DNA from: Limnothrix sp. BL-A-16
Lineage (GTDB): Bacteria > Cyanobacteriota > Cyanobacteriia > CACIAM-69d
Assembly: GCA_041937175.2 (NCBI GenBank)
Contig: CP166615.1
Coordinates: forward strand, 2,368,001-2,432,000
Length of the DNA: 64,000 bases
Direction: 5' to 3'
How positions within the stretch are numbered: the stretch's first letter is position 1; every line of letters starts with the position of its first letter. The notes under the pieces were generated by a model. The model was not told where the DNA came from. It saw nothing but the letters and a program-made list of their open reading frames with translations, and did no database searches. This document shows positions 1 to 64,000 of this stretch, piece by piece. The position numbers and the translations under genes are program-made.

Positions 1-237
1 GTGGTGACGGAGCGACATCATGGCCGCCTGCTGTGCGAGTCCCAGGAGGGATTGGGCAGCACTTTCACGATCGAGATTCCCACCCGCCAATCAAGCTACC
101 CCAGCCGGGGCACGGAACGGCGCTCCGCTTCGATCGCCCATCGATCGCCCCAAAACGGCTCCGCAGCCTCCTCCGCCCCGCCGATTGTTGCTTCGCCTTC
201 GGTGCTCAGCACCCGCCCGGAGTCCTCGCCGGATTGA
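1..237 (+). CDS. C-terminal fragment of a sensor histidine kinase (HATPase_c end), truncated by the window edge
   Basis: HHGRLLCESQEGLGSTFTIEIP is the typical G2-box/terminal strand of cyanobacterial HATPase domains; followed by a low-complexity tail. Confidence 0.75.
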   Translation: MVTERHHGRLLCESQEGLGSTFTIEIPTRQSSYPSRGTERRSASIAHRSPQNGSAASSAPPIVASPSVLSTRPESSPD

Positions 238-325
238 GTTCTGGGCTGGGTGCTGATGGGGTGAGGGTTGATCCAGAGGCCGGGTTAGGCCAGACATCCA
301 GGGGTTAGATAACGGCAATCAGAAT

Positions 326-1579
326 CTAGTGGGATTCTGAAGGGCTAAGGGCATAGACATCCGGAGATCGCCCCAAAGCGAACCGGATCGATCGACCCAC
401 GGACTTGCTCGACAGGGTGATAAACATCATCAACGCCACCAAAGCCAACCCAGAGGCGATTGCAAACAACACCCGATAGCCCAAGGCATCGGACAAGGCC
501 CCCAAACCGGGCCCAGCGATCGCAATTCCCAGATCAAACCCCAGCAAGACCAGGGAAAAACTGCGGCCGCGCTCGTGGGCAGGAACCCGATCGGACACCA
601 GGGCCACAATCGAGGGAATCAGCAACCCAGCCCCCAGCCCTTCGAGCAAGGCGGCCACGATGAATCCCGCCACGGATTCCGCTTGGGCCAACAGGCCCAT
701 GGCCACCACATAACAGACCAAGCTGAGGGTGATGAACGCACCGCGGCCCAGGCGATCGGACTGTTTGCCCGCTAAAAATCGAGCACCGAAGCTGGCCACA
801 GCGGCGGCGGTATAGAACAGGCCGGGAATCAGGGCCACGCGGCTCTCCACAATCAAGAGCGGCACAAAGGTGCTGAGCGTGCCAAACACCAGCCCGATCG
901 TCAGCATCACCAGGGCTGGAGTCCGCAGGGCGGGGGTGGCTAACTTGGCCCAAAAACGCTCCGGATTGCCCGATGCGCTGGCGGCAGGATCCTCCGCCGG
1001 AGGAGCTGTTTCTTGAATAAAGCTCATCCCGATCGTGGCGGCCGTTCCAAAGCTGGCGGCCACAATGAAGGTGGGCCAAAAACCATAGGCCGTTTGCAGG
1101 TAGCTGCCCAGGGCCGGACCGATCGCCACGCCCACCGGCTGGGTCAGGGTCATGTAGCCAATTAGCTCCCCCTTTCGCTCTGGAGGAGACAAATCCACCA
1201 CCAAGGCGCTGTAACCGGTGGTGAAGGCGGCAATGCTCAGGCCATGGAAAATGCGCACCAACATCAGTAGGGGCACGGAGGTGACCAGGCCATAGCCGAT
1301 CGGGGCGATCGCCGCCACTACGGTTCCCAGCAGCAACACCCGCCGCCGACCTTGGAGATCCGCCAACTGGCCCAACTGCGGGCGCGACAACAACAGCCCG
1401 ATCGCGAAGGCTCCCATCACAAGCCCCACTTGGCTATCGTTGCCGCCCGTTTGGCGCACATATAAGGACAGCACCGGCAGTTGCGAAGCCATGCTGCACC
1501 AAAACAGGAAGGCCGCCCCCGCTAAAAACAACAAATTCCGCCGACTGTGGGCCGGCAGCGATCGAAACAGCGACAACAC
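326..1579 (-). CDS. MFS transporter
   Basis: About 12 hydrophobic segments; motif A-like GQLADLQGRRR and GKQSDRLGRG. Confidence 0.9.
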   Translation of the reverse strand: MLSLFRSLPAHSRRNLLFLAGAAFLFWCSMASQLPVLSLYVRQTGGNDSQVGLVMGAFAIGLLLSRPQLGQLADLQGRRRVLLLGTVVAAIAPIGYGLVTSVPLLMLVRIFHGLSIAAFTTGYSALVVDLSPPERKGELIGYMTLTQPVGVAIGPALGSYLQTAYGFWPTFIVAASFGTAATIGMSFIQETAPPAEDPAASASGNPERFWAKLATPALRTPALVMLTIGLVFGTLSTFVPLLIVESRVALIPGLFYTAAAVASFGARFLAGKQSDRLGRGAFITLSLVCYVVAMGLLAQAESVAGFIVAALLEGLGAGLLIPSIVALVSDRVPAHERGRSFSLVLLGFDLGIAIAGPGLGALSDALGYRVLFAIASGLALVALMMFITLSSKSVGRSIRFALGRSPDVYALSPSESH

Positions 1580-1768
1580 GGCAGCTTCAGGTGCTTACAC
1601 GCTGGCGATAGAGTTGATCATTGTAGCGAATGTGACAAAAATGTAATGAAGCGCCGCTCGGCCCCAAGCCGCGATCGCCCCATGGCAACGTCTTTTCACG
1701 TCAACGTCTTTTCAGAGCTTCCCTGCAAACTGATCGGCCTGTGAATCCGGTGTCGCTCAACCACCGCC

Positions 1769-1880
1769 AAGCCATTACTCAAGCCATTACTGCGGATTAG
1801 CTGCGGATTAGCTGCTGCTGATCAACTTGATCAACCTGATCAAGTTGATTAACCGTTGACTAGCCCACCAACTAGCCCAC
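1769..1880. repeat. Cluster of short tandem duplications (aagccattact x2, ctgcggattag x2, atcaac(t/c)tg x2-3, actagccca x2)
   Basis: Read directly from the sequence. Confidence 0.7.
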
Positions 1881-2867
1881 TTCCTCCCGAATTCGATAAA
1901 TCGGTCGGCCCTGGGATTCGTGGTAGGTGCGCATGGTCAGCTCCGACAACAGACCAAAGCAGAAGAATTGAAAGCCCGCCAGCAACAACACAGTGGCAAT
2001 GGTCAACAGGGGGCGATCGCCAATGGCCTGGGCCAAAAAGACTTTGATCGCAATCAAATAGATGAACAGGACTCCCCCGATCGCAATTAGCCCCAACCCC
2101 AGGGGGCCAAACACATGCATCGGCCGGGTCAGAAATTTTTTCATGAACCAAATGGTCAGCAGATCCATCACCACCCGGATCGTGCGGCCCAGGCCATACT
2201 TACTTTGGCCAAACTGGCGAGCATGGTGGCGCACGGGAATTTCCGTGATTCTGGCCCCTTCCATGAAGGCCAAAGCGGGCAAAAATCGGTGTAATTCGCC
2301 GTAAAGGTTCATATCAGCCAGCAATTCGGCGCGGTAAACCTTGAGGGAGCAACCATAGTCCCGCACGCGCACACCCGTGACACGACGAATGATGGCGTTG
2401 GCAATCCGCGAGGGCAGCAGTCGGGTCACGGCCGCATCTTGGCGCTTCACCCGCCAACCGGTTACCAGGTCGTAGCCCTCGTTGAGCTTTTCCAGGAGGG
2501 CCGGGATGTCTTGGGGGTCGTTTTGCAAGTCCGCATCCAGGGTCACGATCGTGTGGCCCCGGGAGCGATCGAACCCGGCGGCCATGGCGGCGGTTTGACC
2601 ATAATTGCGCCGCAAAATCACCGATCGCAGGTTGGAGCGCTCGATCGCCGCCTGCTTCAACCAATCGCCGGAGCCATCCCGCGACCCATCATCCACGCAA
2701 ACAATCTCGTAGCGATCGCCCGTCGGTTCCATCGCCGCCGTAATGGCATCCAGCAGATGAGGCAGGCTTTCAATTTCATTGTGGATGGGCACAACGATCG
2801 AGATATCGGGGCGATCATCCAAGGGCAACTCAGACCCAGGAATCGATCGAGCCGGAGAAGAGATCAT
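1872..2867 (-). CDS. Glycosyltransferase family 2, ArnC/DPM1-like polyprenol-phosphate GT (ORF extends to 2915; ATG at 2867 preferred)
   Basis: ISIVVPIHNE, VDDGSRD, RRNYGQTAA, TLDADLQNDP motifs; two C-terminal TM helices. Confidence 0.9.
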   Translation of the reverse strand: MISSPARSIPGSELPLDDRPDISIVVPIHNEIESLPHLLDAITAAMEPTGDRYEIVCVDDGSRDGSGDWLKQAAIERSNLRSVILRRNYGQTAAMAAGFDRSRGHTIVTLDADLQNDPQDIPALLEKLNEGYDLVTGWRVKRQDAAVTRLLPSRIANAIIRRVTGVRVRDYGCSLKVYRAELLADMNLYGELHRFLPALAFMEGARITEIPVRHHARQFGQSKYGLGRTIRVVMDLLTIWFMKKFLTRPMHVFGPLGLGLIAIGGVLFIYLIAIKVFLAQAIGDRPLLTIATVLLLAGFQFFCFGLLSELTMRTYHESQGRPIYRIREEVG

Positions 2868-2967
2868 GGGGGCATCCTTAGGGAATCGGCCTTGCGCCTC
2901 GGCGGACGCTTGCAAAAGAATATCGCGATCGCACCCCCCGTGATACCCTAGTCAAGCTCTCTAAAAC

Positions 2968-3111
2968 GCACATCCAGCGTTTCGGGTGTTTTGCCAGTTG
3001 CCAAAGAGCCGAAGCCAAGGTCGCAAACCCTGAGCTAGTCAGCCTTTCGACTTCTGCAAAATCGCTCGCTGGATGGAGGATAAACCCGAATATCAGGAGA
3101 AATGGCCAACC
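2968..3111 (+). promoter_or_regulatory. rpsB 5' leader, putative S2 autoregulatory RNA structure
   Basis: CATCCAGCG (2971-2979) complements CGCTGGATG (3067-3075); TTCGGGT (2981-2987) complements ACCCGAA (3084-3090); AGGAG SD-like sequence before the ATG. Confidence 0.6.
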
Positions 3112-3879
3112 ATGGCAGTCGTATCCCTTACCCAAATGCTCGATGCCGGTGTTCACTTTGGACACCAGGCTAGCCGCTGGAACCCCAAGATGTCGCCCTA
3201 CATCTTTGCGGCTCGCAACGGCGTGCATATTATTGACCTGGTGCAAACCGCCCAGTGCATGGAATATGCCTATCAATTTCTGCGCGAAGCCTCCGAGCAA
3301 GGCAAGCGCGTGCTGTTTGTGGGCACCAAGCGCCAAGCCGCTGGCATCGTGGCCCAAGAAGCGGCCCGCTGCGGCAGCTTCTATGTGAACCAGCGTTGGT
3401 TGGGCGGGATGCTCACCAACTGGACCACGATCAAGAGCCGGGCCGATCGGCTGAAGGAACTGGAGCGCCGCGAAGAAACCGGCGGTCTTGACCTGTTGCC
3501 CAAGAAGGAAGCTTCGGTGCTGCGCCGCGAAATGGCCAAGCTGCAAAAGTACCTAAACGGCATCAAGCACATGCGCAAGTTGCCTGACATCGTGGTCATG
3601 GTAGACCAACGCCGGGAATACAACGCGGTGCAAGAATGCGTGAAGCTGGGAATCCCGATCGTGGCGCTGCTGGACACCAACTGCGATCCCGATACGGTGG
3701 ATGTGCCCATTCCCGCCAACGACGACGCAATTCGATCGATCAAGCTGATCATCGGCAAGCTGGCCGATGCGATCTATGAAGGTCGCCATGGTCAGTTGGA
3801 TAGCGAAGACGAAGCCTTCGACGAAGAATACGACTACGACGCAGAAGAGTACGAAGAAGAAGAAAGCACCGAAGCCTAA
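3112..3879 (+). CDS. rpsB: 30S ribosomal protein S2
   Basis: [42 protein letters not shown]. Confidence 0.98.
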
Positions 3880-4196
3880 GGTCTGTCGCCAAATCGCCTG
3901 AAACCCTGATTCCACCGTTGGCGGATCGCGGGGTCAAGGGGCTTAAATCCCTTGTCTAGGGTAGGCGGATCGCGGGGTCAAGGGGCTTAAATCCCTTGTC
4001 TAGGGTAGACGGATCGCGGGGGCAAGGGGCTTAAATCCCTTGTCTAGGGTAGACGGATCGCAGGGGCAAGGGGCTTAAATCCCTTGTCTAGGGTAGACGG
4101 ATCGCAGGGGCAAGGGGCTTAAGCCCCTTGTCTAGGGTGGTTAAAGTATGGAAGATCAGCCGTTTTCACTGGATCCCAGAAAATGATGACAGTCCC
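3879..4196 (+). mobile_element. MITE family A copy 1 (142-bp unit plus 4 extra 44-bp internal repeats), TA-flanked
   Basis: Imperfect TIRs aggtctgtcgccaaat / aaatgatgacagtccc; colinear with copies at 7791 and 32237; 318 = 142 + 4x44. Confidence 0.8.
3921..4140 (+). repeat. Tandem array of five 44-bp units, each containing a CAAGGGGCTTAA(AT/GC)CCCTTG palindrome
   Basis: Units start at 3921, 3965, 4009, 4053, 4097; no unique spacers. Confidence 0.95.
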
Positions 4197-4573
4197 TAAG
4201 GTCTGTCCTCAGGATCTGTCCTCGGATTCGCAAAACTTCTGATTCTTCCATTGCAAGACTCTGGGAAGTTCGGCGTTTAAGCCCCTTGTTCAGCCACTGT
4301 TTGGATCGATCGGCTGGGTCGAAATGATCACCCCCGGTCGATCGAGCAGAATCCAACAGTCCCAAACCTTGGCTCAATTGATCTCCTAAACTTCGTCGCT
4401 TCCTCGGTCAATTCGTCTCGGTTCGTCTCCGTTCATTGATTTCATATCGATCGGGCGAGCCGGGTTAGGGCAAGCTTAACCCCGCCCTGACTCGCCAGGT
4501 TTTACAATCAACGGCAAATAACTGCTGCACAGTTCACGACAACGCTTGCAAACGCTTAGGTAACGAGGGCCCC

Positions 4574-5233
4574 ATGGCAGAGATTTCGGCAAAGCTGGTT
4601 AAAGACCTGCGCGAACGTACCGGCGCGGGCATGATGGACTGCAAAAAAGCCCTGGCAGAAAACAACGGCGACATCGAAAAGGCCACCGAATGGCTGCGCC
4701 AAAAGGGCATCGCCTCCGCTGGCAAGAAAGCGGGCCGCGTTGCCGCTGAAGGGCTGGTTGATGCATACATCCACACCGGCGGTCGGATTGGCGTGTTGGT
4801 GGAAGTGAACTGCGAAACGGACTTCGTGGCCAAGCGCGATGAATTCCGGGAGCTGGTGCGCAACATTGCCATGCAAATTGCCGCTTGCCCCAACGTGGAA
4901 TTTATCTCCACCGATGAAATTTCGCCTGATGTGGTAGTCCGCGAAAAGGCGATCGAAATGGGTCGCGAAGACCTGGCCGGCAAGCCCGAGCAACTGAAAG
5001 AAAAGATTGTTGATGGTCGGATTAAGAAGCGTTTGGAAGAGCTGTGCTTGCTGCCTCAGCCCTTCATCCGCGACCAAAGCAAGACCGTGGAAGAACTGAT
5101 CAAGGAATCGATCGCTAAAATTGGCGAAAACATTCAAGTGCGTCGCTTCCAACGCTTTGTGTTGGGTGAAGGCATCGAGAAGCAAGCAATCAACTTCGCT
5201 GAGGAAGTGGCTGCCCAAACCGGCAACAAATAG
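4574..5233 (+). CDS. tsf: Translation elongation factor Ts
   Basis: [26 protein letters not shown]; downstream of rpsB. Confidence 0.98.
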
Positions 5234-5543
5234 GACGGCTGGGGCTGGATGGCCCCCATCCGATTTGTGGGGAAAGCGGTTTTGTCCGGCTTGTCGCCCC
5301 AACGGCTGAATTAAACCCGAAGGCATGGCCCGATCGATCGCGCAACCGTCCGAACGATCTGTGGCTGTGCCTTTGGTGCTGTTGGGGCGATCGGTTTTGT
5401 TGGGTCTTGTTTGGAATATTGGATTTGTTTGAGCTTGTGCAAATTGCGGCAAATTGCAGCAGATTGAGTTTATGTAGCCTGGATTTGCGCGTTGGAATTT
5501 GCACGGATTTGAACTGGTGCAGAGAGAAGAGGCAAAATCACCC

Positions 5544-6680
5544 GTGACCGACCCGATTCATCGACTGGAGCAAGAATTGGCGGAGCTGCGCGATCGGTCC
5601 CGATCGCTGGCGGAGTCCTTATACGAGGCAGATTTGAGCTATCTGCGCACCTTGGGGGCCGCTGCCGGTCAGCAGTTGATTTTGGCCAGCTACCGGATCT
5701 GTACCCATAAGTATCCTGAGCAGTTTTTGGCCCTGCCCTTCATGGAGCGCCAAAACCTGCAGCAGGCCCTGCGACAGTTGGCCCGCGACCTGGCTGAACA
5801 GTTGGCACAAAACCTGGCCTTACCCATTCCCAAGCCCGAACGGAAACAGCGGATTGTGAAGGTGGAGGCGATCGAGCGGCCAAAATCCAGCGGTCGCCGC
5901 TCGGCCAACGGGGCAGACAACGAAGACAACGAGGGCCCCAGCACCGCTGAAATGGCGGCGGCCCTGGCGGCGGCTTTTAACTCGTTGGTCAATATTGAGT
6001 CGATCGAGCTAGAGGGGGATGATGCGGACGACGCTGAAGATTCTGAAGATTCTGACGACGAAACGAGCGATCGCCTCCGAAACGCGAACCCATCCTCAGA
6101 GCGCGATGACGACGATCTAGCAGCCGACGCAGAAGAAGAAGCCGACTCAGAACCGGAGTCAGATCCCGAACCCCGGCCCCCAGCGATCGACCTGGATGCT
6201 GGGATGCCCGAAGTGCTGGCAACGCTGGCAAACCATCCCAGCCGCGTGCTGCAATGGCATCGATCGCGCGAAAAGCTCACCAACAAAACGCTTCGGGCCC
6301 AATCCCATCAGGCCAACGAGCTATTGCGCTCAGTCGGCATTTTGCCCCGCAAACTCCCGTCCGCCATGCTGGACATTGCGGCCAAAGGAGACTTCGACGA
6401 CTTCACCGGCAACTCGCCTAATCTGATTGAGCTGATCATGCAAGGCGAAGGCGATGATGATTCCGACAACAACAACGACGGAGCCACCCGCCTGGTGGCC
6501 GTGCATTTGCGTCTCTCGGAAATTCACTTTAGCAACCCCGACCTGAAACCCCAGCGGGCCGCGATCCAACAGGTGCTGGAGCAGCTTGACCAACTCCGCA
6601 CCCGCTACGAAAAGGTGCAGCATCGCCAGGCAATCGCCTCCGCCGAATCCGCCTGGCGTAGTGCTTGGTTTGAAGACTAG
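5544..6680 (+). CDS. Cyanobacterial hypothetical protein, helical N/C domains around a long acidic disordered linker (ORF open from 5499; GTG at 5544 preferred)
   Basis: Long ORF; QQLILASYRICTHKYPEQFL and AESAWRSAWFED termini resemble a conserved cyanobacterial hypothetical family. Confidence 0.75.
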   Translation: MTDPIHRLEQELAELRDRSRSLAESLYEADLSYLRTLGAAAGQQLILASYRICTHKYPEQFLALPFMERQNLQQALRQLARDLAEQLAQNLALPIPKPERKQRIVKVEAIERPKSSGRRSANGADNEDNEGPSTAEMAAALAAAFNSLVNIESIELEGDDADDAEDSEDSDDETSDRLRNANPSSERDDDDLAADAEEEADSEPESDPEPRPPAIDLDAGMPEVLATLANHPSRVLQWHRSREKLTNKTLRAQSHQANELLRSVGILPRKLPSAMLDIAAKGDFDDFTGNSPNLIELIMQGEGDDDSDNNNDGATRLVAVHLRLSEIHFSNPDLKPQRAAIQQVLEQLDQLRTRYEKVQHRQAIASAESAWRSAWFED

Positions 6681-6852
6681 GAAAGACTCGAGGTCGTCAG
6701 CCAGCTAAAGATTTGCCTCAGGGATCAGCGCCCACCAAACCGATCGCACCTCGATCGCGCCCGATTCCTTGAAAATCCATCACCACACACCCAACGCCTC
6801 ATCCCAGGTGCTAGGTTATTGGGGATTTCAAACCCCCTAGCGCAACGTTGCC

Positions 6853-7791
6853 ATGAGAATCCTCGTCACCGGAGGCGCGGGCTTCATCGGTTCGCACTTG
6901 ATCGATCGGCTAATGAACGCCGGTCATGAGGTCATTTGCCTCGACAATTTCTACACCGGCCACAAGCGCAACATCGTTCACTGGCTGGGCCACCCGAACT
7001 TTGAACTCGTCCGCCACGATATTACCGAAGCTATTCGGCTGGAAGTGGATCAGGTTTATCACCTGGCCTGTCCTGCCTCTCCGGTGCACTACCAATACAA
7101 TCCCGTCAAAACCGTTAAAACCAACGCGATCGGAACCATGAACATGCTGGGCTTGGCCAAACGGGTCAAAGCTCGGTTCCTGCTGGCCTCCACCTCCGAA
7201 GTCTACGGCGACCCAGAAGTTCATCCCCAAAGCGAAGACTATCGGGGCAACGTCAACCCGATCGGGATCCGGAGTTGCTACGACGAAGGCAAACGAATTG
7301 CCGAAACTCTCACCTTTGACTATCACCGCCAAAACGGCGTAGACATCCGCGTGGTGCGTATTTTCAACACCTACGGCACTCGGATGCTGGAAAACGATGG
7401 GCGCGTGGTCAGCAACTTCGTCGTGCAAGCCCTGCGCGGCCAGCCCCTGACCATCTATGGAGACGGCTCCCAAACCCGCAGTTTCTGTTACGTGTCGGAC
7501 TTGGTGGATGGGTTAATTCGGATGATGAACAACCCCGACCACACTGGCCCCGTTAACCTCGGCAACCCTGGGGAATACACGATTTTGGAGCTAGCCAAAG
7601 CCGTCCAGGCCCAGGTGGGTTCCGGCGTGGAAATTGACTATAAACCCCTGCCCCAGGACGACCCGCGCCGCCGCCGTCCCGACATTACCCGCGCCAAGCT
7701 GTGGCTGGGTTGGGAGCCAACCGTACCCCTAGAAGAAGGACTGCAAAAGACGATCGAGGACTTCCGCCAACGGATTGTTGCTGAAGCCTAA
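6853..7791 (+). CDS. UDP-glucuronate decarboxylase (UDP-xylose synthase), extended SDR
   Basis: [39 protein letters not shown]; adjacent to ugd. Confidence 0.93.
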
Positions 7792-7932
7792 GGCATGTCG
7801 TCAAATCACCTGAAACCCCGATTCCACTGTTGGCGGATCGTGGGGGCAAGGGGCTTAAGCCCCTTGTCTGGGGTGGTTAGAGTATGGAAGATCAACCGTT
7901 TTCACTGGATCCCAGGAAATGACGACGGGCCC
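7791..7932 (+). mobile_element. MITE family A copy 2 (142 bp), TA-flanked
   Basis: TIRs aggcatgtcgtcaaat / aaatgacgacgggccc; central palindrome caaggggcttaagccccttg. Confidence 0.85.
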
Positions 7933-8118
7933 TAATGGGGAAGTTGGAACAGTCAGCATCCAGAAACCATCCAAGATTTCGGTCGCAATCAGCCGGACTG
8001 ATGCCAGGCTCTAGGGAATACGGATCTCAGTTTGTCTGCACCATTTGGCCCCAATGGGGCTGAATGGTTGCCGAATGACCCAACTTGTAAGGACTCCACT
8101 TGTACAGAAGGTGAATTT

Positions 8119-9474
8119 ATGCGGGTTTGCGTAATTGGAACAGGCTACGTGGGCTTGGTAACCGGAGTTTGCTTGGCGCGCACGGGCCACCACGTCACCT
8201 GCGTGGACAACAACGAGGAAAAGGTCAAGCTGATGAAGTCGGGGCAATCCCCAATTTATGAGCCGGGCCTGTCGGAACTGATGCAGGCGGCCATGACGGA
8301 GGGGACGATCGAGTTCACTAGCGACCTGGCTTCCGGGGTTGATCAAAGCGACATCCTCTTCATTGCCGTGGGCACGCCGCCGCTACCCACGGGGGAAAGT
8401 GACACGCGCTATGTGGAAGCGGTGGCCCGAGGCATTGGCACCAGCCTGAAGAGTGGCAGCAACTATAAGGTAATTGTGAATAAGTCCACGGTGCCGATCG
8501 GCTCGGGGGACTGGGTGCGCACCATCGTGCTCGATTCCTTTAAGGAACATTCGCCGGGCCAACCGGAGCCGGCCTTTGCGGTGGTCAGCAATCCGGAATT
8601 TTTGCGGGAAGGCTCGGCCATTTACGACACCTTCAACCCTGATCGAATCGTGCTGGGCAGCAATGATCCCAAGGCGCTGGGGATGATGAGCGAGTTGTAT
8701 GACCCGATCGTCCGGCGCGACTTCGCAGAAAACCAAGCCCTGCCCCCGGTGCCGATCGTCACGACGGATTTGGCCTCGGCGGAAATGGTGAAATACGCGG
8801 CCAACGCGTTCTTAGCCACCAAGATTAGCTTCATTAACGAAGTGGCCAATATCTGCGATCGGGTGGGGGCCGATGTGACCCAAGTGGCTAAGGGCATTGG
8901 CTTGGATTCGCGGATTGGGCCCAAGTTCCTGAATGCGGGCATTGGCTGGGGCGGTTCCTGTTTCCCGAAGGATGTGTCTGCCCTGGTGCATACGGCCAGT
9001 GACTATGGTTACGATGCGGAACTGCTGAAGGCGGCCGTGAATGTGAACCAGCGGCAACGGGCGATCGCGATCGAGAAGTTGCAACAGACCCTCAAGATCC
9101 TGAAGGGCAAAACGATCGGCCTGCTGGGTCTCACCTTCAAGCCCGACACGGACGACATGCGCGATGCCCCGTCCCTGATTTTGATTGAACAACTCACTCG
9201 CTTAGGCGCAAAGGTAAAGGCCTACGACCCGATCGTTTCCCAAACGGGGATGCGCCACGGCCTTTCAAATGTCTATGTGGAGACCGATCCCGAACTGCTG
9301 GCGGATGGCTGCGATGCGCTGGTAATTGTCACGGAATGGGAACAATTCCGCACCCTGGACTACGCCAAGATGGCCAAAGCCATGCACAATCCCACGGTGG
9401 TTGATGGTCGAAACTTCCTCGATCGGGCGGCTTTGGAGGCCGCAGGCTTCCACTACGTGGGCATTGGTCGATAA
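8119..9474 (+). CDS. ugd: UDP-glucose 6-dehydrogenase
   Basis: VIGTGYVGL, NKSTVP, SNPEFLREG, GWGGSCFPKD, FKPDTDDMR; GAAGGTGA upstream of ATG 8119. Confidence 0.96.
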   Translation: MRVCVIGTGYVGLVTGVCLARTGHHVTCVDNNEEKVKLMKSGQSPIYEPGLSELMQAAMTEGTIEFTSDLASGVDQSDILFIAVGTPPLPTGESDTRYVEAVARGIGTSLKSGSNYKVIVNKSTVPIGSGDWVRTIVLDSFKEHSPGQPEPAFAVVSNPEFLREGSAIYDTFNPDRIVLGSNDPKALGMMSELYDPIVRRDFAENQALPPVPIVTTDLASAEMVKYAANAFLATKISFINEVANICDRVGADVTQVAKGIGLDSRIGPKFLNAGIGWGGSCFPKDVSALVHTASDYGYDAELLKAAVNVNQRQRAIAIEKLQQTLKILKGKTIGLLGLTFKPDTDDMRDAPSLILIEQLTRLGAKVKAYDPIVSQTGMRHGLSNVYVETDPELLADGCDALVIVTEWEQFRTLDYAKMAKAMHNPTVVDGRNFLDRAALEAAGFHYVGIGR

Positions 9475-9483
9475 AGATCACCT

Positions 9484-9506
9484 TCAGGGGCCCGTGGGGC
9501 CCCTGA
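9484..9506 (+). terminator. GC-rich hairpin just after ugd
   Basis: tcaggggccc-gtg-gggcccctga, perfect 10-bp stem; no clear U-tract. Confidence 0.5.
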
Positions 9507-9815
9507 GATATACTGGCCCACAAGCGGTTTTGGCCGTCCCCGCCTTGGGAGGCGCTCAATCGCTCCCAATCCCACTCCCGGTTTTGTCCAAAACGCCCTC
9601 AACACAAGCATGAGGGGGAGAGCAGGCGAGGTTTTTTACTGAGTTCTTGCGCCCGATGGCGCTGTTGCTGTTGCCCTTCAATTCACAGCATTACCGGTTC
9701 GCGGGGCATCTCGCAGGGCATCTTGCGGGACATGGCATCCTCGGCAAACGTCAGGGAATTGTGACCCAAGACAGCCGCGATCCCCATCCCCGGCGCGATC
9801 GCGCGGGAGGCAATT

Positions 9816-11720
9816 GTGGCTGAGATTGCCCAAACCCTCATCCTGGCCGTCTTGGTGGGCATCGGGGCCCAAATTGTGGCGGCCTGGTTGCGGCTGCCCG
9901 GCATCGTTTGCCTGCTGGTGTTTGGAATTAGCCTGGGGCGCAGCGGCCTCGGGGCGATCGACCCGCAACAGTTGGGCCCGGCCCTGGAGGCGATCGTTTC
10001 CTTGGCAGTGGCCCTCATTTTGTTTGAGGGGGGGTTGGGCCTGGAGTTGCGCGATGTGGGCAAAGTCTCCGGCAGCCTGCGCAATCTGGTGACAATCGGG
10101 ACGTTGGTTTCCTTTGCGGGCGGCGGCATGGCGGCCCATTGGTTGGCGGAGTTTCCTTGGCCGATCGCCCTGCTCTACTCCTCCCTGGTGGTGGTGACCG
10201 GGCCCACGGTCATTGGCCCCCTGCTGAAAAATATTCAAGTCGATCGGCAGGTTTCAGCCCTCCTCGAAAGCGAAGGCGTATTAATTGACCCGATCGGGGC
10301 GATCCTGGCCGTCGTTGTTCTCAACATCATCATCGACGGCGGCGGCGACCCAAGCACCATCCTAGCCAGCATGTTATGGCGCTTGGGATCCGGCAGTTTG
10401 ATTGGCGGGTTGGGTGGCTGGGCGATCGCCGCCTTCCTGCGGCGGGCCCCCTTCCTGTCCGATGACCTGCGGAATTTAACCGTTTTGGCCGGAGCCTGGG
10501 GCCTCTATAGCCTGTCGCAACAAACTGCCAGCGAATCCGGCCTGATGGCAGTGGTCATTGCAGGCATTGTTCTCCGGGCCGCCGAGCTGCCCGAAGCCCG
10601 CACCCTGCGCCGCTTCAAAGGGCAACTGACCCTGCTGGCCATCTCCGTCCTGTTCGTGCTGTTGGCGGCAGACCTCTCCCTCGCCAGCGTCTTCACCCTT
10701 GGTTGGGGCGGCTTGGCCGCCGTTGTGGTGTTGATGTTGGTGGTGCGCCCCCTGAACGTGTGGCTTTGCACCGCCGGTAGCGACTTTAATTGGCGACAAA
10801 AACTCTTTGCCGGTTGGGTGGCTCCCAAGGGAATTGTTTCCGCGTCCGTGGCCTCCCTGTTCTCCATTTTGTTGACCCAAGGGGGTATTACCGGCGGCGA
10901 GTCCATTAAAGCCTTGGTGTTTTTGACGATCGCCACCACGGTCACCGCCCAAGGCCTGACGGCGGGCTGGGTTGCCGATTGGTTGCGGTTAACCTCCACG
11001 GAACGGCGCGGCATCGCGATCGCCGGGGCCACGCCCGTGGGATTGCTGGTGGCGCGGTTGTTTGCCGATCGCGGGGAAGCGGTGGCGATCGTGGAAACGG
11101 ACCCGGAAGCCTGCAAGCAAGCCGAAAGCGCCGGATTTCGCGTGTTTTCCAGCAGTGCCCTCGACACGGCCGTTTTGGAAGCGGCCGGTTTGGAGTCTGT
11201 GGGAACGTTCCTCGCGGCCACCAGCAATGGGGAAGTGAATGCGGTTTTGGCCCAACGCGCCGCCGAAGAATTCGCCCCGCCTCGGGTCTTGGCTGCCGTT
11301 CCCACCGAAGAGAACAGCAACGGCAACGGCCAAGCCAAACGCAGCAGCAAGGTGCAACCCGCCTTTGCCACCCAACGCAGCCTCAAGGAATGGAATCAAT
11401 TGGTGAGCGATCGGGCGGTCAAACTCGGAGAAACGATCATGCGATCGACCGATTTAGACCTGCAACATGCCCACCTCACGGCCCTGATTCGCACCGGGGA
11501 ATTAATTCCATTGTTGATTGCTCGGGACGATCGGCTGATGGTGGTTTCTGCCCATGACCCATGGTTAGCGGGCGATCGGCTCATCTATTTACTCCATGAT
11601 CCCAAGCCAAAAATTCTGCAAAGTTTGGCCGGATCTCGCAAGCCCGAATTCACGATCGAGCGTCTGCCTTCTGTGGAGGAGTTACCCCTTGCCAGCGAAG
11701 CAATCCAAGAAGCCGTTTAA
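9816..11720 (+). CDS. CPA1 cation:proton antiporter with C-terminal TrkA-N (RCK) domain
   Basis: ILFEGGL, VVTGPTVI, LESEGVLIDPIGA, APKGIVSAS; soluble KTN-like C-terminus. Confidence 0.9.
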   Translation: MAEIAQTLILAVLVGIGAQIVAAWLRLPGIVCLLVFGISLGRSGLGAIDPQQLGPALEAIVSLAVALILFEGGLGLELRDVGKVSGSLRNLVTIGTLVSFAGGGMAAHWLAEFPWPIALLYSSLVVVTGPTVIGPLLKNIQVDRQVSALLESEGVLIDPIGAILAVVVLNIIIDGGGDPSTILASMLWRLGSGSLIGGLGGWAIAAFLRRAPFLSDDLRNLTVLAGAWGLYSLSQQTASESGLMAVVIAGIVLRAAELPEARTLRRFKGQLTLLAISVLFVLLAADLSLASVFTLGWGGLAAVVVLMLVVRPLNVWLCTAGSDFNWRQKLFAGWVAPKGIVSASVASLFSILLTQGGITGGESIKALVFLTIATTVTAQGLTAGWVADWLRLTSTERRGIAIAGATPVGLLVARLFADRGEAVAIVETDPEACKQAESAGFRVFSSSALDTAVLEAAGLESVGTFLAATSNGEVNAVLAQRAAEEFAPPRVLAAVPTEENSNGNGQAKRSSKVQPAFATQRSLKEWNQLVSDRAVKLGETIMRSTDLDLQHAHLTALIRTGELIPLLIARDDRLMVVSAHDPWLAGDRLIYLLHDPKPKILQSLAGSRKPEFTIERLPSVEELPLASEAIQEAV

Positions 11721-11834
11721 TGCGATGACCAAATGGATCGCTCTAAATCAAATTTCGACTTCCAAGGCTGCCAAACTCGCCCTTGTCCAAAAATGGCACT
11801 GAGTAAATGAACCAATGGATTAGGAGGCTCCAAG

Positions 11835-12164
11835 ATGTTAATTATGCCAGTGACGGAAACGGTTCCTTTAGCCATTGATGCTACAGATGTCATTCGCGTG
11901 GGAGGAACCCGCGTGACGTTGGATACGGTGATCTTGGCATTTCTAGAAGGCAATTTAGCTGAGGAGATTCAAGAGCAATATCCTTCGCTCCAGTTGGCTG
12001 ATATCTATTCTGTGTTGGGCTATTACTTGCGACATCGATCGGAGGTTGATAGCTATTTGCGATCGCGATCTAATTTGGCAGTAACGGTACAGCAAAGAAT
12101 TGAAGCGACTGATAACCCCGTGGGTTTACGCGATCGGCTGCTGGCACGACGCATGAGTCACTAA
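11835..12164 (+). CDS. DUF433 family protein, putative antitoxin
   Basis: IRVGGTRVTLDTVI..F..G..AEEI.EQYPSL.LADIYSVLGYYLRH. Confidence 0.85.
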   Translation: MLIMPVTETVPLAIDATDVIRVGGTRVTLDTVILAFLEGNLAEEIQEQYPSLQLADIYSVLGYYLRHRSEVDSYLRSRSNLAVTVQQRIEATDNPVGLRDRLLARRMSH

Positions 12165-12178
12165 TCCACTTCTAAAGT

Positions 12179-12316
12179 ATGAAGTTTCTTGCGGACGAAA
12201 ATTTCAATAATCAGATTGTACGCGATATTTTACGGCGCAATCCAACCATAGATTATTATTACTTAATTATGCTCTCGCCTACCCTAAAAGATTACTCGAG
12301 TCTTAATTGCAAATGA
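12179..12316 (+). pseudogene. Truncated DUF5615 PIN-like toxin
   Basis: Translates MKFLADENFNNQIVRDILRRNPTID, a typical DUF5615 N-terminus, then unrelated AT-rich sequence and a stop at codon 46; 14 bp after DUF433. Confidence 0.75.
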
Positions 12317-12329
12317 CTTTATCTTAATT

Positions 12330-15083
12330 TCAATTTCCATAAATAGATGAAGGATTTTCATCTTTTTGGGTGGCGTTAATTTTAGCTAAAGCTTTAGTGG
12401 CTATATCGCGGACAGTCCAGTTATTTTCTTTCAAGAGAGGGGTTAAAATTTCGGCAGCTTTTGAGTTACCAGTTTCTCCCAACTGATAGGCTACTGTATA
12501 TCGAACACTAGGATTGGGATCACGACTAAGTATTTTCAGGACACTCAAAGCCAGTTCAGTGCCAGCTTCGCCAAAAACCTGGGCCACTTCGCCAAAAACC
12601 TGAGCTACCGAGCTGCGAACAATCGAGCTGGGATCCTGAATTGCCCGAAATAGTGCTTTGATTGCCTTCGGAGTTCTGATTTTTCCCAGGGCAATGACAG
12701 CTTGCTGTCGAACATAACAATCCTGATCATGAAGGGCAAGTATGAGGCGATCACTAACTCGTGGATCACCTAAGATTCCTAAGAGCGCTGTTGCTCTCCA
12801 ACAAACTTTAGGATTGGAATGATGAGCAGCCGGCCATAGACAATTGATTGCGCGCTGACCGCCGATACAAATCAAGCTAGCAGAAACACTACGATAAGTC
12901 AGGGGATCAGACTCATCCAGTAAGGCTACCAATGGCTCAATCGCATCTTCGCATTCCATAAATGCTAATACATTTGCAGCATTCTCACGAACTTTTGGAT
13001 CTGAGTCCCGAAGAGCCGACAGCAATCCTGGAAGTGCTCGTTCACTTTCAGTTGTCCATAGACCATACACTGCCCAATAACGTACATCTGCATCTGGATC
13101 TTGAAGTGCCAAAAGCAACCCATCAACTACCTGCTCACCTCCAATAATTTGTAAAGCACTAGTGACCGCGTAACGAATTTTGGCATCCTTATGACTTAGG
13201 AGAGATTCCAATTTAACAATTGTTCTCTTGCCACCTATTGCGCCTAAGGCATCAACAATATCATGAATCAAATAGTTAAACTCTATATTTTGAAGTACCA
13301 ATAGTAAGCTATTGACTACTTGATCACCTCCGATCTTACCAAGGGCACTAATAGCGTGACAGCAAACCTCGGAATTCTGATCATGAAGTGCCGCTAACAG
13401 TTCATCAATTGCTATTTCACTCCTAATCATCCCGAGAGCTTGAGCTGCCTTGCTACGCACCTTAGCTCTTGAGTCTTTAAGGGCTAACAACAAACCATAA
13501 GCAGCCGTTTTAGAGCCAATTTTTCCCAGCGCTAGTGCTGCTTGACAACAGATTAAATAGTCTGAGTGATTGAGAGCAAGTAATAAACTCCTAATGCCAG
13601 GGTTTGATCGACTCGTTTCCCAACACTGAATTTTTAGTGTAATTGGTAATTCTTTCTGATCAATCCAACCTACCATCATGGCTTGAAACTCTGGCTTAAC
13701 CTCTCCTGCCAACCGCGCCCCCAACATCAAATCGACCTCATCCATTGCCAGCCGCACCACCTGCAAAGCCTGCGTTTCGTCCTCCAGCAGCGCCAACATC
13801 AACGCCACCGGTTCTGTCCATTTCAGATAGTTCAAATAATCCCGCTTCAGTTCCTCATCGCTCAATTGCGGTAAGCAACGCAATAAATATTCCGCCGCGT
13901 AATATTCCTGAATCAGTTGGTGGCGAAACTCCAAATGCTGCTCAAAATTGGGCTGAATCACTGGCTGAATTAAGTGGTATTTCACCAAATCTTGTAGCCA
14001 GCGCACCGCACAACCACGCGGATCAGCCCAACCAACCTCTTGCAAATAGGTTGTTAAGCAATCTTCAGCCGCTTCTTGAGAAATTGATAACCGCAATTCC
14101 GTAGGCGTTTTGCCCTGCATCATTTCAAAGGCCAAATGTTGTAGCAACTTGGGCCACTGATCGCGCGAATCCGTCGGCACATCATCTTGCAATTCTCGGT
14201 CATGAAGTTGAGCAAACTCCCGAAACGCTAACCCCAAGTTGCTGGGCACTTGTCCACTTTCTGCAAATACTCGACAAAGCATCCACAACAACAGCGGAGT
14301 TTCAGCAAATTTCCGCAACCGATCGCCCTGAAGCTGCTGAAACAGGCGATCGCCCTCAGTTCCCAAATAGCCCCGCACAAACTCCCGCATTTGCGATTCC
14401 GTCAGGGGCAACATTTTCAGGGTTTTCTGAATCCCCAAAATGCCACCCACCGCCAGATCTCGCGTGGAGACAATCATTGGCGTGGTTACCCGATAGCGAT
14501 CGCGAAAATTCGCCGCCGCTGTTCTGAAGGCTTCCGGCAACTCGTTCAGCCCATCCAACAACAACAGGAACCGCCCTTGGCGCAGGCAATCCTCCACCTG
14601 GGAAATGTCCAAGGCCGCCCGATGCTGTTGCAAAAAATCGCGAATTAGGGCTTCCAAGCTGTCGTTGCAGCGCCGCAACTTCACCAACACCGGAATCCGT
14701 GCGCTCGGGTCTTGTTGCGCCCGTTCCGCTTCTTCCCACAGCAACCGTTCTAGCGAAGTGGACTTGCCCGATCCCGGCTTACCAATCAAAACCACATGAT
14801 CGGTCGCATAGTGACGCAACCCCGCCAACACGTCCCACTGTTCAACCTTTTCCCGCTGCTCGTCCTCTTGTTGGCTAGGATTGCCCGCTTCTGGCTCGGG
14901 TTTGACCGTTTCTACCCGCAACTTCAACCGCGATGGGGGCCGCCCCGCGAGCGATCGACTCGCCACTAGCCGCCGATCTTCCACCGTCGTGGGCGTGTAG
15001 CAGTCTTGCCATTCCTGATAGTCATCGCTGGTCAGGATGGCAGCTAAATAAGGCTGAAAATCAATGGGTAGTGGCGGAGTCAT
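12330..15083 (-). CDS. NACHT (STAND) NTPase with C-terminal HEAT/PBS-lyase repeats
   Basis: Walker A GKPGSGKST, Walker B FLLLLDGLNE, TPLLL, FRHQLIQEYYAA; many VRxxAAxALGxIG repeats. Confidence 0.9.
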   Translation of the reverse strand: MTPPLPIDFQPYLAAILTSDDYQEWQDCYTPTTVEDRRLVASRSLAGRPPSRLKLRVETVKPEPEAGNPSQQEDEQREKVEQWDVLAGLRHYATDHVVLIGKPGSGKSTSLERLLWEEAERAQQDPSARIPVLVKLRRCNDSLEALIRDFLQQHRAALDISQVEDCLRQGRFLLLLDGLNELPEAFRTAAANFRDRYRVTTPMIVSTRDLAVGGILGIQKTLKMLPLTESQMREFVRGYLGTEGDRLFQQLQGDRLRKFAETPLLLWMLCRVFAESGQVPSNLGLAFREFAQLHDRELQDDVPTDSRDQWPKLLQHLAFEMMQGKTPTELRLSISQEAAEDCLTTYLQEVGWADPRGCAVRWLQDLVKYHLIQPVIQPNFEQHLEFRHQLIQEYYAAEYLLRCLPQLSDEELKRDYLNYLKWTEPVALMLALLEDETQALQVVRLAMDEVDLMLGARLAGEVKPEFQAMMVGWIDQKELPITLKIQCWETSRSNPGIRSLLLALNHSDYLICCQAALALGKIGSKTAAYGLLLALKDSRAKVRSKAAQALGMIRSEIAIDELLAALHDQNSEVCCHAISALGKIGGDQVVNSLLLVLQNIEFNYLIHDIVDALGAIGGKRTIVKLESLLSHKDAKIRYAVTSALQIIGGEQVVDGLLLALQDPDADVRYWAVYGLWTTESERALPGLLSALRDSDPKVRENAANVLAFMECEDAIEPLVALLDESDPLTYRSVSASLICIGGQRAINCLWPAAHHSNPKVCWRATALLGILGDPRVSDRLILALHDQDCYVRQQAVIALGKIRTPKAIKALFRAIQDPSSIVRSSVAQVFGEVAQVFGEAGTELALSVLKILSRDPNPSVRYTVAYQLGETGNSKAAEILTPLLKENNWTVRDIATKALAKINATQKDENPSSIYGN

Positions 15084-15247
15084 CCGGTTACTTCAGCAAT
15101 CCCACTCACTAATCTAGCTAACACCCAGCAAAGCGCAACCGCCAACTGATCGCCCTAAAAATATTGAGCCTTGGGACAACCATGGCGGTAACCATCATCC
15201 CAAGGCAAACAGCAAGCAGCCGCTAGAATCGCTCGATCGAGCCGTGA

Positions 15248-15622
15248 CTATTCGGAATATTCGTAAGTGCCGCCATCACAGACAGAAACGCTGGATTGGA
15301 TCAAAGCTCCCCGACCCACACCATTACCGGGGCCAAGCACACCTTTGAAATCGTAGAGACAATCCTCGCGGCCATCATCGATCGTGATCTCAATGGACTC
15401 GCCCGGGTTGAGTACATCAGCTCCCAAAATGTCCGCTTCCCAGTCATTGGTAGTGGGGGGAGATGCATAGAATTCTTCGAGCACCCGACTGGTGGAATTA
15501 ATCAGAGTGAAGGTCACCGACTGATATTCAGCAGCAGCGGGTTGCGCGCCCAGGGCAGAACCCACGAGGGCCACAGCTAACCCTGCCAGGGAGGAGTGCC
15601 AAAAAAAGCGATTGTTCGCCAT
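15248..15622 (-). CDS. Small secreted hypothetical protein
   Basis: Sec signal ending AQPAAA; beta-rich mature part (FTLINST..EFYASP..WEADILG) with 2 Cys. Confidence 0.75.
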   Translation of the reverse strand: MANNRFFWHSSLAGLAVALVGSALGAQPAAAEYQSVTFTLINSTSRVLEEFYASPPTTNDWEADILGADVLNPGESIEITIDDGREDCLYDFKGVLGPGNGVGRGALIQSSVSVCDGGTYEYSE

Positions 15623-15786
15623 AGAACGTCTGAGGAAGAAGTGGATTGCAATTCAAGGGATTGCTGGGCCCCGCGATCGTGGCGGCAATCCTATCCATTG
15701 CGTCCATTAAGGTAGCCTACCGATCGGGAAGAATCACAGGGGGATCAGTGGTTTTCCAAGGCTGGGGCGATCGCCCATGAATGCTC

Positions 15787-15831
15787 ATAACCCCCATTGA
15801 CCTCCTCAATCGGCCGGTCAATGGGGGTTAT
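15787..15831. terminator. Long inverted repeat downstream of the adenylate cyclase gene
   Basis: ataacccccattgacc ... ggtcaatgggggttat, perfect 16-bp arms. Confidence 0.55.
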
Positions 15832-15898
15832 AAACAGGTTGCGCCGGATTTCGCGAGGTTTCGCAGCGGCTTGCCGGGTTTTGGGGACGTTGCTGAAT

Positions 15899-18715
15899 TT
15901 ACTTGCTGGTCATGGTGAATGCGCCATCCCACTCGGACTCGGGGGGATTGGTCAGGTAATGCTGACAGCGTTGGAGTTGCAGTTGGGCGGCCTTTTCGTC
16001 CTTGTTAATTTCCAGCACCATCCCGAATTCGGCCATGGCTCGGGCAAACTGCCGATCGAGATAGAGCCGCCGGCCGCGGCCGTAGTGATCCAGGATATCC
16101 AGCTTGGCTTGGGGCACTTCGCGAGCCAGGGGCCCTTCCTTGATGGCGATGATTTCGTACACCGAGACGGGCTTGTTTTTGCCCTTCACTTTGATGTAGT
16201 CCAGCTCGCGGGCCCAGAGTCGATCGGGGTTGCACTTGCGATAGGTGTTTTCGCTGATCAAGATGTCGCAGCCATATTGCTTGGTGGCTCCTTCCAGACG
16301 AGACCCCAGGTTCACACCGTCCCCGATCGCGGTGAACTCCATCCGCCGACTGGAACCAATGTTGCCGCTGATCACTTCGTCGGAATGCAAGCCAATCCCG
16401 ATGCTGATTTCCTTCTTGCCCTGTTCGCGCCGCTTCAGGTTGAACTCCACCAACCGATGGCGCATATCCACCGCCGTTTGCACCGCCATCCAAGCATGGT
16501 CATCAAGGGGCAACGGTGAGCCAAACACGGCCATGATTGCGTCCCCGATGTATTTGTCGAGGGTTCCCTTGTGTTGGAACACCGCATCCACCATGGACTC
16601 GAAATATTCGTTGAGCATGGCCACCACCTCTTCGGCGGTCATGCTTTCGGTGATGGTGGTGTAGCTGCGGATGTCGGAGAACAGCACCGATACATCCTTG
16701 CGATCGCCCCCCATCTTGGTTTCGCCGCTGGCCAGGAGCTGTTCCGCCAATTCCTGGGTCATGTAGCGATACATGGTGCTCTTTAGGCGTTTTTCATCGC
16801 TGATGTCTTCCATCACGATCAAGGCCCCGCGCACCTGGGTGGGATCGGCCGCATCGGCGATCGTGTTCAGGGACAGGTTAACGCTATGTTCCTCCTGCTT
16901 GGCTTCCGGTTCCGGCTCTGGAACGATCATTGTCGGTTCGCCCCACAGGTCGTCATCGAGGCCGGGGGGTTTGGGAACGGGAGTCGGGGCCGGGGCCGGC
17001 GGTGGCGCTTCGATCAGGGTCGAAGGCATCAAGGTTTGGTCAGGATAATATTGCCGGCGGGCCTTTTCCTCACTGGCCGAGAGGGCCGCTTGCACCCACT
17101 GGTTAAACTTGTCGCCCCCTTCCCGATCGGCCTTGGCCTTCAGGCGCACCACATCCGTGACCGACAGCCCTTCCAGTTCGTCATCGGATTCCAGCCCCAG
17201 CAGCTTTTTGGCGCTATCGTTGGCGGCCAGGATTTTGCCATTTTTGTCGGTGGAAATCACCCCATCGGAGAGCGATCGCAGAATATCCTTCTGCATTTGC
17301 TCTTGCTGTTTGATTTCCGCAAACAATTTGGCATTTTGCAGCGCCACCCCCGCTTGGATGTTGAAGGCTTCCATGAATTCTTGGTCGCTGCTGTCAAAGC
17401 TGGCTTTCCAGCATTCGGGGGCAGCGGGCCAATCGACGGGATCGTAGGCGGGAAATTCGCCTTGGCGCTTTTTGTTGATGAGCTGGGTCACGCCGATCAG
17501 GTGTCGATCGGCATTGAACACCGGCATACACAACATGCTGCAAGTGCGGTAGCCGCTGCGCTGGTCGGTTTGCTTGGAGGTTTCGGAATCGGGGCGATCG
17601 TACAGGTCAAAGTCAATCCGCAGGGGCTGGCCAGACTGGGCCACTTGGGCGGCGAAGGCCGTGCTGGCCGCATCAATCCGAATTTCCGTGGGCCGACCGT
17701 TGATCGGGATTTTGGTCCAAAGCTGATTTTTATTTTCGTCGTAGAGCCAAAGGGTGCTGCGATCGGCCTGCATCAATTCCTTGGCCTGATCCATCACATT
17801 GGCCAGGGTTTCTTCCAAGTCCAAGCTGCTCTTGCTCAGGCCTTCCGTGGCCTTCATCAGCGCATTGGCCGCCCGCTGACGTTTGATGGCCGCGTAGAAC
17901 GCCCGCGACGACTCCAAAATCAGACGGATGGAAGGAGCAAACTCCCGAAACACCTGTTCATCGTGGCTGGTGAAGCCTTCGAGATCAATTTTTTCCGCCA
18001 GCCCCGTACTGGGATCTGCGCCGGGTTTGAGTTTGTTGATCAGTTGCACCACGGCCACGAGTTCTTCAAACTCGTTGAGCAGCGGCATCACCAGCATGGT
18101 GTAGGTGCGGTAATGGTTTTGCTGATCAAACTTTTTGGCGGCGGCCGATCGGGGATCGTTGTAGAAGTCGTAGGGAATGTTGATGACTTTGCGGGAGGTG
18201 GCCACTTCTCCGGCAATCCCGACGGTGGAGGGAATCCGAATTTCGGGCGCACCTTTGGCCACCTTGGACCACAGTTCACCCCGCTCCTCGTCTAACAAAT
18301 AGATGGTGGTGCGATCGGCGTTGAGCAGTTCCCCGGTTTTCAGGCTGATCGATTCGAGCATTTCCTCCAGAACCGTTTCAAACCCCCCTTGGTTGTCGTT
18401 GAGCACGTCCAACATGGAGAGGGTTTGGTTCACGACCCGGAGCTTGTCCTCCACGTCGGTGACCACCTGTTTAAAGGTGTCACGCTTCAGGGGTGCGAGG
18501 AACGCCTTGAACCCGCCTTGGCGCGAGACCACTAACCCACCGCCGCCGCTGCTGGAGGGGCGCGGATTGGCTGGGGGCCGGCTGGCCTCGTGGGTGGCAG
18601 CGGTGTTATCCGTCACAACCTCGGTAGCGCGGGAGTCCGTGGCGACGACATCCACGACGGTGGCTTCGAGAATGGTGGCTTGGGCGATCGGTTGCTTAGG
18701 CGACGAGGGGGCCAT
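15899..18715 (-). CDS. Class III adenylate cyclase, GAF-GAF-PAS-CYC (CyaB-like)
   Basis: Two GAF domains with LINK..F..D/E motifs; PAS; FSDIRSYT, DKYIGDAIMA, TAIGDGVNLGSRLE. Confidence 0.93.
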   Translation of the reverse strand: MAPSSPKQPIAQATILEATVVDVVATDSRATEVVTDNTAATHEASRPPANPRPSSSGGGGLVVSRQGGFKAFLAPLKRDTFKQVVTDVEDKLRVVNQTLSMLDVLNDNQGGFETVLEEMLESISLKTGELLNADRTTIYLLDEERGELWSKVAKGAPEIRIPSTVGIAGEVATSRKVINIPYDFYNDPRSAAAKKFDQQNHYRTYTMLVMPLLNEFEELVAVVQLINKLKPGADPSTGLAEKIDLEGFTSHDEQVFREFAPSIRLILESSRAFYAAIKRQRAANALMKATEGLSKSSLDLEETLANVMDQAKELMQADRSTLWLYDENKNQLWTKIPINGRPTEIRIDAASTAFAAQVAQSGQPLRIDFDLYDRPDSETSKQTDQRSGYRTCSMLCMPVFNADRHLIGVTQLINKKRQGEFPAYDPVDWPAAPECWKASFDSSDQEFMEAFNIQAGVALQNAKLFAEIKQQEQMQKDILRSLSDGVISTDKNGKILAANDSAKKLLGLESDDELEGLSVTDVVRLKAKADREGGDKFNQWVQAALSASEEKARRQYYPDQTLMPSTLIEAPPPAPAPTPVPKPPGLDDDLWGEPTMIVPEPEPEAKQEEHSVNLSLNTIADAADPTQVRGALIVMEDISDEKRLKSTMYRYMTQELAEQLLASGETKMGGDRKDVSVLFSDIRSYTTITESMTAEEVVAMLNEYFESMVDAVFQHKGTLDKYIGDAIMAVFGSPLPLDDHAWMAVQTAVDMRHRLVEFNLKRREQGKKEISIGIGLHSDEVISGNIGSSRRMEFTAIGDGVNLGSRLEGATKQYGCDILISENTYRKCNPDRLWARELDYIKVKGKNKPVSVYEIIAIKEGPLAREVPQAKLDILDHYGRGRRLYLDRQFARAMAEFGMVLEINKDEKAAQLQLQRCQHYLTNPPESEWDGAFTMTSK

Positions 18716-19301
18716 AGATGCTCGGGAGATTATCGCTGCGGGTCAAGGTGCGATCAAAAAAGGTGCGATCAAAGCAGAATCAGCAGGGAAGTCACTTGAA
18801 TGGGATCTGTAGGCGGTTGGTCGGGATATCGAGACGAATGAACTTCGACAGACCACGAAACTTGAACAACCTGAACCATTGACGGGAAATGGCGATCGAT
18901 CGCCCTACTGGATGAGTCACCAGTGATTAACCGGTCAGCAAGTGGTTTTTAAGACCATTGCCCGAACCTAAGAATCGGCATGGATCGTGGCGTTTTTGAG
19001 TCCGCTGATCACGGGCGATCGCTTCAAGGATGAAATCCGAAGCATTGTTTTTACGCCCTAGTGTAGTCTGTTTATTCTATTTTCCTCAGGGGGCAACTTC
19101 GGTGGCTTAGGCCCGGGGCCATGAATGAAGCCATGGTGATTGGAATCCAACAGGCGATCGGGTGGGCAATCCGGCAAGGCAAATCCGGTGATCAAGGCGA
19201 TCGAGAAGGGGTGATCCAGCGCTGAACAGCCACGGTGGGGGTTAGGGGTTGATCGCTACTCTGACCATAGAGGGATTCGGAAGTCGAGACTGTCGTTGAT
19301 T

Positions 19302-21140
19302 TTACGACGTTTTTCGAGGGAGGCGGCGCGAGGCCCTTGGGGAGCGATCTCCCTGTCGCAACCGGGCGGCTCGATCGAGTAGGGAATCGGCAAAGGCATT
19401 GGCCGCCGCTAGGGTTTCTGTGGAACCCGCCGGGCCGTCGAGGCCCCCGGCCAGTTGGGCCAACTCCAGCCGACGATGTTCGGCTCCCAAGGAACTGAGG
19501 CGCACCACGGTGCGGATGCCTTCCCCATCCCCTTGATCGGCCACCGACTCGGCCAGCGGGGTGCTAATCGTCACCTTGGCCACGCGGAAGTGATGATCGG
19601 CCATGGCCGCCACGATCGGCTGGTGCGTCACGCAAAGCACCTGGTGATCTTGGCTGAGGTGATGGAGTTTTTGGGCGATCGCCTGGGCCACCCGCCCGGA
19701 AACCCCCGCATCAATTTCATCAAAAATCGCCGTTTGTACCTGGCTCACCTGGGAAAAACAAGCTTCAAACGCCAGCAAAAAGCGGCTCATTTCCCCACCG
19801 GAAGCCGTTTCGCTCAGGGGTTGCAAGGGTTCTCCGGGGTTAGGACTGAAGGTGTAGGTGATTCGATCGAACCCGGCCGACGAAGGGGGAACCCGCCCAA
19901 ACTCCACAGCGAACTGCACCCGCTCCATGGCCAGGGGAACCAATTCCGCCACCAGTTGTGTTTCCAGATCCCGCGCGGCCCGGCGACGCAGTTGATGCAG
20001 GCGATCGCACTCGGTTTCAAGGGCTTGATAGGCCGCTTGGTATTGGTGCTCCAAAGACTCCAGGGACTGCCCCCCGTCCGTCAACTCCGCCACCCACTGG
20101 TCCAGCTCATCGCGCCGCGCAATCAGAGCACCCAGATCGAGGTTATATTTCCGGCAAAGGGCCTTGAGTTGCATGATCCGCTCCTCCACCCACTCCAGCC
20201 GATCGGGATCGCTTTCCAGGCTGGCTCCGTAGGCGTTGATTTGCAGCCCCGCCTCCGTGACCTGGGTGAGGGCGCTGGTCACCATCTCCAAAATGGCTTC
20301 CACCTGTCGATCGAACCGGGCCGATCGCTCCAGTAGGGCTTCCGCCTTGCCCAACAGTTCCGCGCAGGAAGCCGCGTCATCGGCCCCGGCATAGAGCAAC
20401 TCATAGGCTTGGTAGCTCTGTTGTTGCAAATCCACCACATGGGTCAGGCGATCGCGCTCTTGCTCCAGGTCAGCCAGTTCCTGCGCTTCCGTGAGGGCCG
20501 CCGCCATTAACTCCTGCAACTGGAATTGATAAAGATCGAGTTGCTGTTGTCGCTGGGCTTCCTGTTGGCGGCGGTTGCTCAGTTGCAGCCACAATTCTTG
20601 GGCCCGGTCATAGGCTTTGGCCACGGCCGATCGCTGCTTCAAAATTGGTGCGCCGCCAAATTCATCCAGCCAATCTCGCTGGGATTCTGCCTGCAGCAAT
20701 TGCACCGTTTGCCCCTGGGCAGCAATGGTCACCAATCGATCGCGCAGGATGGCCATGCGGGCCTTGGGGATGGGTTGCCCATTGCAACGAAACCGGCTGC
20801 GCACCGTGCTGCGGCCGCCTTTGCCTCCATCGCTATTGCCGGGACTGCTGACAATTTCCACGCTGCAAACCAGCCGATCGCCTGTCATATCCCATTGCTG
20901 CACCTTCAGCCAGTCCCGCAGCGATCGATCAATGGCAAAGGTCGCCTCGATTTCTGCCCGATCACAGCCTGTGCGGATCGATCGGGCCGTGATCCGCCCG
21001 CCCAACACCGCCTCGATCGCATCGAGAATAATCGACTTGCCCGCGCCCGTTTCTCCCGTCAGCACATTCAGCCCGGGCCCAAGGGTCACTTCCAGCGCAT
21101 CCACCAGCGCAAAGTTTTCAATCCGCAATGACAGCAGCAT
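19302..21140 (-). CDS. recN: DNA repair protein RecN
   Basis: LRIENFAL, LTGETGAGKSI, ASGGEMSRF, IFDEIDAGVSG, LCVTHQP. Confidence 0.96.
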   Translation of the reverse strand: MLLSLRIENFALVDALEVTLGPGLNVLTGETGAGKSIILDAIEAVLGGRITARSIRTGCDRAEIEATFAIDRSLRDWLKVQQWDMTGDRLVCSVEIVSSPGNSDGGKGGRSTVRSRFRCNGQPIPKARMAILRDRLVTIAAQGQTVQLLQAESQRDWLDEFGGAPILKQRSAVAKAYDRAQELWLQLSNRRQQEAQRQQQLDLYQFQLQELMAAALTEAQELADLEQERDRLTHVVDLQQQSYQAYELLYAGADDAASCAELLGKAEALLERSARFDRQVEAILEMVTSALTQVTEAGLQINAYGASLESDPDRLEWVEERIMQLKALCRKYNLDLGALIARRDELDQWVAELTDGGQSLESLEHQYQAAYQALETECDRLHQLRRRAARDLETQLVAELVPLAMERVQFAVEFGRVPPSSAGFDRITYTFSPNPGEPLQPLSETASGGEMSRFLLAFEACFSQVSQVQTAIFDEIDAGVSGRVAQAIAQKLHHLSQDHQVLCVTHQPIVAAMADHHFRVAKVTISTPLAESVADQGDGEGIRTVVRLSSLGAEHRRLELAQLAGGLDGPAGSTETLAAANAFADSLLDRAARLRQGDRSPRASRRLPRKTS

Positions 21141-21327
21141 GGACCGTTGATTAACCCCACTCGCCTAGCGCTCTCCTAGCTTAAGGCGTGTCGCCTACCA
21201 GGTCGAAAGGCTTGGCAACCGGGAAAGGCTTTCGGCGGCCTATGTTGATCCAGTCGGCCCAGCGGAATGGACGAGAAAACCGAAACAGAACTGATCGTGA
21301 CCCGCAACCAACGAAAACCAGATCGCC

Positions 21328-21354
21328 GTAGGGGTTGGGAAACCCAACCCTGAC
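21328..21354 (+). repeat. REP-like GTAG-headed palindrome
   Basis: gtaggggttgggaaacccaaccc. Confidence 0.5.
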
Positions 21355-21376
21355 CTGAGCGATCGCGACTTTTCAG

Positions 21377-21501
21377 AGGATGTCTGAGAAGTATCTTTCA
21401 ATATGGGCTGAAGATTAATTGTCGTAGAAGGGGCTTGAGCATCTTGTCTACATCGATCTCTGGGGCGTACAGAGTAGCAATTTTGGCTTTTCAGACATCC
21501 T
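21377..21501. mobile_element. MITE family B (~125 bp)
   Basis: 15-bp TIRs aggatgtctgagaag / cttttcagacatcct (1 mismatch); degenerate internal GTAG..aaggggcttgagcatcttgt..CTAC. Confidence 0.65.
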
Positions 21502-21524
21502 TTCAGGTATTGATCAAATATCGA

Positions 21525-22670
21525 TCAAGGGCGCTGTTTCAAATAGGTTTCAATGGCTTGCCGAATATCTTGAGAAAATTGCTCCGTTGAAAACAGTTGA
21601 GCCTGTTTTTCAAGGGCCGATCGCATTCGGTTTTGCAGCTCCGAAGAGGACAGCAGAGCCACAATTCTAGCCACCGCTTCCTCATCATTGGCGAACATCA
21701 ATTCTTTGTTCTGTTCTCCGACAATTTCCACCTGGCCACCGCCCCGATCGCGCACAAAGGGAATCGTTCCCACCTTCACCATTTCCGCGATCGAAATGCC
21801 AAAGGGTTCCTTTTTCCAGTGGAGTCCATAGCGGCAACGGGACAGCACATTCACATAATCGGCATAGCTCAAGTTTTCGTAAAGGGTCACCCAATCGGCA
21901 TTTTCATCAATTTTTTGTTGTAAAAATTGCCGATATTTTTGACCATAAACCCCGCCACCACCGCCTGTGAAATAGAGCTTGATCGGAAAACCCTGATCGC
22001 GCACCCGCTTCAAAATTTCCAGCACCCGATGCGGTTCCTTGGCTTTGGTCAAGCGCCCACTACAGATAAAGGCTTCTTCGCGATCGGGCCAAGCCACCGT
22101 CGGCGCATCCACAGCCACGGGCGGATAAACCACCACCGGTTGGCCGCCATACCGCTCCTGAGTCACCGTGGCCACCATCCGTGAATTGGCGATCGACCAA
22201 TTGCGCCGCATTCTGGCTTCTGAAAACTGCGAAACCCAATAGAAATTCCGATTTTCTAAGACACCCACCCAATGGACATATTGCACCCCATCGCAGCCCA
22301 AATCAATCGCGTTGTAGCCAGAAACTGCCAAGTTATATTGCCGACTAAATTTCTTGAAAAATCGGATGCAAAAGTGGCAAAAAAACTTACGAAAAAACTG
22401 ACTATTGGCGATTAGAAATTCCACCAAATTCTTGAAGGGCGCTGGAATGCAATGGCGCACTTGCACCCGATCGGACAGTTGGGTTCCATAGAGCTGATTT
22501 AACCGATTGAGGTCGAGCGGGGTCAGTGTAAATAATGTCAAGTCATAGTCTGCCTGCAACGCATTCAACATCCACAGGGTCACGGCTTCCGCTCCCCCAC
22601 CCGCAAAAAACGGATAAAAAACCGCGATCGTGGTGGGAGTTTGGGGGCGGGGGTGTTGTTCTGAGGTCAC
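21525..22670 (-). CDS. Glycosyltransferase family 4 (GT-B)
   Basis: GGGAEAV, IANS, VVYPPV, GRLTKAKE, EPFGISIAE. Confidence 0.88.
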   Translation of the reverse strand: MTSEQHPRPQTPTTIAVFYPFFAGGGAEAVTLWMLNALQADYDLTLFTLTPLDLNRLNQLYGTQLSDRVQVRHCIPAPFKNLVEFLIANSQFFRKFFCHFCIRFFKKFSRQYNLAVSGYNAIDLGCDGVQYVHWVGVLENRNFYWVSQFSEARMRRNWSIANSRMVATVTQERYGGQPVVVYPPVAVDAPTVAWPDREEAFICSGRLTKAKEPHRVLEILKRVRDQGFPIKLYFTGGGGGVYGQKYRQFLQQKIDENADWVTLYENLSYADYVNVLSRCRYGLHWKKEPFGISIAEMVKVGTIPFVRDRGGGQVEIVGEQNKELMFANDEEAVARIVALLSSSELQNRMRSALEKQAQLFSTEQFSQDIRQAIETYLKQRP

Positions 22671-22868
22671 GATGAAAAACCAATGAGCGACGAGCGATCG
22701 ACCCGGCCAAGCAGCGGGCCCAGGTCGGGGGCCAATCCACGGGGCGATCGGCTGGGGCCATTATCGCCTAGCCTAACTTTCCCCTCTTTGCCCGCCAAGG
22801 ATTCAGCCAACCGGACAATTCCCCCAGGACGCTCGCTCCGATCATTTCGATCATTTTTTGACAATCAT

Positions 22869-22952
22869 CGGTAACCCGATCGGGAAAGTGGACTTTTTAA
22901 GACAGGAGTGATACCATGCACTGCATTAAACGGTAATCCGATCGGAAAACCG
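22869..22952. promoter_or_regulatory. Two copies of a 22-bp imperfect palindrome, putative operators, upstream of the sulfurtransferase cluster
   Basis: CGGTAACCCGATCGGGAAAGTG (22869-22890) and CGGTAATCCGATCGGAAAACCG (22931-22952), 62 bp apart. Confidence 0.6.
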
Positions 22953-22999
22953 GTCTTTATAGATCCAAGCAGTTCAAGGGCAAATGAGGGTTTCGACAA

Positions 23000-23995
23000 A
23001 TGGGCAGAATCAATGGCAGCGATCGTTGGACAAAACGAGCGTCTCGGCGTTGGCACTTCACAACCTGGCTGTGGGGCATGTTGGCGATCGCCCTTGTGGT
23101 GTTGTTGCCCACTTGGGCCTTGCCCGCCGTCGCCAATGCTCCCAAGGCGAAAATTGAATTTGTGTCACCCCAGTGGCTCAGCCAACATTTGAGTGATACC
23201 AACTTGCGCGTTTTGGATGTACGCAACTCGCCCCTGGACTACATCGGGGGCCATGTTCCCGGCGCTGTGCATATTGCGGATTTAGCCTTTCGCGGCCCCG
23301 ATGGCTTTTTGCCGGTGCAATATTGGGACAACGAAAAAATCGCATCGCTCTTTGGCAAAGCCGGGGTTAACAATCGCCAAAAGGTCGCCGTTTATTCCAA
23401 CGGTAATGACGTGTTAGGCGCAACCATGGTGGCCTACTTGCTGGAGCGATCGGGAGTCAAAGACATTGCGATCGTGGATGGCGGTTTTGCCGGTTATCAG
23501 GCCTCGGGCCAAACCGTCACGAAGGAATATCCCCGGTACGATCGGCAAACATTCCAACTCAAAGACGATCCCTCCGTTCGCGTCGCCCTGGCCGATGTGC
23601 GGAAATTAATTGGTCAACCCAACGTAGTTTTCATTGACCCGCGCCCTCCGGAATTATTCAGCGGTGAAAAACCCCTTTGGGTGCGAAACGGTCACATTCC
23701 CGGTGCCAGAAACATTCCTTGGCCCACCTTTACCGAAGCCAACAATTCCCAGGAAGCGCTCAAGAATCCCCACAAGCTGAAATCCTTGGATGAAATTCGG
23801 CAAATTCTGGCCAGCCGTAACATCACTCCCGACAAGCAAATCATTGTTTCTTGCAGCACTGGGCGGGAAGCTACCTTGCAATATGTAGTGCTGAAGCATC
23901 TTTTGGGCTATCCCAATGTGCGTATTTACGAAGGGTCTTGGACTGAGTACAGCACCACTGATTTACCGGTGGAAACTGGCCCCGATCGCGCCTAG
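23000..23995 (+). CDS. Exported two-domain sulfurtransferase (rhodanese, RhdA-like)
   Basis: Signal peptide (..WALPAVANA); GHVPGAVH, GHIPGARN, active-site CSTGRE, YEGSWTEY. Confidence 0.92.
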   Translation: MGRINGSDRWTKRASRRWHFTTWLWGMLAIALVVLLPTWALPAVANAPKAKIEFVSPQWLSQHLSDTNLRVLDVRNSPLDYIGGHVPGAVHIADLAFRGPDGFLPVQYWDNEKIASLFGKAGVNNRQKVAVYSNGNDVLGATMVAYLLERSGVKDIAIVDGGFAGYQASGQTVTKEYPRYDRQTFQLKDDPSVRVALADVRKLIGQPNVVFIDPRPPELFSGEKPLWVRNGHIPGARNIPWPTFTEANNSQEALKNPHKLKSLDEIRQILASRNITPDKQIIVSCSTGREATLQYVVLKHLLGYPNVRIYEGSWTEYSTTDLPVETGPDRA

Positions 23996-24154
23996 GAATT
24001 AATCCAAAGTTGACTGAACATTCAGTCCAGGATTTGGATTCTTTGGGTCGATTGTCAAAATTGGTCAATCTTAAACCCGTTGATCAGCATTGATCAGGGA
24101 CTGATTGACCAAGCCCCTTGATTCAAAATTACAGCCTTTACCTAGCTCAAGCCT

Positions 24155-24178
24155 GTAGGGCAGGCAATGCCTGCCTAC
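24155..24178. repeat. REP-like palindrome GTAG..CTAC
   Basis: gtagggcaggcaatgcctgcctac. Confidence 0.55.
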
Positions 24179-24299
24179 TCACTGCTTCATACCCCCTGTG
24201 ATGTGACGCACCAATCGTTCTAGGTCAAGGCTGTATGAATCGGCCAGCCTGAATTTTCTGCCAATTATTGCCCCAACCGAAGAACAAGGAGAGATAAAA

Positions 24300-24827
24300 A
24301 TGGCGCTATTTTTGGTTGAAGCATCGATTTTGAATCGGCATGTGGATGAAATTCGCACCGCTCTAGACCAAGTATCGAAGGCTGCACAGGCAACCCATTC
24401 AGAATTGATTGAGGCACAAATTGGTAAGGATCTTTTTCGACTCTTCGCCATCCTCAATGCCCAAGATGAAGTATCAGTACGCGCGGCTTTTTTGAATAGT
24501 AATCTGACGATCGAACTAGTTAAACCCGTGCGCTTGGTGGGGCAAGACCTGACTGTCGTTAGAACCCAAAAGGACAAGGCTAATTACCTTGTGGAATGGG
24601 ATTTGCCAGCGGGGCTGACGATGGACAAGTATTTGCAACGCAAGGCTGAAAAATCTCTTCTTTATGCTCAAGTTCCAACGGTTTCCTTTGAGCGAACCTA
24701 TGTTTGCGAGGACTTGAGTAAATGCCTCTGTTTTTATGACAGTCCCGATGAGGCAACGGTGAAGCAAGCGCGCGAGGTGGTGGGTGCGCCCATCGATCGG
24801 CTCACCAGTCTGGAAACGCTGGACTAA
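24300..24827 (+). CDS. DUF4242 domain protein with additional N-terminal domain
   Basis: C-terminal YLVEWDLP..VSFERTYVCED..KCLCFYDSPDEATV; AAGGAG SD upstream. Confidence 0.75.
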   Translation: MALFLVEASILNRHVDEIRTALDQVSKAAQATHSELIEAQIGKDLFRLFAILNAQDEVSVRAAFLNSNLTIELVKPVRLVGQDLTVVRTQKDKANYLVEWDLPAGLTMDKYLQRKAEKSLLYAQVPTVSFERTYVCEDLSKCLCFYDSPDEATVKQAREVVGAPIDRLTSLETLD

Positions 24828-24914
24828 GACTCAGGTTAATGCCCGGGAAAATGACCAATTTAGGGTCGATTTAGGTCGGTAATTTTGTAGGCAATCATTC
24901 TGTAGGCAATAGAT

Positions 24915-26153
24915 GTGAATACTGGTGTTGTCGATCCACAGGCAATCCGGGCTTTGCTGGCGGAGCAAGCCCAAGCAGTAAATGATGGCGAGGGTTACCG
25001 AGACAGTCGGAACTCATTGCGGCTGTTGGCATCGGTTGGCTGGCTCGGGCTGGGCATTCCCGAGCGCCAAGGCGGGACGGGGGGCACGCGTTTGGATGCC
25101 ATTGAGGCGATCGCCCAAACGGCAGAGGACTGCTTAACCAGCGCCTTCGTGTTTTGGTGCCAGCGAGCCTTTGCGGAATATTTGGTGGCCAGTGATAACG
25201 ACAAGTTGCGCCAAACCCTTCTGCCCCAGGTGGTACGGGCCGATCGCTTCGGTGCGACGGGTTTATCGAACGCCATGAAGCATTTGGCCGGCATTGAGGC
25301 CTTGCGGGTACAAGCCCGTTGGCAGGGGCAACGGTTACGCCTGGATGGCCATTTGCCCTGGGCTTCTAATTTGGTGCCGGGTGAGTTTTTGGTGGCGGTA
25401 GCGGCGGAAACCCCTGAGGGGGAAGCGATCGTGGCGGTGATTCCGGCGAATACCCCGGGCCTGTCGCGTAGTGCGGATTTGGATTTGTTGGGGCTGCGTG
25501 GTTCCAACACGGCGGCCTTAACCCTAGAAGGGGTGGAGGTTGATCGCACTTGGGTTTTGAGCGATCGGGCAAGGCAGTTTTTGCCGACTATTCGACCGGC
25601 ATTCTTGCTGTTGCAGTGCGGTTTGAGTTTGGGCAAGGCTCGATCGGCTCGGCGGGCGATTCGCAACACGCTCCAAACCCGATCGCAGGTCTTGCGGGGA
25701 GCCTTGCAGCAGCTTGATCACCGCTATGACGAGTTGGCCACGCAACTGCGGCAATTGGCGGCGCTCTCCGAGTTTTCCTTCGCTGAAACCCGACATCTAT
25801 TTGAAGTCCGCATTGCCTTAACTCGCCTGGCTGTGGATGCCATCACGTTGGAGTTGGAAGCGCAGGGGGGCGGGGCCTATCTCAACGACCATGCAACGGC
25901 CCGACGCTGGCGGGAAGTGGCGTTCTTGCCGGTGCTCACCCCCAGCTTGGTGCAACTGGAAACGGAACTGGCCCGCGTCACTCCCACCACCGCGATCAAC
26001 CCGGCGATCGAACCAGCCATCAGCCCCACGATCCACAACCCCTCCCGTACAACCCTGACCGCTGCCCCCGTTCTGGCTACGGGGGCCATTCCACCGTCGA
26101 TCGCCAAAGCCGCCGCGAGTCGATCGCCCTCCCGATCGGAGGTCAGGCGATGA
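24915..26153 (+). CDS. Acyl-CoA dehydrogenase-superfamily flavoprotein
   Basis: LGIPERQGGTGG, GATGLSN, LDGHLPWASN, LLGLRGSNTAALTLEGVEV, GGGAY..RRWRE. Confidence 0.85.
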   Translation: MNTGVVDPQAIRALLAEQAQAVNDGEGYRDSRNSLRLLASVGWLGLGIPERQGGTGGTRLDAIEAIAQTAEDCLTSAFVFWCQRAFAEYLVASDNDKLRQTLLPQVVRADRFGATGLSNAMKHLAGIEALRVQARWQGQRLRLDGHLPWASNLVPGEFLVAVAAETPEGEAIVAVIPANTPGLSRSADLDLLGLRGSNTAALTLEGVEVDRTWVLSDRARQFLPTIRPAFLLLQCGLSLGKARSARRAIRNTLQTRSQVLRGALQQLDHRYDELATQLRQLAALSEFSFAETRHLFEVRIALTRLAVDAITLELEAQGGGAYLNDHATARRWREVAFLPVLTPSLVQLETELARVTPTTAINPAIEPAISPTIHNPSRTTLTAAPVLATGAIPPSIAKAAASRSPSRSEVRR

Positions 26154-27136
26154 GTGAGTTGCTGCCGGTGACCGTGGGCCGATCGCCGGATCTGTGGGAG
26201 TCCGGTGAATTACCCGATCGCGTCAATGCCTCAATTTTGCGATCGCCCCCATCGACCGCGCCTCAACCCACCGCACCTCAACCCGGTGTCGCCAACGCTG
26301 CCGCCGATCGGGAGACGGATCGCCCATTGCTGACCGTGCGGGGGTTAACCCATCACTACCCAGTAGGACGCGATCGAGTCCTGGCCTTCGCGCAAATTAA
26401 CCTCGACCTTCGCCCTCGGGAGTTGGTTTGCCTGCTGGGCCCCAGCGGTTGCGGCAAGTCTTCGCTGCTGTTGGCCATTGCCGGTTTGCAACGGGCCACG
26501 GCAGGGGAAGTGCGGCTGAAGGGTCAACCCATCCAAGAGCCACAACCATCGGTGGGCATGGTGTTTCAGGGGTCGGCCTTGCTGCCCTGGTTAACGGTAA
26601 CCCAAAACATTACCTGGGGCTTGAAGTTACGGCGAATGCCGGCCATTGCCAAAGCAGTTGCCCGATCGCGGGCGGCCGAAGCCTTAGCCAGCGTTGGCTT
26701 AGGGGGCGTTGAACGGGCCTATCCTCACCAACTCTCGGGAGGAATGGCGCAGCGGGTGGCCCTGGCGCGGGCCTTGGTGCGGCAACCGGAACTGCTGCTG
26801 TTGGATGAGCCGTTCAGCGCCTTGGATGCGATTACGCGCCGATCGATGCAAGCGTTGCTGCTTCAGGCGATCGCCCGCTACCCAGCAGCCGTGTTAATGG
26901 TCACCCACGACATTGATGAGGCCTTGGCCCTAGGCGATCGGGTGGTGTTGATGGATCGCAATCCCGGGCGGATTCGTCGCCAGTGGATTTTGCGATCGCC
27001 CCCCACAGACCCCAACGATCGCTCCCTGCGAGATCCCGCCGCCCAAGGGGCCCTGCGTCGCGAAATTTTAGAGGAGTTGTTAACCGTGATTGACCCTGTT
27101 GTTCCGCCCTCGATCACGAGAGGTGTGCAGCCATGA
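26150..27136 (+). CDS. ABC transporter ATP-binding subunit (TauB/SsuB/NrtD-like)
   Basis: GPSGCGKSS, LSGGMAQRV, LLLDEPFSALD, VTHD; ATGA overlap with upstream gene. Confidence 0.93.
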   Translation: MSELLPVTVGRSPDLWESGELPDRVNASILRSPPSTAPQPTAPQPGVANAAADRETDRPLLTVRGLTHHYPVGRDRVLAFAQINLDLRPRELVCLLGPSGCGKSSLLLAIAGLQRATAGEVRLKGQPIQEPQPSVGMVFQGSALLPWLTVTQNITWGLKLRRMPAIAKAVARSRAAEALASVGLGGVERAYPHQLSGGMAQRVALARALVRQPELLLLDEPFSALDAITRRSMQALLLQAIARYPAAVLMVTHDIDEALALGDRVVLMDRNPGRIRRQWILRSPPTDPNDRSLRDPAAQGALRREILEELLTVIDPVVPPSITRGVQP

Positions 27137-28455
27137 CGCGCGATCGCCAAGCCCGCGCTCGATCGAGCCGCGCCACCCCCCATTGGATTGCGCCCCCCTT
27201 TGCCAGCGGCCCCACAGCCGGCCTGGGTTGCGACTGCTGCGGCCTCAGCCGACGAGATTTCCTGCAACTCACAGGGCTATTCTCAGCCTCCCTGGGGGCA
27301 ACCCTGGCCGTCGGGGGTTGCCAGCCAACCCAAGGCCCCGCTCAATCTAGCCCCGCTGCTTCAGCCCCTGCGACACCAACGGCCCAACCCCCGGTCAAAA
27401 TTGGCTACCTGCCCATCACCGATGCGGCTCCCCTGTTGGTGGCCCATGCCCGCGAGCTATACCAAGCGGAGGGACTAACGGCCGAAAAACCAACCCTCTT
27501 TCGCTCTTGGCCGCAGGTGGTCGAAGCGTTTTTGGCCAGACAGGTCAATGTCATCCATATCCTGATGCCCGCCACCTTGTGGTTGCGCTATGGCCGCAAG
27601 TTTCCGGCCAAGATTGTGGCTTGGAATCACACCAATGGCTCAGCCCTGACCGTCTTGCCGGAAATTGATCGCCTGGAAGACCTGGGCGGTCGCAAGGTGG
27701 CTGTGCCCTTTTGGTATTCAATCCACAACGTGGTGCTACAGCAACTGCTGAAGAAAGCGGGACTGAAGGTGGTGCGGCGGCCCAAAGAGGCCCAGGTAGC
27801 CGCCAATGAGGTGAATTTAATTGTGCTGCCGCCACCGGATATGGTTTCGGCCCTCGCCAACAAAGCGATCGCGGGCTACATCGTGGCGGAACCTTTCAAC
27901 GCGGCGGCGGAAAACCTCAAAACAGGCAAAATTCTGCGCTTTACCGGGGATGTGTGGAAGGATCACGCCTGCTGTGTGGTGCTGATGCATGAAGACGACC
28001 TCACCCAGCATCCCGATTGGGCGCAGCGGGTGGTGCAGGCGATCGTCAAGGCCCAGCATTGGAGCGGCGAAAACCGCGCAGATGTGGCTGAAATTTTGTC
28101 GAAGGAGGGTGGCAAATATACGCCTCATCCCAAAGCGGCCCTGATGCGGGCCCTAACGGCCTACGACCCAGCCGTTTATCAAGCCCAAGGGGCGATCACC
28201 CATCCCGATTGGCAAATCGATCGAATTGATTTTCAACCCTATCCTTTTCCGTCCTACACCGCTGAGCTGGTGCGCCTGCTCAAGGAAACCCAAGTGGAAG
28301 GAGAAACCCAGTTTTTACAGGATCTTGACCCCGAGTGGGTGGCCCAAGATTTGGTGGATGACTCCTTGGTGAAGGCGGCCCTGGCAGCGGTGGGCGGCCC
28401 CGCTGCCTTCCGGCTGCCGGAAAACCTGACCCGCAAGGAAACGATTGCGCTCTGA
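27133..28455 (+). CDS. ABC transporter substrate-binding protein (NrtA/CmpA/NMT1-like fold), Tat-exported, possible lipoprotein
   Basis: SRRDFL twin-arginine motif, AVGGC; KIGYLPITDA, AVPFWYSIHN, AEPFNA; ATGA overlap. Confidence 0.9.
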   Translation: MTRDRQARARSSRATPHWIAPPFASGPTAGLGCDCCGLSRRDFLQLTGLFSASLGATLAVGGCQPTQGPAQSSPAASAPATPTAQPPVKIGYLPITDAAPLLVAHARELYQAEGLTAEKPTLFRSWPQVVEAFLARQVNVIHILMPATLWLRYGRKFPAKIVAWNHTNGSALTVLPEIDRLEDLGGRKVAVPFWYSIHNVVLQQLLKKAGLKVVRRPKEAQVAANEVNLIVLPPPDMVSALANKAIAGYIVAEPFNAAAENLKTGKILRFTGDVWKDHACCVVLMHEDDLTQHPDWAQRVVQAIVKAQHWSGENRADVAEILSKEGGKYTPHPKAALMRALTAYDPAVYQAQGAITHPDWQIDRIDFQPYPFPSYTAELVRLLKETQVEGETQFLQDLDPEWVAQDLVDDSLVKAALAAVGGPAAFRLPENLTRKETIAL

Positions 28456-28658
28456 AGCTTTGGGGATCACCCCATCCAGCTCGCTTCAGTGCCAATTTCG
28501 CCGGGTCAGTTCCCGATCGATAGATCACAGTCATGCCGAGTCATGCCGATCTCGATTCACGCCGAGTTCGGGGAAGGGTGGCCAACGATTCCACCCATTG
28601 ACCCCACTCATTCAGCATCGTCAAGACAAGCATTAGGCATTGGAGGGATTGAGCGGCC

Positions 28659-29465
28659 ATGGCGGTTGGAATGTGGCAAAAAGCAGGGCGATCGGGCGTT
28701 GCTCGACAACTTCGCGGCGTGTTGGGGATCGTGAGTAGCCCCTTGCTTGGCCTGCTGCTGGGGCTGCTGTTGTGGTGGGTGCTCACGTCCCCGCTGTTGC
28801 ATCCCGGCGCGATCGTGGGGGACTTTTCACCAGAAAAATCGCTCACCACCGTCCTGAAACTGCTGGGTGACGGCACTTTGGAACCCCACATTGGCGCAAG
28901 TTTACGGCGTGTCGTGATTGGCTTAGCCACCGCCGCCCTGATTGGGATTCCCGTTGGCATTGCCCTGGGGCTGTGGCGGCCCCTGGAGCAGGGCACGTCT
29001 ATTCTGTTCCAGTTTGTGCGGATGGTGTCGCCCCTGTCTTGGATGCCGCTGGCGGTGATGGCCTTCGGGATTGGGGATGCGCCCGTGTACTTTCTGCTCA
29101 CCGTGGCGGCGGTTTGGCCCGTGTTGCTGAATGCGGCGGCGGGAGTGCATAGCGTCGATCGGCGCTGGTTGTTGCTAGCCCGCAGCCTTTGTGCAACCCG
29201 TTGGGAGGTGATTGGCCGGGTCATTTTGCCCGCGATCGGGCCACATCTCCTGGTGGGGCTACGCCTCGCGGTCGGCGTGATTTGGATCGTGTTAGTGCCC
29301 GCCGAAATGTTAGGGGTTAGCTCAGGCTTGGGCTACTTCATTTTGGACACGCGCGATCGCTTGGCCTATAGCGAGTTGATGGCGGCCATTTTGACCATTG
29401 GCGCGATCGGCTATGGGCTGGATGCCGGGTTGCGATCGCTCAATCGCCTCACCCATTATTCCTAG
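28659..29465 (+). CDS. ABC transporter permease (TauC/SsuC-like)
   Basis: SLRRV, SPLSWMPLA, ARSLCA, WIVLVPAEMLG; multiple TM helices. Confidence 0.93.
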   Translation: MAVGMWQKAGRSGVARQLRGVLGIVSSPLLGLLLGLLLWWVLTSPLLHPGAIVGDFSPEKSLTTVLKLLGDGTLEPHIGASLRRVVIGLATAALIGIPVGIALGLWRPLEQGTSILFQFVRMVSPLSWMPLAVMAFGIGDAPVYFLLTVAAVWPVLLNAAAGVHSVDRRWLLLARSLCATRWEVIGRVILPAIGPHLLVGLRLAVGVIWIVLVPAEMLGVSSGLGYFILDTRDRLAYSELMAAILTIGAIGYGLDAGLRSLNRLTHYS

Positions 29466-29617
29466 TCCCTGTTGATAGAATTCAGTCAAGCCATAGTCAG
29501 TGAAACCACAAAGAAACTGTGATGTTTAGGCTGATTCTTTTTTGGACATTCTGAATAGCTAATTTCAGAAAAATTTTGAATGATTGCAACAAACCTCAAT
29601 CCTCAATTCTAAATATC

Positions 29618-29977
29618 ATGAGTATTCAAGAAATCATTTCAGGACAAGCAATTTCAGAAATCACACCCGAGACACTCGACCAATGGTTGAAGACTCAAAA
29701 AATCACCTTAATCGATGTGCGAGAATTTCAGGAATTTGAGACAGAGCATATTGCTGGCGCTGTTTTGCAACCCTTGAGTCAACTGAACGGGTTAGATTGG
29801 AGCGCTGAATTGGGAACGGTGGTGTTATATTGCCGCAGCGGCAGACGATCGGCTGAAGGAGGTCAACGACTCTTGCGCGATCGCAATCTACCGTTGGTGC
29901 ATCTGAGAGGAGGAATTTTAGCTTGGAAAGCAGCGGGTTATCCAACCGTCGTGAAGAATGAAAGCGATTCAATTTAG
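29618..29977 (+). CDS. Single-domain rhodanese (ORF open from 29576)
   Basis: LIDVRE..EF..EHIAGA, YCRSGRRS, LRGGILAW. Confidence 0.9.
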   Translation: MSIQEIISGQAISEITPETLDQWLKTQKITLIDVREFQEFETEHIAGAVLQPLSQLNGLDWSAELGTVVLYCRSGRRSAEGGQRLLRDRNLPLVHLRGGILAWKAAGYPTVVKNESDSI

Positions 29978-32237
29978 TTCTGCAAAGTCATTTAATTTTG
30001 GAGAGGCAAGTCACCAAAATCCTGAATGGGATGGTGAAGAATCTGAATTTGGCACTTCACTCAAAATTGGGGTGTTAGCCAACCGAGGATTAAAGATTGC
30101 TGAGTCCATGTGGCAACCAACGGCTGATTATTTATCGGCCGTTGTTTCTGGTCGCGAATTTACAATGGTTCCCCTCAGCTTTGATGATATTCATCAAGCC
30201 ATTGCCAGCCAATCCGTACAGTTTGCCATTGTTAATCCGGGGCTGTATGTGGAGTTTGAAACACAATTTGGCCTGAACCGAATTGCCACTTTGAAAACGC
30301 TGCAATTGGGAAAACCGGCAACGGAATTTGGCGGCGCAATTTTTAGTCGGCGCGATCGCCTGCCCATGACTCAGTTGTCGGATTTGAAGGGGCGATCGGT
30401 GGCGGCGGTGGCGGAAACCTCCCTGGGGGGATGGCGGATGGCGTGGCGGGAATTGGTCGAAGCGGCGATCGATCCCTATCGAGATTTTGCGGCGCTGGAG
30501 TTTTTGGGGAGCCACGATCGGGTGGTGGCCGCCGTGCAATCGGGCCAAGCAGAAGTGGGAATCGTTAGCACCCATGTTTTGGAACAGCTCGCGGGCACGG
30601 GGGCACTGGACTTAAGCACCATTCAAATTCTGCCGCCTCCGGCGATTGTGCCGTCGGAGTTGCCCTTTGCCCTCAGCACTCGGCTTTATCCGGAGTGGCC
30701 CTTTGCCGTTTTGCCCAGGGTTCCTCGGGCGATCGCGGAGGCGGTGACCATTGCGCTGTTGCAGATGCCCGCTGACGCGCCCGCGGCCCAAGCGGCTGGG
30801 GCGGCCGGTTGGACAATTCCCCTGAATTATCAGTCAGTGCATGAATGTTTCCAAGTGCTGCAAGTGCCACCCTATCGGGACTTTGGGCGCACCACGGCGA
30901 GCTTTGCCCTGGCGGTGAAGGGATCCCATGATGGTCTGTGGGATTGGATGGTGGAAACGGGCCGAACGCTGTTTTCTGATCGCTGGGCAGCTTTGTTGGG
31001 CTATCAACCCGCAGACATTCCGCCCCATGTTGATCAATGGTTCGATCGATTGCATCCCGACGATCGCGATCGATTCACTCAGGCCTTAAGCCAATTTTTT
31101 GCCAGCGATCGAACCCAATGGGAGTTGGAATATCGCCTGCGACATCGTGATGGTTCCTATCGCTGGGTGTTGTGCCGAGGAACCTTGCAACGGAACTATC
31201 AAGGGCGACCCTACCGCATGGCCGGTTCCCACACCGATATTACCAATCGTAAACAGGTGGAAGACCAGCTCCGAACGTCCAAAGTCCATTTACAAGAAAA
31301 GGCACAAACCCTGCAAGCCACCTTGCAAGAGTTGCAATCAACCCAACTCCAACTCATTCAGGCAGAAAAAATGTCGAGCCTCGGTCAGTTAGTGGCGGGA
31401 ATTGCCCATGAATTGAATAATCCTGTCAGTTTTATCTATGGCAATATGCGCTATCTCGAAGAGTATGCTTCGGAGCTGGTGAAGATTATTCAACTTCTAA
31501 AAAAACACCAAGAATCGCCTCATTTGCAAGAAGAAATCCTTGATCAACTCGATCTAGATTTTATTCAGACTGACTTACCCAAGCTGATTACCTCAATGAA
31601 GACTGGCACCGATCGCATTCGATCGCTAGCCCTGTCTCTGCGTAATTTTTCAAGGGTTGACGAAGCGGAGATGAAGGCAGTGGACTTACATGAGGGGTTG
31701 GAAAGTACGCTTTTGATTTTGCAGCATCGACTCTTACCCTCTTTAAAGGGCTTAGAGATTCAAATCGATCGCCAATATGGTGATTTGCCGCTGGTGGAGT
31801 GCTATCCCGGGCAAGTGAACCAGGTTTTTATGAACTTACTCAGCAACGCAATTGATGCCCTTGAAAGTCAGTTTCAGCCGTTGGCCTATGGGGTTTCCGA
31901 TCGCGAGGATTCTGTGAAACTCGTTCCCAAAATCACCATTCAAACGGTTGTGGAAGATCATGAGGTGGTGGTTAAAATTACCGATAACGGCACGGGCATT
32001 AACCCAGAGGTGCGATCGCGCATTTTTGACCCCTTTTTCACCACAAAGCCGATCGGTCAGGGCACTGGTTTAGGCCTCTCGATCGCCTATCAAATTGTGG
32101 TGGAGCAACACCATGGTCGGCTCAGTTGCCAGTCTGCACCGGGTCAAGGAACGGGTTTTGAAATTCGGCTGCCCCGACGCGCGGGCTTGACAATCACTTC
32201 TCAATTGCCCGCGCCGGAACTGGCGGAAGCGCTTTAG
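29958..32237 (+). CDS. Sensor histidine kinase: PhnD/SsuA-type binding domain + PAS/PAC + HisKA + HATPase, no TM helix
   Basis: KIGVLANRG..WQPTADYL, STRLYPEWPFA, GWTIPLNY; DGLWDW..LHPDD PAS; AGIAHELNNP, NLLSNAIDA, DNGTG, FFTTKPIGQGTGLGL. Confidence 0.9.
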   Translation: MKAIQFSSAKSFNFGEASHQNPEWDGEESEFGTSLKIGVLANRGLKIAESMWQPTADYLSAVVSGREFTMVPLSFDDIHQAIASQSVQFAIVNPGLYVEFETQFGLNRIATLKTLQLGKPATEFGGAIFSRRDRLPMTQLSDLKGRSVAAVAETSLGGWRMAWRELVEAAIDPYRDFAALEFLGSHDRVVAAVQSGQAEVGIVSTHVLEQLAGTGALDLSTIQILPPPAIVPSELPFALSTRLYPEWPFAVLPRVPRAIAEAVTIALLQMPADAPAAQAAGAAGWTIPLNYQSVHECFQVLQVPPYRDFGRTTASFALAVKGSHDGLWDWMVETGRTLFSDRWAALLGYQPADIPPHVDQWFDRLHPDDRDRFTQALSQFFASDRTQWELEYRLRHRDGSYRWVLCRGTLQRNYQGRPYRMAGSHTDITNRKQVEDQLRTSKVHLQEKAQTLQATLQELQSTQLQLIQAEKMSSLGQLVAGIAHELNNPVSFIYGNMRYLEEYASELVKIIQLLKKHQESPHLQEEILDQLDLDFIQTDLPKLITSMKTGTDRIRSLALSLRNFSRVDEAEMKAVDLHEGLESTLLILQHRLLPSLKGLEIQIDRQYGDLPLVECYPGQVNQVFMNLLSNAIDALESQFQPLAYGVSDREDSVKLVPKITIQTVVEDHEVVVKITDNGTGINPEVRSRIFDPFFTTKPIGQGTGLGLSIAYQIVVEQHHGRLSCQSAPGQGTGFEIRLPRRAGLTITSQLPAPELAEAL

Positions 32238-32379
32238 GATCTGTCGTCATTTCCTGGAATCCCGTGAAAACGGTTGATCTTCCATACCCTAATCAACCCA
32301 GACAAGGGGCTTAAGCCCCTTGCCCCCCACGATCTGCTAACGGCAGATCTAGGGTTTTGGGTGAAATGACGACAGGCCC
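32237..32379 (-). mobile_element. MITE family A copy 3 (143 bp, inverted), TA-flanked
   Basis: Ends ggatctgtcgtcattt / aaatgacgacaggccc; reverse complement of 7791-7932. Confidence 0.85.
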
Positions 32380-32452
32380 TAATCGCAGCCGAAATAACCA
32401 CCGATCGCCCGCAAATTTCGGGCAGGTTTCGGGTTGAATCGATCCTTTGGAA

Positions 32453-33001
32453 TTACAAATCCAAAAGACCCGGGGGAGGCACAATTTCCAGACGCTTGGT
32501 TATTAGGTCAACGATCGGGACAATTTCATCCACAAAGGGAATCAAAATCACCTGTTCGGAATCTGTAAGCTCCACCTGCAACAGATCCTGAGCAGCAGTC
32601 GCCAGACCCACCACTCGCCCGATCGGGGCCTGTTGCACCTGATCAAACACCTCCATTCCCATCAAGTCCATCAGGTGATATTCCCCCGCTTCCAAGGGAG
32701 GGCGGCTGTGGGCCGAAACTAGCAACTTAGCTCCCCGGAGGTTTTCGGCACTGGTGCGATCGACCACTTCCGCAAACCGCACCACATACAGATTTTGCTT
32801 ATTCAGATATCGGCCGCTCAACAGGCGCACCGGTTGGGGTTCGTCCCGCCCGAGCTTGGCCCCCGGCGGCAACAACCAGCGCTGGCCCGGCTCCATAAAT
32901 CGTTCTGGAAAATCGGAGTCGGGATAGACCCGCAGTTCCCCCCGCAGACCTTGGGGGGCAACAATTTTGCCCACTTCGAGCCAATCATCAGGGGTGCTCA
33001 T
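32453..33001 (-). CDS. rimM: Ribosome maturation factor RimM
   Basis: VGKIVAPQGLRGELRV, EYHLMDL.G, LIPFVDEIVP. Confidence 0.95.
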   Translation of the reverse strand: MSTPDDWLEVGKIVAPQGLRGELRVYPDSDFPERFMEPGQRWLLPPGAKLGRDEPQPVRLLSGRYLNKQNLYVVRFAEVVDRTSAENLRGAKLLVSAHSRPPLEAGEYHLMDLMGMEVFDQVQQAPIGRVVGLATAAQDLLQVELTDSEQVILIPFVDEIVPIVDLITKRLEIVPPPGLLDL

Positions 33002-34089
33002 GGATGTAAAGAGGAGGTAGAGGTCAAGGAAGGGGATGAACTATTGCCGGTGGCTTGGCCGGTGGTCTGATCGGTGGTCTGATCGGTTGGCTGGCTGCCT
33101 GACTGGCTGCCTAAGGGGCTGTCTGAATGGTTGTTGGGATGACTATGGGCATGGCCGTTAGTTTGGCCATTGCTGTCGATCGGTTGGGCGGGCGGGGTCA
33201 CGGGTTCCAAACCAGCCATCTGCAAAATTTCGGGAATTAAGTCCTCGCGGCGCACCGCCATCATATGGACTCCCTGACAAATTTGGCGGGCCATGGCCAC
33301 CTGTTCAGCGGCGATCGCCATGCCCTCGCGCAAGGGGTCTTGGGCCCGAGCCAGGCGATCGATCAAATGCTGCGGAATTTCCACACCTGGCACATTGCGG
33401 TTGATAAATTCCGCATTTTTCGCTGATTTCAGCAGAAAGATCCCCGCCAAAATTGGCTTTCCGCAACCGGCAGCCACCTGGGTCATGAACTGATCCAAGC
33501 GATCGAAGTCGGAGATCAATTGGCTTTGGAAAAATTGGGCCCCGGCAGCTAATTTGCGCTGAAAACGCCGCTGCACTCCCGACCAGCTCTTGCATTGGGG
33601 ATCCACCGCCGCTCCGACGAACAGATCCGTTCCGCTATTTTCCAAGGGGCGATCGGCCGCATCTTGCCCTTGGTTCAGTCGCTTCACCGCTTCCAACAGG
33701 CGCACCGCTTCCCAGTCAAAGACGCTGCGGGCTTCGGGAAAGTCACCGGCCTTCACCGGGTCACCCGTGAGGGCCAGCACGTTCTGAATCCCCAGGGCAT
33801 GGGCCCCCATCAAGTCCGCTTGGAGGGCAATTCGGTTGCGATCGCGACAGGCCACTTGCCACACGGGTTCAATGCCTCGTTGCAACAGCAAGCTCGCGGC
33901 CGCCAACGAAGACATCCGCAACACAGCCCGGCTGCCGTCGGTGATGTTCACCGCATGAACCCAAGGTTGCAACTGCTCGGCCATGGCCACCATGTGGCTG
34001 GCATCGCTGCCCTTCGGTGGCATCACCTCGGCGGTCACCAGAAAAGTGCCAGCGCTGGCAGCAGTACGAAAACGCGATAACACGGGCAT
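32998..34089 (-). CDS. metF: Methylenetetrahydrofolate reductase with low-complexity C-terminal tail
   Basis: EVMPPKG, NITDGSRA, CRDRNRIALQ, ALTGDP, GAQFFQSQ, GVHMM. Confidence 0.88.
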   Translation of the reverse strand: MPVLSRFRTAASAGTFLVTAEVMPPKGSDASHMVAMAEQLQPWVHAVNITDGSRAVLRMSSLAAASLLLQRGIEPVWQVACRDRNRIALQADLMGAHALGIQNVLALTGDPVKAGDFPEARSVFDWEAVRLLEAVKRLNQGQDAADRPLENSGTDLFVGAAVDPQCKSWSGVQRRFQRKLAAGAQFFQSQLISDFDRLDQFMTQVAAGCGKPILAGIFLLKSAKNAEFINRNVPGVEIPQHLIDRLARAQDPLREGMAIAAEQVAMARQICQGVHMMAVRREDLIPEILQMAGLEPVTPPAQPIDSNGQTNGHAHSHPNNHSDSPLGSQSGSQPTDQTTDQTTGQATGNSSSPSLTSTSSLHP

Positions 34090-34337
34090 TGACTAACGGC
34101 GCAAGAGACAGGGATTGCGCAGGCATAGATCGACATTCTACCCGGAAGTTTTCCCCCACAAATCTTCCCTTTGGCGAGGGATTTGGCAAGCTAGTCTAAT
34201 TTTTGGGCCCGATCGCCCGCTGTTTCCCTGCCTTGGGCGATCGGCCTTGTGTTGGGGCCGGCCCCTTGGCACAATGAAGCCCGTGGATTGCCCACAGATT
34301 CCGGCCATTGCCCCCGCTGCGGAAGCCAGCCTCCTCC

Positions 34338-35006
34338 TTGGGTATCGAACTCCGAAGCTACGTTTATCTCGATCGCCTGCAACCCCAACATGCGGCCTAC
34401 ATTGGCACAGTGGCGATCGGCTTCTTGCCGCTCCCGGGGGACAGTTCCCTTTGGATTGAAGTATCGCCTGGGATTGAAATCAACCGCATCACCGATGTGG
34501 CCCTCAAGGCCACCTCCGTGCGGCCCGGCGTGCAGTTTGTGGAGCGGTTATATGGCCTGTTAGAAATTCACTCCAGCCGCCAAGGGGAAACCCTGACAGC
34601 GGGCCGGGCCATTTTGCAGGCCCTGGGGGTGCGGGAGAGCGATCGCCTGAAGCCCCGTGTCATCTCCAGCCAAATTATCCGCAATATTGATCCTCACCAG
34701 GCGCAATTAATTAACCGCACCAGCCGAGGCAACATGCTGCTGGCGGGTCAAACCCTCTATGTTTTTGAGGTGGAACCGGCGGCCTATGCGGCCCTGGCCG
34801 CCAACGAGGCGGAAAAGGCCGCGTTGATCAATATTCTGCACATCACGGCGGTGGGCAGCTTTGGGCGGATGTACCTCGGTGGCGAAGAGCGAGATATTTT
34901 GGCGGCGGTGGCAGCGGTCGAGGATGCGATCGCCCATGTTTCTGGACGCGATCGGGATGATGGCAACGATGGCCGCACCCCGATGCTCCTGACCCGAAAG
35001 GAGTAG
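34338..35006 (+). CDS. ccmP: Beta-carboxysome tandem-BMC shell protein CcmP (TTG start at 34338 preferred)
   Basis: [57 protein letters not shown]. Confidence 0.9.
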
Positions 35007-35015
35007 CAATCGATC

Positions 35016-35780
35016 GTGGCAGACGCAGTGGATCTCATGTATTTGGCCCGATCGCCCCGACAGTGGGCCGATTGGCGAGCGCAACAGGGCGATCGACCCG
35101 CCGACTTGCGCGGTGCAGATCTGAGCGGTTGGAGTTTGCCCCAATGGGACTTGGCCGGGGCCCAACTTCAGCAAGCCATTCTCGATCGCGCCGACTTGCA
35201 AGGGGCCAACGGTTCCCATCTGCAAGGCCTCGGTTTACGGGCGATCGGGATGCGGGGCTTAGGAATTCGGTTGCGCCACAGCCAAGCCATTGCGGCCAAC
35301 TTCCACCAAGCCGACCTTCGCCAAGCCGACTTGCGCGATGTGAGTTGGGCCGGAGTGAACCTGACCGAAGCCGATCTGCGGGGAGCCAACCTCAGTCGCG
35401 GACAACTGGCGCGATCGACCTGGGCCTTCACCCGTGCCCAAGGGGCAATTTTGCAAGGGGCCCTGCTCGATCAATCCCTAGTCTTGGGGGCAGAATTTGG
35501 GCAACTGCAAGCCCATGGCCTCCAGGCCCGAGAATTACGGGGCGATCGCTCCCACTGGGCCGCCGCCCAACTGGCCGAAGCCGACCTATCCGGAGCCAGC
35601 CTCGTTGGTGCAGACTTCGCCTGGGCTAATCTCAGCGATGCCAACCTGCAAGGGGCCGACCTGCGCGGGGCCAACTTGCACGGGGCGAACCTCTGTCGCG
35701 CCGACCTACGCGGAGCCTCACTAACCGATGCCGATTGGAGCCTCAGCATCACCCTAGACACCCTGTGGCCAACAACCTAG
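35016..35780 (+). CDS. Pentapeptide repeat protein
   Basis: Many A(D/N)Lxx repeats. Confidence 0.9.
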
Positions 35781-35840
35781 CCTGATATTTCCTCCACAAA
35801 ATCTCCAATTTTTGGGATCTCCAGTTTTTTGGATCCACTA

Positions 35841-36110
35841 GACCTCTTGCACGAATTAACCCCCTCTGATCAAGATGGGCTGATTAACGATCATCTCGTA
35901 GGTTGGGTTGAGGTACGAAACCCAACAACAGCAAGGCTTGCAGTGATTGAGTTGGGTTTCGCAAAGCTCAACCCAACCTACGGAATAACCCAGTGTTTGA
36001 GTGTTTTCTCAGTCAATCAGGGATCTGGGAGCGGGATTTGGGATGAGGTGCTTGATTGAGGCAAGAGATCTATTGACTCGACCTAGGAATCGTGATGGAT
36101 GCAAGAGGTC
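35841..36110. mobile_element. MITE family C, TA-flanked, with a second internal right end
   Basis: TA|GACCTCTTGCA (35841) and TGCAAGAGGTC|TA (36100-36110); extra GCAAGAGATC|TA at 36061-36070. Confidence 0.75.
35898..35981. repeat. REPIN-like inverted REP doublet
   Basis: gtaggttgggttgaggtacgaaacccaac and its inverted partner gttgggtttcgcaaagctcaacccaacctac. Confidence 0.85.
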
Positions 36111-36264
36111 TAATGAAAACTCTGAATAGAGCATCAGTTAGGAATCATTTTTTGATGTATAGCAACACTTTTAGCAATACTTTCCTTTTTACCTTGGCAT
36201 TCACAGAGCGGGTTCTTATAAATGAATGAATGGTTGAAGGGATGTTAAACCGTTCATTATTTTT

Positions 36265-37866
36265 ATGCCCACATTCTCTCTCAGTGACTCTGCTCTAGCA
36301 CCCGCTTCTCTCCCCGCTGCTAATGAATCCTCCCGTTGCAGTTGTCGGGCCTGTCGATCGGCCCGGGGCGGCGGCAGCACCAACGGCAGCACCGCTACCA
36401 TCCGTCCCCTAGCGGCCGGCAGCGGTTCGCCCGTAGTAGACACCATCATTGCCAGCACTGACTCAGGCGCTCCCGACAAATGGCCCGTGGGCCCCGGTGG
36501 CACCATCACCTACAGCTTCATTTCTCCTGCCACCGTTAACACCTATAACGCGAGTCAGGATGAAACCAACATTCAAGAGGTCGAAGAGTCCGTTAAGAAC
36601 AACGTGCGGGCCATCTTTCGCCACTACAGCGAAATTGTGCCGCTGAATTTTGTGGAAGTGGCGGACTCCGCAGACAGCAAGGTACGGATCGTCTACTCCC
36701 AGGGGCCCGGGCCGGAAGGCAATGCTTACGCCTACTATCCCAGCAATCCCGATCGGGGCGGCGTGGTTCACCTTCAGCCCGCAAACAACAGCGACCCGAG
36801 CACGGCCTTTACCGCCGGCCCCGGCAGCTATGGCTATTCGACGCTAATCCATGAAATTGGTCACGCTTTGGGCCTGAAGCACCCCGGTAACTACAACGCC
36901 ACCGCCAACCAGGATCCTGGCCAACCCGCAGAAAACGCGGGTGAAGAACCGTTTCTCGATTCGGCTCGCGATAACATCGTGAACACGATCATGAGCTATA
37001 ACGGCGACGCACAACAGGACAAGGGATTTGCGGATCCTTCAACCCTGATGGCGTTGGATATTGCCGCTTTGCAGTTCATGTATGGCACCAATCGCGGTTC
37101 ACGGGCAGAAAACACCACCTATCGCCTGGATTCCAGTAATCTACGCACGGTGCAAGCGATTTGGGATGGTGGGGGCAATGACACGGTGGACGCATCGGCT
37201 CTCCCGGCGGGCGATTATCTATTTGATCTGATCGATAATGGCCGCTTGACGGAGCGGGCTGCCTTGGGCGCACGCATCTACAAGGGCAAAAACGAACCGG
37301 ACGGCCCCGACTACCAAGACATGGGCTACGGCTGGGTAGTTGGGATTGGGGCCAATCTGGAAAACGTGGTTGGCACCGTTGGGACTGATGAAATTTTGGG
37401 CAATGCCTTGCCGAATGTCTTACAAGGGGGCGCGGGCAATGACCAAATTTCCGGGCGGATTGGCCCCGATACCCTTGATGGCGGGGCGGGCAATGACCTG
37501 CTGCGGGGTGGTTTTGGGTTTGATGTGTTGATTGGTGGCCCTGGTGACGACATCCTTTCGGGCGATCGGGGACGGGATCAACTGACCGGTGGCGATGGAG
37601 CCGATATCTTCGTGTTGCGGACGAGCACCCCTGCACCCACGCCGGAAGTGACGGATATTCTGACGGACTTCACCCCAGGGGTCGATCGCATCGGTCTGAC
37701 GGATGGATTCTCCCCCTCGGCCGTGGCCTATGCGCCCTTTTCGCTCAATGGTCAGGCTGGAACCATGATGAGTATTGCGGGCAGCAGCAATGCTTTCTTA
37801 GCCTTTGTGCCCGGCGTGGGGGCTGATGCGATCGGGGCGGCCCTGATTGCCTCGCCGGTTCCCTAA
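36265..37866 (+). CDS. M10 (serralysin-like) zinc metallopeptidase with RTX Ca-binding repeats
   Basis: HEIGHALGLKH, Met-turn TIMSY, DIAALQFMYG, GGxGxD nonapeptides. Confidence 0.92.
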   Translation: MPTFSLSDSALAPASLPAANESSRCSCRACRSARGGGSTNGSTATIRPLAAGSGSPVVDTIIASTDSGAPDKWPVGPGGTITYSFISPATVNTYNASQDETNIQEVEESVKNNVRAIFRHYSEIVPLNFVEVADSADSKVRIVYSQGPGPEGNAYAYYPSNPDRGGVVHLQPANNSDPSTAFTAGPGSYGYSTLIHEIGHALGLKHPGNYNATANQDPGQPAENAGEEPFLDSARDNIVNTIMSYNGDAQQDKGFADPSTLMALDIAALQFMYGTNRGSRAENTTYRLDSSNLRTVQAIWDGGGNDTVDASALPAGDYLFDLIDNGRLTERAALGARIYKGKNEPDGPDYQDMGYGWVVGIGANLENVVGTVGTDEILGNALPNVLQGGAGNDQISGRIGPDTLDGGAGNDLLRGGFGFDVLIGGPGDDILSGDRGRDQLTGGDGADIFVLRTSTPAPTPEVTDILTDFTPGVDRIGLTDGFSPSAVAYAPFSLNGQAGTMMSIAGSSNAFLAFVPGVGADAIGAALIASPVP

Positions 37867-38127
37867 GCGCGATCGATCGGGATCATTGGCTCACAGATGC
37901 CTGAGTCGATCGCGGGTCGATCGGGCGCGGGAGCTGCCCGCTTTGAAATTTTGCCCGGAATTTAACCCCTAATGTCTAACCAGATTCGATCGGCTGAAAG
38001 GGTTATTTTGCGGGCATAGGACAGCCGAAATAACAAGACCAAGATTTCCAATTAAGGATTGCAAACAACTGGCATCCGTCTTTGGGCGATCGTCGTCTGC
38101 TATGTTAAATGCGACAATTCAGCGACG

Positions 38128-38162
38128 CGTCCCAAGCCTGAGCGGTGCGGGACGTTTTTTTT
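38128..38162 (+). terminator. Rho-independent terminator-like hairpin with T8
   Basis: cgtccc..gggacg followed by tttttttt. Confidence 0.55.
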
Positions 38163-38395
38163 CAGGTCATTTTTCACCAAGATTGATTGTTCAGGGTGAT
38201 TGGAATTCGGCCTTCGGGAAAAACCAAAATAATACCGACCCAAACTATCTTGGGTCGGCCAGGGATGATTCAGATGATTCAGCAGATCAACCTTTTGCCA
38301 AACCTGTAACCAAACAGGCAAAGGAAAAAGCGTTTAACCCATTGGGGGCTGAATCATCGGAAAGATTCAAGAACCCAAAGGTTCGGAGGTAACAA

Positions 38396-38998
38396 CTAGG
38401 CCGCTTTGGCGAAGTTTTCAGCCACAAAGTCCCAGTTGATCAGCTTGGTGACGAAATCGCTGATGTAGTCAGGACGGCGATTTTGGTAATCCAAATAGTA
38501 GGCATGTTCCCAAACATCCATGGTCAGGAGGGGAGTTTGGCCGGCGGTCATGGGGTTTTCGGCGTTGCCGGTTTTGGTCACCTTGAGCGTGCCGTTATCG
38601 AGCACCAACCAAGCCCAGCCGCTACCGAATTGGGTCGCCCCAGCGGCTTTGAATTGGGTCACGAATTCATCAAAGCTGCCAAAGTCAGCCACAATTTTGT
38701 CCAGCAGCGCGCCGGTCGGTTGGCCGCCGCCGTTGGGCTTAATGCAGTTCCAGTAGAAGCTGTGGTTCCAGGCTTGGGCAGCGTTGTTGAAGATGCCGGC
38801 TTTGGATGCATCACCAGCAATGGCTTTGATTACGTCTTCGATCGGCTGTGCGTCCAGCTCAGTCCCTTCAACGGCCTTGTTGTAGTTGGTAACGTAGGCG
38901 GCGTGGTGCTTGTCGTGGTGGAACTCCAGGGTGTTCTTGCTGATGTAGGGTTCCAGCGCCGTGTAATCGTAGGGCAGGGCAGGAAGTTGGTAAGCCAT
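38396..38998 (-). CDS. sodB: Fe superoxide dismutase
   Basis: HHDKHH, FNNAAQAWNH (Fe-type Gln), QFGSGWAWL, DVWEHAYY. Confidence 0.96.
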   Translation of the reverse strand: MAYQLPALPYDYTALEPYISKNTLEFHHDKHHAAYVTNYNKAVEGTELDAQPIEDVIKAIAGDASKAGIFNNAAQAWNHSFYWNCIKPNGGGQPTGALLDKIVADFGSFDEFVTQFKAAGATQFGSGWAWLVLDNGTLKVTKTGNAENPMTAGQTPLLTMDVWEHAYYLDYQNRRPDYISDFVTKLINWDFVAENFAKAA

Positions 38999-39231
38999 GA
39001 TTGCAGTGCTTTCTCTTGGTGCTTCTCTCGGTTCTTGGCGATTGCACGGTTGTTGGCGGCAGACTGGGGCGATCGCACGCCACCGGCCAGCCGATTAAAA
39101 CAACTTCTGGCGAGCAAAACAGCCGCCCTCTAGGGTATCGCAAAATCTGTGCATCCCGTGCAGGGACAAGTTTGCTGGTTGGTCTTGGCCGATGGGTTGA
39201 AACCGTTCACCGAGCTGGGTCTTGGCTAGGT

Positions 39232-39291
39232 AATGACCCAGCGCAAATGACCCAGCGCAAATGACCCAGCGCAAATGACCCAGCGCAAATG
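39232..39291. repeat. 14-bp tandem repeat (aatgacccagcgca) x4
   Basis: Four exact copies read directly. Confidence 0.95.
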
Positions 39292-39355
39292 GTTCAGCCC
39301 AGTCGATCGGGGTTTTCGAGATCTGGTCTGGGATCTCGAATTTGCGATTTCTTCT

Positions 39356-40897
39356 CTAAGCGGGAATTCCAAACACCTGGGGCACAAAGCTGCCATGCAG
39401 ACCATAAGGAACATGGTGCTTGAGTTTCAACCGAGCCACCAGGGACAGATCCTGAGCCGCCAGGATGATCAGATCGGAGGCGTGGCGCTCGGCATTGTAG
39501 GCCAGCAGCAACACCCAACCATCATCCTCTTGGGTGGCTTGGGGATTAGGGACAAACAGCGGTTCACCGCCAAAAACCCGCGCGCCCAGGTCAAACAGGG
39601 CCCGATCGCCCGTTTGCAAATCCAATTTCAACACCGCTTGCAGGGGTGCATTGCCTTGGGGCGATCGGGCTGCCCCGATGTATAGATAGCGATGTTCATG
39701 GCCCACGGCGTGGGGGTGCAGGCTGGGAAATTCACAGCAACGACTTTCGATGCAGTGCGATTGCACCCGATCGGTGGTCAAGTCCATTTCAAATCGCCAA
39801 AGTTGTCCCTCCGGCAGGCTGCCAAAATCAACCGATCGGAAGTCTGCACCCGGCTCCAGGGTTGGGAACGAGTCATAGCAAACGGAATCGATCGTGATTT
39901 GTTGACCATCGGAGCTTTCAAAGGCGTTGCCGTGGTGAAACACAAAGCAAGGTGGCACATCCAGCACGCGCACCGCCTGGCTCGGATCCCGAGGAATCAG
40001 CAGGGCCCGAGTGGGTTGTTTGGGGTCAAATTCCAGGCATTGCCCCGCCCCTTTGAACCCCAGCATGAAAGGCAGCGGATTAAATTTGACGGGATTTTGG
40101 AAAAAGATGCACCAATGGGGAGTGATGGCAAAATCATGCAAAAAGGCGAATCCCGGCACGCTGCGGGTTTGGCGGCTGGCGAGTTTCCCCGCTTCGTCTA
40201 ATTCATAGATTGTGATGTTGGTGGAAAGGCCGGGCTTCACGGCAAAGTTCACGAAGCGCCGATCGCCCGCCGAGTTGGGACTCATGGCCCAGCGGTTGGC
40301 TCCGGTGTCTGTTTCGGCCGCGCCGGGAACCGTGCCAGGATCAATGCGGGCATGGGCGGCGAAGGCATCGCCGGGCTTCAGCAGGCCATCGATCGAATCC
40401 AGCCCGATCGTCTCCAGGGTTTCTGGATCCAAACGGTGGGGTTCGGCCGCTTCCCACAGGGCCCAGAGTCGATCGGCCCAATACATCACATGGGTGTTGG
40501 CAATATTTTTAATCTTCAGATCCAACAAATTCGCCAGCCAACCGCCGGCCTTTTGCGTACCAAACACGCCGCGATAGAGAATTTTGCCGGCGGCCTGTTC
40601 GGCCAAATAGCCTTCGGTGCGCACAAACCGATTGCGAAAATGGGCGCGGCCGTTTTGGAAGGTAATTTGGCAAATCATCCCATCCCCATCAAAGGGATGT
40701 CCGATCGGCTCGCCAGCCACATCCAGCAGGCCGGGGCCATTGCGAAACAGCGTGCCGGTGAGGTTATGGGGAATTTCCCCTTCAATGTCATCAATCCAGG
40801 TCTCAAATTCTTGGGGTTGAGATTCATAGCCCCGCTGCCAGTCCGCGAGACTATAGGACACTGGTTTTGATGAGGTTTTCGTTTCAAGGCTTTGCAT
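39356..40897 (-). CDS. Carotenoid cleavage oxygenase (apocarotenoid oxygenase family)
   Basis: RNGPG, HPFDGDGM, four Fe-binding His (AHA, LHDF, FHH, GLHG), EFPS, EDDGW. Confidence 0.93.
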   Translation of the reverse strand: MQSLETKTSSKPVSYSLADWQRGYESQPQEFETWIDDIEGEIPHNLTGTLFRNGPGLLDVAGEPIGHPFDGDGMICQITFQNGRAHFRNRFVRTEGYLAEQAAGKILYRGVFGTQKAGGWLANLLDLKIKNIANTHVMYWADRLWALWEAAEPHRLDPETLETIGLDSIDGLLKPGDAFAAHARIDPGTVPGAAETDTGANRWAMSPNSAGDRRFVNFAVKPGLSTNITIYELDEAGKLASRQTRSVPGFAFLHDFAITPHWCIFFQNPVKFNPLPFMLGFKGAGQCLEFDPKQPTRALLIPRDPSQAVRVLDVPPCFVFHHGNAFESSDGQQITIDSVCYDSFPTLEPGADFRSVDFGSLPEGQLWRFEMDLTTDRVQSHCIESRCCEFPSLHPHAVGHEHRYLYIGAARSPQGNAPLQAVLKLDLQTGDRALFDLGARVFGGEPLFVPNPQATQEDDGWVLLLAYNAERHASDLIILAAQDLSLVARLKLKHHVPYGLHGSFVPQVFGIPA

Positions 40898-41746
40898 GGA
40901 TCGCGATCAAATCGAGTTGGGTGGCGGTTGCAAAAGACCCGATCGGGCGACCAATTTCGGAGCGATCGCGGCCCATGGGTGACCGCAATGCACAATTACA
41001 ATGCACAATCACCCAGGGCGATCGTTCCAATGCCCAATCCGTCAGGCTTGCTTCTCTAGTCTAATGGTCTGTCTTGTCTGGAACCGCGCAGAACCGGCAA
41101 TTCTCGGGCAATTAACCCCTATTGGTGCAAATCGCGATCAAATAAATTTTGTTGCAGGTCAAAATTGATCTTTTAGGCATTCCAGATGTTTATTAAAGAT
41201 TTTTAGGTGTTTTTTTGTTTCCTTTGCTTGGTCTTTGTCTTGATCTAATTATTCAAATTCAACCATTTTGATTTGATTTTGATTTGATTTTTATCAATTT
41301 ATTTTCATGAGCTTTTATGAGTTTTGATAATCAGATTTTAATCATAAACTAGATTAAATTAGTCAATTTTCAAAAACAATCAAGGCAATGATTAAGTTGT
41401 TTTTTGATTTAGCAAATGACTTCGATCATGAATCTTAGTCGATACTGTTCAGCATTTGGTGCTGATCTTTCAGATAGCTATGGGCAGGGGGTGAGTTAGT
41501 TATCATTCTTGGGGATCGTTGCGATCGCCCATGACAATTATTCATCCCCAGTATTTATTGATTGATCAATCTTTTTGGGGTTTCCGGGATTTGTCCCAAC
41601 TTTCCTGATTCTTAGAAATCATTTGGAGAGCAGAGAGCACAATTCCTGAACCTAAAAATCAGGGAGCAAAGTGGCTGTCCTTCAGGTTTGAGCTTCAAGA
41701 AACATCAGCCGCTTTGGCCCTGATAGAAAAGACAATAGCCTCTTCA

Positions 41747-42136
41747 TCAAGCAAGGGTTGCAGGGCAGTAACCCAAACCAGCAATAAATTGCTTGCAGAA
41801 TTCCTCTATTTCTTCCTTGTCCGGGCGACCGTGGGAAATGACGGCTACCTGATGACGTTCCATGACGGAAATAGGAGATTGACCCAATTCAAGACTCCAG
41901 AGCACAACTTTGAGCTGCGGCGAGGGCAAGTAAGGCGAGCCTAATTCTTGCAAAAAGGCTTGTAAATCGAGATGAGCTTTGGAAATGAGCGGCGAAAACA
42001 ACTTGAGACGCAAAATCCATCCGTCAATCTGATGGAGAACGGTGACAAATTGCAGGGAGGAGCGCCAGGAGGTGCTGACATGCTCGATCGCTCGGAGCGT
42101 TAGACTGGCGTTGGCGAAGCGGTAGAGGTATTCCAT
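41747..42136 (-). CDS. Conserved cyanobacterial hypothetical protein
   Basis: MEYLYRFANASLTLR, TVLHQIDGW, SHGRP..EEI..F..GLGYCP resemble a conserved cyanobacterial family. Confidence 0.75.
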   Translation of the reverse strand: MEYLYRFANASLTLRAIEHVSTSWRSSLQFVTVLHQIDGWILRLKLFSPLISKAHLDLQAFLQELGSPYLPSPQLKVVLWSLELGQSPISVMERHQVAVISHGRPDKEEIEEFCKQFIAGLGYCPATLA

Positions 42137-42247
42137 GGCCCGAGCTTGGATTTCCAAGCGATCGATACATTTAATATTCTCTCAAGATTTACGTTTCTTG
42201 ACTTAAAATCTTAAGCGATTCTTACAAAACGTGACTATTCCCTTTTT

Positions 42248-43393
42248 ATGGGATACATCAACGACCTAGATCGATCGCTGGATGGCTATCACTACGAGCT
42301 ACCCAATGATCGAATTGCCCAAAATCCGCGAGAACCCCGCGATCGATCGCGATTGCTGGTGGCCACCTCGCCCCACGAGATTGTGCACCAACAGTTTTGC
42401 GATTTGCCGGAATTCTTAAGACCCGGCGATCTGTTGGTGATGAATGATTCTTCTGTGATTCCAGCTCGGCTCCATGGCCACAAGGCCAGTGGGGCGGCGG
42501 TGGAAGTGCTGTTGCTGGAAGCGCGATCGCCCGATCGCTGGCTGGCCCTGGTGCGGCCCGGCAAGCGACTGCTGGTGGGAACTCAAATTGAATTTGACCC
42601 ACCGCCTGGCGCGGCGCAGACAAACCCGGCAGCCCCCAAGCTATCTGCTGAAGTGGTGGCCGTTGACCGGAACACGGGGGGCCGCCTACTGCGATTTCAG
42701 TTGCCGCCAGGGGTCAACTCCCTGCTAGAAATTCTGGATGCTTGGGGCGAAATGCCGCTGCCGCCCTACATTACCGATTCAGCGGCCCCACCCGATCGCT
42801 ACCAAACGGTTTATGCTCGCGATCCCGGCTCGGCGGCGGCTCCCACGGCCGGCCTGCACTTCACCCCGGAATTACTCGATCGCCTGAGTGCCGCTGGTGT
42901 GGGGCGGGCTTTCGTGACGCTGCATGTGGGCGTGGGAACGTTTCGGCCCGTGGCCAGCCCAGACATCACCGCCCACAAAATGCATGAGGAATGGGCCCTG
43001 CTGTCGGAGGAGGTGGCCGAAAAAATTCGGACGACTCGGGCCAATGGCGGTCGGGTGTTTGCGGTGGGCACAACGGCGGTGCGAACCCTGGAGTCCGCCG
43101 CCCGCCATGGCCAAGTGGAAGCGTTTTGCGGCAAAACAGATCTGTTTATTTATCCCGGCTATCAATGGCGGGTGGTGGATGGTCTGATCACCAATTTCCA
43201 CTTACCCCGATCAAGCTTGATGATGCTGGTGGGGGCTTTCGTGGGGCGGGCCCGTCTCTTGGAGCTATACCAGGCCGCCTTGGATGCGCCAGCGGATCCC
43301 TACCCCGATCGCTACCGGTTCTATTCCTTTGGAGATGCAATGTTGCTGCTGCCGGATGCTTGCATCGCCCCCCGTTTCGAGAGAAAGGAATAA
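42248..43393 (+). CDS. queA: S-adenosylmethionine:tRNA ribosyltransferase-isomerase
   Basis: PLPPYI, YQTVYA, AAPTAGLHFT, TLHVGVGTF, AVGTT, TNFHLP, YRFYSFGDAM. Confidence 0.97.
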   Translation: MGYINDLDRSLDGYHYELPNDRIAQNPREPRDRSRLLVATSPHEIVHQQFCDLPEFLRPGDLLVMNDSSVIPARLHGHKASGAAVEVLLLEARSPDRWLALVRPGKRLLVGTQIEFDPPPGAAQTNPAAPKLSAEVVAVDRNTGGRLLRFQLPPGVNSLLEILDAWGEMPLPPYITDSAAPPDRYQTVYARDPGSAAAPTAGLHFTPELLDRLSAAGVGRAFVTLHVGVGTFRPVASPDITAHKMHEEWALLSEEVAEKIRTTRANGGRVFAVGTTAVRTLESAARHGQVEAFCGKTDLFIYPGYQWRVVDGLITNFHLPRSSLMMLVGAFVGRARLLELYQAALDAPADPYPDRYRFYSFGDAMLLLPDACIAPRFERKE

Positions 43394-43878
43394 TCAGCGG
43401 TAGACTGGTGGCAAGACCAGTCCAGATTCGGCAGCCATCTCCTCATTCCATTCCAATCTCTGCCTGAGCCGGTTTTTCTCCAACGCCCTGTCAATTCGTT
43501 TGTTTTCCCATTCCTTGTAAACCTAGGGATTCCCGGCCAAAATCTCCTTCCAAATCCCTAGGCACATCGAAATCTCAGGCCCAAATCTTCAGGAAAGTGG
43601 GTTGCAAATCCATCAGGATTCGCCTCCGTACTCCTTGGAAAGATCCAGAGAATCCAGCGCATAACTTACCGGATCGCCACTGATCGCCACACACCATGCC
43701 ATCGCTTCTTTTAAATAGCCTGCCTGCAACTGAGAGGAGGGTTTCAACGGCCCGGGCGATCGCCCAACTCAGGGATAGACGGCTGGTACAAAACGTAATA
43801 GAATCCAGCTCGACTGTCACCGGTACAGTCATTTTTGGCGAAGCAACTTCAGTTCCTGACCTTGTGGGGGCTTAAAAC

Positions 43879-44919
43879 GTGGGTCTTTTTAATGGCTTCT
43901 CCTTGTCTCGGGATATGGGCATCGACCTCGGGACGGCCAATACCTTGGTGTATGTGTCCGGCAAGGGCATCGTGCTCCAAGAGCCGTCCGTCGTGGCGAT
44001 CGATCAAGACAAGCGAGTCCCCCTAGCGGTTGGCGAAGATGCCAAAAAGATGTTGGGTCGAACGCCCGGCAACGTCATGGCCCTGCGGCCCCTGCGTGAC
44101 GGGGTAATCGCCGACTTCGACACAGCGGAGTTGATGCTGAAGCACTTCATTCGGCGCGTCAACGAAGGCAAAGCCCTGGTGCCGCCCCGGATCGTGATCG
44201 GAATTCCGAGCGGCGTGACCGGCGTGGAGCGGCGAGCCGTCATGGAAGCGGCACATCAAGCCGGAGCCAGAGACGTTTACTTGATTGATGAACCGGTCGC
44301 AGCGGCGATCGGGGCCGGTCTGCCCGTGGCGGAACCCACCGGCAACATGATCGTAGACATCGGCGGCGGCACAACTGAAGTTGCCGTTCTCAGCTTGCAG
44401 GGGACGGTGTTGAGCGAATCCGTGCGCGTGGCGGGCGATGAACTCAGCGAATCCATCACCCAATACATGAAAAAAGTCCACAACCTCGTCATTGGGGAGC
44501 GGACGGCGGAAGAAGTCAAAATCCAAATTGGCTCTGCCTACCCCAGCAACGAAGATGACGTGGTGTTGGAAGTGCGCGGACTGCACCTCCTGTCCGGTCT
44601 ACCTTGCACCGTTGCCGTCAAACAGGGCGAAGTGCGCGAAAGCATGTCGGAGCCGCTGTCGGTGATTGTGGAAGCCGTGAAGCGGACTTTGGAACGAACC
44701 CCGCCCGAGTTGGCCTCAGACATCATCGATCGGGGGATTATGCTAGCGGGCGGCGGCGCGCTGCTCAAGGGCCTAGACACCCTGATCAGCCATGAAACGG
44801 GCATTGTGGTTCACGTGGCTCCCGATCCCCTGAGCTGCGTGGTGCTGGGTACCGGTCGTGTTCTCGAAAACTTCAAACAATTAGAGCGGGTCTTTAGTGG
44901 CAGCTCGCGTAATCTCTAA
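43879..44919 (+). CDS. mreB: Rod shape-determining protein MreB
   Basis: GIDLGTANT, EPSVVA, RPLRDGVIADF, VDIGGGTTEVA. Confidence 0.98.
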   Translation: MGLFNGFSLSRDMGIDLGTANTLVYVSGKGIVLQEPSVVAIDQDKRVPLAVGEDAKKMLGRTPGNVMALRPLRDGVIADFDTAELMLKHFIRRVNEGKALVPPRIVIGIPSGVTGVERRAVMEAAHQAGARDVYLIDEPVAAAIGAGLPVAEPTGNMIVDIGGGTTEVAVLSLQGTVLSESVRVAGDELSESITQYMKKVHNLVIGERTAEEVKIQIGSAYPSNEDDVVLEVRGLHLLSGLPCTVAVKQGEVRESMSEPLSVIVEAVKRTLERTPPELASDIIDRGIMLAGGGALLKGLDTLISHETGIVVHVAPDPLSCVVLGTGRVLENFKQLERVFSGSSRNL

Positions 44920-45319
44920 GACCGACTGAAGCACCTGACCTCCGCTAAGGTGGAGGCGCAGTTCAAGCCTGCGTTGCATTGCTTGCCTCTGCGTTGCATC
45001 GTTGTTTGAGTTCGGTTTGCATTCAGCCTGAGCCTGCACTGTTCCGCTTTCATGGTTCAGTCTGCACTGCTCAGCCTGCACTGCACCGATCTTGGCTGAC
45101 CCCGATTCACCGTTTCCTTAACCGGTATCGATTGGCCCTTACCAACCACCGTTCGTCATGGCCAATCACGGGTCGCCCATCTTGGTTAGACGGGAGTAGC
45201 CCGGAATGCATCACCGCAAGTCCTGGAGCCAACCCGCCAACAAACCCCCTAGTTTCAGGATTAATCAGCAACTTTCGTGGGCAAGCAAGCCACTCAATTT
45301 CTAGAACGGAGCGCTGGTC

Positions 45320-46189
45320 GTGTATGACGTTCGACGATGGTGGGGGCGCAATTGGCTAAAGGCAGTCCTAGCCGTCGCTGCACTGGGCTTAGCCCTTGGT
45401 GTGCGACAGAGCCGGGCCGGTTTTTTGGTGGAAGCCTACCGGGCCTTGACGTTGCCCCTACACCTGGGAGCACCTTCTCAAAGTGACCTCGCGGATGCCC
45501 GAGTCCGTGAACTTCAGCAGCGGCTTGAGGAGGTGGAGAGCCGCAATGCTCAGTTGCAAACCCTGCTGAATTACCGTAAAACCCTGCCCGTGGAGGGCAT
45601 TGCATCGCCCGTCATTGGCCGCAGTGCCGATCGCTGGTGGCAACAAATCACCTTGGGCCGCGGCACAGCCGATGGCATTCAACAGGGGGCGATCGTGATG
45701 GCTCCTGGGGGCGTGGTGGGCCGGGTCACGGCGGTGACTCCCCACACCAGCCGGGTGCTGTTGGTTAGCGATCCCGGCAGCCGCATTGGCATCTCGGTGA
45801 CCCGATCGCGCTATATGGGTTATCTCCGGGGCAAGAGCGATCGCACGGCCACGGTGGAATTTTTTGACAAGTTGCCCGATGTGAAGCCAGGCGACGCGAT
45901 CGTCACCTCTGCCTACAGTCAATTCTTCCCGGCGGGCTTGCCGATCGGGCGCATCGTCGCGATCGACACCAAGAAATCCCTCGCCCCGGAAGCGGTGGTG
46001 GAGCTATCCGCTCCCCTGAGCACGTTGGAATGGGTGACAGTCTTGCCCCATAGCCCAGAACTCTTTCAGCAGTTCCAGGAACCCGCCCCCGTAACGCCTA
46101 GCGGATCGGGAAACCCCAAGGCTAACCCCAATTCTGGAACCAACCCAGCACCCAAGCCCCCCGCAACACCCCGCGCAGCCACGAACTAA
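45320..46189 (+). CDS. mreC: Rod shape-determining protein MreC
   Basis: N-terminal TM, coiled coil, GVVGRV, GDAIVTS, FPAGLPIG; follows mreB. Confidence 0.93.
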   Translation: MYDVRRWWGRNWLKAVLAVAALGLALGVRQSRAGFLVEAYRALTLPLHLGAPSQSDLADARVRELQQRLEEVESRNAQLQTLLNYRKTLPVEGIASPVIGRSADRWWQQITLGRGTADGIQQGAIVMAPGGVVGRVTAVTPHTSRVLLVSDPGSRIGISVTRSRYMGYLRGKSDRTATVEFFDKLPDVKPGDAIVTSAYSQFFPAGLPIGRIVAIDTKKSLAPEAVVELSAPLSTLEWVTVLPHSPELFQQFQEPAPVTPSGSGNPKANPNSGTNPAPKPPATPRAATN

Positions 46190-46243
46190 CCCACCCTTGA
46201 TTAGCCCACCATTGATTCGATCGGCATAGTTGCCGTCTAGGCC

Positions 46244-46816
46244 TTGAACGGAATCAAGCAAAAACCCCAACTACGCGATATTCTCGATCGCTATCCTGTG
46301 CTGGTGCAGGTGGCGATTAACGTTGCCGTTTCAGCCGGCTCATTGTTGCTTTGCGCCACCCTCACGCCGCTGCGGTTACCGGGTCTGGAACTGCTGGGGG
46401 TGGGCGTTGACTGGCCCCTAATTTGGGTTGTGAGCTGGAGTGTCGGTCGTCCCTGGTGGGTGGCCATCTTTGGCGGTGTGGTGGCGGGCCTGCTTCAGGA
46501 TGGGATGACGGAGTTTTGGCCCAGCCATGTTTGGGGGCTGGCTCTGGTGGCGCTGCTAACGGCCCGCATCCACCAACGCGCCAACACCACAGCCTGGGTG
46601 ATGATTCCCCTAACCACTTTTGTTTTGGTGGCAGTTTCAGAAACGACGATGGCGGCCCAATTTGCCTATCTCTACGGTCGCGATGCGGGTGATGTGTGGG
46701 CGCTTCATCAAAAGGTCACCCTTTGTTCGGCCATTCTTAGCAGTCTGTGGTCTCCGGTGGTGTCCTGGCCCCTGGGGCGTTGGTGGCGGATGATGGAATC
46801 CTTGGGCAATCGTTAA
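46244..46816 (+). CDS. mreD: Rod shape-determining protein MreD
   Basis: Hydrophobic; W.LIWVVSWS, GLLQDGMT; synteny with mreBC. Confidence 0.88.
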   Translation: MNGIKQKPQLRDILDRYPVLVQVAINVAVSAGSLLLCATLTPLRLPGLELLGVGVDWPLIWVVSWSVGRPWWVAIFGGVVAGLLQDGMTEFWPSHVWGLALVALLTARIHQRANTTAWVMIPLTTFVLVAVSETTMAAQFAYLYGRDAGDVWALHQKVTLCSAILSSLWSPVVSWPLGRWWRMMESLGNR

Positions 46817-46920
46817 AACCCCAACCTTCTCCCTGAGAATTTCCCCTTCTTTAAGCACCCCCGCTTCAAGCAACCCTTCTACAATCAATCCTAGAAAGCA
46901 ATCAACCATAGATCCCGGTC

Positions 46921-47874
46921 TTGCCCCTGCCTGTGTTTATCAGCGTCATCATTCCAACTTATAACCGCTTGCCCATCCTCCAAAAGTGCCTGCTGGCCAT
47001 GGAGGATCAGCGGTGGCATGGCCCCAACCTGATCGAGGGCTATGAAATCGTGGTGGTGGATGATGGCTCGACGGATGGCACAGTGGCTTGGCTGTCGGAG
47101 TCGCGCGATCGCCTGCCCCATGTGCGCTTAATCGAGCAGGATCATGGCGGCCCCGCTGCGGCCCGGAATCGCGGCTTGCGGGCGGCCAAAGGAGATACGA
47201 TCGTCTTCATTGACAGCGATTTGGTGGTGCTGGAGGATTTTTTGCAGTGCCATGCCCAAGCGCTGACGGCGGCTCAGACCCGATCGGGTAGTGATGCCTA
47301 TTTCACCTACGGGCGGGTGGTGAACACTTGCAACTTTGACGATCCCACCGCTGAACCCTTCAAGATCACGGATCTTTCCCGTGCGTTTTTTGCGACGGGA
47401 AATGTGGCGATCGCGAAACATTGGCTCGATCGCGCGGGGGCCTTTGATGAGCGCTTTACCCTCTATGGCTGGGAAGATTTGGAATTGGGGGTGCGGCTGA
47501 AGGCCTTGGGCCTGCGCCTCATTCCCTGTCCGGAAGCCGTGGGCTATCACTGGCATCCTCCCTTCAGCCTCGATGAGATCCCGGGGCTGATTCGGCGGGA
47601 AATGGAACGGGGCCGAATGGGCATTGAGTTCTATCGCAAGCACCCCACCTGGAATGTGCGCTTGATGATTCAAATGACCTGGCTGCATGTGGCCCTGTGG
47701 GGGTTGCTGTCCTTGGGCGGCCACTTAAACGAGCGCACGCTGCGTCCCCTCTTGCAGTGGTTGATCGATCGGGGTCGGCCGCAACTGGCTCTGGAGGTGG
47801 CTCGGGTTTTCCTGAACTGGTACAACGTGCAGGCGGTTTATCGGGCCCGATCGGGCGTGGAAGTTGCCCCCTAA
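46921..47874 (+). CDS. Glycosyltransferase family 2
   Basis: SVIIPTYNR, VVDDGSTD, GPAAARN, FIDSD, YGWEDLELG. Confidence 0.9.
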   Translation: MPLPVFISVIIPTYNRLPILQKCLLAMEDQRWHGPNLIEGYEIVVVDDGSTDGTVAWLSESRDRLPHVRLIEQDHGGPAAARNRGLRAAKGDTIVFIDSDLVVLEDFLQCHAQALTAAQTRSGSDAYFTYGRVVNTCNFDDPTAEPFKITDLSRAFFATGNVAIAKHWLDRAGAFDERFTLYGWEDLELGVRLKALGLRLIPCPEAVGYHWHPPFSLDEIPGLIRREMERGRMGIEFYRKHPTWNVRLMIQMTWLHVALWGLLSLGGHLNERTLRPLLQWLIDRGRPQLALEVARVFLNWYNVQAVYRARSGVEVAP

Positions 47875-48033
47875 CGCCAGAAATTGCCAAGCGGCAAAAC
47901 CGCAGCGACCAGGGAAATTCGTCTGGAATTCGCCATTTTTTTGGAGTCGGTCTGGATCCGCAAGATCCGCGATCGCCCATATCATAGGAAACGCCCCGTT
48001 GAAACCACCCCTTGGGTCAGCTTTCGTCGCGCC

Positions 48034-49122
48034 ATGAGCAACGCCACCCTCCATTCCAAAGTCGCCGTCGGTTTGTCCGGTGGAGTCGATAGTTCAACCA
48101 CGGCCGTGTTGCTGAAAGAGCAGGGGTTTGAAGTCCTGGGTGTCACCCTTTGGTTGATGCGCGGCAAGGGCCAATGCTGCTCGGAAGGCATGGTGGACGC
48201 GGCCCAACTCTGCGAAAAATTGGGCATTACCCACCATGTGGTGGATATTCGCGACACCTTTGAAAGCTACATCATTGATTATTTGGTGGATGGCTACCAA
48301 AGCGGCACCACGCCGCTACCCTGTTCCCAATGCAACAAGGCGGTGAAGTTTGGCCCCATGTTGCGTTACGCCCGTGAGGAGTTGGGAGCCGATCGCATTG
48401 CCACCGGTCACTATGCCCGCACGGCCTACGACCCGGATCAAGGGCGTTATCAATTGCTGCGGGCGCTCGATCGCAACAAGGATCAATCCTATTTCCTCTA
48501 CGACCTGGATCAGGATGTGTTGGGCGCGGTACTTTTTCCCCTGGGGGAATATGACAAGGCCCAAACCCGAGAATTTGCCCGCAAGTTTGGGCTGCATGTG
48601 GCCGACAAGCCCGAAAGCCAAGACCTGTGCCTGATTGAGGCCCATGGTTCCATGCAGGCTTTCCTTGACAAATACATCACCCCCAAGGCGGGCGAGATTG
48701 TGGATCTCGATGGCAAGGTGTTGGGCCAACACGAAGGCATTCATCACTACACGATCGGGCAGCGCAAGGGCATTGGCGTTTCAGCGCCGGAACCGCTTTA
48801 CGTGGTGGCGCTGGATGCGGTGCGCAATCGAGTGGTGGTGGCCACGCGCGATCGGGCCACCCGCCCCAGTTGCACCGTCAGCCGGGTGAATTGGGTGTCG
48901 ATCGCCCCGCCCAGCACCCCCATTCACGCGGAGGTGCAAATTCGCTACCGATCGCCCGCCGTGCCGGTCACGATCGTGCCCTTAGAGGGGGGCGATCGGG
49001 TAAAGCTGGTCTTTGATGAGCCACAATTCAGCGTCACACCGGGTCAAGCGGCCGTTTGGTATCGGGGTGAAGTGTTGCTCGGCGGCGGGATCATCGATCG
49101 CTTCGAGGACGCAGCCAGCTAA
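48034..49122 (+). CDS. mnmA: tRNA 2-thiouridylase MnmA (ORF open from 47884)
   Basis: [49 protein letters not shown]. Confidence 0.97.
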
Positions 49123-49290
49123 AGCGCCGGTTAAGCAAGCTTAAGGCTGACTTCAAGCTCAGGCTAACCGCCAGCTAAGAACGGCTGATGGATGTGTTCC
49201 AGGATTCCATCTCGCCATTGGTGTCGATCGTCCAAGGCCAGGCGTTAGGATAGCAGGAGTCGCCGTTCCCGATCGAGCCTGATCAGAGCC

Positions 49291-49785
49291 ATGTTGTCCG
49301 TGCCGTCTCCCCTTGCCAAAGCCGCGCCCCTGGCCGACTCACGCGACTCCTTCGCCATTACCTTTGCGCCCCTTTCGCTGGACGCGGTATATCGCTTGGC
49401 CGATGACCCGGCCAACGGCGCAATCGTGGTGATGAACGGTACTGTGCGCCAGGAAACAGACGGCAAACCCGTGGTGGCTCTGGACTATCAAGCCTACGAA
49501 CCCATGGCGATCGTCATCTTTCAGCAAATTGCCGCCCAGATTCGCCAGCGCTGGCCCGTGGTGAATCGGGTGGTGATTCACCATCGGATTGGCAAGCTAA
49601 AAATTGGCGAAATCAGCGTGCTGGTGGCGATCGGGTCTCCCCATCGATCGGAAGCCTTCGAGGCCTGCCGCTACGCGATCGACCAACTGAAGCACAACGC
49701 CCCCATTTGGAAAAAAGAATTTTGGGCCGATGGTTCCAGCAACTGGATCAGCATCGGCGCTTGCGAACAAACCGGCGACTGTTAG
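49291..49785 (+). CDS. moaE: Molybdopterin synthase catalytic subunit
   Basis: GAIVVMNGTVR, YQAYEPMA, HRIG, SPHRSEAF, APIWKKE. Confidence 0.95.
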   Translation: MLSVPSPLAKAAPLADSRDSFAITFAPLSLDAVYRLADDPANGAIVVMNGTVRQETDGKPVVALDYQAYEPMAIVIFQQIAAQIRQRWPVVNRVVIHHRIGKLKIGEISVLVAIGSPHRSEAFEACRYAIDQLKHNAPIWKKEFWADGSSNWISIGACEQTGDC

Positions 49786-49855
49786 GCCACTGCTAGGCGA
49801 CTGTGAATCGATGATTGGCCGAGCATTGGTCGATGATTGGTCTGTCTTTTGTGGG

Positions 49856-51169
49856 CTACCGCAATTGCAGAATTTTGATGGTGACGGCCATGCTCTCTTC
49901 ATACAGCACCTCCCGGCCCCAACGCTGAAGCTGTTGTGCCATCAGCAATTCTGCCTTTTGGTCGGGCAAAGCCGTCACCTGTTCAGTGCGGGCCGATTGG
50001 GCACTGCCCCCCGCCTCCATCCGCATACAGCCCGTCATTTCTGAGCAAAGAATCGTGGCACAGTCCGCATTGGGATTGGTGGAAGCCAAACGCAGCCCAA
50101 TCAAATCCCCCGGAATTTCACCCACATCGGCTGTGGGAATGGCGGCCAATTCCGCCTGGATCGATCGCCCGTCACCGCGTTCAAAATCCACATATACCAA
50201 GTCATAGTCGCCGCCCGTGGCCCGATAGGCGATCGGCTCCCACCCCAGGCGGCTCGCAAACCACCCAAGGAACATCAACGCTTGGGCCGCGCTGCCTTTT
50301 TCGTAATCGATCGAGATTCGATCGACCTCTCCCAGCCACATTCGCCGCTCCGGCGGATCAAACGAAGCCGCCGTCAGCTCCTGCCACAGGGACAACCGGT
50401 GCCAATTCAAATCAGCAATGTAGGTTTCCTGGTCAATCAGCGACTGAATTTTCAAAAATTCCGCCTCGGGATCGCTGAAGTAAGACGAATCCAAAATCAG
50501 GCAATTGGCCGCTTCCGACAGCATTTGGAACAGGCCCTGTTCAGGATTGGGCGTGGCCTTCCACCAGGCAAACTTCGGCAAATCAGGAATCAACAACGAC
50601 ACCACCAAATCGGCAACCCGCTCCAGGGCCTCCTTGGTTCCGCGCAGCGTGATGTATTCGCAGCAAACCAGATTCCGGCTCTTGCTCTTTTGCACGGGGC
50701 AATAGGCGGACACTTGGGCAGTTACCCCTTCATCGGGCCCCAGGGTGGGACAAAGGGCAATGATCCGAGAAGGATTTTGCGCCGCGATCGCATCGCTGAC
50801 GGTGGCCCCGCGCAAATCTAAATTGGGGGAGCGCGTTTGCCCAAAGCTCACGTGGTCTTCGCGCAGGGCCCGCAGGGTATCCATGTCCACGCGCCCGGTC
50901 GTCCGAAATCCGTAGGCTGACTGGGCCAGCTTGATGGCATTGCGGGTGTCGGGGCCATGCAACCCATCGATCGCCCCCTTATAAAACCCCAGGGAACCCA
51001 ACAATTGCTGAAACTCCTCCGGCTCATAGGCCACCATGCAGAACGTGGCAGCTCTTGTGGCGATCGCCGCATCGCCGGATCCCTGACTCAGCCAAATCTT
51101 GTTTAACTCTGCCTCAATTTCCCCGAGCGAAATATCCTTGGGGGTTTGGAGTGTAATCGTTGTGGTCAT
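49856..51169 (-). CDS. opcA: G6PDH assembly/redox protein OpcA with peptidoglycan-binding-like insert
   Basis: IEAELNKIW, GFY.G.IDG.HGP, ADLNWHRL..WQEL; directly downstream of zwf. Confidence 0.93.
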   Translation of the reverse strand: MTTTITLQTPKDISLGEIEAELNKIWLSQGSGDAAIATRAATFCMVAYEPEEFQQLLGSLGFYKGAIDGLHGPDTRNAIKLAQSAYGFRTTGRVDMDTLRALREDHVSFGQTRSPNLDLRGATVSDAIAAQNPSRIIALCPTLGPDEGVTAQVSAYCPVQKSKSRNLVCCEYITLRGTKEALERVADLVVSLLIPDLPKFAWWKATPNPEQGLFQMLSEAANCLILDSSYFSDPEAEFLKIQSLIDQETYIADLNWHRLSLWQELTAASFDPPERRMWLGEVDRISIDYEKGSAAQALMFLGWFASRLGWEPIAYRATGGDYDLVYVDFERGDGRSIQAELAAIPTADVGEIPGDLIGLRLASTNPNADCATILCSEMTGCMRMEAGGSAQSARTEQVTALPDQKAELLMAQQLQRWGREVLYEESMAVTIKILQLR

Positions 51170-51306
51170 GGTTTGCCTGCTGAGGGATCTGATTGAAAGA
51201 TCTGGTTGAGGAATTTGCTTAAGAGCGCTGAACGACCTACGGTTCAGCGCCTGATTTCCGAATTGCCGAGTTGCAACACCTGATTGCTCGTCACCTTGTG
51301 TTCGGC

Positions 51307-52836
51307 CTAGAGTCGTCGCCAGTGCCGACCATCACGCTCTAGCAACAACTCCGCCTCTACCGGTTCCCAAGTCCCCGCTTCATAGAGCGGAATCGCCTCC
51401 GGCGGCGCAGGCGCATCCCACAACCCCAAAACCGGCGTGAGGGCCCGCCAAGAAGCCTCCACCTCGTCATCGCGCGTAAACAGGGACTGATCACCCAACA
51501 TACAGTCCATCAGCAGACGACCGTAGGCCTCGCCTTGGGATTGGCCAAAGGCACTTTCATAGCGGAAATCCATATCGACCGATCGAGTCTTCAAGGATGC
51601 GCCCGGCATTTTCACCTCAAAGCGCATCGAGATCCCTTCATTCGGCTGAATCCGCATGGCCAAAACATTGGGGTTCGTTTGGCGCGCCGCCGACGGAAAC
51701 ATCAACAGCGGCACTTCCTTGAATTGAATCGCCACTTCGGTCACCTTTTTCGGCATCCGCTTGCCCGTGCGCAGATAGAAGGGCACCCCTTTCCAGCGCC
51801 AGTTATCAATACACAGTTTCAGGGCCGCATAGGTGGGCGTGGTGGAAGTGGGGCTGGCCCCGTCCTCTTCGCGGTAGCCCGGAACCGGTTTGCCTCGCAT
51901 CCAACCGCGACTATATTGGCCCCGAACAGCGCAGAGATCCAGATTTTGCAAGTCTGCGAGCCGGGTTGCTTGCAGCACTTTCACCTTTTCGTTGCGAATG
52001 CTGTCGGCATCAAGGGAGTTGGGCGGCTCCATGGCCGTGAGGCAAAACAGTTGCATCAGGTGGTTTTGCACCATGTCCCGCAGGGCCCCGGAGGTTTCGT
52101 AGTAACCGGCGCGCCCTTCTAGCCCGACGGTTTCCGCCACGGTGATTTGCACACAGTCCACAAACTGCCGGTTCCAGAGGGGTTCAAAAATGGCGTTGGC
52201 AAACCGAAACACCAACAGGTTTTGAACGGTTTCTTTGCCGAGGTAGTGGTCAATCCGATAGACCTGTTTTTCGGAACAGACGGCCTGCACGACGCGGTTG
52301 AGCTGTTGGGCGGTGGCCAAGTCGCGACCGAAGGGTTTTTCAATCACAAGGCGTTGTTTGTCGGGATCGGCGAGCATCCCGGCCGATCCCAGTTGCTGGA
52401 TCGCTTCCCCAAAAAATTTGGGAGCCACGGACAGGTAAAAAACCCGGTTGCCCCGAGTGCCTCGGAGTTCGTCCAGCTCTGCCAGGAAGGTTTTGAGTTT
52501 TTGATAGTCTTCGGGTACGTCAATGTTGGCGGGCCAATAGAACAGGCCTTTAGCAAAGTCTTCCCAAAGGTCGTCGCTTTGGGTCCCGCCGCCAAATTCT
52601 TCGATGCCTTCGCGCAGGTGTTCGCGGAAGAAGTCGTGACTCCATTCCCGACGGGCCACACCGACGATGGTGAGTTCGGGGGGCAGTCGCCGCTCTAGTT
52701 TCATTTGGTAGAGGGCGGGCACCAGTTTGCGCTGGGTGAGGTCACCGGAGGCCCCAAAGATAATCAGGATTTGGGGTTCGGGGATGCGTTCTTGCTGAAG
52801 ACCAACGCGCAGGGGATTTTCTTGGAAGGTCAGCAT
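51307..52836 (-). CDS. zwf: Glucose-6-phosphate 1-dehydrogenase
   Basis: [34 protein letters not shown]. Confidence 0.98.
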
Positions 52837-52861
52837 TGGGGAAATGGGATCTGAAAGGGGC

Positions 52862-52913
52862 GATCGAGGCTGAAGATCGAGGCTGAAGATCGAGGCTAAA
52901 GATCGAGGCTGAA
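52862..52913. repeat. 13-bp tandem repeat gatcgaggct(g/a)aa x4 between fbp and zwf
   Basis: Read directly from the sequence. Confidence 0.9.
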
Positions 52914-53024
52914 TCAGGAAGGGGGTTGGGCAGGGAAATCGATGATCACGGGCAGCGGAGGGAAGGCCGAGGGTCGATCGCCCAGTTGGGGTCTTGAAGG
53001 GCTGCTGATCTCGATCGTCAGGGG

Positions 53025-54077
53025 TTAGCCCGATCCCCGCTGTAGCAAAGATTCCACTCGGTTGACTTCTTCGGAGCTGCCAATAATCAGGGGCGATCGG
53101 GCATGAAGTCGATCGGGAATCAGATCCATGATTGGTTGCTGGCCGTCGCTGGCCTGGCCACCCGCTTGCTCAATCAAAAAAGCAAGAGGAGCTGCTTCAT
53201 ACAGCAACCGCAGTTTGCCTTGGGGTTTTTGGCGGGTTCCTGGATACAAAAACACGCCCCCTTGAAACAGGATGCGATGCAGATCGGCCACTAAGGCTCC
53301 GCTGTAGCGGGAAGAGTAGCCACCCACTTCCCGAAAGTATTGAATACAGGCTTGGGTGGCTGGCTCCCATTGGCCAAAGTTGCCTTCATTGACGCTGTAG
53401 AGCTTGCCACTGGGAGGAATTTTCAGGTTTTCGTGGCTGAGGATAAATTCTCCAAGGCTGGGATCGAGGGTGAAGGCATGGACTCCGCGCCCGATCGAGT
53501 AAACCAGCATGGTGCTGGGGCCGTAGAGAATGTAACCGGCGGCCAGTTGCTTGTGGCCCGATTGCAGCAGGTCGGCAGCTTCGCCCGTTTCGTCGTTGCC
53601 TTCCTGTTGGCGAATGGCGAAGATCGATCCCACATTGAGGTCAATATCAATGTTGGAGGAACCGTCGATCGGGTCATAGAGCAGGGTATAGCGACCGATC
53701 GGGCAATTTTCAGGAATGTAATAGGGACGCTCCATTTCCTCGGAAGCCAAGCGACAAACCAAGCCACTTTGCTTAAACACCGAAATAAAAACATCGTTGG
53801 CGTAGAGATCCATCTTTTTGACGGCCTCGCCTTGGACGTTGGTGCTGCCCGTGAAGCCCAGCGCATCTTCCATCAAACCCGATCGGCTCAGGTGGCGAGC
53901 GATGAGTTTGCCCGCCAAGGCAATTCGGTTCATTAGGGCGCTGAGATCTTGGGCATCGGAGCCAAAACTTTGCAGTTGTTGCAGCACATGGCGACCCAGC
54001 GTGGTGCAATCTCGATCGAGCGATCGCTCCTGAGTCACAACGTAACTGGCGGAATCAACACTGGCAGCATCAGCCAT
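53025..54077 (-). CDS. fbp: Class 1 fructose-1,6-bisphosphatase
   Basis: [33 protein letters not shown]. Confidence 0.96.
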
Positions 54078-54343
54078 CTCAGAACCTCTCGTGACTGACG
54101 ACAGAACGGCGACAGAACATTGCCCCCGGGGTCATGCCTTCAGTGTAGGAACCGATTTCCGAAAAGCTGGGGCGTTTTTAGAGAAACTTCATTAGTTCGT
54201 CGTAGTTCGTCGCAGTCCTTTGCAGTCCGTCGTAATTGACCGATGGATGATCCGCTGCGCCCGTTTGTTGGTGTCCTGGTAAGCATTCAACAAACTTTTC
54301 AGCATCTAACCAATCGCTCAAGACCCAGAAAGATCCAAAAACG

Positions 54344-54377
54344 AAAGGGGCCAAGTCTCGTAGACTGACCCCTTTTC
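54344..54377 (-). terminator. Hairpin downstream of the RNA-binding protein gene
   Basis: aaaggggccaagtct-cgt-agactgacccctttt, imperfect stem. Confidence 0.4.
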
Positions 54378-54479
54378 CAGAAGAGTATTGCTATTTCAGC
54401 GGAACCAAAACTTTGGTTCCCCGATCGGGCAATTCTGAATTAGGCAGACTGTTTTCCGCCGCGTTCCATCTCTGAAGAC

Positions 54480-54773
54480 TTAGAACGCGTTATGGAAAAA
54501 CGAGCGCCCACCGCCACCACCGGAGCGAGGCTCCTTAGGACGAGCCTTATTGGCACGGATTTGGCGGCCCATCCATTCTGCTCCATCGAGTTCTTTGATG
54601 GCGTGCTCTTCGGCCTGGTCGCTTTCAAGATCGATGAAGGCGAAACCGCGAATTCGGTTCACTTCGCGGTCGATCGGCAGGGTGATACGCTTAACAACGC
54701 CATACTCCGAGAAAACTTCTTGGAGATCCTGCTCGGTAGCGTCGTAAGAAAGATTGCCAACGTAAATCGTCAT
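54480..54773 (-). CDS. RRM RNA-binding protein (cyanobacterial Rbp) with short Gly-rich tail
   Basis: RNP2 IYVGNL, RNP1 RGFAFI, LDGAEWMGR. Confidence 0.95.
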   Translation of the reverse strand: MTIYVGNLSYDATEQDLQEVFSEYGVVKRITLPIDREVNRIRGFAFIDLESDQAEEHAIKELDGAEWMGRQIRANKARPKEPRSGGGGGRSFFHNAF

Positions 54774-55358
54774 TTGAGTCCGGAACGGTAAAACAAGCGC
54801 GTGAAGTCTTCAGTTCAATTTGTCTCATGAGAACTTGGGTAAGCGGACTGGGACACAGTTCCACAAACTAAATTCCCACGCGGTGCTAGGCCCCAAGTCT
54901 ATTGAGATTGTGCCCGATCGCGATCGCGCTCAAAACAAAAGGATCTGAAAGAACATCACCATGATAGCGCCCTAGAGGGGCACTACTGGCGTAAACTTGG
55001 GAGTTTATTTTCCAATCCGGGGTAAGTCAGGGGTTGGCAGCGGGTAAATAGCTTGGATTTGGGGGCAAATTGCCCCTTCTCGATCGTTACCAATCGTTGA
55101 CGACCCTTCACCCCTAATCGTCCGGATCCTCGGTGGCCGTGGGCGATCGCCCCGTTGCTTCCCACCCGGCTCTCAGCCTCGATCCATCGGAGATCTCTAT
55201 CTATCTATATAAAGATCCCCGATGGATAAGGATCCCCAATAGCTCAGGAACCGTCAGCAAGCTTCCGCCCATTTAGCTTTGAGCCTTGGCCGCTCAGGTT
55301 CAACCGTTGACGATGGGTTCAGGAATTCGCTGACTCAAATTCGCTGACCTGAATCCAT

Positions 55359-55577
55359 TTACTCGATCGAGATCGACTGAGGGCCGCCGCTGGGGCTGCT
55401 GGGCGCAGACTCCGTGGAGCCATTGGGGCGATCGCTCCCCAACTGTTGCTCCAACCAGCTCTTGATCGGATCCTGATTCAGATCCAGGCGCAACAGGCCG
55501 GAAGCCAGTCCACCCAAGAAGCTCACGGGCTGTTTGAGGCCTTCTTCAACAAGGGGTTTGAGTTCTTCTAGGAACAT
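55359..55577 (-). CDS. Small conserved cyanobacterial hypothetical protein
   Basis: MFLEEL.P..QPVSFLGG..SGLLRL.L.QDP.KSWL..GPQSISIE pattern. Confidence 0.75.
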   Translation of the reverse strand: MFLEELKPLVEEGLKQPVSFLGGLASGLLRLDLNQDPIKSWLEQQLGSDRPNGSTESAPSSPSGGPQSISIE

Positions 55578-55643
55578 AGGGCCGGACACACCGTTTACAA
55601 ATTGCAAGAATTGCTGTCCAGTGTATCAAGAGGTTTTCGGTTG

Positions 55644-56354
55644 ATGGGTAGTGGAAATCAAGAGTCGATCGCCCCGAGCAACGCCAGCACGGGCAGCCGA
55701 CTCATTACCTCCCTAGTTGCGCCAGCGGTCAAACTCTGGCTTCGATCCCAGGTGGAAGCCGCCACTGAAATCACCGTGCGGCTGGATGGACGCGATCGGG
55801 AAATTCTTGCGGGTCGCCTACCCCAAGCCCAAATTAACGCCGAATCCGTGGTTTATCAGGGCTTGCACCTCAGCCATCTCAACCTGCAAGCCACCAACAT
55901 TGCCGTCAATTTGGGGCAAGTGCTGCGCGGCAAGCCCCTAAGGCTAATGCAGCCCATTCCCGTCAGCGCGGAATTAAAACTTTTTGCCCCCGACTTGGCA
56001 GCCTCTTTGGCGGCTCCCCTGCTGGCCCCGGCGTTGGCGGACTTTCTGGCTCCCCTGCTGGCCCTTTGGGGGCGACCCGTCACTTTCGAGCAACCCCAAG
56101 CCACCCTGGCCGGAGGGCGGTTAATTTTATCAGGGGCGATCGAGCAGCAACCGGTGCAACTTTGCCTGGGGTTGGAATTGGTTGACCCCCAAACCTTGCA
56201 ACTCTGCAATCCCCAGTGGCTGAACCAGGCAGGTGAGCCGATCGCCCAAGGATCCTCCGTGCTCCTGCCTTTGGGCGAAGACGTGGCCATCAGCGACCTC
56301 TCGATCGAACCCGAAGGACTCCAATGCACCGGTACTTTGCTAGTGCGCCCCTGA
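55644..56354 (+). CDS. DUF2993 (LmeA-like) domain protein (ORF open from 55602)
   Basis: AVKLWLRSQV, VYQGLHL, NLGQVLRGKPLRL. Confidence 0.75.
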   Translation: MGSGNQESIAPSNASTGSRLITSLVAPAVKLWLRSQVEAATEITVRLDGRDREILAGRLPQAQINAESVVYQGLHLSHLNLQATNIAVNLGQVLRGKPLRLMQPIPVSAELKLFAPDLAASLAAPLLAPALADFLAPLLALWGRPVTFEQPQATLAGGRLILSGAIEQQPVQLCLGLELVDPQTLQLCNPQWLNQAGEPIAQGSSVLLPLGEDVAISDLSIEPEGLQCTGTLLVRP

Positions 56355-56500
56355 TCGGTCTATTTATACAAGTCGCCTATCTATATAGATAGATCAAAAT
56401 AGATGGGTCAAATTAGCCAGACCCAATAACAACTTCAACTCGATCCAGTCGGACGAACAGGGAAGCGGGCCCCATTCAGCCGATCTAGCTGCATCGGAAT

Positions 56501-56794
56501 TTAGTGAATGACCAAAGCCGCATCGCTGACCAAACAAAGCCCTCCTACCCGCTTCAAAATCGGGCGAAGTAGCTTCACCAACTGATCTAACTGGTTCACA
56601 TCCTGGCAAGTGGTCAGGATATAGCAATTGCCAAACTCCCGGCCTAGATCATTGGTGAACTCTCCCCGATCGCCCTTTCCTGAAGCATCGCGAATTACCG
56701 TATAACCTGGAAACTTCAGCCCATCCAGCATTTCCAAGATTTCCTCTAGTTCCAAAGAGCTAACAATAATTTCCACACGTTTTGTTAATTGCAT
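56501..56794 (-). CDS. PII-like protein (SbtB-like)
   Basis: KRVEII, GYTVIRDASGKGDRG, GGLCLVSD; downstream of the sbtA-like gene. Confidence 0.85.
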   Translation of the reverse strand: MQLTKRVEIIVSSLELEEILEMLDGLKFPGYTVIRDASGKGDRGEFTNDLGREFGNCYILTTCQDVNQLDQLVKLLRPILKRVGGLCLVSDAALVIH

Positions 56795-56840
56795 ACAAAC
56801 CTACTAGCAAACGAGTCAATCCATGAATTCCAAAAACACC

Positions 56841-57824
56841 CTACAGACCCAGGATTTTTTCCAGTTCTAAATACAGCGGAATTCCCACAATAATGTTGAA
56901 CGGAAACGTCAAAGCCAGCGCCATCGAAACATATAAACTCGGATTCGCTTCCGGAACCGTCATCCGCATTGCTGCCGGAACCGCAATATAAGAAGCACTG
57001 GCGCAAAGCACCGCAAACAATAACCCATTGCCTTCGCCAATTCCCAGCAACTTCGCAATCACAATCCCCACCACCGCATTCACCAGCGGCACAATCACCG
57101 AAAAACCAATTAAAAATAGTCCTGTTTTTTTCAAATCTCGAATTCGTTTGGCGGCAATGATGCCCATATCCATCAGGAAAAACGTCAGCACACCATAGAA
57201 AATGCCCTGCGTAAAGGGTTCCAGCTTGTGCCAACCGCTGGGGCCGCTCAGCATTCCAATAATCACGCTGCCCACCAACAGCAGCACAGAACTATTCAAA
57301 AAGGCTTCCCGCAACACCTCACCCCAAGCAAAGGGATGATCGGGATCGTCCTTATCATCCTTGGCATCAAAAATTCGCACCAAAATTAGGCCGATGATAA
57401 TTGCGGGTGATTCCATTAACGCCAAAGCTGCCACCATGTAGCCGCCATAGCTAATGTGCAGTTGATCCAAAAAAGAGCTGGCCGTAATAAAAGTCACGGC
57501 ACTGATGGAACCATAGGTGGCCGCAATGGCAGCCGCATTAGGGGGATCCAGGCGAATTCTTAAGATAAAAAATGTGTAAATCGGAACCAAAGAGGCCATC
57601 ACGATCGAAGCCAGCAGCGTACCCGCCACTTGCTGAGTAATGCCGCTTTCTAGTAGCTCATAGCCCCCTTTAAACCCGATCGCCACCAATAGATAGAGCG
57701 AAAATAGCTTGGGCAGTGGTGCAGGAATTTCCAAATCTGATTTACAGAAAACGGCCAACATTCCCAAGAAAAAGAACAAGATGGGAGGATTGAGAATATT
57801 GGAAAGAATCAGGCCACTATCCAT
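56841..57824 (-). CDS. SbtA-like sodium-dependent bicarbonate transporter family permease (DUF897)
   Basis: LFFFLG, AIGFKGG, YGSISAVTF, MESPAII, SASYIAVPAAMR, TFPFNI. Confidence 0.9.
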   Translation of the reverse strand: MDSGLILSNILNPPILFFFLGMLAVFCKSDLEIPAPLPKLFSLYLLVAIGFKGGYELLESGITQQVAGTLLASIVMASLVPIYTFFILRIRLDPPNAAAIAATYGSISAVTFITASSFLDQLHISYGGYMVAALALMESPAIIIGLILVRIFDAKDDKDDPDHPFAWGEVLREAFLNSSVLLLVGSVIIGMLSGPSGWHKLEPFTQGIFYGVLTFFLMDMGIIAAKRIRDLKKTGLFLIGFSVIVPLVNAVVGIVIAKLLGIGEGNGLLFAVLCASASYIAVPAAMRMTVPEANPSLYVSMALALTFPFNIIVGIPLYLELEKILGL

Positions 57825-58045
57825 CGGCTATCCAGAGCAAAAACTAGAAAGGGATAAATTCCAACCTAGCCCAGGTTTAGGGTTAGGTAAACCTCTGAAA
57901 CTAATTAAGATTATTCTTCATAATTATTCACTTTCACTGATGAAAACTCGCCACCACAGGTGTCACGGTTCCCCTTGCTTGCGACAGGATCAAGGCTGGA
58001 TGATGATGAGAAATTGTTTAGAAACTGTTGGTTGTAGTGGGTTCT

Positions 58046-59992
58046 ATGCCTCAAATTGCGCCCTACGGGACTTGGAAATCGCCGATTACTTCCGAAGCGA
58101 TCGTGGCGGGAACGATCGGGCTGGGCGGTGGTTGTGCGGAAGGCGAAACGTTGTATTGGAGTGAATCGCGGCCGGCCGAGGGCGGACGTGTGGCGATCGT
58201 GGCCCGGTCGCCCGAGGGCCAAACCCAAGATGTGATTGCGGCTCCTTGGAACGCTCGCAGTCGGGTGCATGAGTATGGCGGCGGTGCTTGGACGGTCGAT
58301 CGAGGCTGGATTTATTTTGTGAACTTTGCCGATCAGCGACTGTATCGCACTCGGCCGGGCCAGGAGCCGATCGCCCTCACGCCTGAACAACCCTGGCGCT
58401 ATGCGGATTTTGTGGTGGATGCCCAGCGCGATCGGGTGATTGGCATCCGCGAAGATCACAGCCAGCCCGATCGGGAGCCAGTGAACGAGTTGGTGGCGAT
58501 CGCCCTGGACGGGTCGCAACAGGTGAGCCTATTGGCAACGGGTTGGGACTTTTACGCCTCGCCGGCCCTCAGTCCCGATGGGTCGCAGTTGGCTTGGTTA
58601 ACTTGGAATCATCCCAATTTGCCTTGGGACAGCACCACTCTGTGGGTAGCGGCCATTGCCGATGATGGCTCCTTGCAAAATTCCCACATCGTGGCCGGCG
58701 GGGCCGAAGAATCCGTGTTTCAGCCCAGTTGGTCGCCTGACGGCCGATTGCATTTTGTGAGCGATCGCTCCGGTTGGTGGAATTTATATCGCCAGGAATC
58801 GGACGGCAAGGCGCAGAACCTTTGCCCCATGGAGGCGGAATTTGGCTTGCCCCAGTGGGTTTTTGGGATGAGCACCTATGGGTTTGTGGATTCAGAAACC
58901 CTGGTTTGTGCCTATACCCAAAATGGGCTGTGGCAATTGGCAAAATTAACCATTGCTGATGGAAACCTAACGGTTATTAACCAGCCCTACACATCCATTT
59001 CTGATCCCTTTGTGGCGAAAGATTTTGTCATTTTTGGGGGTGGATCAGCCGTACAAGCGGGATCGATCGTGCGGCTCGATTTGACAACCGAAGCGATCGA
59101 GGTTTTGAAAACCAGCAGCACTTTAGAATTGGATCCGGGCTATTTATCAGAACCGCAATCGATCGCATTTCCAACGACGGGCGATCGGGAAGCCTATGCC
59201 CTCTTGTATCTGCCGAAAAATCGTGATTTCCAAGCCCCAGCGGGCGAAAAACCACCCTTGAAGGTCAAAATTCACGGCGGCCCCACGGCTCAAACTTCCA
59301 GTAGTTTGAATTTGTCGATTCAATATTGGACGAGTCGCGGCTTTGCGGTGTTGGATGTGAACTATGGCGGCAGCACGGGCTATGGCCGTGCCTACCATTG
59401 CCGGTTGGATGGCCAATGGGGGCTGGTGGATGTGGATGATTGCGTGAATGGTGCGCAATATTTGGTCGATCGGGGGCTGGTGGATGGCGATCGCTTGACC
59501 ATTGCCGGGGGCAGCGCCGGGGGCTACACCACCCTGGCCGCGTTGGCTTTCCGCGACCAGTTCAAGGCCGGAGCCAGTTACTACGGCGTGAGCGATTTGG
59601 AAGCTTTGGCTCGGGATACCCATAAGTTCGAGGCCCGCTACCTCGATCGACTGATTGGCCCTTACCCGGAGCGCCAGGATATCTACATGGATCGATCGCC
59701 CATTCATCACATCGATCGGCTCAATTGTCCAGTGGCATTTTTTCAGGGTCTCGAAGATAAAATTGTGCCGCCCAATCAAGCGGAAATGATGGTGAATGCT
59801 CTCCGGGAAAAAGGAATTCCGGTGGCCTATGTGGCCTTTGAAGGGGAACAGCACGGATTCCGTAAGGCAGAAAATATTCGTCGCGCCTTGGATGGAGAAT
59901 TTTATTTCTATGCCAAGGTTTTTGGCTTTGAACCGGCGGAGGCGATCGACCCGATCGAAATTGCTAATTTGGATGACTCCATGGGTGACTAA
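58046..59992 (+). CDS. S9 family peptidase (dipeptidyl aminopeptidase / acylaminoacyl-peptidase)
   Basis: APYGTWKSPI, HEYGGG, HGGPT, GGSAGG nucleophile, QG.ED, EQHGF. Confidence 0.93.
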   Translation: MPQIAPYGTWKSPITSEAIVAGTIGLGGGCAEGETLYWSESRPAEGGRVAIVARSPEGQTQDVIAAPWNARSRVHEYGGGAWTVDRGWIYFVNFADQRLYRTRPGQEPIALTPEQPWRYADFVVDAQRDRVIGIREDHSQPDREPVNELVAIALDGSQQVSLLATGWDFYASPALSPDGSQLAWLTWNHPNLPWDSTTLWVAAIADDGSLQNSHIVAGGAEESVFQPSWSPDGRLHFVSDRSGWWNLYRQESDGKAQNLCPMEAEFGLPQWVFGMSTYGFVDSETLVCAYTQNGLWQLAKLTIADGNLTVINQPYTSISDPFVAKDFVIFGGGSAVQAGSIVRLDLTTEAIEVLKTSSTLELDPGYLSEPQSIAFPTTGDREAYALLYLPKNRDFQAPAGEKPPLKVKIHGGPTAQTSSSLNLSIQYWTSRGFAVLDVNYGGSTGYGRAYHCRLDGQWGLVDVDDCVNGAQYLVDRGLVDGDRLTIAGGSAGGYTTLAALAFRDQFKAGASYYGVSDLEALARDTHKFEARYLDRLIGPYPERQDIYMDRSPIHHIDRLNCPVAFFQGLEDKIVPPNQAEMMVNALREKGIPVAYVAFEGEQHGFRKAENIRRALDGEFYFYAKVFGFEPAEAIDPIEIANLDDSMGD

Positions 59993-60078
59993 ACTTTCCA
60001 ACCAGACAAAAATTGGGGACTCTTGCCATGTCCTAGATGCAAGCGGAAACGGTTAGTGCTCCATTCCCCAATCGTCGC

Positions 60079-60158
60079 GACAAGGGGCTTAAGCCCCTTG
60101 CTGCCCAACGATCCACTCACGGCGGAATCAGGGTTTTCGGCGAAACGACGACACCCCC
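60079..60158 (-). mobile_element. Partial MITE family A copy, followed by a palindrome half and another degenerate end (~60197-60243)
   Basis: gacaaggggcttaagccccttg..ggaatcagggttttcggcgaaacgacgacaccccc|ta aligns with the reverse complement of 3879-3960. Confidence 0.7.
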
Positions 60159-60379
60159 TAAGCCCCTTGTCCCTTAGGTTTCTTGTTCCTCATGATCTCG
60201 GAACACCAGCATCAAGGTTTTAGGCGATTTAACAACAATCCCTCAAGGAGTTTTGGATAACCTAAAAAACTCCAGCCAAAGGATCAGAGTGCTTTTCGGT
60301 TAGCCAAAGGGCGATCGCCCCAATGGCGGTCAATAACTCCATCGAAAAATGGGTACGCTAGCATGGGCAAAAACATCCT

Positions 60380-61195
60380 ATGTTGCACCCAATTTCGTTG
60401 GCGCGATTGAAAACAACCGATCGCATCACGGCCGCCGATTGGCTCGCTTACTTCCAACAAAATCACAGCCAATTACTGGCGATTAATTGGCAACAGGCCG
60501 GGGGCTTCACCCCCCAAGAACAAAAACGGTTTCGTCAATCGATCGCCATTTTTCAGTTGGGGGAAAGCTCCGAAGGCCATCGGCTGATGCGAACGGTGCG
60601 GGCCTGGGTTGCTCAAGGGGCGGATCCCGTTTGGGTGGATGTGTTCAAGTGGTTTGTGCGGGAAGAACAGCGCCACGCGGCGGACTTGGGGCGACTGCTC
60701 GATCGCCAACAGCTTCCCCGCCTGCGACACCACTGGGCCGACGCGGCCTTTCGGTGGCTGCGGGGGGGCATGAATTGGGAATTGGCGCTGGCGATGTTGT
60801 TAACGGCGGAGGTGATGGGGTTGTTGTATGCCCGAGCCTTGCAGGGGGCGACGGCCCACCCGATCGCCCAAGCGGTTGCATGGCAAATTGAGTGGGATGA
60901 AAGTCAGCATTTGCAAATGCAGGGTCAGTTATTGGCCCAATTGCGCCAAGGCCGATCGCCCCTGAAGCGGAGGTTAACCCATGTGGCCCATCGCTGGTTT
61001 TTGGCCCTGACTCTGGGAGCCGTGTGGTTAGATCATCGTTCGGTGTTTCGGGCGGCGGGTTGGACATTTTGGTCTTTTGCCCGAGTGGCCATGGCCGAAC
61101 TCAACCAAGCGATCGACCCGAGGCCGTTGACGATGCCGCGCCCCATCGTTCAGCCCATTTCTCGACAACAACGCTCCAGATCCCAAGATGATTAG
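60380..61195 (+). CDS. Ferritin-like (diiron four-helix bundle) protein
   Basis: LGESSEG, REEQRH, AEVMG..Y, DESQH give the E..ExxH..E..ExxH pattern. Confidence 0.75.
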
Positions 61196-62246
61196 ATTAG
61201 CTATTCCCATTGGCGACCCGGCGGGCATTGGGCCTGAAGTCGTGCTGAAGGCACTGGCGGATCCGGCGGTGGCGGCTTTGCGGCCGGTGCTGGTGGGGAG
61301 CCGATCGATCCTGGCCCACACCTACGCACAACTTCAGCCGCGCAGTTCCCAGCCGATCGCCGACCCGGCCAAATTGAGGATCCTGGATATTCCGATCGAC
61401 CCGCTGTTGGAGCGATCGATTTACTTGGGAGTCGAAAATGCAGCCGCCGGAGCCGCCAGCTTCACTTGGCTCGATGCGGCCCTGGCGGCCACGGCGGCGG
61501 GCCGGTTTGCGGCAATTGTCACCGCGCCGATCAGCAAAGCCGCCTGGCATTCAGCGGGCCACGCCTTCCCTGGACAAACGGAGGTTTGTGCCGAGCGGGC
61601 CGGGGTCGATCGGTTTGGGATGGCCTTTGTGGGTCGATCGCCCCAAACCGGTTGGAAACTTTGCGCCCTATTGGCCACCGCCCATATTCCCTTGCATCAG
61701 GTTCCTGTGGTGCTCACACCAGAACTGCTCGATCGCAAGCTAGATTTGCTGATCACCATGCTCGATCGGGACTTGGGGATCACCCATCCCACCATCGCGA
61801 TCGCCGGCTTGAATCCCCACAGCGGCGAAGGGGGACAACTGGGCACCGAGGAGCGCGATTGGCTGATTCCCTGGTTGGCCCAAGCACGCGATCGCTACCC
61901 CAACGCCACCCTCCGCGGCCCCATTCCCCCAGACACCATGTGGGTAACAGCGGGCCAAGCTTGGTTTGGACCCACCATGCCAGCCGGGTTACCCGATGCC
62001 TACTTAGCGCTTTATCACGACCAAGGGTTGATTCCCGTGAAGCTGATGGCCTTCGATCGCGCCGTCAACACCACAATCGGCCTGCCCTTTGTGCGCACCT
62101 CCCCCGACCACGGCACGGCCTTTGATATTGCCGGCCAAGGCATTGCCAACCCCGCCAGCATGATTGAGGCAATCCATTGGGCGATCGAACTCACGGAAAC
62201 CCGCAACCAATGGCGCGATCGAGTTGTGGCCACTTACCGAGAATAA
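61188..62246 (+). CDS. pdxA: 4-hydroxythreonine-4-phosphate dehydrogenase
   Basis: [46 protein letters not shown]. Confidence 0.96.
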
Positions 62247-62277
62247 TCGGCCCCTCCAATTCACGGGAATTGGGGGT

Positions 62278-63573
62278 TTAGGCTTTCGCTTGTGCGTAAT
62301 AGTCGCGCGTGCCCTTCACCTCGATCGCTTCCCGCAGGCGATCGAGCGCATGGACATAGGCCGCCGTCCGCAGGGACAAATCCAGCGATTGGGCAAGCTG
62401 CCAAATCCGCTCCGTTTCGCGGGTCATCCGTTCCGCCAACCGCTGTTCCACCTCTGCCGCCGACCAATACAAACCGCTCCGATTTTGCACCCATTCAAAG
62501 TAGCTAACGGTCACACCGCCTGCATTGGTCAAAATGTCTGGCAAAACATAAATTCCCTTTTGACTCAGGATGCGATCGGCCTCAAAGGTAATGGGCCCGT
62601 TCGCCACTTCAAAGATCAGCTTGGCCTGGATTCGATCGGCGTTTTCCGTTGTAATTTGATTCTCCAGCGCCGCCGGAATTAACACATCAACGGGCAGCTC
62701 CAAGAGTGCTTCATTGGTAATCGATTGATGATCTGCCATGCTGCAAACCGTACCATGGCAGTAAAGGGCCTCCATGCCGCGCCCCGCTTCTTTGTTTTGG
62801 CGAATGGCAGGAATATCTAACCCCGCTGGAGCGTAAATCCCGCCCTTGGAATCGCTGACCGCCACCACTCGATAGCCCGCCCGATGGATTTGTTCAGCCA
62901 AAAAACTGCCCGCATTACCAAATCCTTGAATGGCAACGGTGGTTTCGGCCGGTGGGCGATCGAACTTGGGCAAAATGGTTTGCATCACAAAAAACGCCCC
63001 CATGGCCGTGGCTGTTTCGCGGCCCGCACTGCCGCCCAGGGCGATCGGCTTGCCCGTCACTACCGCCGGACAGGACTTGCGCTGAATGATGTTGTAGCGA
63101 TCCATCATCCAACCCATAATCGTGGCGTTGGTGTAAACATCGGGGGCCAAAATATCCACATCGGGCCCAATAAAATCCGCGATCGCATCAATATAGCCGC
63201 GCGTTAAACGCTCCAATTCCAATCGCGAAAGCTGCTTGGGATTAACTGTAATGCCACCCTTGCCACCGCCAAAGGGTAAATCCAAAACCGCACATTTAAA
63301 GGTCATCCAAAAGGCTAAGGACGTGACCTCATCCAACGACACTTGAGGATGATAGCGAACGCCACCTTTGGCAGGGCCGCGTGTATCGTCATAGCGAACT
63401 CGGTAGCCCTGAAAAACTTGCAGTGATCCATCATCCATCCGCACGGGAATTGAAACTTGCAGACTGGCTTTGGGATGTTTTAAATGTTCGATCGCATCTT
63501 CCGAAATGGCGATATGCTTCAGGGCCAAATCGAGATTTTGGCGCGCACCCACAAACAGCGATTGGCTTTCCAT
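62278..63573 (-). CDS. gdhA: Glu/Leu/Phe/Val dehydrogenase, probable glutamate dehydrogenase
   Basis: GPAKGGVRY, GGGKGG, APDV, VVTGKP, QGFGNAG, NAGGVTVSYFEWVQN. Confidence 0.9.
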   Translation of the reverse strand: MESQSLFVGARQNLDLALKHIAISEDAIEHLKHPKASLQVSIPVRMDDGSLQVFQGYRVRYDDTRGPAKGGVRYHPQVSLDEVTSLAFWMTFKCAVLDLPFGGGKGGITVNPKQLSRLELERLTRGYIDAIADFIGPDVDILAPDVYTNATIMGWMMDRYNIIQRKSCPAVVTGKPIALGGSAGRETATAMGAFFVMQTILPKFDRPPAETTVAIQGFGNAGSFLAEQIHRAGYRVVAVSDSKGGIYAPAGLDIPAIRQNKEAGRGMEALYCHGTVCSMADHQSITNEALLELPVDVLIPAALENQITTENADRIQAKLIFEVANGPITFEADRILSQKGIYVLPDILTNAGGVTVSYFEWVQNRSGLYWSAAEVEQRLAERMTRETERIWQLAQSLDLSLRTAAYVHALDRLREAIEVKGTRDYYAQAKA

Positions 63574-63623
63574 GCTTCGGGTCGTCCTCTGAAGGTAATC
63601 GGAGCAACCTTCTTGATTAAATT

Positions 63624-63637
63624 GTAGTCTTTGTTAC
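63624..63637 (-). promoter_or_regulatory. NtcA box GTA-N8-TAC overlapping a putative -10 (TACAAT) of gdhA
   Basis: Minus strand reads GTAACAAAGACTACAAT, about 50 bp upstream of the gdhA ATG. Confidence 0.7.
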
Positions 63638-64000
63638 GGTTTGCTCGCTAGTCCAGGGTTCAAGCAAGAACTAGGCAGGGATCAAGCAGAGATTACGTGG
63701 GAATCGAGCCAAATTCTGAAAACCCGGGCGATCGCCCGGTGGCTGGGATCATCCTCTGGCAACCCAAAACCGAACAGGGCCCGTGGTCAGATCCCAAACG
63801 CCAGGATTAAGATGGGCCCGATGTGCGGAGGATGGCTCGATCGCTCCCCAATTGTGACCTTTTCCCGATCGCGATTGTCCTGAGTTCAAGGGCGGCCAAG
63901 AGCCGTTCGATCGAACCCAGCCGTAGTCTCATCCTCCCCACAGCATCCTCCTAGAATGCCCTTGACCATGGAATGGAATCCCGAAACAACTTGGATCTTT

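Follow-up and report, generated by a model that had tools for sequence, protein, structure and literature searches.

A widely recurring five-gene flavoprotein and ABC importer core in Limnothrix with a probable role in obtaining sulfur from a small anion

The gene cluster at positions 23000-32237 of the window (the whole 64,000-nucleotide stretch of the genome of Limnothrix sp. BL-A-16 that was analysed, and to which all positions refer) is built on a core of five genes, encoding a DUF4242 protein, an ACAD-fold protein and the ATPase, substrate-binding protein (SBP) and permease of an ABC importer. Only these five travel together, and the core recurs widely in bacteria. The probable function of the cluster is to scavenge sulfur from a small anion, for example thiocyanate. 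The whole reading, namely a sulfur-starvation operon of the CysR type that is centred on the five-gene core and has thiocyanate as its probable substrate, is put forward tentatively.

Gene content and the conserved core

All eight genes of the cluster are encoded on the forward strand, as stated in the preliminary description. The accessory gene for RhdL, an exported two-domain rhodanese of 331 aa (23000-23995; two Pfam Rhodanese domains, 116.9 bits) with one N-terminal hydrophobic segment (residues 18-48), is followed by the first core gene, which encodes a DUF4242/SCO4226-like protein of 175 aa (24300-24827; PF14026, 67.8 bits), and the second, encoding an ACAD-fold flavoprotein-like enzyme of 412 aa that matches only Acyl-CoA_dh_N in Pfam (24915-26153; 30.8 bits). 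The remaining core genes encode an ABC ATPase of the NitT/TauT type (26150-27136; ABC_tran), the SBP (27133-28455; NMT1_2, 159.6 bits) and the permease (28659-29465; BPD_transp_1), which has five hydrophobic segments. Two further accessory genes, for the single-domain rhodanese RhdS (29576-29977; Rhodanese) and a soluble histidine kinase (29958-32237; Phosphonate-bd, PAS, HisKA and HATPase_c), complete the row; the assigned RhdS start codon is TTG and this assignment is uncertain. The reported overlaps are present, with 4-nt ATGA junctions between the ACAD and ATPase genes and between the ATPase and SBP genes, and 20 nt shared by the small rhodanese and kinase ORFs according to their coordinates. 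By coordinates, the orthologue loci L031 and L032 have the 4-nt ATGA junction too. Orthologues lack two low-complexity stretches, namely ~60 aa at the N-terminus of the ATPase ORF and ~50 aa at the end of the ACAD ORF; the conserved part of the ACAD protein spans residues ~1-360, and residues 369-412, with pLDDT below 50, are a disordered tail. The spacer between RhdL and DUF4242 holds a strongly structured 126-nt element (24120-24245, forward strand; -47.9 kcal/mol, z = -5.1) for which no match was found in Rfam. The genome has a 72% copy of it and three fragments at other sites; the element belongs to a small family of dispersed repeats and is unlikely to be a specific regulator.

Of 400 other cyanobacterial genomes, nine have an orthologue of the ACAD protein (44-54% identity), and eight of these nine loci keep the five core genes in the same order and on one strand. 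A scan of genome contigs yielded 569 relatives, the best 80 of which were inspected at the locus level: 16 loci have the arrangement DUF4242-ACAD-ATPase-SBP-permease (five of them duplicating loci already counted in the 400-genome cyanobacterial sample), 63 proteobacterial loci, one of them cut by a contig end, have CMD-ACAD-ATPase-SBP-permease, and one has the ACAD gene alone. In the proteobacterial loci, including those of the Pseudomonas aeruginosa PA2327-31 type, the DUF4242 slot is occupied by an AhpD-like protein carrying a CxxC motif; in a paralogous cyanobacterial form, it is occupied by a 1-Cys OsmC-like protein that adjoins an ACAD paralogue of 26-32% identity. The same slot is thus filled by three unrelated small cysteine proteins. 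In DUF4242, all 12 aligned sequences share the cysteines C136, C142 and C144, and the AF2 model (pLDDT 91.4) predicts a tandem ferredoxin-like alpha+beta barrel, which matches dimeric alpha+beta-barrel proteins at Foldseek TM 0.55-0.60. No universal cysteine was found in the ACAD protein, C73 and C82 being S and G, respectively, in the CMD type. The OsmC-ACAD pair is joined to the transporter type of the window in L043 (SBP 72% identical). Two of the four OsmC-type clusters examined include a cyanase (L040 and L041, the latter also with a rhodanese). Cyanase adjoins these paralogous OsmC-type clusters only and could there be part of a regular cynABDS operon.

The co-occurrence expected for the cluster in other genomes holds for the five core genes but not for the two rhodaneses and the kinase, which are variable. 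The large rhodanese is adjacent to the core in only three distinct DUF4242-type loci, namely the window, L033 and L065, in the last of which it follows the permease gene. RhdL orthologues with 64-70% identity occur in 4 of 5 module-bearing genomes, next to the module only in G023 and, in three of the four other module-bearing genomes that have one, 34-570 kb away. Among the orthologue loci compared, the small rhodanese adjoins the module in the window only; an RhdS-kinase pair, likewise overlapping, is found in L146. The kinase is adjacent to the module in the window and, in divergent orientation, in L050; it lacks transmembrane segments (hydropathy in 19-residue windows peaks at 1.35) and is therefore a cytoplasmic sensor. 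That all eight genes form one integrated system for import, processing, transfer and sensing, as first described, is improbable. All genes point the same way with little space between them, the putative operator precedes the first one, the module has a rhodanese beside it in L033 and L065 and the kinase beside it in L050, and kinase orthologues elsewhere are found near MgtC (SrpB-like) and NIL genes; however, most module loci lack both the rhodaneses and the kinase, none of the seven genomes with a kinase-sensor orthologue in the 400-genome sample has an ACAD orthologue, so that kinase and module never occur together there, and no adjacent response regulator was found among the ORFs and Pfam matches. 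The rhodaneses and the kinase are lineage-specific additions outside the conserved machine: in the genome of the window, the exported RhdA-like rhodanese has been inserted between operator and core, and the small rhodanese and the soluble PhnD-PAS kinase have been appended to the core, with presumptive roles for all three.

Sulfur-related neighbours and the upstream palindrome

The proposed link to sulfur is borne out by the location of the core in sulfur-acquisition islands, including the sulfur region of plasmid pANL, and by a palindrome common to CysR-like and sulfur genes. The core lies inside such islands in all four genomes examined that are not of the Microcystis type; no sulfur neighbours were found at the Microcystis-type loci. 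Neighbours of the core include genes for TauD, a sulfatase, sbpA/cysTWA with a Crp-family gene, cysK and GGT, as well as a chromate-transporter (SrpC-like) gene, SsuD and SsuA. The Sideroxydans locus is flanked by O-acetylhomoserine sulfhydrylase and a rhodanese.

The duplicated palindrome noted upstream of the cluster is part of a 38-nt direct repeat, the two copies of which (22862-22899 and 22924-22961) are 76% identical, lie 62 nt apart and each contain a 22-bp palindromic core (22869-22890 and 22931-22952, respectively), the second core fitting CGGTWW-N10-WWACCG. Across the whole 4.56-Mb genome, the exact 19-nt degenerate pattern occurs in copies 1 and 2 only; the looser CGGTWW-N10-WWACCG has five sites, compared with 16 for the reversed control, and hence no genome-wide over-representation. 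The closest other copy in the genome precedes, by 25 nt, a CysR-like Crp-family gene that is 45% identical to the Crp-family gene of a sulfate-transport cluster. Among the other loci examined, six distinct sites fit CGGTWW-N10-WWACCG, in cyanobacterial loci only: L050 and L065 have one that ends 24 nt before DUF4242, and the others precede ssuA-like genes in L034/L053 and L043, an ssuD-like gene in L049 and an sbpA-like gene in L071. Given its position before the CysR-like gene, the sbpA-, ssuA- and ssuD-like genes and DUF4242, the palindrome is probably a CysR box; the core of copy 1 is a putative CysR-type (Crp-family) operator, and the operon may accordingly be under CysR control. Thiocyanate use by Synechococcus elongatus reportedly depends on CysR.

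Importer type and candidate substrates

The ATPase and the SBP are 49-59% and 58-72% identical, respectively, to those in orthologue loci, and the SBP has a twin-arginine signal and a lipobox-like cysteine. The analogy first drawn with TauABC/SsuABC proves weaker than that with CynABD/NrtABCD. The SBP reaches 130-139 bits against cynA-like SBPs and 42-49 bits against ssuA-like ones within a single tblastn run, and a PDB sequence search gives 2e-14 for NrtA and 7e-6 for TauA; the best NCBIfam match is SsuA_fam, at 102.8 bits, below the cut-off of 163.5. On these comparisons, the transporter is nearer to the cyanate/nitrate type than to the sulfonate importers. A system for nitrate, cyanate or bicarbonate that is merely located among sulfur genes would fit the resemblance of the SBP to NrtA and CmpA, the matches of the ATPase and permease to ntrCD and ntrB models and the cyanase beside the paralogous clusters, but it is highly improbable: the nitrate-model matches are all below cut-off, the genome has a separate cynABDS-like cluster, the sulfur-island context recurs across families and the palindrome is common to sulfur genes.

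Thiocyanate is the favoured substrate, albeit tentatively, because the transporter is cyanate/nitrate-like, related loci encode a cyanase or a beta-carbonic anhydrase (beta-CA) homologue of the COS-hydrolase clade, and induction of PA2328-31 by HCN is reported. The genome of the window carries cynS with a cynABD-like cluster elsewhere. The cytosolic beta-CA homologue is encoded inside the operon in L049, L050, L051 and L054 and is missing from most DUF4242-type loci; it matches COS hydrolase at 3e-31 and CS2 hydrolase at 4e-27, in the PDB it matches ordinary carbonic anhydrases best (6e-43), and no homologue was found in the genome of the window with the operon beta-CA as query. A table in PMC10687435, citing Frangipani 2014, lists PA2328-PA2331 as induced by endogenous HCN. 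In the proposed mechanism, the SBP would capture a small sulfur-bearing anion, most likely thiocyanate, in the periplasm, and the ABC system would import it; the flavoprotein and its cysteine partner would then split off the sulfur, either as sulfane bound to the enzyme or as sulfide that feeds cysteine synthesis. The carbon-nitrogen remainder would exit as cyanate or carbonyl sulfide, to be handled by the cyanase encoded elsewhere in the genome of the window or, in other species, by the operon-encoded beta-CA homologue.

The strong rival to thiocyanate, itself somewhat unlikely, is an organosulfur compound: the importer would take up a sulfonate, a sulfinate or a similar small molecule, the ACAD protein would oxidise or desulfonate it as a group-D flavin monooxygenase (DszC/SfnB/MsuC-like), and the cysteine partner would deal with a reactive sulfur or peroxide by-product. 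The weak similarity of the ACAD protein to SfnB (50.1 bits), 3-sulfinopropanoyl-CoA desulfinase, DszC, MsuC (6u76) and TdsC (5xb8) fits such a substrate, as do the SsuA_fam match of the SBP and the ssuD-, ssuA- and tauD-like genes and sulfatase among the neighbours; a TauE/SafE-like gene inside the L050 operon hints at sulfite or sulfonate. However, the SfnB, desulfinase, DszC and SsuA_fam scores are far below the family cut-offs, the core lacks a flavin reductase in every locus examined, the transporter is nearer to the cynABD than to the ssuABC type in the same comparison, and the cyanase, the beta-CA homologue and the HCN induction would be left unexplained. As stated previously for ssuD, ssuE and tauD, the cluster contains no SsuD, SsuE or TauD domain detectable with Pfam.

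Stress defence, in which the flavoprotein and a peroxidase-like partner (AhpD, OsmC or DUF4242) detoxify an oxidant or a species derived from cyanide (for example, hypothiocyanite or an organic hydroperoxide), sulfur co-regulation being secondary, is distinctly improbable. Thiol peroxidase families account for two of the three partners, Prx genes are found near the module in L031 and L032, pANL encodes the catalase-family protein SrpA, and the HCN induction listed for PA2328-31 in PMC10687435 would also be accommodated. Conversely, an SBP-dependent importer joined to the enzyme gene by 4-nt overlaps argues for uptake of a wanted substrate, the sulfur-assimilation neighbours indicate nutrition, and the PA2328-31 mutants show no hypochlorite sensitivity in the results that PMC10687435 gives for them.

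Comparison with known systems

The kinase shares with TtrS/ThsS the fusion of a PhnD-like binding domain, at the N-terminus, to a histidine kinase but scores only 185 bits against a cut-off of 750; it differs in that it has no membrane segments, carries an additional PAS domain and is not accompanied by a response regulator. With SsuABC/TauABC plus SsuD/TauD and with SfnB/MsuC/DszC, the operon has in common the logic of a sulfur-starvation importer coupled to a flavoenzyme, and the ACAD fold; its family scores are all below cut-off, and it includes no reductase, SsuD or TauD. CynABDS and NrtABCD belong to the same transporter subfamily, with an NMT1_2 SBP that has a Tat or lipoprotein signal, and the genome's own cynA-like SBP is 29% identical to that of the window; in contrast to these systems, the operon lacks a cyanase, lies in a sulfur rather than a nitrogen context and joins the transporter to an ACAD-fold enzyme and a cysteine-rich protein.

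The earlier statement that the cluster fits no recognised pathway is fair with regard to biochemistry, but the core itself was already known, being annotated on pANL of S. elongatus PCC 7942 and corresponding to P. aeruginosa PA2327-PA2331. The latter and its Pseudomonas homologues encode the ACAD protein (45-49% identical to that of the window), the ATPase, a Tat-exported SBP (55-61%) and the permease in the same order, and differ in that the first gene encodes the AhpD-like CxxC protein instead of DUF4242; a neighbouring Cupin_6/AraC regulator is present in all six loci examined. Orthology to these particular locus numbers is presumed from the identity of 34 of 36 Tat-signal residues in PA2328 and from annotations. 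In the data set of PMC8466066, PA2328-30 group with sulfur-assimilation genes of P. aeruginosa. On pANL, the five genes DUF4242-ACAD-ABC ATPase-SBP-permease (WP_011055166 to WP_011055170) follow srpA/srpB/srpC-cysK-GGT in the same order as in the window, with an ACAD protein 53% identical; here the core is plasmid-borne rather than chromosomal and has no rhodanese or kinase adjacent. In the accounts given in PMC11420160 and PMC9239245, the pANL region is sulfur-regulated and many of its genes are assigned to the CysR iModulon.

Gene content of the locus and the conserved core

The source genome spans 4.56 Mb in 2 contigs, and the DNA of the window is HIP1-rich and cyanobacterial. Eight co-directional ORFs, all on the + strand, lie within 22869-32237 of the window, and their coordinates bear out the overlaps listed in the preliminary description (4 nt between the ACAD and ATPase genes, 4 nt between the ATPase and SBP genes, and 20 nt between RhdS and the kinase gene). 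According to Pfam and NCBIfam, these genes encode, in order, an exported two-domain rhodanese (RhdL), a DUF4242/SCO4226-like protein, an ACAD-fold protein, an ABC ATPase, a substrate-binding protein (SBP; NMT1_2 with a twin-arginine signal), a permease, a single-domain rhodanese (RhdS) and a kinase with a PhnD-PAS-HisKA-HATPase architecture. The flanking genes all lie on the opposite strand: recN and a GT4 glycosyltransferase gene at one end, rimM and an MTHFR gene at the other. The ACAD/ATPase junction is spanned (25990-26315) by about 330 nt of GC-rich, low-complexity coding DNA with many Pro, Thr, Ala and Ser codons, which accounts for a disordered tail of about 50 aa in the ACAD-fold protein and a head of about 60 aa in the ATPase; neither is present in the orthologs, both frames are open and the 4-nt overlap is preserved. 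The GC content of the bin 26001-28000 is 0.62. Elsewhere in the window, GC drops to 0.44, 0.48 and 0.49 (12001-14000, 40001-42000 and 56001-58000, respectively) against a background of 0.55-0.60, and these segments may be islands. The RNA runs that share the species label of the source are large poly-A or cDNA libraries; four of them, mapped to 21400-33100, yielded 1 read in all, so that the label probably refers to another organism rather than to the cyanobacterium.

A search of 400 other cyanobacterial genomes with the ACAD-fold protein detected orthologs (44-54% identity) in 9 and paralogs (29-32%) in 5 more. All eight proteins were then compared by tblastn with 20-kb stretches around 13 of these 14 loci, one being left out on account of its short contig. 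The DUF4242-ACAD-ATPase-SBP-permease array retains both order and strand in eight of the nine ortholog loci. At the ninth (L033:10507-11723), the SBP gene is gone, and the ATPase and permease genes are shortened (221 and 179 aa) beside intact rhodanese, DUF4242 and ACAD genes, so that the transporter looks decayed. This is also the only one of the 13 loci where RhdL adjoins the module (72% identity); RhdS and the kinase are found beside the module in none of them.

A scan of one genome per prokaryotic species yielded 569 relatives of the ACAD-fold protein, and gene order was read in the best 80. The DUF4242-type five-gene core is present in 16 of these loci, from several cyanobacterial genera, an Armatimonadota MAG and other MAGs (5 of the 16 duplicate loci from the 400-genome search). 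At 63 loci, one of which ends at a contig edge, a CMD/AhpD-like gene precedes the same four downstream genes, mainly in Pseudomonas and also in Stutzerimonas, Cupriavidus, Sideroxydans and an Enterobacterales genome; at the remaining locus, the ACAD gene stands alone. The AhpD-type arrangement is found on annotated plasmids of Deinococcus, Agrobacterium and Variovorax as well. In the ACAD paralog loci, an OsmC-like gene fills the slot of the small cysteine protein, and a TetR gene is added. No fusion of the ACAD-fold protein with a partner was detected among the best 120 of 208 matches sized 226-721 aa. This swapping of partners within a constant gene order indicates that the actual unit comprises a small cysteine protein, an ACAD-fold protein and an ABC importer, with the rhodaneses and the kinase as add-ons.

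The add-ons follow distributions of their own. RhdL orthologs are encoded in four of the five module-bearing genomes tested, in three of them 34-570 kb from the module, and orthologs of the kinase sensor in 7 of the 400 genomes, none of which has an ACAD ortholog. The RhdS-kinase pair is kept in one genome (L146), and the kinase gene is divergent from the module in a MAG (L050). The eight genes had been proposed to form one undescribed system for sulfur uptake, processing and sensing. This unity is not supported, given that the rhodaneses and the kinase are missing from most module loci: the co-occurrence of DUF4242, ACAD and SBP is indeed widespread, whereas the rhodanese is not a constant partner. 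What was described as an eight-gene "system" has been put together locally around a five-gene core that is widely distributed and was sequenced before. Downstream of the module in Pantanalinema (L065:13021-15631) come a rhodanese of the RhdL type and a membrane protein of the YeeE/YedE "Sulphur transport" family (PF04143). Among the kinase relatives, one ortholog is broken into two ORFs that overlap, next to a gene for a DDE transposase (L149:7932-10062), and elsewhere (L148:2511-4733) the PhnD-like sensor domain (47% identity) is fused to an MCP signalling domain with CheW adjacent, which would make it a chemoreceptor version of the kinase sensor.

Sulfur context and a candidate CysR box

Several core loci are embedded among sulfur genes. 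The neighbors include two TauD genes, a sulfatase, a peroxiredoxin and an NMT1 SBP (L031); MgtC, a chromate transporter, cysK, GGT and formamidase (L032); the sbpA-cysTWA sulfate transporter, a Crp-family gene, NIL and MgtC (L033); and sbpA-, cysA-, ssuD-, ssuA- and ssuC-like genes (L034). In Sideroxydans, O-acetylhomoserine sulfhydrylase, homoserine O-succinyltransferase and rhodanese genes come after the module; no sulfur-gene neighbors were found at Microcystis-type loci. The same five genes are found in the sulfur region of the plasmid pANL of S. elongatus PCC 7942, after catalase-family, MgtC, chromate-transporter, cysK and GGT genes. This region is described as sulfur-regulated, with many of its genes in the CysR iModulon, a statement made for the region as a whole (PMC11420160, PMC9239245). 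The counterpart of the AhpD-type form of Pseudomonas is PA2327-PA2331, and the orthologous ACAD, SBP and permease genes in matching order place the window's core in the synteny group of pANL and PA2327-31. The Tat signal of the SBP from two Pseudomonas loci matches the printed signal of PA2328, itself a listed Tat substrate (PMC6085387), at 34 of 36 positions. PA2328-30 carry the annotations NrtA-like, ABC ATPase and acyl-CoA dehydrogenase-like and group with genes of sulfur assimilation in the transcriptome of a mutant (PMC8466066), and endogenous HCN is listed as an inducer of PA2328-31 (PMC10687435, citing Frangipani 2014). Altogether, the core is very likely a CysR-type sulfur-scavenging importer combined with a flavoenzyme.

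The duplicated palindrome reported upstream of the cluster is confirmed as a 38-nt direct repeat (76% identity, spacing 62 nt), each copy having a palindromic core of 22 bp. The generalized pattern CGGTWW-N10-WWACCG has 5 sites in the genome compared to 16 for the reversed control and is thus not enriched genome-wide. The copy most similar to that in the window (G000:C1:3755018-3755039; L163:4019-4040) lies 25 nt upstream of a Crp-family gene whose full-length identity to the one within the sulfate-transport cluster of L033 is 45%, an arrangement that we take to be that of CysR; the near-copy suggests autoregulation. This CysR-like gene is surrounded by GmrSD and Uma2 nuclease-like genes and glycosyltransferases. 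Another copy, with 2 mismatches (C1:4535902), was discarded because it lies inside a long ORF. Across all 165 comparison loci, the palindrome is found at 6 distinct sites outside the source genome, all cyanobacterial and all upstream of sulfur genes: 24 nt before DUF4242 in both L050 and L065, before ssuA-like genes (L034/L053 and L043), before an ssuD-like gene (L049), and 32 nt before an sbpA-like gene (L071). By a rough estimate, fewer than 1 site would be expected at the genome background rate in the approximately 0.6 Mb of cyanobacterial loci; the 63 proteobacterial loci contain none. As judged from its placement in sequence, the palindrome is probably a CysR box and, as such, a testable candidate.

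In the window, the palindrome precedes RhdL rather than DUF4242, and the two genes are separated by a 304-nt spacer. The spacer contains a 126-nt element (24120-24245) that folds far better than shuffled sequences (z = -5.1) and recurs elsewhere in the genome as one 72% copy plus three fragments. These copies led us to drop a riboswitch as the explanation in favor of a small dispersed structured repeat. Given that the spacer holds nothing else, RhdL probably entered downstream of the operator and is transcribed together with the core. An Rfam scan of 20000-34000 (E up to 1) gave no match, and a scan for sigma-70 promoters and terminators performed no better than on shuffles. A Cupin_6/AraC-family regulator adjoins the AhpD-type module in all six proteobacterial loci examined (L064-L128, e.g., L072:7376-8287) and also on the Variovorax plasmid; as a candidate activator specific for the ligand, it could reveal the true inducer.

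Enzyme pair, transporter and substrate

The DUF4242 protein matches PF14026 over residues 96-169 (67.8 bits against a gathering score of 28.5), and its N-terminal half is a second ferredoxin-like repeat seen in the model only. In this model (pLDDT 91.4), the two repeats form an alpha+beta barrel resembling ABM/Dabb-type and chlorite-dismutase-like proteins (TM 0.55-0.60); no solved structure related by sequence was found. Three cysteines of the C-terminal repeat are invariant in the alignments, the AhpD-like partner carries CxxC, and the OsmC-like partner retains one of the two usual cysteines. SCO4226 is reported to bind nickel (PMC4186839). In a table for Staphylococcus aureus USA300 (PMC9796851), a DUF4242 gene (RS00910) adjoins an ssuB-annotated ABC ATPase gene (RS00915), and the two are down-regulated together.

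The AF2 model of the ACAD-fold protein (pLDDT 85.7; residues 4-368 confident, 369-412 disordered) has the three-domain ACAD fold and is similar to many ACADs (Foldseek TM 0.71-0.75, 16-21% identity), with true ACADs and DszC ranked equally. When the N-terminal, middle and C-terminal domains were sought with Pfam, Acyl-CoA_dh_N alone passed (30.8 bits). Positions invariant over 26 family members include T115, G116, S118 and N119 (TGLSN), W149, N152, Q234, E334, T342 and P343. The T342-P343 stretch presumably lies where many ACADs, such as MCAD, have the catalytic Glu. The DUF4242 and OsmC types have C73 and C82, which are replaced by S and G in the AhpD type. A modelled complex of the ACAD-fold protein (1-365) with DUF4242, with an alignment for each, scored 0.00, which gives no verdict either way. 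No partner flavin reductase is encoded in the window cluster or in the core of any locus examined; in L049, an FMN reductase gene adjoins the ssuD-like gene. Database names for the ACAD relatives go no further than "acyl-CoA dehydrogenase family" or "AidB-like", and our literature search found no assigned function for the core.

The transporter is an ABC importer of the NitT/TauT type (NMT1_2 159.6, BPD_transp_1 72.2 and ABC_tran 117.5 bits, all above cut-off). In one tblastn run, the SBP scored 130-139 bits with cynA-like SBPs and 42-49 bits with ssuA-like ones, the permease showing the same trend, and a sequence search of PDB gave NrtA (2e-14) ahead of TauA (7e-6). These comparisons lean toward the cyanate/nitrate/bicarbonate branch; the best NCBIfam model of the SBP, SsuA_fam (below cut-off), counts against this placement. 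The alignment with NrtA is too weak for placing ligand residues. The best PDB match, 3un6, which we take to be an S. aureus protein, is listed as "ABC transporter substrate-binding protein" with no ligand named.

The neighborhoods also bear on the substrate. Two of the four OsmC-type clusters encode cyanase, one of them together with a rhodanese, and a third (L043) has the transporter type of the window (SBP 72% identity), which implies that two transporter types are interchangeable for the enzyme pair. In four loci, a gene for a cytosolic beta-carbonic-anhydrase homolog with an intact metal site separates the SBP gene from the permease gene, and in further ones it adjoins the module. The homolog falls in the clade of COS hydrolase (3e-31) and CS2 hydrolase (4e-27), but its scores are better with ordinary carbonic anhydrases. 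Carbonic anhydrase activity in the cytosol harms the CO2-concentrating mechanism of cyanobacteria, which favors a different role for this protein. A search with this query found no homolog in the source genome, where a cyanase gene lies about 0.5 Mb from the window in a cluster of cynA-like SBP, permease, ATPase and cyanase genes (L150; G000:C1:1870819-1874280). Together with the rhodaneses that recur beside the module and the reported HCN induction, the cyanase and the beta-carbonic-anhydrase homolog point to cyanide/thiocyanate chemistry. To our knowledge, thiocyanate is the one small anion that is both a sulfur source and a source of cyanate or COS, and on this genomic evidence it might be the substrate of the core, a proposal in which we place somewhat less than even confidence. 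The cyanase, however, may simply belong to adjacent cynABDS operons. A TauE-like gene in the L050 operon and the weak similarity of the ACAD-fold protein to SfnB, MsuC and DszC speak instead for an organosulfur compound, which we rate as a strong rival, somewhat less probable than thiocyanate. A search for PF02979 (NHase_alpha-type, SCNase) found no match in the source genome, the control genomes being likewise empty, and the literature search returned nothing relevant tying thiocyanate to CysR, PCC 7942, acyl-CoA dehydrogenase or a Pseudomonas sulfur source.

Implications and comparison with known systems

In the thiocyanate scenario, the ACAD-fold protein and its swappable cysteine partner (DUF4242, AhpD-like or OsmC-like) could conceivably be a new flavin-dependent enzyme that desulfurises thiocyanate and is supplied by an ABC importer dedicated to this anion, although we regard this as doubtful. 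Such a route would be spread over cyanobacteria, Pseudomonas and other bacteria, and would account for part of the pANL sulfur region and for the HCN-induced genes PA2328-31, which would then recycle sulfur lost in cyanide detoxification. Should the core take sulfur from thiocyanate or another small anion, it would fill a gap in the survival of freshwater cyanobacteria and soil bacteria under sulfate scarcity, tie cyanide production by pseudomonads to sulfur recycling, and provide an enzyme class of potential use for cleaning up thiocyanate-laden waste water. The core is common (the scan for the ACAD-fold protein gave 569 relatives) and is present also in model organisms (S. elongatus pANL and the PA2327-31 type of Pseudomonas).

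RhdL shares two rhodanese domains and an export signal with the RhdA-type exported rhodanese of sulfur starvation, a likeness of domain make-up. The kinase had been described as TtrS-like, which is justified insofar as a PhnD-like domain is joined to a histidine kinase; its equivalog score, however, falls far short (NF040750, 185.4 against a cut-off of 750), and whereas TtrS and ThsS have a periplasmic PhnD domain between membrane segments, the window kinase has no hydrophobic segment scoring at least 1.6. The ACAD-fold protein is similarly below the equivalog cut-offs of the SfnB/DszC/MsuC group-D flavin monooxygenases (TIGR04022, 50.1 against 430.9; NF043015, 22.7 against 850), and the SBP is below those of the SsuABC and TauABC importers (SsuA_fam TIGR01728, 102.8 against 163.5; TauA NF008553, 31.4 against 490). 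The finding is real and of more interest than a routine ssu or tau cluster. The thiocyanate breakdown routes of which we are aware are thiocyanate hydrolase and the copper-containing thiocyanate dehydrogenase, next to which the core, in the thiocyanate scenario, would be a third.
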